A stretch of DNA of 52,045 bases from Nemertoderma westbladi. Its lineage: Eukaryota; Animalia; Xenacoelomorpha. Shown here in pieces: positions 1 through 52,045 of the stretch. Under the pieces are notes generated by a model. That model did no database searches. It saw only the letters and a list, made by a program, of their open reading frames with translations, and was not told the DNA's origin. Made by a program: the position numbers and the translations under genes. Numbering within the stretch: the first letter of the stretch is position 1; the number at the start of each line of letters is the position of its first letter. The stretch spans positions 1 to 52,045 of the forward strand of contig JAUCBJ010001312.1 of NCBI GenBank assembly GCA_032718475.1, in the 5' to 3' direction.

Positions 1-353
1 TGGAAGGCATCTGACTAACGGACAAATGGCTCTACTTTGTACAAATTGTGGCAGGAATGTGAAATTTGTGTATTTATAGGTGAATGTTACTACTAAAGTG
101 TGTTTACAGTAGCGAGTCGCAATTGTGAAAGTTACCCTACATCTGTATCAAGTACCTCCAGTATATTCGAGCCCTTGGGACGGACAGTGGAGTGACTCAC
201 ACTGGTTATTGTTGTCGTTGTGTGGCTACTACACAGCGACAACAGTACATCAGCGCTGAGGATCTCAGGGCTGTCCGGGGGCAGAGAGGGGTAGAAGGCA
301 GCAACGCCCGCTAGCCTTATTAGCTATAATATTGATAAACTCATACAGCAGCT

Positions 354-2170
354 ATGACTGAGTTGATAGAAGATGATCTTGGTATCAGGGAGCGATATAC
401 CCTACCACTGCAAGCCTTTGTTGATAGTTTGATAAGCGGCGACGCGAGTCAACACACAACGGAAGATGATGGCTGTTATATCGAACCGCCAATGTCAAAG
501 GAACACTCGGAACAGCTTAAGCGTGAATTGGACTATAGAAAATTCACTGCTCGCTATACGCTTCGTAATGGTATGTATATGGACTTCTTAACTACTGGTC
601 ATCCTATCGATTTACACGATACTGACGATGTAAACACCGAAAGGGAAATGATTCTATTTAAATATCATGCCCAGCGAAGTCGGAATGATAAACTGAGAAT
701 TGAACATGAAAATTCTATTAGAAACCGACTCAAAAGAGAAGAGGTTGAAGAACTGGACAAACGTAGTGACTTTAACGAATATTTAGAATTCTTGAGAGAA
801 ACTTATCACAATGTAGCTAGTCAGCAAAATCTAGAAACTCGATATCCTCAAGGTATACATCATAACCCTATGATGGAACTTAAACGACTCTATTTTACTA
901 TGATGTATCTTACCGCCGATCGACCACTACCTGTTGTACCGGATAGCTTCGGACAGATGGAGGAATACTGTAAAACTGGAGAAAGATCACCAGTGTTTCC
1001 CTTACAAGACGTGCGTCTTTGGTATTACTGCGATGAATGCCCTAGACCCAATCAACAAACAGAAAGACATAAACATCCGCGGAGACATTGCGCTAAACAC
1101 AGTTTTACTCGCTATACTTACGGGAGTTTTGAGCGAAACTTGTTCGACATACCACCTACACTCGCTCGGCTCAAACGATTCTTAAGTAAACCTATGATCA
1201 GAGTTCAGGAATACTCGGTCAGACCTCCTCATTCCCTGGTGCGACCTCAGACTCTTGATCCTAATAGTATGACGGATCCTCATAAGTTGTACTCATTGTT
1301 CAAAGACCTAGTGTTACCCGAACAATTAGTCGGTGGCACTCCGGTTGTGGGCTCTCTAGCTAGATATTCCCCATCCTACCTAGCCGGATTGGGATGCGTA
1401 CATCTAATATCTCCGTTCAACCCATATAATCGTCCTGGTTTAACTCTGATACAACCTGTCACCGAGCTGGAGGAAAGTGTTATACGAAACGCACTAGACG
1501 CAATTCGACAAAAGATCGGAAAGGGAACCTACGATTGTTTAGACAAACGTAAATTGCAACAACAAGTCCAAGCGGTAAAAGTATTAGCTTTACCCCAGTT
1601 CGATCATGAAATCAAGAATCTTGAGGAAGATATCGAACTTGGACGTACATACTCTCTACAAGAGTTCTTAGACGAATGCTTTCAATGACAAGCAGAGGAG
1701 AATCAGCTCGAGGAAAAAAATATCGAAATGGATGAGAGAGAAGAAGCGGCTTTAGCTCAACCGGAAGCTCAAATACTTATTGATAGTAACAATGTGTTGG
1801 CAAGCTGTATTTTTCGAGGTGTTTGTTATTATAAATTTATTATAGGAAGGGATCTAGGGGTCTTAAGACCCCTAGATCCCTTCCTATAACAAATACTTGT
1901 GACTGATATCTATTCCAAAATCATCATGCATCCTTCGATGGTTCCCCATTTCGGAGATAAACTCTTCGCGACAGCACAACCTCAACCAGTTGATATCAAC
2001 TTAAGATCTAGATATCTTATCGCTGACGCTCCTATGTTACAACGTCCGCCAATCGAGGCTGCTCGTGTCGACGGTATACTCGTTGAACCTCCGGACAATC
2101 GAGCGGATCTTCTCCGTCGTATGGTACACGAAGTTAACCTAAGCGCTAGACCTTTACCGAACTCATTTTA
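354..2170 (+). pseudogene. Disrupted long intronless ORF of unknown function (possibly endogenous virus/Polinton-like)
   Basis: 444-aa ORF 354-1688. The same frame stays open after TGA 1686-1688 (QAEENQLEEKNIEMDEREEAALAQPEAQIL) and resumes in frame at 1890 (ORF 1899-2255) after a 111-bp insert. Contains a CDEC...HKHPRRHCAKH putative Zn-binding motif. No family recognised. Confidence 0.5.
1840..1889. repeat. Perfect 50-bp palindrome (no loop)
   Basis: ttataggaagggatctaggggtctt|aagacccctagatcccttcctataa; the two 25-bp arms are exact reverse complements, centred on TTAA. Confidence 0.97.
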
Positions 2171-2197
2171 TGGGGGGATCAAAGATCACCCCTATTA

Positions 2198-3081
2198 TGA
2201 TGACACGGACCCCCCCCCCAAAAATTTTTCTACAAACCTTTATCATATTGTTTGAAATTTGAAACACAACTAGTTCCACTCACAGTGGTTGTTACCATGA
2301 AGACGGAATTTTCGATTTCGCCTTTAAATTTTATTTATAAGCGTTTTAAAAAAGTGTCTTTTGCGAAATCGCACCCTCTGTAGCATTGCCATTCTTCACT
2401 TTAGTCGTAATTTTTTCACATCAATAGAAAGCTTGCGTAGCAAGGATTCCAAATATGTAGCAATGTCTGAATTTCGTTGAGAAACAGCTGAGAAATAGAC
2501 ATTCAAAGATTGCAAGAATTATTGTTCACTGCAGGCCATTTATTCTATTTAATAAATACACAATATTCTGGAGCAATTTGTTTATGTATGATTAGCTACG
2601 CAATATAGATATTATATAGGCATACCGCTGTTGCCTGCCAACTCATAAAATAAATAACACGTTCTAGAATTTTGTGTATTTATTAAATAGAATAAATGGC
2701 TTGCAGCGAACAATAATTCTTACAATCTTTGAACGCCTATTTCTCAGCTGTTTCTCAATAAAATTCAGATATTGCTACATATTTGGAATCCTTTCAACGC
2801 AAGCTTTCTATTTATTGATGTGAATAATCTACTAATTGATGTGAAAAAATTACGACTAAAGTGAAGAATGGCAATGATACAGAGGGTGCGATTTAGCAAA
2901 AGACACTTTTTTAAAACGCTTATAAATAAAATTTAAAGGTGAAATCGAAAATTCCGGCTTCATGGTAACAACCGCGGTGAGTTGAACTAGTAGTGTTTCA
3001 AATTTCAAACAATATGATAAAGATTTGTAGAAAAATTGGGGGCGGGGGGGGGGGGGGCGTGGGGGGGGGTCCGTGTCATCA
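2198..3081. mobile_element. Foldback/MITE-like element with ~375-bp inverted arms
   Basis: Left arm from tgatgacacggacccc (2198) to ~2575 is the imperfect reverse complement of ~2661 to ggggtccgtgtcatca (3081); short unique spacer; non-coding. Confidence 0.85.
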
Positions 3082-4014
3082 GAAAATGACACTATATTCC
3101 GGGTCATGGTGTATACAAGCAGGCCCGAACAACATAAACACCGAGAGAGAGGATTTGATAATTTCTAAATTAAGGGAGGCCATACAAATAGCCTGCGGAT
3201 CTTGGAAGGATTGTAATATTTTGTTGTTTCAAGTTTAATTATTTTATATTATTATTTTATAATTATTTTATTAGAGAGGTACTACTATGTTATGGGTACC
3301 CACTTTTTGACCATTTATTTGACAATGTTAATGGCTATTATCTTCAGGTTTTTTGTTTTAGAACATTAATGTCATCTTCTGTTAGACGTTAGCTATTGTT
3401 TTTTATGGTAGCTAGTGATTTCTTTTAGGTTGCTACTATTTTTAAAATTACAAAACCAAATTTTTGGTACCTAATTTTTGATCAATTTTTTTACCATATT
3501 ATTGGATATTATCATGATGTTTTTCGTTCTAGAACATAAATTTCACCTTCTGAGAGAGGTTACCTATTATTTTTTATTATGGTAGCTAGTGTTTTTAAAG
3601 GTAGCTAGTGATCTTAAAATTACAAAAGAAATTTTGTAGTGCCCCTTTTATTTAGACAATTTCCATATCATCAATATATTCTCGCAATTAATAAAAAACT
3701 AAATAAATCTAGTAATAAGTAAAATAGGCCTAAATAACTAAATAAGTAAAAACTCTATTTTGACATCTGCCTATATTTTGTATAAAATATAACAAACTAG
3801 CTAGTGAATAATTACTAGCTACTTTGACTATCAAATAACAATTACTAGCTACACTATGACTCATAAATTATTCCATGCAAATATATAATTGAGAATTAAA
3901 TTACCGGTATATCTTACATTTACTAGCTAATAAATAGTACTGCAAAATCAAAAGTACTAGCTACCATCTTACTGTCAGAAGGTCAAATATTTGTTCTAGA
4001 TAAAAAAAACCTCA

Positions 4015-4054
<40 letters not shown>

Positions 4055-4482
4055 TCGGACTTGCCGACAATAAAAGTTTAAAAATATGGCGCAAACACAA
4101 ATGACAGATATCGACACAGAAAGTATATCTACACAGATTATCTACACAGAAAGTAGCCCATTAAATAAAATGTGCACAGCACAGCACTATAGTAAAAATT
4201 TATATAAATTAAAATGCACCATAATATGATCTATTCTGCAACGTTAAAGTATCAAAGTATCAAGTTGTGTTTTTGGTGAAAACTGAGGCAGTTGGTATAC
4301 CGGTACGGGTACACACACATTGTTATAAGAAGATAAAATGTGCACAGCACGAATAAAATCAGATCAATATGGGTAATATAAGGTAAATAATATGGTCCGT
4401 AATAATCATTGACGGTCTCGGGATGATTGAATCAATAAAATATATTTGCAGCACAACACGCAAACAGGCATCGGACAGATGT

Positions 4483-7400
4483 TCAAACGACATTAAAATA
4501 AGACAGGATACGTTTATGCTTAGATATGAAACTTCCGCAGTTACTGTTGCTGTAGCAGTTTTTAATGAAGTTCATCCCAACAGTTTCACTGATTGTTAGT
4601 GGTTCAGTCTTAGCACGGTTAAAGAGGGATCGTTTACAGTAGGTATAGGTGAGTAGACTGTGCAGACTGGGCATTGGGTAATTGCTTCTGCATTTCGCGT
4701 ATGCAGAAGTCAAGCCTACATAGTTTGTGTTCGAGCAGCTATTGAACCGCGAGGCTGATTTGATAAGTGATTGTAAGAATGGGACTGGGCAGCTAGCGAC
4801 TCTTAGTATGGTACCTATGCACTGTTTGTATACCTCATTGTGTAGAGGGCGGCATCCAAGTAGATTGTAAATGATCTGGTTGTTAACGTAGGGGCCGACC
4901 AGTAAGAGACTCCGAAGGGCCTTCCGATACTCAATCTCTAATTTGCGGCTTTCGACTTTACTAAGTGATCCCGCCAAGAACCGAACTGAGTGGGTGATGG
5001 ATGGTACTCCTATCATGCGCCAAAGAAATCCGACGGTATCACAGTCCAAATGACGAGTAGTCCAGCTGCGGCGATGAAAAATATCGGAAGCACGATAAAC
5101 ACACTGGATACACTCCTGAAGGTGGTTGCCATGACCAGTCGGTAATGTGAAGCCAAGGAAGTTCAGTTTCGGGTGAGGCGGGATCAAGGTGCCCCCGATA
5201 TTCAGAAAAGTAGGAACTGCGAATTTTGAACAGCCGCTTCCAAGGTGGTAGTTCCATCGAGTTTTGCTGTCCTCCACTTCCAGATTTGATTCTTGCAGTT
5301 TGTCGATAACTATACCTGTAATGACCTCAAGGTCAGATACAGATCTTGCACAGATTAGAAGGTCATCTGCGTATGCAACAATTCCTAACCACAGATCGGT
5401 GAGATTTTCTCCAAAACCAGATTCTTTCAGTTTCTCCAACACGCCCTTGGTGTAGAAATTGAACAACATCGGAGATAGCAAAGATCCTTGTTTTAATCCT
5501 CTAATGAGCTTGATTCCCTGGTCGTTAATGAGACCACCAAATTTCAGATGAGCGACAGTTTGCATATAATAAGACAACAAAGCTAAGCATATGTGAGGGT
5601 TGATATAATTCATTAACCTTCTAAAGAGAATACTAAGTTCTACATTGTTAAAAGCCCCCGACATATCTAGTTGACATATGAAGACACTGGTTCCCTTTTT
5701 CCGTTGTGCTTCGAGGAATTCTAGAACACCACTGATTATAACATCTGTCCCGATTTTTCGACGGTATGCAAACTGTGAGCTAGGGATATGTTCAGCAATT
5801 TGGATGAATTCGTGGAGTAATACAGATTCGAAGATCTTACCGAAAATACTAACAGAGGAGATAGGACGATAAGATTTGCTTAGCAGTGGATCCCTTTCTT
5901 TGCCCTTGTACAAACTTGTTACAATAGTTTTACCGAAACAAGGGGGAACTTCACCTAATTTGAAACACATATTAATGACATCAGCCATAGTTCGACAGAT
6001 CAGATCGTAGTCTAGAAGTAAAAAGTGTTCCACTACAAGCGAGTATGCGTCTGGAGATTTGCCTTTACCTAAACTAGAAATTGCTTTTCTGATTGTTTCT
6101 GGTGAAATAATAGGAAGGGTTGCATTGTTCTGTAAAACTCTGAGGTCATTCACGATCTGATTAATGGACTCATCAAAGGAGGCATCTTGAATATTGTTTG
6201 AGACCAGATCGGATTCAATTGCGATTTGAGCTGCTGGTGGAGGGATACTAGAGCCCTTGGCATTGAAGGTGGACCAAAACTTCCTTGGGTTTGTGTGCAT
6301 ATAGCTGGCCTTCTTTCTTATGTTACTGGCAACAATTGATTTAGCCAACCAGTTCCTCATCCTGCGGATAGGTCGCCGTGATTCTTTATATGCTTGCCCG
6401 TATATGCAGGAATTACTTTTGTTGTTTTTCAACCACAAATTATGAAGCTGTTTGCAAGTTTTAGATCTGTCGTGTAGTTCAGCCGATCTAATTCTTAGAT
6501 TCTTGGTCTGGCGTCTGACCTTTAATGGGGGCAGGTGGAGAGCGGCACAATTGTTAATTACCATTTGAATTCGTTCAACATACTCAGTTAAAGTAGAAAC
6601 TGTCCAGTTAGTATTCGAAATGTTGAATGCATTACCCAAGTCCATTAGTTGTTTTGCAACATCTGATTGATACAATTCCTGTTGTGCAGGCGTTACTTTG
6701 TTCCAGGCTATCTTGATTGGTGCTGGAATCCGCTTTGTTTTACTTTTGAAGGCAGAGTCAGACCCTTGAAGCGTAAATTCGGCTGTTATAGGCACGTGAT
6801 CAGAGTGGATATTGGAGCTTTCCGTGTACACTGTTCCCTTTTTCAGAAGACTCCTGAGGTAACTATATGGTCAATGTACGAGTTCCCGTGCCCCCGAAAT
6901 GTGATGCAGGGACCAGTGAAAGGTGGGAATGTATCGACTGCAAATAGGTCGTGATTTAGGAGGAAGTTGGATAGTCTGGATCCTTGTGGTGTAGGTTTGG
7001 TTCTAGATGCACGGGGGCCATGGAGCATGCCGAGATCTGAATTGAAGTCTCCTAATATGATTGGAGTAGCATTCTCGTGTATCCGAACAAAGTTACTCAG
7101 ACGAGACAAGAATCTATCGTAACTTGAGATGTTACGGGAAGCATCAGGCGCATAGCAGCACAGTACTAAATATTTCTGTTCATTGTCAGATTCAGCAATA
7201 ACTCCGAGTATATCTTGTTCGCTCTGGACTGGAAATGTATTTTTGAAGACACCATTTCTTATCCATAGTGACACCCCTCCAGCACCTCTCACTCTATTTG
7301 TGTTACTCATGAGTTCACTTATAGTGAAATTGCAGCTGAAGCGGTTATCAAGATGTGATAGCAACTCTTTTCCCTCAATAGCATCTAGCCAATGCTCCTG

Positions 7401-7541
7401 AATGGCTAATATATCTAGGTCACTGAGTAGTTGAGTTATTTCGTCTATACTTGAGTTGAATCCATGACAGTTGAAAGATCCCACTCTTAAGTTAAAGTCC
7501 TGTGTATTAGCTATAGTATGACTCTCAGCCGGTGATGCCAT
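4483..7541 (-). CDS. LINE ORF2 (AP endonuclease + reverse transcriptase), one frameshift near 6850
   Basis: APE motifs SFNCHG, AIQEHWL, LGDFNSD, SYIDHI lie in 6843-7541 and the APE-terminal SDHVPI in 4483-6831. RT motifs YRPISSVS, QFAYR, LDMSGAFNNV, GLKQGSLLSP, AYADDL, FLG. Adding 1 nt restores a single ~1019-aa ORF. Confidence 0.93.
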
Positions 7542-7560
7542 TGTGTGTTGTGTTGTGGTG

Positions 7561-10500
7561 TTAAAAATATATGGGGGATTCTGAACTCAGGCGTCTTTGG
7601 TACCAAACATCCGGATCGTGGAAACGTCCTCTGTATCCAGTGGCCTGGTGGGACTTTTTTACTGTCCACTCACGACACCTGAGTCCATCTGGCCAGAAAT
7701 CATCCTGTAACAGAGATGCCCGCACACCGGCATCAACGGTAACTCTCACTCCTATATAGCCTGAGCGGTGGAAATTTTGAATCCTCTTAGTGTAGAAGAC
7801 TGTGATATTTCTTTTGAGTAAGTGTCGTGTTATGTCTTCTCCACGGGATTTGTGATTAGAGCTTGTGACATAAAGGTAGGCATATGGATATTTTGCGGCA
7901 TCCACACTTGCACTGGTGACTGTTGTATGTTGTGGCTGTTGCCTGTGGTGGTTATCCCTTGAGATGTAGCCAAAATTCATTGTAGGATAATTACTTATGT
8001 TAGGTGTGTGGATATGACTGTTACCCGAGTGCCTAGATTTGTTTGGTACATCACGAAGATTGGGTCCATCTTTCTTGCGATCAGCTGTAGGATTGGTAGA
8101 GTAATTAGACTCAGAGTATGGATGCTTGCTAGTATTTGATTTTGAGTGTTGCATAGAGCGTTTGACTGAGCCACTTCCTTTATGAGAGGTGCTCTGTGGA
8201 GAATAGGAGTGGTGTGCTTTTGATGTTTTCTTGACAGGAATTTCGCTGTGTCTTGTGCGACGCTCATGCTTTTTGACTTGAGGAGCTTCATCAGGACCAC
8301 AATCCGGTGAAGAGCCATCGAATGATTCGATCTCACTGAGAGTGGTGTAGTCGGAGTAGAGTGATTCAGGAGCAGTTGGATTAAGTTCCGGTGTGCTCTG
8401 TAATGCTTCGAATCTGTTAGTTGTAGTAACTCCACTCATAGTATTGCGCCAAGTAGTTCCTCTGGATGTTCTATGAGAGCCAGTTGTGGTTAGGTGCGAT
8501 TTAGCAAGTGGTTGTGAGTCTGCTTTTGGATTTGGCAAGTTCATGTTGACACTTGCAGGTTCTGATTGAGGATGTTGTGTTTGAACACTTGTTAGATCTT
8601 CTAATTTGGCCTGAATTACCAGTCTAGCATGCCTTTCTTGATAGAGCTCGTCTTTCAAGTTTGTGAATTCCTGTTTCAGATTCACATAGGAATCTTCCAT
8701 TTTGGCAAGCCTTGATTGCAGGACATCTACTGACTGTAGCAGGTCTAACCGTAATTGGTTGTAGCCATAATCAACACTGGATTGCTCAGCCAAGATTAGT
8801 CGCTTCCTGCATGGTGCAGTAAAGCACCCTTCTTTCATACAATTCATAAGTTCAAAAACATCCAAGGCCTGTTCTTTAACAGAATTACGATTTTGAAGTA
8901 ACAGACTAACAGACTGAGTTGGCTGCATCAGAGTTCTAACATCATGGAAAAGCTTTTCACGCAAGAGGGAAAGTGTGTTTGAGTTTATACTGACCAATGT
9001 TTTCAATGCCTTTCTTTTGGGGTCTTTTAGCAACTTAGTGAGATTATATTCATTGTAAATAGGAAAAGTAGATTTAGTGTGCTTGTAATTAGAACCGTCA
9101 GAGCTCTTTCCCTCCTTAGACGAATCCTCCTGTTTCCCCTTGGGGTTACTGTGACTCAGTTCACTGTGTGTTGAAGGACAAACTGAGTGATTATTAGAGG
9201 GCGCTGAGGTTTGTATTCCAGAGAGCGCTGAAAGCCGAGATTGAGGTATCCTGTGTTTGTGTAATAGGTCATAGTCTATTTTTGTATCTATAATGACTCC
9301 TTCCAACCATTTACGCACACATCCTACTTTTATCTGTTGAAATATATCTTTGTTGCAGGTGGCCAAGTATAGAGCATATAAACAAATGAATGGGCCACAG
9401 TCGTAATGATTAGGTTGGCTTGGGATATCGCGGTAGCGAGTTTCTGTATGCCATGCTGGATTTGCTACACCTTTGACTCGCTGGATCAGATTTAACAAGT
9501 CGCATAAATGGGACTGAATATTACTGCTATAATCCCTGTTGATTGGACAGAATGAATACAGTTTCTTGTTGACCACTTCAGCTATATGGAGTATATAATG
9601 ACCATTGGCACACTCTGGGAAGAAAATTAATTCATCATTCTCAGGGTCGCAGCTGCTTGTGATATACCTTACTGCAGCAGATACATCAAAATTTTCATGA
9701 TTTAACTTGTAGCAGAGTGAACTATCGATTGAAGAGATGCGAGGGAGATTCCTTTCCAGTATCCCGAAATAGCAATCAATGATTCCCGTTGTCACAAATG
9801 AGGTTCCTTGCAAGCTGTTCATATCGATACTGCCCTGAGTTATGTTAAATAATGGCTTTGGATTGTCTCGACGAGGTTTAGTGATTGCCTTCACAACTTC
9901 CGTTTCATTGAAACCAACCTCTACATCAGCATGGAAAATTCCTTCTAGCCATTGGTCACCGTGATCATCCACAATCGGTTCAGCCCCACTGTGCTCAATG
10001 ATGTGCTCAGAGTTATGGAGTGGTAAACCGCTCTTGTCGCAGTTAGGGTTTAATGTATACTTCACTGCCGATGAGTTTGGGCCCACCTTCTGGTAAAAGT
10101 CAGTTATTTTCAAAGCCTTACTAGTTGGCTGATGCCCTATTGCTGTATCAAGTGGCATTGAGAAGGAGGGAGCTTCAACGTTCAGATCATGCTTAAACAC
10201 ATTAACTACTGCACTGTTTGGAGACTTATGTTGATGAGAAGTAGAATTGGAGTTGCTCTTAATGGGAGAAAGGATTTCGGCATCAACTTGAGTGCTATCT
10301 ATGGGAAGGATAGACTCGGCATTGTCATTAATAATCTTACCCTCCACTTCTCGATGCTTCCAGGTTCCATCATCCTGAAGGCCCATCACAGATATGACAG
10401 GGCGAGCAGGATTGGTATTGGCCGATTTCGGAACTACAGATTTGTGATTGGTGTGTGAGTGTGAAGGTTTGATTATATTTGAAACTGAGAGGTCGATAAG

Positions 10501-13500
10501 AGTAGTGCAATTGTTTCCGAATTTATGTTCGTCATGGTGCCATCGACATGTCCCGTAAATATCGATACCGTTTACATTTGGGACTGAGTTAATGATCGGT
10601 TTTGAGGTATTGTTATAACATGCCCCGAAATTATCAGTATCATTTGTACCACCAATAGGGTTCTCATTCATAACGGGTTGTGAGGCAATATCAACAACAT
10701 TTACACCTTGGACTGAGTTCACATTAGTAGAGGGGTCTAAAATACTGTTACCACATGTCACAAAATTATCAATACCGTTTCCACTTGGAAGTGAGTTCAC
10801 ATTAATAACCGGTTTTAAAAAATTGTTATTAAATGTCCCGAAATTATCAATGACATTTACTCTTGGGACTGGTTTCACATTAGTAACGGGTTGTAAAATA
10901 TTGTCAATGACATTTACACTTGGAACTGGGTTCACATTAACAATCGGTTTTAAAATATTGTTATGAAAAGTCCCGAAATTATCAATACCATTTCCACTTG
11001 GGACTGATTTCACATTAGTAACGGGTTGTAAAATATTGTCAATGACATTTACACTTGGGACTGGGTTCACATTAACAATCGGTTTTAAAATATTGTTATG
11101 AAAAGTCCCGAAATTATCAATACCATTTCCACTTGGGACTGATTTCACATTAGTAACGGGTTGTAAAATATTGTCAATGACATTTACACTTGGGACTGGG
11201 TTCACATTAACAATCGGTTTTAAAATATTGTTATGAAATCTCCCGAAATTATCAATACCAGTTCCACTTGGGACTGGTTTCACATTAGTAACGGGTTGTA
11301 AAATATTGTCAATGACATTTACACTTGGAACTGGGTTCACATTAACAATCGGTTTTAAAATATTGTTATGAAAAGTCCCGAAATTATCAATACCATTTCC
11401 ACTTGGGACTGATTTAACATTAGTAACGGGTTGTAAAATATTGTCAATGACATTTGCACCTGGGACTGGGTTCACATTAGTTACAGGTTTTGAAATATTG
11501 TAAATTGTGTTAAAGCTGGATGGTTGATCAACTTCAGAGATAGATTGAGACATTGCACATATATTGCAACTACAATTGTTATCTACACGGCGGCATCCCT
11601 GAACTGGTTTATCCGGGCCTAACCAGCTCGAAACCTCTGTAGGGGGCAGAGGTTCGATCTTATTAGCAGAGAGTTTGCCCTGGCTCCTTGTGACTGGCCT
11701 TCGGTGTATTCTTCCCTGCCTTTTGACGGTTTTCATGATCTGTTTATCACCTAAATCCGTTGCTACCACAACAGGTGGGAATATATTGTTCGCACTAGTT
11801 GTCTTATTCGTGGCTGTATCATCGTTATCTGAAGTCGGAAGAGCCCCATCAAGTTGGTTCTCTGTAGGATTCGTATCATTGCAGTCGACACGTTTTAGTT
11901 CCAACCCCGAGGATTTGTCCGGGTTGAGTCGAGGAACCGTTCTGTTTTCGGATCGTTTTAGTTCCGACTCCGAGGATTTGTCCGGGTTGAGTCGAGGAAC
12001 CGTTCCGTTGTCGGATCGTTTTAGTTCCGACTCCGAGGATTTGTCCGGGTTGAGTCGAGGAACTGTTCCGTTGTCGGATCGTTTTAGTTCCGACTCCGAG
12101 GATTTGTCCGGGTTGAGTCGAGGAACCGTTCCGTTGTCGGATCGTTTTAGTTCTGACTCCGAGGATTTGTCCGGGTTGAGTCGAGGAACCGCTCCGTTGT
12201 CGGATCGTTTTAGTTCCGACTCCGAGGATTTGTCCGGGTTGAGTCGAGGAGCCGTTCCATTTTCGGATCGTTTTAGTTCCGACTCCGAGGATTTGTCCGG
12301 GTTGAGTCGAGGAACCGTTCCGTTGTCGGATCGTTTTAGTTCCGACTCCGAGGATTTGTCCGGGTTGAGTCGAGGAACCGTTCCGTTGTCGGATCGTCTT
12401 AGTTCCGACTCCGAGGATTTGTCCGGGTTGAGTCGAGGAACCGTTCCGTTGTCGGATCGTTTTAGTTCCGACTCCGAGGATTTGTCCGGGTTGAGTCGAG
12501 GAACCGTTCCATTGTCGGATCGTTTTAGTTCCGACTCCGAGGATTTGTCTGGGTTGAGTCGAGGAACCGTTCCATTTTCGGATCGTTTTAGTTCCGACTC
12601 CGAGGATTTGTCCGGGTTGAGTCGAGGAACCGTTCCATTGTCGGATCGTTTTAGTTCCGACTCCGAGGATTTGTCCGGGTTGAGTCGAGGAACCGTTCCG
12701 TTGTCGGATCGTTTTAGTTCCGACTCCGAGGATTTGTCCGGGTTGAGTCGAGGAGCCATTCCATTTTCGGATCGTTTTAGTTCCGACTCCGAAGATCTGT
12801 CCGGGTTGAGTCGAGGAACCGTTCCGTTGTCGGATCGTTTTAGTTCCGACTCCGAGGATTTGTCCGGGTTGAGTTGAGGAACCGTTCCGTTGTCAGTTCG
12901 TTTTAGTTCCGACTCCGAGGATTTGTCCGGGTTAAGTTGAGGAACCGTTCCGTTGTCAGTTCGTTTTAGTTCCGACTCCGAGGATTTGTCCGGGTTGAGT
13001 TGAGGAACCGTTCCGTTGTCAGTTCGTTTTAGTTCCGACTCCGAGGATTTGTCCGGGTTGAGTTGAGGAACCGTTCCGTTGTCGGATCGTTTTAGTTCCG
13101 ACTCCGAGGATTTGTCCAGGTTGAGTCGAGGAACCGTTCCGTTGTCAGATCGTTTTAGTTCCAACTCCGAGGATTTGTCCGGGTTGAGTTGAGGAACCGT
13201 TCCGTTGTCGGATCGTTTTAGTTTCGACTCCGAGGATTTGTCCGGGTTGAGTCGAGGAGCCGTTCCATTTTCGGATCGTTTTAGTTCCGACTCCGAAGAT
13301 TTGTCCGGGTTGAGTCGAGGAACCGTTCCGTTGTTGGATCGTTTTAGTTTTGACTCCGAGGATTTGTCCGGGTTGAGTCGAGGAGCCGTTCCATTTTCGG
13401 ATCGTTTTAGTTCCGACTCCGAGGATTTGTCCGGGTTGAGTTGAGGAACCGTTCCGTTGTCGGATCGTTTTAGTTTCGACTCCGAGGATTTGTCCGGGTT

Positions 13501-13710
13501 GAGTCGAGGAACCGTTCCGTTGTCGGATCGTTTTAGTTCCGACTCCGAGGATTTGTCCGGGTTGAGTTGAGGAACCGTTCCGTTGTCGGATCGTTTTAGT
13601 TCCGACTCCGAGGATTTGTCTGGGTTTGAACGAGTCCCAGGATGGATGGGTCGATGAAGAACCGGTAGTCGGCTTTTTAATTTGGCAGGTGTCCTGGCAA
13701 GAGACGGCAT
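7561..13710 (-). CDS. LINE ORF1, ~2049 aa: tandem repeats + Ulp1/C48-like protease + coiled coil + ORF1 C-terminal domain
   Basis: First ATG at 13710 (the track start 13842 is TTG). Motifs: GHYILHIAEV...IPSQPNHYDCGPFICLYA (C48-like, ~9290-9850); heptad-like LQSRLAKMEDSYVNLKQEFTNLKDEL (~8590-8760); NRFEAL; C-terminal LYVT...FWPDGLRCREW (~7640-7890) typical of LINE ORF1. Confidence 0.88.
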   Translation of the reverse strand: MPSLARTPAKLKSRLPVLHRPIHPGTRSNPDKSSESELKRSDNGTVPQLNPDKSSESELKRSDNGTVPRLNPDKSSESKLKRSDNGTVPQLNPDKSSESELKRSENGTAPRLNPDKSSESKLKRSNNGTVPRLNPDKSSESELKRSENGTAPRLNPDKSSESKLKRSDNGTVPQLNPDKSSELELKRSDNGTVPRLNLDKSSESELKRSDNGTVPQLNPDKSSESELKRTDNGTVPQLNPDKSSESELKRTDNGTVPQLNPDKSSESELKRTDNGTVPQLNPDKSSESELKRSDNGTVPRLNPDRSSESELKRSENGMAPRLNPDKSSESELKRSDNGTVPRLNPDKSSESELKRSDNGTVPRLNPDKSSESELKRSENGTVPRLNPDKSSESELKRSDNGTVPRLNPDKSSESELKRSDNGTVPRLNPDKSSESELRRSDNGTVPRLNPDKSSESELKRSDNGTVPRLNPDKSSESELKRSENGTAPRLNPDKSSESELKRSDNGAVPRLNPDKSSESELKRSDNGTVPRLNPDKSSESELKRSDNGTVPRLNPDKSSESELKRSDNGTVPRLNPDKSSESELKRSENRTVPRLNPDKSSGLELKRVDCNDTNPTENQLDGALPTSDNDDTATNKTTSANNIFPPVVVATDLGDKQIMKTVKRQGRIHRRPVTRSQGKLSANKIEPLPPTEVSSWLGPDKPVQGCRRVDNNCSCNICAMSQSISEVDQPSSFNTIYNISKPVTNVNPVPGANVIDNILQPVTNVKSVPSGNGIDNFGTFHNNILKPIVNVNPVPSVNVIDNILQPVTNVKPVPSGTGIDNFGRFHNNILKPIVNVNPVPSVNVIDNILQPVTNVKSVPSGNGIDNFGTFHNNILKPIVNVNPVPSVNVIDNILQPVTNVKSVPSGNGIDNFGTFHNNILKPIVNVNPVPSVNVIDNILQPVTNVKPVPRVNVIDNFGTFNNNFLKPVINVNSLPSGNGIDNFVTCGNSILDPSTNVNSVQGVNVVDIASQPVMNENPIGGTNDTDNFGACYNNTSKPIINSVPNVNGIDIYGTCRWHHDEHKFGNNCTTLIDLSVSNIIKPSHSHTNHKSVVPKSANTNPARPVISVMGLQDDGTWKHREVEGKIINDNAESILPIDSTQVDAEILSPIKSNSNSTSHQHKSPNSAVVNVFKHDLNVEAPSFSMPLDTAIGHQPTSKALKITDFYQKVGPNSSAVKYTLNPNCDKSGLPLHNSEHIIEHSGAEPIVDDHGDQWLEGIFHADVEVGFNETEVVKAITKPRRDNPKPLFNITQGSIDMNSLQGTSFVTTGIIDCYFGILERNLPRISSIDSSLCYKLNHENFDVSAAVRYITSSCDPENDELIFFPECANGHYILHIAEVVNKKLYSFCPINRDYSSNIQSHLCDLLNLIQRVKGVANPAWHTETRYRDIPSQPNHYDCGPFICLYALYLATCNKDIFQQIKVGCVRKWLEGVIIDTKIDYDLLHKHRIPQSRLSALSGIQTSAPSNNHSVCPSTHSELSHSNPKGKQEDSSKEGKSSDGSNYKHTKSTFPIYNEYNLTKLLKDPKRKALKTLVSINSNTLSLLREKLFHDVRTLMQPTQSVSLLLQNRNSVKEQALDVFELMNCMKEGCFTAPCRKRLILAEQSSVDYGYNQLRLDLLQSVDVLQSRLAKMEDSYVNLKQEFTNLKDELYQERHARLVIQAKLEDLTSVQTQHPQSEPASVNMNLPNPKADSQPLAKSHLTTTGSHRTSRGTTWRNTMSGVTTTNRFEALQSTPELNPTAPESLYSDYTTLSEIESFDGSSPDCGPDEAPQVKKHERRTRHSEIPVKKTSKAHHSYSPQSTSHKGSGSVKRSMQHSKSNTSKHPYSESNYSTNPTADRKKDGPNLRDVPNKSRHSGNSHIHTPNISNYPTMNFGYISRDNHHRQQPQHTTVTSASVDAAKYPYAYLYVTSSNHKSRGEDITRHLLKRNITVFYTKRIQNFHRSGYIGVRVTVDAGVRASLLQDDFWPDGLRCREWTVKKSHQATGYRGRFHDPDVWYQRRLSSESPIYF
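10555..11500 (-). repeat. 135-bp (45-aa) coding repeat made of two related subunits, ~5 good copies plus degenerate ones
   Basis: NNILKPIVNVNPVPSVNVIDNILQPVTNVKSVPSGNGIDNFGTFH; atcaatacca at 10981 and 11116 gives period 135. Confidence 0.92.
11890..13627 (-). repeat. 63-bp coding tandem repeat (NPDKSSESELKRSDNGTVPRL), ~27.5 copies
   Basis: Directly visible; in frame in ORF1, substitutions only. Confidence 0.97.
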
Positions 13711-14249
13711 TGCATCGGTGGCGATGTGTGGCGATATATTACAGCAGTAATCTGGTAATACAGTCTGACAGTAGGCGTTATAATTACTAATTATATTCGG
13801 AATGCATCCATGTTCAGCATGATCCGGTCTCTTAAAAATCAAATCAAAAAATCAAAAAATTATAGGCCTACAGTGAAGTTTTAATTGGCTACTGGTACCT
13901 GGGTACTGATAATAAATTAGTATAATAAATTGTATAATAAATAGTATAATAAATTACATTTTTACAAGAAAAAACGTGGTAAATTTTTTTTCAATTTTTC
14001 AATTGAAATTTTTTTAACTAGCTAATAAAAAGTACTAGCTAAAACAAAATTAAAATTACTAGCTACCATCGTACTGGCAGAAAGTTAAATATTTGTTCTA
14101 GAACAAAAAACCTCATGATAAAAGCCATTTTCATATGAAACAATTTGTTTAAAAAGTGGGTACCCATAACATAGTAGTACCCGCAGAGACTGCCTGGTAT
14201 CTATGACCAATTCTTTGATTAAGAACCTGAAATATGAAATATAAGTATG

Positions 14250-15101
14250 ATGAAAGATATCCTAAAAAACAACCATCCATGCAGACAGGTAAAAATTAAT
14301 ATTGAATTTCATTTGGTCTTTTCATACATTGTAAATTTAGTTGCTTATAAGATGTCGCAAAATTAAGATTACTTGCTTCACATAAAACACTGCTGTACTC
14401 CTTTTACCAGTAGGCCTACCCGTAGCAGGTATCTGGGTTTATAGTGTTTATAGATGGCAGTATTTTGCGTACCGGTAGTTGTATTTAACGTGCCACCATA
14501 ACCTTCTTATTTCCCTTAATAAATAATTTACCATGAGACATGCTAATAATTTGCCAATGACAGCATTTGCGTCAATTCCCCATCGCGATCAGCCCCATTG
14601 CCAACAACTCCGACTATGTATAAAGTAGTGTTAAGCGGCTTTCTAGTTACGTAATAAATATTCGAAAACACTAAACTATTTACGGCCACCGTCAGCCGGT
14701 CCGCCGCTAAACGCAGATCGCATCGCATTCCTCGTCAACGCAACATCGACGTAAGTCTGACTTTTCCCACCGCACTCCGTGCCCGGAGTAAGAAACTCGG
14801 TATTATGATCCGACTGACCCCGTGTTCCCAGTGTAGAAAATATAATTAAACATTACTGCTTTCATTGCTGCATTGAACACAACTATCGGGACGCAAAAGA
14901 CTGCAATCTATAAAGCCAGATACCTGCTACCGGTAGGCCTACTGGTAAAAGCAGTACAGCAGTGTTTTATGTGAAGTAAGTAATCTTAATTTAGCGACAT
15001 CTTATACGCAACTAAATTTATAATGTATGAAAAGACCAAATTAAATTCAATATTAAATTTCACCTGTCTGCATGGATGGTTGTTTTTAGATTATCTTTCA
15101 T
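14250..15101. mobile_element. MITE-like element with ~195-bp inverted arms
   Basis: 14250-14444 (atgaaagatatcc...ggtatctgggtttatag) is the imperfect reverse complement of 14908-15101; non-coding GC-richer core. Confidence 0.8.
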
Positions 15102-15559
15102 TTGGCGGTTCAGTTCGGTCCAGTTCGCCTCTCTTTCGATCCAGTTCGGTTCAGTTCGGTCCAGTTCGGTCCAGATTCGAGTACAGAACTATCCGTATTA
15201 TGGCATACTTTTAGTATTAAAACCCCATTTTATTATATATACAGTATATTAGAGTCACTAATTCAAAGAATTATGTTCTCATTTTAAAATGAGTACACCA
15301 TTAATTCGGGAAATTTTGCAATTTTGTACTCATATTTTTATAAGAGACACTAATTCAATGAATTTTGTTCTCATTTTAAAATGAGTACACACACCATTAA
15401 TTCGGAAAATCTTTCAATTTTGTAATCATATTTTCATAAGAGTCACTAATTCACTGAATTATGTTCTCATTTTAAAATGAGTACACCAGTAACATTTTCA
15501 CAAGAGCCCGGTTGCGACCAAGGCGGCCTACGTCGTGATATGTTTGGAACATTTATTAA

Positions 15560-17859
15560 CCCTTTCCGGCCGACTGTATATTTTTGTATACACTGAATTT
15601 ATTTCACTATGAATTGCATAATTTTAACTAATTATAGTTGGTTTCATCCAATTGAGACCCTATCACACTTCCTTTACTTATAAATTACCGATTCTGATTG
15701 GATAATTGTAGTAGAAGGCTTCAATGAACGATTTTAGATGCTGTGTTTTCAGGTATTGACATGATGACTACCTGGCATAGGAAAGATGGTTATTTAAATG
15801 CTTTGGCAAAGCGATATTGAGAATTTTGATTGGGTATTCCAAAGATGGATTGTCCAATGAGATAATAATACTTCCATGATAAACTTTACAGTACAGGTAG
15901 GCTGGTAGTGTTATTGATAAACCACTGTATACATTTGTCTACGTTAGGTTTATAAAGTTGGGGAGTAGAAGTGGTGCAGCCACAGTTGGGGACTAGATGT
16001 GGTGCAGCACCGTTGGGGAGTAGATGTGATTCAGCCACCGTTTGTGTGATGTGGTGCTTCCACCATTGGGGTGTGTGTAGGCCTAGATGTGGTGCTGCCA
16101 CCATAGGGGAGTCGATGTTGACCATTGGGGTGTAGTGGTGGCGCAGCCACCATGGGGAGTAGATGTTGACCATAGGATAGTAGAGGTGATGCAGCCACCA
16201 TTGTAGATAGATGTGGTGCAGTCGTCATTGGAGAGTAGATGTGGAACAGCCTCCATTGGGGAGTAGATGTGGCGTAGCCACCATAGTGGAGTAGATGTTG
16301 ATCATTGGGCCTTGGGAGTAGATGTGATGCAGCCACTATTGGGGAGTAGATGTGGCGAAGTCGCCATTGGGCCTTGGGAGTAGATGTGATGCAGCCACCA
16401 TAGGGGAGTAGATGTGGTACATCCACCACCGTAGGGGTGTAGATATGGTGCAGCCACCATTGGAAAGTAAATCTGGCGAACCCAGAAATTGGGGAGTAGA
16501 TGTGGTGCAGCCACCATTGGGGAGTAAATCTGGCGCACCCATCATTTGGAAGTAGATGTGGTGCAGCCACCATTGATGAGTAGATGTGGTGCAGCTATCA
16601 TTGCGGAGTAGATATGGTGCAGCCACCATTGATGAGTAGATGTGGTTCAGCCACCATTGGGGAGTAGATGCTGACCATTGATGAGTAGATGTGGTGCAGA
16701 CACCATAGTGGAGTAGATGTTAACCATTGGGCCTTGGTAGTAGATGTGATTCAGCCACCATTGGGGAGTAGATGTGGTGCAGCCACCATTGATGAGTAGA
16801 TGTGGTGCAGCCACCATTGGGGTGTAGATGCTGACCATTGATGAGTAGATGTGGTGCAGACACCATAGTGGAGTAGATGTTAACCATTGGGCCTTGGTAG
16901 TAGATGTGATTCAGCCACCATTGGGGAGTAGATGTAGTGCAGCCACCATTGATGAGTAGATGTGGTGCAGCCACCACAGTGGAGTAGATGCTGAGCATTG
17001 GTGAGTAGATATGGTGTAGCCACCATATGGAGTAAATGTTGACCATTGGGGATTAGATGTGGTGTAGCCACCATATGGAGTAGATGTTAACCATTGGGCC
17101 ATGGGAATAGATGTGATTCAGCCACCATTGGGGAGTAGATGTAGTGCAGCCACTGTTTAGGAGTAGATGTTGTACACTCACATTATACAGGCAGGGCAGA
17201 TAGACATACAAACAGTTGAAAAAGGTCAGTCGAAACTGTTTTTTTCAAACTTTAACAAAACTGACAGAAAAAACATTCACTGTATAATTCTTCCTTTTTA
17301 AGTTTTTTTGTCGCACTGTGTTGCTTTTAAACAACGTGTGTTGTGAAAACACACAAAATTATAAAATTTTGCCATTTTGGCAAATTTCACAGTATTGACA
17401 GCTTTTCATTCCGAAAAAACGTAATTTAAATTTTTTATAAGAATATACTACTAGGATCGGCATGCTGCATTGCAGCTGCATTTTTAAGAATGCTGTGCCG
17501 GCTTGTCAACAAAATTGCGCCGCCACAACTCCCTATCACCCATGACATTTGCTAGATCATCCGCATCTTTAAGGCCAGTGTCCTTTAAGATGCGTCTCAA
17601 TAAGATATAAGAATATACTTTCTATACGATGTATGTATGTAAGTAAGTACGTACAATCTAGAGTTCGTATACAAAAGTATACATTGGGAATATGTTTCAT
17701 ATACCTAACGTATACTTTTGTATACAATAAAAAAAACAACATTGGAAATAATTTTTTGAAAATTTTTTCATCGAAAATTATTATTTGGTGTATAATTAAC
17801 CCATTAACAAGACCAAACAATTTTTTTTCCTAAATTAAATTAATTCAGGCCGGAAAGGG
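15560..17859. mobile_element. Non-autonomous piggyBac element
   Basis: TTAA-CCCTTTCCGGCC ... GGCCGGAAAGGG-TTAA; TTAA TSD at 15556-15559 and 17860-17863; removal rejoins the HECT frame. Confidence 0.93.
15955..17175. repeat. ~29-bp minisatellite (ggggagtagatgtggtgcagccaccattg) inside the piggyBac element
   Basis: Variable units with a 160-bp higher-order duplication (16681 vs 16841). Confidence 0.92.
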
Positions 17860-19462
17860 TTAATGCTTTAATTAATTCCGCTCTGTTTTCGAATATTGAT
17901 TGATGGATTAATAATACCAACCGTAGCTGATATATCTAAGGTGGCCAATGGTCAATTTAGGGCATTAGGAAAAGTGTTGGCTATTGCAATTATATACATG
18001 GTGAGCTCGTTATTGGCATAATTCACCCTTTAGTTGGGCGATATATTTCATATAATGGCCAGGATGTTGGTTGTGTAGAATTTCTAGAATTGATCCACGA
18101 ATTGCCGGAAGTAATTACTAATTTGTTTCAAGGAAACATCACAGACGAATTGCGATACAAGTCCTCCGAAATGGGATTGATTATGATTGAAGCGAATATT
18201 ACTCACAGTGATTTAAGTCTGCGTAAGTTTGCAGAGTTGTTTCTGAAGTCGTTACTAATATTCATTAAAGGCGCTATAGATTCTCTGAATGAAGGAATTC
18301 TGCCAATTCTGACCACAAAAGATTTTCCAAGTCACCTTATCTATAAAGTCCTTTCTTGTTCCCTGAAAATAATGGTTTCCAAAATTTGGCGTGAAGCTGA
18401 ATTCTTGGATCCTCTCCAACCAGGCTCAAACGGTTACGAAAGGGAAGATGATATTTCATTTTGGTTTGGCACCTCATTTCAATGTTTAGATGACTGTGGG
18501 TCATTAGTTTGGGAACAACACACATTGACCAAATCTAATATTCTTCACTGGCTATGTGGCTCATCCGGGCCGACTATGGTCCCAAAACTAACTGTTTTAT
18601 TTTAGGTACTGCAAAGAAAATAATTGTAAATGTTATCTTACTTATTCCACGTGTGCAATGCAACTCACCATCCCTATTCATATCGATTCTGAACAAGAAG
18701 TGAAGCGGCTTTTAGTTGAATCCTATTTCGCTTCTGGAGCAGGCTTTGACCGGTGTTAAAAAATCAGACAATTATTAATTAATTAGCATCTCGTTATTGC
18801 AATTTTCTATATCATTTTTAATTCTAGAATTTAATTATTTTAATTTTAGAATTCAAACTTTTGAATTGTTTAATCTATTACCAAGAAGTCCTATATTATT
18901 AGTGTATTTTAGTTATTAGTAGATAACATTTTATGTTGTTGAGTTTTGTTCTGTGAAATTTGAGGTGTTATAGTAAACTTAGCATCCTTATACAATGTGT
19001 ATATTGCACTAGTGGGCAGTAATAAAAATGTCACCTGTATAAATAACATCACACCAACTTCACCATTTTCAATGATACAACATTGGGATTGAATGGATAT
19101 CCACAACCAATCATCCCCCCTTCTTAATAATTTAAGTTAATTGAAATTGACATATTAATTTATTAAATTTACTTTTTTAATTTAATATCAAGATGAAGGC
19201 TCCTTACGTTTTAGGCCCGTGTGTTCCTATTGTACTTTATGCTTTTCCAATTTTCGCCCAATTATTGGAAAGGAACAGGTTATAGTGGCATGCAATTCTA
19301 ACCAAAACATTAAACGGGAGTCAATAGCACAGGTTAAACTTCCATAATCAATTTTGATTGATAATCATCAATCATCAATTAAAAGTATTAATTAAATATA
19401 TATCTATTAGTTAAAGGACAAATTATGTTATCCCACTCAATAGCGAATGAAATTATTCATTC

Positions 19463-19557
19463 GTCCTGGTAGCTCAGTTGCCTTACGACACACACACCCG
19501 GCTGATGATAACCAGAAGTTTGAAACCTAGGTACTGGGTTCAAGCCCCAATAGGGTC
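19463..19557 (+). other. tRNA-derived/SINE-like remnant
   Basis: A-box-like TAGCTCAGTTG and B-box-like GGTTCAAGCCC, but no canonical cloverleaf. Confidence 0.4.
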
Positions 19558-19808
19558 GGTTGACAGTTTTCGCTATGGAGAACATTATCATATTGTTCTA
19601 TTACATTATTTATAAATTATAATTATTTCACGGGCGAAGGTTTGACTTGGTCGAAACATTGTTGAGGGAGAAGTTTGCCGCGTCCCTTTTATTTATATTT
19701 ATACCCGTCCGTCCCATGAGGTAATAGCAGAAAATTGGTTGCGAAATAGCTGGAAATAATATAAAATTATTATAAACTAAAAATCGATACAAAAAATAAC
19801 TAGTATCG

Positions 19809-21848
19809 TTATTCTTGATAATTAAATACAAATTGCTTGCAATATAAATAGCAGTCAACACCGTATTTATTATCGGAATTATCAGACCCAAATCGGTGAT
19901 TGATTTCACTGAGTAACTGTCTTTCAGATTCTTCGGATATAGGACGTTCAATATTGGTAACATCAACAACTGTCTCTTGATCCTCAACAATCTGACCAAT
20001 CTACTCCGTAATTATCTAGGTTTATATTGTTCAGCTCATCTGGTACGTTGTCGATGTCACAAGTCGATGTTAATCAGCTATTGATGAAAATCTTCTGGGG
20101 GGTCCAGTAGCGCTCCGTGCGTAACCCATGTGCATTCCAACCAATTACAAATTTTTCAAGAGCCGCGTTTATTTGTTTCTTGTAAGTAATATGCAAACAA
20201 TATATATCATCGACAGAGGAGGGATCTAAATGGGAGTTGTCTTCTAGCCAAAAAAACAGCTCATAATAAACAATAACAACAGTACGGAATAGATCTCTCC
20301 ATAAGCGTTCTATCCTTTGATTGTGAGTACTTTTCCCTGCAATAAAGCTTCCTCAATTTGTGCCTCGATGCCTTATCATATATTCGGCGACCAGTCTATT
20401 TTCCCCTCCCTTATCTCCTCTCACCCTTGAAGGGAGGCCGTATTTCCTAACTGCTTCCTCGAACAATGGCAAAACAGTTGCAGCACAGTTGTTACCCGAT
20501 GCATAAAGGTATGTAATCACTAATCAGACGGGAAAATCCATCAATCCCACCTCGTACAGTCGAATTAGCGAAAACATTCAATTGTAAACAATCATGAAAT
20601 TTCGGTTTCCATCAACATTTAAATTTTAAAATTCCATCAACATTTAATATTCTAGAATATATATAATATCATAACAGGGCCTATACTACCTATTTTGCTA
20701 TTTCACTTCAGTTTTAGTTATCGATCCGAGATATTAATGTTTTTTTATAGAGTGGCTTTCAACAAAAAAAAACTACAAAAGTCGAGGCAAAAGTAACATT
20801 TTTTGTCTTACTTTCTTATTTGTCTTTCTACACTCGACAATGTTCGCGATAAGTTAATGTAATTTCAACAGTTCTAAAATGTCCTAGTTTGTTTCAATTA
20901 CATGCGATTTGTATATATATGTGACGTCTTTAATATGTCCCCAATTTGTTTGAACAATTATTTTACCGTTGTGCCAAAGCAAAGGATACATTTGTTGTAA
21001 CCTTTCTTTCTTAATAATAAATTGATGGTGAATAAAGTTATTTATTTGCCTTCAGCTATGTTTCGCTTTTTCGAAAGTACTAACCATGTATTACGAAGTT
21101 CCACCTTATGAGGCTATGATGGCCATCGATGTGCAATAAAGAAACCCTTTACATAATATCGTCGTCGGACCAAAAGCGCTCGCCACCTTGCTGCGGATAA
21201 AATGGGGTCGATTTCCCTTAAGACACGATGAACATGTAGAAGCGCGATGAACATATTTTGACTTCGTAGCATGGCATACACGAATCTACATCCCGCATAA
21301 GGGAATTGTTGATGAATTTCACCAATAACTTCTTTAATTTGGTTTTCATTTTCTAACGTATTGCGATACAAGTTTCGAACTCCCAAACCAAATTGACGAA
21401 CTCGGTCCATAATAGTTGATCGACTCACTCCAAATATCGCAGCAATCTGAGTCCAGTTAAATCCCGCCTCTTTGAGGTATTCAAGTTGAGACTTAGTAAC
21501 GTCGTATCTTGGTCTCCCCGCATTGTCAGGTCCCGGTCCATTATGTGTGAGAACATGATTAAACAAAGAAGTGCAATCAGGACTGACCCTTATGTACAAG
21601 TTGGCGATACGAACTTGTAGGTATTGATCTTATGGCAGATATTCAACAATTGCTGAATCATGAGCTGTCAAATTATTAGATTCCTTTATCATAGTTAAGC
21701 AATTACATATATTGGTGAGTTTAGCTAATAGGTACTACTTGAATTCGTCATTAATTAATTGAGGTGAGTAATCAGGTTTTAAAACACATTCGCATTCGGT
21801 TATGATATGTTCCCAATGGTTGACAAATATACTTGCCGGAATTTCCAT
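19809..21848 (-). pseudogene. IS3EU-type HTH + integrase-core (DDE) transposase pseudogene
   Basis: GRPRYDVTKSQLEYLKEAGFNWTQIAAIFGVSRST (HTH), RRRYYVKG, HIDGHH.LIRWNFVIHG|[47 protein letters not shown]; several stops and frameshifts. Confidence 0.9.
20552..21082. mobile_element. 531-bp TIR insertion with 3-bp TSD forming a GT-AG intron in the transposase
   Basis: Imperfect TIRs tcgtacagtcgaattagcgaaaacat / atgtttcgctttttcgaaagtacta; ACC duplicated at 20549-20551 and 21083-21085. Confidence 0.65.
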
Positions 21849-22009
21849 GATAAACAATAAAATCTAAACTACTATAAGGTGATAATGATGAGATCAAATT
21901 TACAATATAAAAACAACGATTTAAATAACCTTAATAATAATAAAATAGCAAAATAATAATAATAACAAATATAAAAAGGGTTTTTTAAATACATAAAAAG
22001 TATGTCATT

Positions 22010-22285
22010 CGTGATTGGCTAAAACATGGGTGACATATTTTCAAAGATGAGGCGCAAATTTGCGATTGGCTAAAAGATGGGTGGCAATTATTCGAAGATG
22101 AGGCGCAAATTCGCGATTGGCTAAAATATGGGTGACAATTATTCAAAGATGAGGCGCAAATTCGCGATTGACTAAAAGATATGTGGCAATTATTCGAAGA
22201 TGAGGCGCAAATTCGTGATTGGTTGTTAAAAGATGGGGGATAATTATTAAAAGATGAGGCGCAAATTCGCAATTGGCTAAAATAT
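22010..22285 (-). repeat. ~51-bp tandem repeat with CCAAT boxes upstream of the transposase
   Basis: gatgaggcgcaaat at ~22046, 22097, 22148, 22199, 22253; minus strand reads agccaatcgcgaatttgcgcc. Confidence 0.85.
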
Positions 22286-22914
22286 GAGTACAAAATTGCA
22301 AGATTTTCCGAATTAATGGTGTACTCATTTTAAAATGAGAACATAATTCACTGAATTAGTGACTCTTATAAAAATATAAGTACAAAATTATTTTCCTTAA
22401 AAAAATATGAGTAAATAATAAAAAGGGGTTTTGATACTAAAAGTATGCCATATCCATACCCCCCATTTTCCTAGTAACGAAGTACAATTATTAGGTTGCA
22501 GTTCAGGTAAATCGGGTGTGATGGCGACAGTGGCTACAGTCGATTGATCGACAGCAATAACTATGCACTGCCTTCAGGAAGTAGCAATGACATCGGAGCA
22601 TAATTGTTTTTATTCTTAATTTTAGATATATATCCACAGAACATAACTATATACATACATACTGAAATCTCAATATACCGATAACAGTAAATTCAAACCT
22701 TTGAACGAAATAATACCGAAAAATATAATAACTATAATAACCATCATAGTTATTACTATAAAAATTATTATAGCTCATTTAATTAGGATCGGGATTTTAT
22801 CATTCCTAATTATTATGTATATAGCAGATATCGGTATTTATTATTGTACTTTAAGCCATTATTCAATCGTATAAATGCAGTATTTTTGTTAATTATTGAT
22901 TTTATGTGTAACAG

Positions 22915-25110
22915 AGCAGCCGGTAAGGCGTTTTTAGCCTATGCCTTGGTGGGATAAATATTTCTCCATTTGAGGCAACACCGCCGCGGCCGCTATGAGG
23001 GAGGTGAATACCGCGGCCGCTCCTAAAGCCGCAGGCCATTGCTAACTATATAGGTTAACTTGGGATTCTAGGGGACTTTTCGATGAAGGAATCGACCAAT
23101 TTATTTTATTTTCGCACCAGGGGAGCGACTCGGAATTCTAAGATATTAGCCACTCTAACATTAGCAAATCTATCCCCTCGACGGACACGGCGGACAAAAA
23201 ACCGTCATTTTTTTGACAATTTTAAAAATTTTTTGAAAGGCGCTCTACAGTGGCTCGAAAAAACCCTAGGTTATTGCTTAACCGACGCCGGGATACGATA
23301 GAAGGGATTAATTAGTGAATTCGTTTTTTTTTCAAAAAAGATTACCACGCCTTTTTCCCGAAATTGTCTGTCAAAGTTGAAAAAACGGACAAAATGGCTT
23401 TGCGGGATCCGCTCTGACTCGGCTAATATTAATCGTACGGGGACGAAATTAACGCGGTTGGAAAGGGGAAGAGTGGTACTACCTTCGTATCGAATGGGGG
23501 TAAGATATTTATTAATATTTCGGGTGGAAAAAGGGGCCGTAACTTTGTCCGTTTTTTCCATCTTTTTTACATAATTATTATTTCCAAAATTTTTAATTCG
23601 ACAACGCTAGTAGGAATCTGCCAATTCTTTTTCGGAAAGCGTAGAAGACCACAGGGGCTACATTCCTATCGAATGGGGGTACAAAAAATATGTAGGCAAA
23701 GGGGTCCAAAAAGGGCCAGAAAATAATAAAAAGTTTATAACTAACAACTTTTTTATTTTTGACTCTTGAAGGTTAAAGTACATTTTATACGGTTAATATC
23801 GATACGGGGAATCCAAATATTCGATTGGTTTTGCCGCGCAAACGATATTAAAAAAATTAGGGCCCAAATTATAATTTCACGCTTCAAACTCGCTTCGCGG
23901 GAACTCGTCTAGCTCGAAAAATACATAAGGTCTGGGAGACTTATTTAAACAGTCTTATAGAGCGTCAAATTATCTATCTTTCAACGGTAGTTACAGCGCC
24001 ATAGCTATTATATAACTGAAGCGGCAGACGATCGTGTGAAATATACTACTTATAAAAAAGGGACGAAAAATTTTTTTTTTAATAAATCGCCATTACATTA
24101 TAATTTAACTTTTTGCGCCAAAAGTTCCTGTAAAATGTAGCAAATTAACTCCACTATCTTTTTTCTTAACATTTATAATTAAAATAACGAGTTTTAAGGG
24201 TCGAAAAATATCGCGTAATTTTGGCCCTTTTTTTTCATTTTTTTTGGGGCCAAAAATACCCCCTCTCAAAAGATAGAAAAAAAAATTACGGCAAAGAATA
24301 TACCAATTTTATTGAATTTGGAGCACCAGAACCGAAATTTAGTCAAAAATTAAAAATATTTTTTTTTGCAAAAAATTAAGAATGGTCATATTGGGTTTCG
24401 AACCCACGAACTTAAGTATCGTTAACGTGATTGATTACCACTAGACTACGTGACCAAGATAATTTGAAATTTTCGAGTGATTATATTTTTAAACATCAAT
24501 AACTTCTGTTCTACTGGGCCGTTTGATCTGAAACTTTTTTCATTGGATAGAGGATAGATTGTAGTGTGTGAAATAGGATACAACTTGGGAAAAGACGCAT
24601 GTGCACTTAGTGCATAATGGACTTAAAAAGTACACATTTTTTCGATATTTCAAACACTATTATTTCCAGTTCCATTCATCGTAGAATGTTATTTTTTGGA
24701 TTAAAATGTAGTTTGGAGTGATTTCTAACTATAATCGTAACATTTGTTTAACTTTTTATGTATATAAAGTGACTTAAAATGCCCATGAATATGGTCCAAA
24801 ATCGCAAATGTCGCGATTTATTAAATTAGATTTTTTACACTTTTAGTGACTGACACTTGATCATACACCATCGTAGATCGGTAGAGGATAAACATAAGTT
24901 TGTTAAATAAGAACCACCATTACGATCTGCTGAAGTGCACTTGTACAAATAAGTGTGCAAAAGTGCAAATTTTTTAATAAGGTCAAATTATATAGCATTG
25001 GGTTCTTTTCTTTGCAGATACTTTATTTTCATATTAATATGTTGTTTGGCTCATACTGAGCGCATTAGGGATATGCGTACAAATAAGCGGCCCTTATTAA
25101 GGCTTCGATT
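22915..25110. mobile_element. Probable non-autonomous interspersed element (class uncertain, Helentron-like)
   Basis: CpG-rich non-coding block with GC-rich hairpin-prone ends, internal short repeats (tatcgaatgggggta twice) and an embedded tRNA-like sequence; boundaries approximate. Confidence 0.35.
24383..24455 (-). pseudogene. tRNA-like 73-nt sequence
   Basis: ggtcacg-tagtctagtggta...gtgggttcgaaacccaa-tatgacca: acceptor stem with one mismatch, A and B boxes; anticodon arm not canonical. Confidence 0.5.
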
Positions 25111-26420
25111 GGGTTAATAAATAAAACATAAGGTTGTAATATTCTAAAAAAACAGTGTGATATTAAATGCACTTTAAACAATAAATAGAGATCAAATAAC
25201 AAATGGACTACACAATTAAAAACTCGCACAATTTTGTACTTATTATATCGCTTCAAATTAATTTAACAGTGGATATTTGGGGGAAGGGGGAAGTTACAGT
25301 GTGCATTCGGGGGAAGTTTGGTGAACTGCATTTATGCAGTGAATCCAAACTTCCCCCTTTTAGATATCGTATACTTAAGACATGCTCGGTTGTCACGGAA
25401 ATAATTGTTACTGTCACACTTTGCTTCCATTTATCCTATCCTTTATTATTACCCCAGTCAGATAAGAGATAATAATAAGTAAAAACCAAACTAAACTGTC
25501 TTTCATGCAAACAAATTTCTAATTAAAGACGGGTGAATGACCATGACCATGGAAATAATTTTAAATATAATTGTATATAAACTATTTGGGGAGGCTTCCA
25601 AACCCAAAAACAATTATTTCGTTACATATAATATAGTAAATAACGTTGTATGTTCTTCTTCCTCTCATAATAAAATATATATGAAATATCTCAGATCGCT
25701 ATGCCCTGTAACATTTCACAACCAAAATGTTTCAGTGTGAAAAGTGTAGGCCTACCACACCCCGCCCAAACAGCCGCAAACGCATAGCCAACAAATTTAT
25801 CAAAAGTTTACATACATGTTGTGTTCATGACGAGATGAGTGAAAATTGATCGCGTAATATAAACTAACAAATTGAGAGTCGGGCCTGGCTCTTCTCCACT
25901 TTCTTACCCAATGGAAATGTTGTTGTTATAATCTAATATTGGGGCGGCTTTCTCTCGTATCCCATGTAGTAAATAAACTTAAACTTAACAACTTAACTTA
26001 ACTAACACTTTTATGAAATTGATTTATATATATGCAATGTTTCCTGAGTTTCCTGGTTTTACTTATTTTTATCTATTGCTGTTTTTACCGAATTATTATA
26101 ATTAATTATAATTATATATATAATAATTATAATTAGAAATAAATATATGCCCCTATGGGGCGCTTGCTTCTTGTTTCAAAAAATAAAATATGCTATATAT
26201 TACATTAGAATAATAATTTAATTAATTTCACAATTTTTAATCAATTAATAAACTTATATTCAATTTTGTAGGAATTCGTTCAATGATTAATAAAATACGC
26301 GGAGTATTTTATTACGCGGTGCGAATCCCCCCCCCCCCCCCCCCCCCCACAGTTCGTTCTGCTAATGGTCTAAACACCCCAGTGCTAATAGGGTTAAATT
26401 AACTTCCCTATTTCTTTCAG

Positions 26421-26540
26421 ATCCATGTTGGGGTGTTGATTGTGGGGTAAATGCTCATTGCGATGCGATTAGTGGATGGTGCGAATGCGATGACCCTATC
26501 AATCACGTAATGCTGGGAAATGGAAACTGTTTTGAAGATC
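26421..26540 (+). CDS. EGF-like domain exon of EGF/ShKT host gene
   Basis: tttcag|...|gtaagt, 120 nt, phase 1-1; PCWGVDCGVNAHCDAISGWCECDDPINHVMLGNGNCFED (6 Cys, CxC). Confidence 0.85.
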
Positions 26541-26719
26541 GTAAGTACCTATTAATTTATTTAATAAAAGCGAAGAGGGCGCTAAATTCCTGTAAGTGTA
26601 AGTAAAGCGTAATAATTATTTGTTTCCGACATTTATAGTTCAAACACATTTACGATACACATACAAACATTTGAAAAAGGGGCCAAATTATAAACATGAA
26701 TATTTATTTCGCATTTCAG

Positions 26720-26848
26720 CTTGCATTGAAGCTGCAGACCAATCCATATACTGTGTTGGTTGGTCTATGATCGGAGAATGCGATAACAACCCAGGATACA
26801 TGTATGTTGATTGTCAGGAGTCTTGCGACAAATGCGACGACGGTATAA
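26720..26848 (+). CDS. ShKT domain exon 1
   Basis: tttcag|...|gtaagt, 129 nt; CIEAADQSIYCVGWSMIGECDNNPGYMYVDCQESCDKC. Confidence 0.9.
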
Positions 26849-28188
26849 GTAAGTGATTATTTGCTTGCTTAGTTTGAATTTTTATTGTTGTAATAATTTA
26901 GGTCCTTGAAAAGACCAGAAAGTATAACAAGAATTTCAACAGTATACAGAATGTATTTACTGTTCATGAATACTGCCGTTTAAACATGGGACCATATTCA
27001 TAAACTTCTTAATACCGAGCTAATGCTAGTTCTCGGTTTTATCAACAGACAAGGAAAAAATGGTGTTCATGAATCAATCAATAAGATAGTACTGGTAATA
27101 AATATTCAGTATAGTATCGAACATTAGCACTGATCTGAACCAGTGTCTAGTGTTTAGTTCGGTTTAAAATACTGAAACAGATGTGGTACCGTTATTATTA
27201 TTTCCATTTTAATACTGTTATCTATCCCACGACCATTTCCCATAATATTACTAAAGTAAGTAAGTTGTCCAGTGTATAATTGTATGCTGGTCAGCACACC
27301 AGTCATAAACAGTATTGCTCAACCATGTCACGAATTTTGCCGGGTACCAGACTGGAGCCAGGTAAGGTAGATTGTGTGAGGAGCCAGTAATAACAGTAAC
27401 ATTAACCAGTTAACAGTACCGTTACTATAGTCCAGTAGTCTGTAGTACTGCCACTGCTCAATGCAGTACTCAGATGCTGTGCTGTAACCATTTACAGTTT
27501 AGGACATTAGACAGATTGAATTTGGAATTGATGGGCCACTACAATAATTTTAGCAATAAACAAAGCGGCCACGGGGGGGGGGGGGGGGGGGGAACCAATC
27601 CATTCATAAGGCAACCCAAGAATAAAAATGGTGGATTCGGTCGGCAACGAATCAGCCATTCAAGTAAGGGAAGTCTCACCCATAAACCACAGGGGAAGCT
27701 TAGGTGCAATATATTGTAGGCAATATAACATCCCTGTGTATTAAACAATGAACGGCCAGGTTTAGCAGCTGAACATTAACAGATGCCTCAAACGCTGAGC
27801 CAATCAGAGCCGCACCTTGTGAGGTCAATAGTGTAGATATAAACCAAAGTAATCCCATTATTAGTTTAGTTGTGTGTATTAATGAGGTGTGTTAGTGAAC
27901 TTACTTTTACTGGTCGGTTAGATATTACAAGAATCAATTAGTAGGCCTACAGTTAGCATCTGACATCAGTATATTATTAAGCTGGCAATTTATCATGAGT
28001 AAACTCAATCAACGAACAATATATATACAGTATTATAGTCTATCGAAACATCCGACTTTTATCACTGTATGAACCATCTATGCCTGGCTGACCGCGTAGA
28101 CGCGCGACACCCGCTTATGGTACGGCGAGCAGTCACACAACTCCATTACCATAACAAAGAGGATTGTCTTTAGTTGAAGAAAAATCGA

Positions 28189-28800
28189 TGGGTCGCAATT
28201 GACCAGGTGGCAATTGTCCGGGTCGCAATTGTCTGGGTCGCAATTGTCCTAACATCCCAATGTAGATAGTTTTGGCTTCCAACAGATTACTACAGTAGAT
28301 CTAGTAACAAATTTGCAGGTCGAGCTTAAAACCATTAGTACAGATCATCAGAATGCATTAGAAAGAATATCCTCACTAGAAGCATCATTGGATCTCATTT
28401 TAGCAGCTAATCTCAATAACAGTGAAACAAAAGCAAAAAGCATTCACTTAGGTACTGGCAGGAGCAAGCAGTAAGAAGATTGAGCAGAAAAAAGTTCCAA
28501 ACAAGAAATCAATGCCATTTAATAATCGCAACCATATGATCTTGATAAATATCATTGTATAGCATTGACAATTGCGACCCGTACAATTGCGACCCGGACA
28601 ATTGCGACCCGGAAAATTGCGACCCGGACAATTGCGACCCATAATTTTTATTTAAAAACATGGGTCGCAATTGACCGGGTCGCAATTGACCGGGTCGCAA
28701 TTGTCCGGGTCGCAATTGACCGGGTCGCAATTGTCCGGGTCGCAGTTGTCCGGGTCGCAATTGACCGGGTCGCAATTGTCCGGGTCGCAATTGTCCGAAC
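28189..28800. repeat. Inverted arrays of a 15-bp unit (gggtcgcaattgwcc), probably transposon subterminal repeats
   Basis: ~4 copies at 28189-28249, ~5 reverse copies at 28566-28641, ~9 copies at 28662-28797. Confidence 0.88.
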
Positions 28801-30957
28801 TCTAGTTGAATGACCTGAAATACGGCTTATATCATGGGATGTTAAAGCTTCTGTGACTAAAATGCAAATTTTATAGGGATAAGGTCTACTCCAAACAAAT
28901 AGAACTGAGTAAGTGTCTTCCCAAATTCCCACACGCCCCAATGTGTTAACTACCAATAGAAACTATTTTCTTTGTCCCAATACAGCTGGCCCTGGCTAAA
29001 AAGGTAAACAAGGACGCATGTAAGTTTTTCATTGGATGATGACATGATTGCGTATACTTCTAGGAATTAGCTAAGCTGGAAGTTCAGTGTTCTGCTTTGC
29101 TGATAGCAGAAGGGCATATTTTGCCGTTAACATCATGGCTTAGAAATGTGAAAGAATTATTATAGTTAATTACCAAAGCACTGGAGTACACTCACAGTAC
29201 TGAAATACCGCATGGCTGTATACACTGTAAATAACTAAACACTGATTATTGTTGTTTGTATATGATACTTGATAGTTCAATTTATGTAAAATATTGTTGA
29301 TGATATATGGAGATGCCGCTTAATCAATAACTCTCGAAACTTAACATATTGTTATTTATATCAAAGGAGGTAAGCTGTGGTGGGTAAATTAGTGACTCTG
29401 GTTCACCATCAATTGGTGTGCATGAGTATACATAGTATTTAATAGCCCCAATGTACATGTGCCTGCCAAACTCCTTATGAACAAAATTGCCTCAAGTCAG
29501 CAAATCAGGTCCCAGAGTGTATTTCAGTCGGGTCCCTTATACCACGCCCCTAAAGGGTGTGCAGGCTATGATTCTTGTTAACAATTACTGTAATTACTGT
29601 AAGACATACAGACCTGTTTGTTATCTAGAACGCAACATCTGAATGGGAACTGTTAATAATATCCCGTACATGAAAATAGTTGATAAGAATTATAAAGCGA
29701 GAATCAATCGAATGATACATAACCAGCCTAATTCTAGTAAGCCAATATATTTCAGGCTCCCTCACGGGTCATACGCCGTGCTAGTCGATTTATATCTGAT
29801 GTCAACAATTTTGGCAAAATTGAGCAAGATTTCTGTGATAATAAAAATTGATGGTGAAAATTATCGTAGTCTTAAAAGCGCGAACATGGGATCTAGGGTG
29901 GTAGTAGACTTGGTGTGAGTTGTTCGGACATGGGGGGTGTAGGTAGATACCAAGCGATAGTTTATAGACCACGAGGGATTACTGTTCAAATGAGTTCTAA
30001 TAGCGCTGGATCTAAGTGAAAACTGAGCTGGTTTCATCTTTAACTTCACATATATTGTTAATGATAGTATAGTACTAAGAACGTTACAGAGATAAAACCA
30101 GCTAATCTGTCTAGTCTCGTGCAAAGCAATGGCACTGCACAGAATGAATAGTAAATGTCGGTTTTTGTACCGTAATAACTATGCATTTGCTACGTACACC
30201 ATAGCGATAATGATGAACAACTGAAACTACAATATAAATCTGTATGTAATACTATATTTCTGCCACTTGCAAAGCGAGAGCTAACCTGTGATTGCCTTAC
30301 TGTAGTTAAATAAGTATTACTTTTAAAACTCAAATGTTGTGTAAATTCCTGCCTGTCACCTGTCATCAATCCCCTGTGCGCCATTTGGTTGGGATGGCGC
30401 AGATTAAGAGGGGGATTGAAGGGGAGAAACTTCCCCCCTTCTTTTATTTATGGTTAAATTTAATAAACACCAATTTTGTGATAGAATCGTTCAATTTTAA
30501 TTTGATTGTGAACAATTGACACATTGAACAATTGTGAACAAAAGACACACAATTGTGTTCTCTCTAAGCTACGGCACGAGTAGGCCTACAACACTCCTCT
30601 TGTTTACCATACTCCATAAAGGGATACATGAATAATCGAATGTAACATTATGTATCATACTGACTTAGTTACAATAATTATAGTAAGGCAGTTGCATCAC
30701 CAATATTATTTTTCTCTATGGAGTGTTCACAGTGATTATTTATTGCAAAATTATCTAATCATCACTATATTGTGAGGAACCGAGAGGTTACTTACTCTCT
30801 AAGAATTACTCGCTGACTGGCTGAGTGATCTTAGACTAATCATAAATCATTATGAAATAGTCACTATGAAATTAATGACACGAACTAAATAATTATTTTT
30901 CATTGGATCATTTTGAAAATGTTTCATTGAATTGTTTATTTTCCCATTTTTTTACAG

Positions 30958-31086
30958 TTTGTGTCGAAGAAGATGATCAATTTCCAGATTGTGCCGGATG
31001 GTCTACGATGGGTGAATGTACAGCGAATCCTGGCTTTATGTACAACAATTGCCAAACAAGTTGCGACAGATGTGGTGATGGAACGG
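30958..31086 (+). CDS. ShKT domain exon 2
   Basis: tttacag|...|gtaagt, 129 nt; CVEEDDQFPDCAGWSTMGECTANPGFMYNNCQTSCDRC. Confidence 0.92.
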
Positions 31087-31094
31087 GTAAGTTA

Positions 31095-31654
31095 GGGGCC
31101 GTCCAAGTATGACGTCAGCACTTTAGGGGGGGGGGGGGGGTTGGGAAAATCTGATGACGTGCTGATGAGGGGAGGGGAGGGGGTCAGCCAAAATCTGACG
31201 TCAGCATGTTCATTTAAAGGCGCTAGAAGAGATATAGCAGAAGAGTAAATAGCTTGCCTATTTTAATTGTTCGAAACCCCGGAAGGCCCTTAGCACGACC
31301 TTCTGTTTCAGTTACCAGTCACCATCTTTCAGTGATTAGGACGCGTGCTACTGGCGTACTGATGTACTGGGGTTCGTCTGAAAATGAAACATTAATCATA
31401 AGCTAATGATTGTTAAAGACTGCAGTACTGGTTCATTTAGGCCTATTATTAGCTTGTTTGTTTATTATCATTCATAAACTGCTGTCACATCAGGTAGAAG
31501 TATGTAAACGATAGGCTATCCTACTACAAATCTATACCTTCCTATATAGATAAGCTATGTAACTACAGCCAGCCCCCGTGCACCCCCCCTCCAATGCAAT
31601 ATAATACCTTTATCCTGCTGATAATAGTTTATTACAAATTTTTTTTTAATCTGA

Positions 31655-31707
<53 letters not shown>

Positions 31708-31791
31708 CAACGTCTATCTGATGACATCTGATTTAGGGGAGGGAGGTCAACATTTTGGGGAAAAGTGCAGACGTCATACTTGGACGGCCCC
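31095..31791. mobile_element. PIF/Harbinger-type MITE
   Basis: TIR GGGGCCGTCCAAGTATGACGTC / GACGTCATACTTGGACGGCCCC with TTA TSD (31092-31094, 31792-31794). Confidence 0.92.
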
Positions 31792-32072
31792 TTATTACAA
31801 AAAATGTTGTTTTCCGCTGGAATATGTATGTAGATATTCTGTAGATATTAGATGCTGTTCTAATCCCGCAGAATTCTATTAGATTCTGCGATACTAAATT
31901 CTGTACTTGTTATTCGTATATACAATAATATACATAATATATAATGTATACATAAACAATAAATATACCCAAATGCACTCCAAACAAACATGCTGTGAGT
32001 TTAAACCATCTCATATAAAATGAATAAATTATATATTAACTATTTTAAATGATATTATTATTATCATTATAG

Positions 32073-32201
32073 TATGCACTGAACTACCAGACGACAATTC
32101 GAACTGCGCAGGTTGGGCTGCTATTGGGGAATGCGCAGCCAACGCTGGTTACATGCACGTTCACTGTCAGACCAGTTGCGATTACTGTCAGGATGGTGGA
32201 G
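32073..32201 (+). CDS. ShKT domain exon 3 (absent from the ORF track)
   Basis: ttatag|...|gtaagt, 129 nt; CTELPDDNSNCAGWAAIGECAANAGYMHVHCQTSCDYC. Confidence 0.9.
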
Positions 32202-33988
32202 GTAAGTACAATATTGTTACATCAACAGAAGTAGCCGCCTGACTCTCCTTTAATTCACCTCAGAGGCTTATATTGATGAAAGGATATGTCAGTTTAAGTA
32301 AAATTACTGTAATCCCGACAAATTACACACAAACACTTTTTCTTACATTTTTTTCTTACATTTTTTTCTTACATTTTTTAAATAAACAATAAGATGGATA
32401 ATTTGCATAATAAAATGACATGGTTCTAGTTAGTAAGTAATGTGAACAATAGATTATTTCAACTCAATAATTAGCATCATGTATATCTGTAATCAATATT
32501 CAATGACGTCGATAATCAATACACAGTCATATGGAAATAGAAAATTACAAACTAACAAAATCACCTCCAAAAATATATCATTAAATAATGAGTATCAGCC
32601 CCCCCCCCCCCCCCCAAAAAAAAAAAATATAGGCCCTATCAATAAAATAAAGTAGGCCTAGATATATAACCTTATAATATGCTTGGCTTATTAATATCTA
32701 CCACTAATTCAGTTATCTATTTTCCTTGCTGATTATTCGAGACTTCATGATATAGTTCCCAATTTCCTTAAAGCATATTATATTCTGTACATCACCGATG
32801 CTCTACTGAAATGTTTTGGGCGGCCTGATAAAATTATTGGCTGAGCTTTTAGTCTTGATGTCCCATTTGTTTTCTTCTGTGAGGACATATCTCAATCTTC
32901 CATATTATTATGAGAAAACGGTGTTGTAGTTCATCTTGGAGGATAAGAAACCCCATTTAACCTTTACTATCTAGATTGTCAAATATGTTATTGGTTGAAA
33001 CTTTATCGGATAAAATGTCATCATATTGATTGTTACAATGCTGTTTTCCTAGGAAGTTCCCAGCTTGATTTACTTGTTAAAATTTCATATGATCTATGAG
33101 AGTTCATTTTGGACTGGTGTCTCATCAGTTTCTGATCCAGGTATTCTTTTCTGCCTGTACTACTGCTGTCCAACTGGCGACTGGTGTCTCTTCAGTTTCT
33201 GATGCAGGTACTGTTTTCTTTTCTGCCTGTACTACTGGCTTGTCCCACTGGCTTTGTTTTCTTTTTCATTTTTTAGCTTCGTTTTGGTTCTCGAATTTTT
33301 CCCTTTTTCAGTTGGCTTGAGATATGGTTGTTTACATTCATTAGTCGTTCTGTCATTTTTGTTTGGTGAATGCATTCCAAATTCTTCGACTATAGGTCTA
33401 TACGACATCTGAATCTCAAATCTTGAATTTTAGCTTCAAAAAATTATTTCTAATTCTTTGAAATTGATTTGCTTCCATAAACAAAGTCAACATCTTATGC
33501 CAATTCAGCAATATTACGTCTATTTGTTAATGTAATATATCACTCGTCATGTCTTTGAAAAGCAGTTTCTAAAACGAGTAATTTCTAAAACGTATAAAAA
33601 GGCCGTTAGCGATTTTTAAAATGTATCACATCCACATGGATTCTGTTGCTTATGATATCATTCTACCATTTTGATAAAGTCATCTGATGTTTTCACAGTG
33701 TCCATCCGGCTCATGTGATATGTTTGTTTTACCTGATCTTGTATTTGATATTGTTCTATTCCAGATTCAGATCTTCGATGTACATAATTCGCCTCATCTG
33801 TAGGTTAAATATCATATCAAGAGGATTGACGGATTGAACTTATTGTTAATCAAACACAAACTGGAAGTGAATTATCTGAAAATCCCCACACACTCTTTTA
33901 ACCAGCTTTTTTGTCAGCTTTCACTGATGTTTTCATGATGAACCCAGATTGCTGGAGAATTCAGAACTGTATATATGACCATACACGA

Positions 33989-35270
33989 AGTGGGGCCTTC
34001 GCGCAGCACGTGACTTAAATTTAATTTAAGTACTAATTCGAAAGTATTACTGTATTAGCAAATTTTAAGCAGATTTCGCCTAATCACTTTTTACCTCTTT
34101 CATTTCTATTCAGACATTTCTGACTCTAGCGGTATAGTGAGAACTGAAGATGGATTAGGGTTTCCAGCCCCACAAAGACACAGCCTATGGATGAATAGTA
34201 CATACGTACATCGGCCAAGTTTCATCTTGAATAACGGATAACGAAATGAGAGACGGATCTCACTTTCAGAAATTTCGTCGTATAGCGGCAGACCGATTAA
34301 ATCTCCCCCCCCCCCCCCCCCCCCCCACAAAGACGCAGCATGTGGTCCAGAATATATGGCAAGATTCAGCTTAAACTGATTAAAATCAATGAGACGGGAG
34401 AATCTATTCACTTTCAGGCATAAAGTAGTCCTATAGCGGGTGACTGTTGAACTGATTTTCAACAAAACAAATTTTCAACTTGGCAGCTTTAAATTCGACA
34501 AAGTTATAAGCATGTCAATATCATAACGACGACAACGATTTCACTTTCAGACATTTGGCCCTCTAGCGGCAGACTGGAGAACTGCAGATGGATTCGCCTC
34601 CTTTGAATGTCACAGCTAATGGTCTAATACATATCTGCCAAGTTTCAGCTTAAACGGATTAAAAGCAAAGAAATGGGAGGGCATTTAATGTTTAGACATG
34701 TGGCCCTCTAGCGGGAGACCATTGCACTGATGGTGTCTGAAAGTCTCTCAAAAATCTCAACTTTAGCTCATATTGATACCTACAAATTTTCCACTTGGCA
34801 GCTTTAAATCCGACAAAGTTATTAGCATGTCAAAATCGTAACGACGACAACGATTTCACTTTCAGACCTTTGGCCCTCTAGCGGCAGACTGGAGAACTGC
34901 AGATGGATTCGCCTCCTTTGAAAGTCACAGCTAATGGTCTAATACATATCTGCCAAGTTTCAGCTTAAACGGATTAAAAGCAAAGAAATGGGAGGGCATT
35001 TAATGTTTAGACATGTGGCCCTCTAGCGGGAGACCATTGCACTGATGGTGTCTGAAAGTCTCTCAAAAATCTCAACTTTTGCTCATATTGATACCTCAAA
35101 TTTTCAACTTGGCAGCTTTAAATCCGACAAAGTTATTAGCATGTCAAAATCGTAACGACGACGACGACGACAACGACGACGACGACGACAACTATTTGCA
35201 TAAATTGACCCACCCCCTAACAGTGTCAATTCGCTAAGGCTCCGCCAACTTCGTGGCTCGCCCCACATGC
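33989..35270. mobile_element. Non-autonomous element with 314-bp internal tandem units (Helentron-derived-like)
   Basis: Units start aattttc(a/c)acttggcagc at 34471, 34785, 35099; short subterminal inverted repeat gtggggc/gccccac; (gac)n tract and GC-rich 3' end. Confidence 0.6.
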
Positions 35271-36472
35271 TGTGTAGATTTGTTTGGCCAGGAAATTGTC
35301 GCATTCTGTGAGGTGATGTCCATTTAACCTTCTCTACAGGGGTAGTTGTCAAGGACATCGCAGATTGAGTTGATGATTATGTTTATACTAACAGAAAGAT
35401 AGAATTGTGTGTCATCATTCAGAGGATCCAGAATGTGCACTTCTGTTTTGAGTGGATCAGCAATGTTGCCTATATTGAAAGTTTGTTTTCTATTAATAAA
35501 TAAAGGCTGGACTTAAGTTATTGCTTACAGTTTAATTGATATTAACCATTTCTTCCAGCCAAACAACGGTACAACTGTACCTAGGTGGTGTTCCCCCTGT
35601 TTATATTTTATTCTTTAAAATTAAACTGAGTGTTTTAAATAAAATAAAACTTACAGACACGCTGAATGTGATGGTACACTACCAGTAGTACAACAATGTG
35701 ACACTTGATACTTTTACCAACACAGTAGAAATTCAAATTCAAAACAAACAGTAAAACTTATCGATCCGGTACAATAGGCCTACATGTTACTTCCGGCTAG
35801 CGGAACTATATTAAATTATCGAGAAGCAATATGGATGATGAAATCCCTGCCCATTAATACAGGTACCTATATTTTGTAGAAAATTATTACAATAAAAAGT
35901 ATATTACAATAAAAACAATATAACACATCAAATTGAAACTGGTTTCGAATGGCCTAATCGCATAGAAGTAACAATGTGGTATATTCTTGTATGTGGTACA
36001 TGCCCACAGTATATCCAAGTCACATCACTCCCACTGTAATGCGATCGTTTTCGATAGCGCAAATTTTTGCAAATTCAAAAATATTATAACTTTATTTCTA
36101 GTGAAAACTGAATTATTAAGAAAAAATAAAAAATATTTTTTTTCTATATATTTGGAAAATATACCGGATGTAGTAGAAAGTGCTACAATCTCTTACTGCA
36201 AATACTATCTCTGCAAATAAAACATCACAGATATGGATGTCCACAAATTTATGAAAGCTCTAGCACAAATTCAACTTTGTAATGCTGGATATTTTGCTTT
36301 TCCTGGCGTTACTTACAGGATGGTCCCAGTAACAACCACTACTGTAACGCTACTAGACTGAATATGAATCAAAGCAAAATATGACGTTTCTGTTTATTTT
36401 TTGAAATATGACTTTCAATTTTTCTCAATAAATAGGGATACATGGCCATTTGATGACAATGGCAGCAAAATG

Positions 36473-39400
36473 GTAGGCCTACAGTACATAAGTATATACA
36501 ACAGTAGTAGGCCTACATTACATAAGTATATACAACAGTAGTAGGCCTACAGTACATAAGTATATACAACAGTAGTAGGCCTACAGTACATAAGTATATA
36601 CAACAGTAGTAGGCCTACAGTACATAAGTATATACAACAGTAGTAGGCCTACAGTACATAAGTATATACAACAGTAGTAGGCCTACAGTACATAAGTATA
36701 TACAACAGTAGTAGGCCTACAGTACATAAGTATATACAACAGTAGTAGGCCTACAGTACATAAGTATATACAACAGTAGTAGGCCTACAGTACATAAGTA
36801 TATACAACAGTAGTAGGCCTACAGTACATAAGTATATACAACATTAGTAGGCCTACAGTACATAAGTATATACAACATTAGTAGGCCTACAGTACATAAG
36901 TATATACAACATTAGTAGGCCTACAGTACATAAGTATATACAACATTAGTAGGCCTACAGTACATAAGTATATACAACATTAGTAGGCCTACAGTACATA
37001 AGTATATACAACAGTAGTAGGCCTACAGTACATAAGTATATACAACATTAGTAGGCCTACAGTACATAAGTATATACAACAGTAGTAGGCCTACAGTACA
37101 TAAGTATATACAACATTAGTAGGCCTACAGTACATAAGTATATACAACAGTAGTAGGCGGACAGTACATAAGTATATACAACAGTAGTAGGCCTACAGTA
37201 CATAAGTATATACAACAGTAGTAGGCCTACAGTACATAAGTATATACAACATTAGTAGGCCTACAGTACATAAGTATATACAACAGTAGTAGGCCTACAG
37301 TACATAAGTATATACAACATTAGTAGGCCTACAGTACATAAGTATATACAACAGTAGTAGGCCTACAGTACATAAGTATATACAACATTAGTAGGCCTAC
37401 AGTACATAAGTATATACAACAGTAGTAGGCCTACAGTACATAAGTATATACAACAGTAGTAGGCCTACAGCAGTACATAAGTATATACAACAGTAGTAGG
37501 CCTACAGTACATAAGTATATACAACAGTAGTAGGCCTACAGTACATAAGTATATACAACAGTAGTAGGCCTACAGTACATAAGTATATACAACATTAGTA
37601 GGCCTACAGTACATAAGTATATACAACAGTAGTAGGCCTACAGTACATAAGTATATACAACAGTAGTAGGCCTACAGTACATAAGTATATACAACATTAG
37701 TAGGCCTACAGTACATAAGTATATACAACAGTAGTAGGCCTACAGTACATAAGTATATACAACATTAGTAGGCCTACAGTACATAAGTATATACAACATT
37801 AGTAGGCCTACAGTACATAAGTATATACAACATTAGTAGGCCTACAGTACATAAGTATATACAACAGTAGTAGGCCTACAGTACATAAGTATATACAACA
37901 GTAGTAGGCCTACAGTACATAAGTATATACAACAGTAGTAGGCCTACAGTACATAAGTATATACAACAGTAGTAGGCCTACATTACATAAGTATATACAA
38001 CAGTAGTAGGCCTACAGTACATAAGTATATACAACAGTAGTAGGCCTACAGTACATAAGTATATACAACAGTAGTAGGCCTACAGTACATAAGTATATAC
38101 AACAGTAGTAGGCCTACAGTACATAAGTATATACAACAGTAGTAGGCCTACAGTACATAAGTATATACAACATTAGTAGGCCTACAGTACATAAGTATAT
38201 ACAACAGTAGTAGGCCTACAGTACATAAGTATATACAACAGTAGTAGGCCTACAGTACATAAGTATATACAACATTAGTAGGCCTACAGTACATAAGTAT
38301 ATACAACAGTAGTAGGCCTACAGTACATAAGTATATACAACAGTAGTAGGCCTACAGTACATAAGTATATACAACATTAGTAGGCCTACAGTACATAAGT
38401 ATATACAACATTAGTAGGCCTACAGTACATAAGTATATACAACAGTAGTAGGCCTACAGTACATAAGTATATACAACATTAGTAGGCCTACAGTACATAA
38501 GTATATACAACAGTAGTAGGCCTACAGTACATAAGTATATACAACATTAGTAGGCCTACAGTACATAAGTATATACAACAGTAGTAGGCCTACAGTACAT
38601 AAGTATATACAACAGTAGTAGGCCTACAGTACATAAGTATATACAACATTAGTAGGCCTACAGTACATAAGTATATACAACAGTAGTAGGCCTACAGTAC
38701 ATAAGTATATACAACAGTAGTAGGCCTACAGTACATAAGTATATACAACAGTAGTAGGCCTACAGTACAGTACATAAGTATATACAACAGTAGTAGGCCT
38801 ACAGTACAGTACATAAGTATATACAACATTAGTAGGCCTACAGTACATAAGTATATACAACAGTAGTAGGCCTACAGTACATAAGTATATACAACATTAG
38901 TAGGCCTACAGTACATAAGTATATACAACATTAGTAGGCCTACAGTACATAAGTATATACAACAGTAGTAGGCCTACAGTACAGTACATAAGTATATACA
39001 ACAGTAGTAGGCCTACAGTACAGTACATAAGTATATACAACATTAGTAGGCCTACAGTACATAAGTATATACAACAGTAGTAGGCCTACAGTACATAAGT
39101 ATATACAACAGTAGTAGGCCTACAGTACAGTACATAAGTATATACAACATTAGTAGGCCTACAGTACATAAGTATATACAACAGTAGTAGGCCTACAGTA
39201 CATAAGTATATACAACAGTAGTAGGCCTACAGTACATAAGTATATACAACATTAGTAGGCCTACAGTACATAAGTATATACAACATTAGTAGGCCTACAG
39301 TACATAAGTATATACAACATTAGTAGGCCTACAGTACATAAGTATATACAACAGTAGTAGGCCTACAGTACAGTACATAAGTATATACAACAGTAGTAGG

Positions 39401-42400
39401 CCTACAGTACAGTACATAAGTATATACAACATTAGTAGGCCTACAGTACATAAGTATATACAACATTAGTAGGCCTACAGTACATAAGTATATACAACAG
39501 TAGTAGGCCGACAGTACATAAGTATATACAACATTAGTAGGCCTACAGTACATAAGTATATACAACAGTAGTAGGCCTACAGTACAGTACATAAGTATAT
39601 ACAACATTAGTAGGCCTACAGTACATAAGTATATACAACAGTAGTAGGCCTACAGTACATAAGTATATACAACAGTAGTAGGCCTACAGTACAGTACATA
39701 AGTATATACAACATTAGTAGGCCTACAGTACATAAGTATATACAACAGTAGTAGGCCTACAGTACATAAGTATATACAACAGTAGTAGGCCTACAGTACA
39801 TAAGTATATACAACATTAGTAGGCCTACAGTACATAAGTATATACAACATTAGTAGGCCTACAGTACATAAGTATATACAACATTAGTAGGCCTACAGTA
39901 CATAAGTATATACAACAGTAGTAGGCCTACAGTACATAAGTATATACAACAGTAGTAGGCCTACAGTACATAAGTATATACAACAGTAGTAGGCCTACAG
40001 TACATAAGTATATACAACATTAGTAGGCCTACAGTACATAAGTATATACAACATTAGTAGGCCTACAGTACATAAGTATATACAACAGTAGTAGGCCTAC
40101 AGTACATAAGTATATACAACAGTAGTAGGCCTACAGTACATAAGTATATACAACAGTAGTAGGCCTACAGTACATAAGTATATACAACATTAGTAGGCCT
40201 ACAGTACATAAGTATATACAACATTAGTAGGCCTACAGTACATAAGTATATACAACAGTAGTAGGCCTACAGTACATAAGTATATACAACAGTAGTAGGC
40301 CGACAGTACATAAGTATATACAACAGTAGTAGGCCTACAGTACATAAGTATATACAACAGTAGTAGGCCTACAGTACATAAGTATATACAACAGTAGTAG
40401 GCCTACAGTACATAAGTATATACAACAGTAGTAGGCCTACAGTACATAAGTATATACAACATTAGTAGGCCTACAGTACATAAGTATATACAACAGTAGT
40501 AGGCCTACAGTACATAAGTATATACAACAGTAGTAGGCCTACAGTACATAAGTATATACAACATTAGTAGGCCTACAGTACATAAGTATATACAACAGTA
40601 GTAGGCCTACAGTACATAAGTATATACAACAGTAGTAGGCCTACAGTACATAAGTATATACAACAGTAGTAGGCCTACAGTACATAAGTATATACAACAG
40701 TAGTAGGCCTACAGTACATAAGTATATACAACAGTAGTAGGCCTACAGTACATAAGTATATACAACATTAGTAGGCCTACAGTACATAAGTATATACAAC
40801 AGTAGTAGGCCTACAGTACAGTACATAAGTATATACAACAGTAGTAGGCCTACAGTACAGTACATAAGTATATACAACATTAGTAGGCCTACAGTACATA
40901 AGTATATACAACATTAGTAGGCGGACAGTACATAAGTATATACAACAGTAGTAGGCCTACAGTACATAAGTATATACAACATTAGTAGGCCTACAGTACA
41001 TAAGTATATACAACATTAGTAGGCCTACAGTACATAAGTATATACAACATTAGTAGGCGGACAGTACATAAGTATATACAACAGTAGTAGGCCTACAGTA
41101 CATAAGTATATACAACAGTAGTAGGCCTACAGTACATAAGTATATACAACAGTAGTAGGCCTACAGTACATAAGTATATACAACATTAGTAGGCGGACAG
41201 TACATAAGTATATACAACAGTAGTAGGCCTACAGTACAGTACATAAGTATATACAACAGTAGTAGGCCTACAGTACATAAGTATATACAACATTAGTAGG
41301 CCTACAGTACATAAGTATATACAACATTAGTAGGCCTACAGTACATAAGTATATACAACAGTAGTAGGCCTACAGTACATAAGTATATACAACAGTAGTA
41401 GGCCTACAGTACAGTACATAAGTATATACAACAGTAGTAGGCCTACAGTACATAAGTATATACAACATTAGTAGGCCTACAGTACATAAGTATATACAAC
41501 AGTAGTAGGCCTACAGTACATAAGTATATACAACATTAGTAGGCGGACAGTACATAAGTATATACAACAGTAGTAGGCCTACAGTACAGTACATAAGTAT
41601 ATACAACAGTAGTAGGCCTACAGTACATAAGTATATACAACAGTAGTAGGCCTACAGTACATAAGTATATACAACAGTAGTAGGCCTACAGTACATAAGT
41701 ATATACAACATTAGTAGGCCTACAGTACATAAGTATATACAACAGTAGTAGGCCTACAGTACATAAGTATATACAACAGTAGTAGGCCTACAGTACATAA
41801 GTATATACAACAGTAGTAGGCCTACAGTACATAAGTATATACAACAGTAGTAGGCCTACAGTACATAAGTATATACAACAGTAGTAGGCCTACAGTACAT
41901 AAGTATATACAACAGTAGTAGGCCTACAGTACATAAGTATATACAACAGTAGTAGGCCTACAGTACATAAGTATATACAACAGTAGTAGGCCTACAGTAC
42001 ATAAGTATATACAACATTAGTAGGCCTACAGTACATAAGTATATACAACAGTAGTAGGCCTACAGTACATAAGTATATACAACAGTAGTAGGCCTACAGT
42101 ACATAAGTATATACAACAGTAGTAGGCCTACAGTACATAAGTATATACAACATTAGTAGGCCTACAGTACATAAGTATATACAACAGTAGTAGGCCTACA
42201 GTACATAAGTATATACAACAGTAGTAGGCCTACAGTACATAAGTATATACAACAGTAGTAGGCCTACAGTACATAAGTATATACAACATTAGTAGGCCTA
42301 CAGTACATAAGTATATACAACAGTAGTAGGCCTACAGTACATAAGTATATACAACAGTAGTAGGCCTACAGTACATAAGTATATACAACAGTAGTAGGCC

Positions 42401-45400
42401 TACAGTACATAAGTATATACAACAGTAGTAGGCCTACAGTACATAAGTATATACAACATTAGTAGGCCTACAGTACATAAGTATATACAACATTAGTAGG
42501 CCTACAGTACATAAGTATATACAACATTAGTAGGCCTACAGTACATAAGTATATACAACAGTAGTAGGCCTACAGTACATAAGTATATACAACAGTAGTA
42601 GGCCTACAGTACATAAGTATATACAACAGTAGTAGGCCTACAGTACATAAGTATATACAACAGTAGTAGGCCTACAGTACATAAGTATATACAACATTAG
42701 TAGGCCTACAGTACATAAGTATATACAACATTAGTAGGCCTACAGTACATAAGTATATACAACATTAGTAGGCCTACAGTACATAAGTATATACAACAGT
42801 AGTAGGCCTACATTACATAAGTATATACAACATTAGTAGGCCTACAGTACATAAGTATATACAACATTAGTAGGCCTACATTACATAAGTATATACAACA
42901 GTAGTAGGCCTACAGTACATAAGTATATACAACAGTAGTAGGCCTACAGTACATAAGTATATACAACATTAGTAGGCCTACAGTACATAAGTATATACAA
43001 CAGTAGTAGGCCTACAGTACATAAGTATATACAACATTAGTAGGCCTACAGTACATAAGTGTATACAACAGTAGTAGGCCTACAGTACATAAGTATATAC
43101 AACATTAGTAGGCGGACATTACATAAGTATATACAACATTAGTAGGCCTACAGTACATAAGTATATACAACAGTAGTAGGCCTACAGTACATAAGTATAT
43201 ACAACAGTAGTAGGCGGACATTACACAAGTATATACAACATTAGTAGGCCTACAGTACAGTACATAAGTATATACAACATTAGTAGGCGGACATTACACA
43301 AGTATATACAACATTAGTAGGCCTACAGTACAGTACATAAGTATATACAACATTAGTAGGCCTACAGTACATAAGTATATACAACATTAGTAGGCCTACA
43401 GTACATAAGTGTATACAACATTAGTAGGCGGACATTACATAAGTATATACAACATTAGTAGGCCTACAGTACATAAGTATATACAACAGTAGTAGGCCTA
43501 CAGTACATAAGTATATACAACAGTAGTAGGCCTACAGTACAGTACATAAGTATATACAACAGTAGTAGGCCTACAGTACAGTACATAAGTATATACAACA
43601 GTAGTAGGCCTACAGTACATAAGTATATACAACAGTAGTAGGCCTACAGTACATAAGTATATACAACATTAGTAGGCCTACAGTACATAAGTGTATACAA
43701 CAGTAGTAGGCCTACAGTACATAAGTATATACAACATTAGTAGGCCTACAGTACATAAGTATATACAACAGTAGTAGGCCTACAGTACATAAGTATATAC
43801 AACATTAGTAGGCCTACAGTACATAAGTATATACAACATTAGTAGGCCTACATTACATAAGTATATACAACAGTAGTAGGCCTAGAGTACATAAGTATAT
43901 ACAACATTAGTAGGCCTACAGTACATAAGTATATACAACAGTAGTAGGCCTACAGTACATAAGTATATACAACATTAGTAGGCCTACAGTACATAAGTAT
44001 ATACAACAGTAGTAGACCTACAGTACAGTACATAAGTATATACAACAGTAGTAGGCCTACAGTACAGTACATAAGTATATACAACATTAGTAGGCCTACA
44101 TTACATAAGTATATACAACAGTAGTAGGCCTACAGTACATAAGTATATACAACATTAGTAGGCCTACAGTACATAAGTGTATACAACATTAGTAGGCGGA
44201 CAGTACATAAGTATATACAACAGTAGTAGGCCTAAAGTACAGTACATAAGTATATACAACAGTAGTAGGCCTACAGTACATAAGTATATACAACAGTAGT
44301 AGGCCTACAGTACATAAGTATATACAACAGTAGTAGGCCTACAGTACATAAGTATATACAACATTAGTAGGCCTACAGTACATAAGTATATACAACAGTA
44401 GTAGGCGGACATTACACAAGTATATACAACATTAGTAGGCCTACAGTACAGTACATAAGTATATACAACAGTAGTAGGCGGACATTACACAAGTATATAC
44501 AACATTAGTAGGCCTACAGTACAGTACATAAGTATATACAACAGTAGTAGGCCTACAGTACATAAGTATATACAACAGTAGTAGGCCTACAGTACATAAG
44601 TATATACAACAGTAGTAGGCCTACAGTACATAAGTATATACAACATTAGTAGGCCTACAGTACATAAGTATATACAACAGTAGTAGGCGGACATTACACA
44701 AGTATATACAACATTAGTAGGCCTACAGTACATAAGTATATACAACATTAGTAGGCGGACATTACACAAGTATATACAACATTAGTAGGCCTACAGTACA
44801 TAAGTATATACAACATTAGTAGGCCTACAGTACATAAGTATATACAACAGTAGTAGGCGGACAGTACATAAGTATATTCAACAGTAGTAGGCCTACAGTA
44901 CATAAGTATATACAACATTAGTAGGCCTACAGTACATAAGTGTATACAACAGTAGTAGGCCTACAGTACATAAGTATATACAACAGTAGTAGGCCTACAG
45001 TACATAAGTATATACAACATTAGTAGGCCTACAGTACATAAGTATATACAACAGTAGTAGGCCTACAGTACATAAGTATATACAACATTAGTAGGCCTAC
45101 AGTACATAAGTATATACAACATTAGTAGGCCTACATTACATAAGTATATACAACAGTAGTAGGCCTACAGTACATAAGTATATACAACATTAGTAGGCCT
45201 ACAGTACATAAGTATATACAACAGTAGTAGGCCTACCGTACATAAGTATATACAACAGTAGTAGGCCTACATTACATAAGTATATACAACATTAGTAGGC
45301 ATACAGTACATAAGTATATACAACATTAGTAGGCGGACAGTACATAAGTATATACAACAGTAGTAGGCCTACAGTACATAAGTATATACAACAGTAGTAG

Positions 45401-46981
45401 GCCTACAGTACATAAGTATATACAACAGTAGTAGGCCTACAGTACATAAGTATATACAACATTAGTAGGCCTACAGTACATAAGTATATACAACATTAGT
45501 AGGCCTACAGTACATAAGTATATACAACAGTAGTAGGCCTACAGTACATAAGTATATACAACATTAGTAGGCCTACAGTACATAAGTATATACAACAGTA
45601 GTAGGCCTACAGTACATAAGTATATACAACAGTAGTAGGCCTACAGTACATAAGTATATACAACATTAGTAGGCCTACAGTACATAAGTATATACAACAT
45701 TAGTAGGCCTACAGTACATAAGTATATACAACAGTAGTAGGCCTACAGTACATAAGTGTATACAACAGTAGTAGGCCTACAGTACATAAGTATATACAAC
45801 ATTAGTAGGCCTACAGTACATAAGTATATACAACAGTAGTAGGCCTACAGTACATAAGTATATACAACATTAGTAGGCCTACAGTACATAAGTATATACA
45901 ACATTAGTAGGCCTACAGTACATAAGTATATACAACATTAGTAGGCCTACAGTACATAAGTATATACAACAGTAGTAGGCCTACAGTACATAAGTATATA
46001 CAACATTAGTAGGCCTACAGTACATAAGTATATACAACATTAGTAGGCATACAGTACATAAGTATATACAACATTAGTAGGCGGACAGTACATAAGTATA
46101 TACAACAGTAGTAGGCCTACAGTACATAAGTATATACAACATTAGTAGGCCTACAGTACATAAGTATATACAACAGTAGTAGGCCTACAGTACATAAGTA
46201 TATACAACATTAGTAGGCCTACAGTACATAAGTATATACAACAGTAGTAGGCCTACAGTACATAAGTATATACAACAGTAGTAGGCCTACAGTACATAAG
46301 TATATACAACAGTAGTAGGCCTACATTACATAAGTATATACAACAGTAGTAGGCCTACAGTACATAAGTATATACAACAGTAGTAGGCCTACAGTACATA
46401 AGTATATACAACATTAGTAGGCCTACAGTACATAAGTATATACAACAGTAGTAGGCCTACAGTACAGTACATAAGTATATACAACAGTAGTAGGCCTACA
46501 GTACATAAGTATATACAACATTAGTAGGCCTACAGTACATAAGTATATACAACAGTAGTAGGCCTACATTACATAAGTATATACAACAGTAGTAGGCCTA
46601 CATTACATAAGTATATACAACAGTAGTAGGCCTACAGTACATAAGTATATACAACAGTAGTAGGCCTACAGTACATAAGTATATACAACAGTAGTAGGCC
46701 TACAGTACAGTACATAAGTATATACAACAGTAGTAGGCCTACAGTACATAAGTATATACAACATTAGTAGGCCTACATTACATAAGTATATACAACAGTA
46801 GTAGGCCTACAGTACATAAGTATATACAACAGTAGTAGGCCTACAGTACATAAGTATATACAACAGTAGTAGGCCTACAGTACATAAGTATATACAACAG
46901 TAGTAGGCCTACAGTACCTAAGTATATACAACAGTAGTAGGCCTACAGTACATAAGTATATACAACAGTAGTAGGCCTACA
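36473..46981. repeat. 34-bp intronic satellite, ~10.5 kb, roughly 300 copies
   Basis: Unit taggcctacagtacataagtatatacaaca(g/t)tag; variants ggcggac, cattac and 39-bp units with a duplicated cagta. Confidence 0.99.
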
Positions 46982-47117
46982 TACATCTATATCTATAACA
47001 TATATTTTACATTGACCTTTGCCTCTGACCATATTTTTTGTGTTGGACATATTATTTAAAACTGTCAATAAAAAAAAATGTATTTCCATTTATGTCTCGT
47101 ATTGCTTTCCATCACAG

Positions 47118-47249
47118 ACTGCGTCGAAGATATTGACAGAAACGAACACTGTCCAGGGTGGGCAGCAGCTAAGGAATGTATCAATAACCCATCCTACATG
47201 TACAACTACTGTCAAACCTCATGTGATTACTGCAGTGATGGGCCTGGAC
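47118..47249 (+). CDS. ShKT domain exon 4
   Basis: tcacag|...|gtaagt, 132 nt; CVEDIDRNEHCPGWAAAKECINNPSYMYNYCQTSCDYC. Confidence 0.92.
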
Positions 47250-47630
47250 GTAAGTGGCTAAAAAATAAAATAAATGATATTTTTATGCCGTATATTTTTT
47301 TAAAAAGTTGTCGTTTTTTAACTCGGTTGCAAAAAATATGACAAGATTTAATTTTATATAAAATATTTTCAGAAAAATTTATTATTTTAAAGTAAAATTG
47401 AAGTTCATATTTGACTTAATTTTGAAGCAAAATAGCAACAATTTAATTAATTTGTATTCCTTTGGGTTATCATTTAGGCCTACTTCATTTAATGATTTCT
47501 GGTTTTTTTTGCGAACTTTTAAAAGATCAAAAGTTCACTGTCTTCACTTTCATTTTATATTATTACTAAAAAACAATGGGCTAAATAACAACAATAACTA
47601 ATAATAATATGCTTATTTTTTTATTTTCAG

Positions 47631-47651
47631 CAAACAACTGCGCAGAAATTG
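47631..47651 (+). CDS. 21-nt phase-1 microexon (P)NNCAEI(G)
   Basis: Strong acceptor ttttttattttcag and donor gtaagt; frame-preserving. Confidence 0.65.
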
Positions 47652-47911
47652 GTAAGTGATTAATTATTATGGGTATAAAATGTATATAAAATCTACATTT
47701 TATACAAAATTTATAATCTCATATAATATAACACTCTTAAAAAACGTTTCAACTATTACCAAACTAAAAATGAACTTATTACAAATTATCTAACAATTAG
47801 CAATGGCTGACAAATAATTAATAACTACAATATTTCCAATAACAAAATGAATAATTAAAATCAGAAATATATTGAACTACAGTAATGCTATGTTATTTTT
47901 TAATAAATTAG

Positions 47912-48045
47912 GTTGCTTTGAGGAACAAGATATGGACTTCCATTGTCCGGGTTGGGCTGCTGATGGCGAATGTATAACAAACCCATCCTACATGTATGAA
48001 AAATGTCAGAGTTCCTGCAACAAGTGTAATGATGGAACAGGTTAA
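47912..48045 (+). CDS. ShKT domain exon 5 (possibly terminal)
   Basis: aattag|GCFEEQDMDFHCPGWAADGECITNPSYMYEKCQSSCNKCNDGT; then either a weak donor gttaac after 48040 or read-through GGT-TAA stop at 48045. Confidence 0.85.
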
Positions 48046-48219
48046 CTAAAATACAGTATAGTTCGTTATTTCTAGTACTATTAATGACAATTCGTGATGT
48101 AGATTCAATAATGTTGACTTTTTGACTTGAGATAAGAAAAGCCCATGAAATGACGTGAATAATACTTTCATGAGTTTGTATGTACAGATGTATGATGTAC
48201 ATACCGGTCATCCTAATCA

Positions 48220-48940
48220 GTATCTATGGCATAGGCCATGGCCTAAGTAATACTGGACACGACATCAGGCTGCATGTCTTACCCCCTATTGGAGAGAGAG
48301 CAGCCAACATGTGAGTCCCTCTCTTGATTACCTTTCTGGCCCATACCCTGGGTCACCATGGAGGCCAGATTATGAGGGGGAGAGGGATTATGGAGTTGGA
48401 GGCTACTCTCTTTTCCACCCCAACCAACCAAGCCATTATTGGTGATCCTGAGGCAAGTTACCAGACTAGCCTCAGTTAACACCCTAACACTTGGTCCCCC
48501 AATGCCACAAGGTGAGCTGACTGCATTGGCAGATAAGCTTTCTCTTAGCGCAGTTGGTATTCAAGAGCACCGAATGCAGACTGGACAGATTGATGAGGCT
48601 CTGATTAAGGACATCAGGGATGGTTGGTGACTTGCCCTTGCATCAGCAGATGATAGTGGTAATGGTGGAATTGGTCGATTGATGATTCCAACTGCACATG
48701 CAGCATTGGACAAAATAGACCAAATCTTTAACCACATCATCCATTGCCACTTCTAATGTTCTGAAAGGAAAGCTCTGTATGCCTGTACTCTGTATCAATC
48801 ACCTACATCACCCTGGGTCTATATGGATAGTGTTAACCAAAATTCCACCCATCTTCAGGATTTCATCTCAGGAATTGGATTGTTTTTGGCTGGAACCCAG
48901 TTCAAGAAGCGAACTGGAAAGCTATGTACTCATAGTGGAC
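48220..48940 (+). mobile_element. Degraded RTE-like LINE 5' fragment (AP endonuclease)
   Basis: LASVNTLTL, AVGIQEHR, GNGGIG, LAGTQFKKRTGKLCTH motifs with stops and deletions. Confidence 0.72.
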
Positions 48941-48946
48941 GCAGTG

Positions 48947-49700
48947 CAGTGGTCCACTATGGGGTGGACTCCACAGTGGGGGAGAATTCTTAAAATTTGC
49001 CCCCTATTTAGCATAATGTAGAATATTTATACATTATACATAGACCAGATTTTTATGAAGCATGGTTGCATTTCATCAAAAATGACTGACGTAAATAATG
49101 TACAAACATTTACTATGACGACAACAACAGATGGTATCCGAATTTTAACACCAGATTTCGTACTTCTTACCAAACTTTGTGGCAGGCCCATGACGTTACA
49201 ACGGGGTTGATTGATGGACAACAGATTTAATGGCTGATTGGCTCCCACAGAAAATTTGAATTCCAAAATCTGTATGAGAGTATAATTACATTGTTTGTTG
49301 ACAGGAAATACATACACATGTGATGGGAGTCAGTTTACGAAACTCCCAACCACCTGCGACTGGGTCTTACTTAGGGTTGGTTTCTTTATAGATAGGTTCC
49401 ATTTAGTTATTAGTTATATAGTTTTAGTTAGGTTCTTTATAGGTTCCCACTTTGTAATAGGAGCATATAGCGGATTGGATCTGCTAAGAACACAACTGCA
49501 CTCACTTCCGGTTGCAGAATGCACAGTTTACAGCTCAGTGATTGTAACACAAATCAAAGTAACAAGGTTCTAATCTAATACATTTTGAGGAATTGTGGAC
49601 CGTTGTGTTGGCCATTTAGGCCGTGACAAACGTTTAGTTATTTCCTATGTCTTATACTGTAGCCTATGGGTCTATTCTCCACCCCCTATATGGACCAATT
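48947..49700. mobile_element. Possible MITE truncating the RTE fragment
   Basis: Imperfect inverted ends tggtccactatggggtgga / tccaccccctatatggacca. Confidence 0.4.
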
Positions 49701-49704
49701 TGAT

Positions 49705-50620
49705 CTTTAGTTTGTAGTGTCCATCCTGATATGGATGCTAAACTGTTTTGATTTCCTTTATTAGTAGTCTCTGCCACAATGTTGATGCTAACTGTGCTTT
49801 AATTTGTAGTTTCCATCCTGATATGGATGCTAACTGGTGCTGATGTCTATTGGTTTGCAGTCTCTGCCCCAATATGGATGCTAAGCGCTAACTGCAGAAC
49901 TGTTCCAAATTTCGTTTAGTTTGCAGTCTCCATCCCAATATGGATGCTAACCCAGTAACTTTCTGTAGTTTTCTTTCAAACATGGTCTATGTCTCTGTTA
50001 CAATATGGATGCTAAAATCTGCTGATTTCCTTTAATTTGCAGTCTTCACCCAATATGGATCATGCTAAATGCAGAAATGAGGTGATTTCCTTTAGTTTGT
50101 AGTCCTCAACCTGATATGGATTCTACTGTACTGTTTTCCATTAGTTCCCCCCCCCCCCCCCCCCCATACTACTGCAATATGGATGGATGCCAACTATTAT
50201 AATTGAGTAATTTCCTTTAGTTTGTAGTCTCAGCCCGATAGGGATGCTAACTGTGCTGATTCCTTTAGTTTGTACAGTAGTACAAGTAGTATCTCCATCC
50301 CGATATGGATGCTAACTGTGCTGATTTCCTTTAGTTTGTAATCTTCCTCCCGATATGGATACTAAATGTGCTGATTTGCTTTAGTTTGTAGTCTCCATCC
50401 CGATATGGATGCTAACTGTGCTGATTTCCTTTAGTTTGTAATCGTAATCCTGATATGGATGATAACTGCGGATTTCCTTTCAGCCTTTAGTTTGTAATCT
50501 TAATCCCAATAGGGATGCTAACTGTGCTGATTACTTTAGTTTGTAGTCTCCATCCCAATATGGATGCTAACTGTGCTGATTTCCTTTAGTTTATAGTCTC
50601 CATCCCGATTTGGATACTAC
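49705..50620. repeat. 50-bp minisatellite (ctttagtttgtagtctccatcccgatatggatgctaactgtgctgatttc)
   Basis: cgatatggat at 50301, 50351, 50401; progressively more degenerate leftwards. Confidence 0.9.
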
Positions 50621-50830
50621 CCAGCAAATACATATCCAGCGATTAGCACGCTAATAGCGGGATGTACCATCCTGCTAATATCCCGCTATTTTTATAAGAT
50701 AATATCCGGATAATCGCCGTAAAAGTGGTCCCCGCTATAGCGGTGTTTTTAGCGGGATAATTATCCGGTTTTTAGCGGTTCCTTAGCGGCACTTTAGCGT
50801 GGATTTAGCGGCATTTGTAGCTGCCCAGGT
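50620..50830 (+). mobile_element. Left end of a probable CMC/EnSpm-like DNA element
   Basis: Starts CCCAGCAAA followed by clustered tagcgg subterminal motifs; the other end is not in the window. Confidence 0.4.
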
Positions 50831-52045
50831 TAAAAAAAATTCGCTTTGTCCAATCACATAGCGTTCCTTGTGCATACTCTGTGGATAGAGGAGGGGAGGG
50901 GGGGGGGGTGGGGCTGGAGTGGTTAGCCTACCTTACCTACCCTATGCCTACACCTACACCCTACGGCCCTACACCTACAATACTCTATACAAACTGAGAT
51001 GTAATCGTTTGAGTATAATAAGAGAATATATAATGCATTAAGACTTAGGAGTATCCTATATAACTTTAAGCGATCATCAAAAAATATTAATTCGATTATT
51101 AAAATCTATATATTTGATCTTATTTACAATCATATTAGATAATTCATAATTATGAATTTATTAAAAATAATAAATTGTAAACTGTTTCTAATCGATTATT
51201 CGAAGACAAGAAACCATATATCTATCCAATAATTTCAGTTTTCTGCAAATTGAGGTAGTGTCGGGGGGTTGGGGTTGGTGGTTTATGTAAATGCAGTTTA
51301 ATTTTTGACAGTTTAATATTTTTTTTGTTCACTGCAAAAATGTACAAATGAAAATTTAAATACAGTACATATTGTCTGTACTACTGTATAAACAACTGTA
51401 GGTACTGTAACCTGAGATACTGTAGGTACTGTATAAATTATTCCCTTAGATAATTACTAAATTTTTTCCTTTGATTGAGTTTAAACTCCCCCCCCCCCCC
51501 CCCCCCCTCCCACCACCACCACCAGGTATAGCTCCTCCCATCATCATCTGCACAAACCGGTTCTTAGTGCATTACATTGAATGAGAGTTAATATTAAATA
51601 TAAATTTATATCGATTGTATCCATCCATGAATTTGTGTTTTGTTGTCATTAGATTATTTAAATTGTTGTTTTATCTTATTCTACTGTATTACAGTATGTA
51701 TCCTGGGCAATATCAAAAGTGTTATAATTGCAAAGTGCTTAATGTTGTTAGTATGTGTTGGTTAGTAGGTGTTGTTAGTTTGTTAATGTTGTAAATCATT
51801 TAATTATCAAAAACGTCATCGGGATGGCTTTAATTATGGTAAACTTGTGAAAGTTCATAAAAATTAAAACATCGTGCCATGATCGTTCATATTTTAGGTA
51901 CTGTACTGTATTGTTGATATAAATAAATGGACGTAAAACTGAATGAAAAGTGAACGATCATTATTGAATGTGTTGGTTCATATTTAATTACGTTCAACTA
52001 GTGATTAAAATTATTACATTATTTTAAAATTTCAAATTGGCTAAT

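Follow-up and report, generated by a model that had tools for sequence, protein, structure and literature searches.

An APE-type LINE with an unusually long ORF1

The window is a 52,045-nucleotide stretch of DNA from Nemertoderma westbladi (GenBank assembly GCA_032718475.1, contig JAUCBJ010001312.1). Its reverse strand contains an element of approximately 9.8 kb (13780..4015) with the layout of an APE-type two-ORF LINE, in which ORF1 is followed by an ORF2 encoding an APE endonuclease and reverse transcriptase (RT) and then by an (AAT)n tail; all features described below are on this strand. A 5' leader common to other copies (13711..13780) leads to an apparent 5' end whose position is uncertain, and the frame above the ORF1 ATG is open for 47 codons. 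No target-site duplication was found adjoining this apparent 5' end, and the same high-copy repeat makes up each flank. ORF1 (7561..13710) is predicted to encode a protein of 2049 aa and is separated from ORF2 by a 19-base spacer. The endonuclease part of ORF2 (6843..7541) was recognized from its reading frames and a match to Pfam Exo_endo_phos (E 3e-12), and the linker and RT part (4483..6852) is a single open frame of 789 aa with a match to Pfam RVT_1 (E 4e-28). Pfam listed no RNase H or zinc-finger families for the RT part. In the window copy, ORF2 has a frameshift near 6853-6860, where it is 10 bases shorter than contigs from three sequencing runs (X1, X2, and X3) that do not have the frameshift. 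The 3' UTR (4046..4482) lies between the ORF2 stop and the tail, and contigs of other copies start at 4057. The tail (4015..4045), detected by TRF as 10.3 copies of a period of 3 with 100% matching and evident in the sequence, is the 3' end of the LINE. The element is a young and likely low-copy LINE. The ORF2 protein had 17 matches with 22-30% identity, none of which carried a clade label, and the label RTEX was absent from the one supplement searched.

The original prediction was of an uninterrupted, giant ORF1, and the 2049-codon frame (13710..7561) is indeed open throughout. Its length was borne out, but its size is in large part repeat expansion, with 820 of 2049 aa (40%) in two in-frame tandem repeats. 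A 63-bp repeat (11891..13626; 27.6 copies of a charged 21-aa unit) accounts for 579 aa and a 135-bp repeat (10778..11501; 5.4 copies of a 45-aa unit) for 241 aa. The ORF1 frame is the only one of six that is stop-free through 27 units of the 63-bp repeat, a unit that has high depth in three sequencing runs. The 45-aa unit is rich in Val, Ile, and Asn and contains VNVID. We considered whether the size of ORF1 was a sign of extra domains in the remaining N-terminal stretches and rejected this, since neither aa 607-737 nor aa 978-1285 matched a Pfam family at E<=0.05.

Two motifs cited as typical of an ORF1 C-terminus are present at the expected sites, NRFEAL at aa 1765 and WPDGLRCREW at aa 2006. 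The second belongs to a C-terminal domain of about 90 aa (aa 1936-2023; 7642..7905; FWPxGxxCRxW) that was aligned by hhalign (92.6%, E 4.6e-7) to three relatives of 522-651 aa in a match covering the C-terminal domain only; the helical part at aa 1541-1650 was unsupported by the same comparison. This domain matched no Pfam family and is likely RRM-like and RNA-binding. A likely coiled coil at aa ~1656-1710 (8581..8745) has a heptad-like sequence and weak matches to coiled-coil families (E 0.08-0.18, and E 0.1-0.3 in a second search). The Pfam scan found no PHD, CCHC, or esterase family in ORF1, including the SGNH esterase described for some RTEX elements, which not all need carry. ORF1 is an ordinary core of about 500 aa to which a domain with the Ulp1/SENP fold and a long, repetitive N-terminal tail have been added, and its product (ORF1p) is likely an RNA-packaging protein.

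A C48-like domain within ORF1

The added domain spans aa ~1286-1475 (9286..9855) and was delimited by sequence matches and predicted structure. The Ulp1-type motifs predicted for it were confirmed as FFPECANGHY at aa 1363 (9624-9595) and QPNHYDCG at aa 1432 (9417-9394), with the Cys codon at 9399-9397; there is no Met within aa 1298-1594. A phmmer search of 1.84 billion proteins returned 36 matches, of which 33 cover the domain (best E 1.8e-11). All 33 belong to Pfam Peptidase_C48, a match beyond chance as the original prediction anticipated. Among PDB sequences the domain matched Ulp1 (E 7e-5) and SENP1 (E 2e-4). Scored directly against Pfam C48 it reached 20.1 bits, slightly below the cut-off of 20.7, and its identity to C48 relatives is at most 31% (17-31% to cellular Ulp1/SENP).

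Structure prediction gave the expected C48 fold. The AlphaFold2 model (pLDDT 87.8) matched SENP2 by Foldseek (E 4.5e-11, TM 0.80), a result to be read with the SENP alignment on which the model was built in mind. In a fold comparison with VIA, the same model, which is for that reason not independent of SENP, matched SENP5 with Z 24.2 and an rmsd of 1.9 over 185 residues. A model from the single sequence was unsuccessful (pLDDT 34). ORF1 contains an in-frame domain homologous to SENP1/2/5-type proteases.

We examined the residues that form the active site and contact SUMO in characterized enzymes. His1371 (9600-9598), the oxyanion Gln1432 (9417-9415), and the nucleophile Cys1438 (9399-9397) are kept, in columns that are invariant in 33 of 33 relatives. 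The domain retains 17 of the 20 columns conserved among these relatives, including H, Q, N, D, C, and G, a count biased by the fact that the domain was first spotted by those motifs. Cys1388 (9549-9547) occupies the slot of the triad Asp. Among 89 relatives this slot holds Asp in 82, Asn in six, Lys in one (likely misaligned), and Cys in none. The two tunnel tryptophans are replaced aromatic for aromatic (Trp448 by Phe1305, Trp515 by Tyr1372), the salt-bridge residue Asp451 is replaced by Thr1308 (Thr in 5/89 relatives), and two further positions are changed (Asn450 to Thr, Phe474 to Ser). Published accounts assign the Trp tunnel and Asp451 roles in SUMO contact (PMC9603560, PMC3216068) and describe D451N as abolishing the interaction of Ulp1 with Smt3 (PMC3216068). 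The domain thus resembles cellular Ulp1 and SENP1, 2, 3, and 5 (PF02902) in sequence, predicted fold, His, Gln, Cys, and QxNxxDCG, and differs from them in its triad residue, in its Phe/Tyr and Thr substitutions, and in being internal instead of C-terminal. Judged by its residues, it is best described as a C48-like variant rather than a canonical member because Cys1388 fills the Asp/Asn slot of the triad. The original prediction of a SUMO protease of the canonical kind is doubtful because, in addition to this Cys, the domain has neither W448/W515 of the Trp tunnel nor the Asp451 salt bridge to SUMO.

Other copies and relatives

The domain is also present in other copies. One contig each from X1, X2, and X3, which come from two studies, spans the endonuclease, the ORF1 C-terminus, and the domain. 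Because contigs from two studies join these parts, the fusion is a family trait, and we reject a frameshift or misassembly artefact as its source. The copies differ by about 0.3-0.8%, and nothing in the complete list of differences for X1 and X2 touches His, Cys1388, Gln, or Cys1438. The length differences of the X3 ORF1 contigs sum to 6 and 12 bases. Seven of nine shared ORF1 differences are synonymous versus 2.6 expected (P 0.0025); this excess cannot be assigned to the domain itself because only one variable site falls inside it. Contig depth, which is no copy number, climbs toward the 3' end (X1: 88, 152, 236; X2: 40-69, 147, 218; X3: 140, 302, 573), and run X5 from a third study covered 3 of 30 bins. 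There is no stop, frameshift, or step in composition at the junction (GC/GC3: domain 0.40/0.41, core 0.43/0.38, RT 0.42/0.43).

We found no second lineage with the same fusion in word-indexed searches or among relatives of the C48 and C-terminal domains, suggesting that it may be a one-off capture. The word-indexed search with an 800-aa stretch of domain plus core gave 0 of 7992 candidates, scanning metagenome contigs for RT gave 0 of 38 stretches, and a scan of the best 80 loci among 225 C48 relatives gave no RT, APE, or ORF1-core match (0/80), the last being a weak negative because most of these loci are only a few kb long. Four of 2658 candidates were longer relatives of the C-terminal domain and none carried C48. 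Since the relatives of the C-terminal domain are proteins of 522-651 aa that have no C48, we regard the C48 domain as the addition. No close donor was found among the phmmer matches. In each of two trees the domain sits on the longest branch, at 2.8 and 3.8 changes per column. It grouped with P0021/P0034 in the tree with two short rows left out (support 94/91), and this support dropped to 55/13 in the tree with 15 rows left out, from which the other long branch was removed. The protein grouping with the domain in the first tree is presumably NeSL/Hero-like.

Possible functions of the domain

We tentatively favor the view that the domain is a cysteine protease that has been remodelled yet still works, and that it may take SUMO, or a ubiquitin-like tag related to it, off proteins near the element RNP. 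From the residues present, the altered site likely still works: with identity no higher than 31% and the longest branch, the retention of His, Gln, Cys, and 17 of 20 columns is most simply read as long selection on the catalytic site. Catalysis would be carried out by the Cys-His pair, with Cys1388 assisting instead of Asp. The papain-like amidase Tae1 is a precedent for Cys in the third position, and many papain-like enzymes operate with catalytic dyads (PMC10318531). The Phe/Tyr tunnel may still let a small-residue C-terminus through, and the changed exosite residues would make tag specificity weaker or shifted. If ORF1p forms multimers through its coiled coil and covers the RNA of the element, many protease domains would travel with the RNP. 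The element may thereby free host proteins of ubiquitin-like tags, perhaps the very tags that keep it silent, and the benefit would be release from SUMO-dependent silencing or restriction. LINE ORF1p acts mainly in the cytoplasm, away from chromatin SUMO targets, and this counts against the favored view. Loss of SUMO in flies derepresses many transposable elements as well as R1/R2 LINEs (PMC7676866). In a stronger version, the RNA-packaging protein of an APE-type LINE lineage would carry an active SUMO/ubiquitin-like isopeptidase with a Cys-His-Cys triad unseen in other C48 enzymes; tandem VNVID repeats resembling SUMO-interacting motifs would feed it, and the lineage would use it to deSUMOylate factors by which the host silences or restricts it. 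This version is in our estimation unlikely.

A somewhat unlikely alternative is that the domain has little or no catalytic activity, either because it is a captured Ulp1 now serving for binding or as a spacer, or because it is a slowly decaying passenger in a frame kept open for the core. The triad Cys with its 0/89 occurrence, the alteration of Asp451, Asn450, and Phe474 together, the longest tree branch, and the Pfam score under the cut-off are all consistent with this, as are the large repeat expansions tolerated in the N-terminal part of ORF1 and a synonymous excess that is ORF1-wide with a single variable site inside the domain. Against it, the catalytic Cys, His, and oxyanion Gln have been kept, with 17/20 conserved columns, along a very long branch, and both a third-residue Cys and dyads have precedent; a pure SUMO-binding role is weakened too, if loss of Asp451 removes SUMO binding. 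The retention of catalytic residues beside changed SUMO-contact residues would also suit an active maturation protease that cuts an ORF1 polyprotein and frees the ~500-aa RNP core from a repetitive front of 1300-1500 aa, in the manner of the CE-clan proteases of adenovirus, poxvirus, and ASFV. The C48-related families C05, C57, and C63 are reported to process viral precursors (PMC10318531), and the sole Gly-Gly in ORF1 (aa 1020-1021) sits between the repeats and the domain. However, one Gly-Gly is no more than expected by chance and the interval from domain to core has none, the 33 sequence relatives are without exception of the Ulp1/SENP type, and the fold comparison placed viral processing proteases well below (Z 11-13 versus 21-24 for Ulp1/SENP-type proteins, with a model biased by its alignment). 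We regard maturation as quite improbable.

Least probable, and very unlikely, is that the protease frame originated in another element (NeSL/Hero-like or a DNA transposon) and became attached to the 5' end of the LINE only recently, with the working ORF1p starting at Met1595 and lacking the domain. Ulp1 domains are common cargo in other transposable elements, a start at Met1595 would retain the coiled coil and C-terminal domain, and copies that differ so little (~0.3-0.8%) imply that an open frame needs little selection. The grouping with P0021/P0034 in one tree also agreed with a joined piece, but it collapsed once the other long branch was removed, and no close donor was found. Further evidence against a recent join is the seamless junction, the openness of the ORF1 frame alone across 27 repeat units, and the X3 length differences totaling 6 and 12 bases.

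Comparison with known systems

That Ulp1 in the ORF1 of an APE-type LINE is unfamiliar, as had been claimed, agrees with the published literature we searched, which gave no case of Ulp1 there (Repbase and Dfam lay outside this search); the main text of an ORF1 survey of 448 elements mentions protease, peptidase, Ulp1, and OTU zero times. Esterase-type (type IV) and PHD-type ORF1p occur in CR1, L2, and RTEX LINEs (PMC3905857, PMC4120745). The ORF1 described here shares with them an accessory module within the coiled-coil ORF1p of an APE-type LINE, a module that in one of the known types is an enzyme, and differs in that its module has a cysteine protease fold instead of being an esterase or PHD. 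A protease fold would add another kind of ORF1p accessory module to the known PHD fingers and esterases. Under the stronger version above, the LINE would encode its own counter-defence and its ORF1p would represent a new enzyme class. Cys in the third position would also make an active C48 enzyme of this kind a new variant of the active site, whereas a dead domain would be no more than a curiosity of a single genome. A young family with intact copies makes this a small, testable case.

The closest parallels among non-LTR retrotransposons are NeSL and Utopia-1_TSP, RLE-type elements with an N-terminal Ulp1-like protease (PMC4640811). In these, as in the window LINE, the RT is preceded by a cysteine protease resembling Ulp1. 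By contrast, NeSL/Utopia elements have a single ORF that includes zinc fingers and ends in a restriction-like endonuclease, and their protease is fused to the RT protein, whereas the window LINE has two ORFs and an N-terminal APE endonuclease and carries its protease on the structural protein encoded by ORF1. Ulp1 domains are also reported from the DNA transposons Ginger1 (PMC2836005) and Mutator Kaonashi/KIU-VANC (PMC13317346); in plant Mutator elements Ulp1 is fused to the anti-silencing protein VANC and its function is given as unknown (PMC13317346). The repeated capture of Ulp1 by NeSL/Utopia, Ginger1, and Mutator now extends to two-ORF LINEs and bears on why transposons keep these domains. 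A captured C48 domain is joined to an element protein in each case, in KIU to an anti-silencing protein; in these DNA transposons it is on the transposase or VANC, whereas in the window LINE it is on the RNA-packaging protein.

Organization of the LINE

On the minus strand, ORF1 (13710..7561, 2049 aa) is followed after a 19-base spacer by the APE endonuclease frame of ORF2 (7541..6843; Pfam Exo_endo_phos, E 3e-12) and an RT frame extending to 4483 (Pfam RVT_1, E 4e-28), beyond which lie the 3' UTR and (AAT)n tail (4015-4045). Translation confirmed the positions of the ORF1 motifs and Cys codon in the original prediction. The ORF1 that it called giant owes much of its size to repeat expansion: 820 of the 2049 codons are in-frame tandem repeats (63 bp x 27.6 and 135 bp x 5.4), which leaves ~1230 aa. 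In the window copy, ORF2 is frameshifted near 6853-6860. The reading frame stays open for 47 codons upstream of the ORF1 ATG, and no target-site duplication adjoins the apparent 5' end, which is therefore provisional; cover shared with three sequencing runs (X1, X2 and X3) stops near 13780, on the 5' side of ORF1. Both flanks (3295-4014 and 13946-14187) are copies of one very high-depth repeat of ~171 bp, and an X1 contig links the LINE 5' end to this repeat at depth 50. A target preference of the LINE for it is possible.

C48 homology of the ORF1 domain

Among PDB sequences, ORF1 aa ~1286-1475 matched Ulp1 of yeast (E 7e-5) and SENP1 (E 2e-4). When the C-terminal 799 aa of ORF1 were compared with 1.84 billion proteins, 33 of 36 matches fell on this domain (24-34% identity, best E 1.8e-11), and each of these 33 contains Pfam Peptidase_C48; the other three fell on the ORF1 C-terminus, and none of the 36 matched both. 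The domain itself scored 20.1 bits for Pfam C48, narrowly below the cut-off of 20.7. An AlphaFold2 model (pLDDT 87.8) matched SENP2 (Foldseek E 4.5e-11) and SENP3/5 (VIA Z 24). This is consistent with the sequence matches, not independent of them, because the input alignment included the 33 SENP-like relatives; modeling from the single sequence failed. The domain is C48-like, as originally proposed.

The ~90 aa preceding the ORF1 tail, which we take to be RRM-like, matched three unnamed proteins, each 522-651 aa long (hhalign 92.6%), and a fourth of 287 aa. None of these four, presumably LINE ORF1s, contains a C48 domain. The comparison suggests an ancestral ORF1 of ~500-650 aa to which protease and repeats may have been added later. 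The ORF2 search returned 17 matches (22-30% identity), none with a clade label.

The domain occurs in other copies

The element was found in all three runs, which come from two studies and one of which may be the window's own source. Single contigs (X1 7240-10680, X2 7186-10103, X3 6834-10103) each connect endonuclease, ORF1 core and domain, and the GC and GC3 of the domain match those of core and RT. The C48-like domain belongs to the element. All differences in the X1 (11) and X2 (10) contigs were itemized and leave the four site residues His1371, Cys1388, Gln1432 and Cys1438 untouched; for X3, 17 of 26 were itemized. The three runs have 10 extra bases at 6853, so the ORF2 frameshift reflects their lack in the window copy. 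Contig depth, which does not give copy number, climbs toward the 3' end in all three, the pattern expected of 5' truncation. In each run the 63-bp unit is ~15x as deep as the 5' part of ORF1 (1378/88, 633/40, 2113/140), hinting that members of the family share this repeat at varying lengths.

Active site and possible function

Twenty columns show at least 80% agreement among the 33 relatives. The domain keeps 17, including His1371, Gln1432, Asn1434, Asp1437 and Cys1438, and departs from three (Trp to Tyr1372, Asp to Cys1388, Ser to Pro1389). Excerpts of PMC9603560 give the Ulp1 triad as C580-H514-D531, with a Gly-Gly tunnel formed by the triad and W448/W515. Ulp1 Trp448, Asn450, Asp451 and Phe474 (numbered from chain 1euv_A) align with Phe, Thr, Thr and Ser, and D451N abolishes Ulp1-Smt3 interaction (PMC3216068, in the part covered). 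The C48 homology and the retained His, Gln and Cys fit the SUMO protease originally proposed; the changes at the acid, Asp451 and the tunnel Trp make a canonical one doubtful.

Our leading, still tentative, reading is that an ORF1p multimer would carry a remodeled, working isopeptidase whose substrate is SUMO or a related tag; we infer the domain's expression, activity, substrate and benefit. The domain is the longest branch in both trees (2.8 and 3.8), and retention of Cys, His and Gln across it would argue for catalysis, an argument open to ascertainment bias. With 72 distinct C48 frames from metagenome loci added, the alignment grew to 105 rows; among the 89 whose His and Cys are in register, the acid position is Asp in 82, Asn in six, Lys in one and Cys in none. 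The domain might instead be a weak or dead module, which we consider rather unlikely; passages of PMC10318531 describe Cys-His dyads as frequent among working papain-like enzymes and a cysteine that holds the histidine in Tae1. The exosite changes argue against plain SENP1-type SUMO specificity. A protease that processes its own protein is a less probable reading still.

ORF1 has no Met from aa 1298 to 1594, and translation from Met1595 would retain the coiled coil and C-terminal domain. It is very improbable that the domain is an untranslated passenger. Seven of nine ORF1 differences common to the three runs are synonymous (2.6 expected, P 0.0025), as are six of 11 in ORF2 (3.4 expected, P 0.085). 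Since only one common difference lies within the domain, this excess reflects selection on ORF1 as a whole, not on the protease.

Upstream of the protease, the 45-aa repeat (10778-11501, minus strand) contains VNVID five times, with one further, variant occurrence, VNVVD, at aa 1003. The SUMO-interacting motif consensus is hydrophobic, and VNVID resembles it. Shuffling the 45-aa unit produces the motif by chance in 4.6% of cases, and it lacks an acidic flank; its candidacy as a SUMO-interacting motif is a lead only. By analogy, SUMO-dependent silencing in flies could supply a motive for the element, not evidence on the element itself: excerpts of PMC7676866 report that SUMO knock-down in ovaries derepressed many TEs, with R1 and R2 transcripts up ~1000- and ~300-fold.

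Related architectures

In the portions covered, the literature describes Ulp1 domains from NeSL and Utopia-1_TSP (PMC4640811), Ginger1 and Mutator (PMC2836005), and KIU/VANC, with function unknown (PMC13317346); ORF1p is described with RRM, CCHC, coiled-coil, PHD and esterase modules (PMC3905857, PMC5408684, PMC4120745), and curated bivalve LINEs span 1.8-9.1 kb, with an RTE-X mean of 4.9 kb (PMC10294476). Protease, peptidase, Ulp1 and OTU occur nowhere in the main text of a 448-element ORF1 survey (PMC4120745) or of LINE surveys PMC5203782 and PMC13343379. Excerpts of PMC6338049, PMC11203168 and PMC10294476 hold no APE-LINE ORF1 protease, nor do the literature matches listed; Repbase Reports, Dfam, subscription journals and survey supplements may contain the layout.

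No protein among 7992 candidates joined domain and core, none of the four longer relatives of the core had a C48 domain, and no RT, APE or core lay near 80 metagenome C48 loci. These absences are weak because the collections searched are thin in animal repeats. P0034, a 676-aa protein, has a Ulp1 domain with the same HY and CGPFIC variants; we take the sequence after this domain to resemble the pre-RT region of NeSL/Hero elements. A P0034-like protein is a possible donor type; the second tree gives this no support.

Other features of the window

At 354-1688 (plus strand) lies an intronless ORF of 444 aa that contains a Cys/His cluster and has only a weak Pfam match, to DUF7009 (E 4e-4); it may derive from a mobile element or a virus. 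A 121-codon frame with no Pfam match follows (1890-2255). A split transposase (19809-21629, minus strand), which we assume to be an IS481-like eukaryotic DNA transposon, has an HTH part at 21114-21629 and an integrase core at 20074-20352 (rva_4, E 6e-31). The window also contains a MITE-like element (14265-15087) with 180-bp inverted arms, 94% complementary and 463 bases apart, an array of a 28-bp unit (15957-17170), and a 10.5-kb satellite (36473-46986) of a 34-bp unit x 305 with 95% matches.
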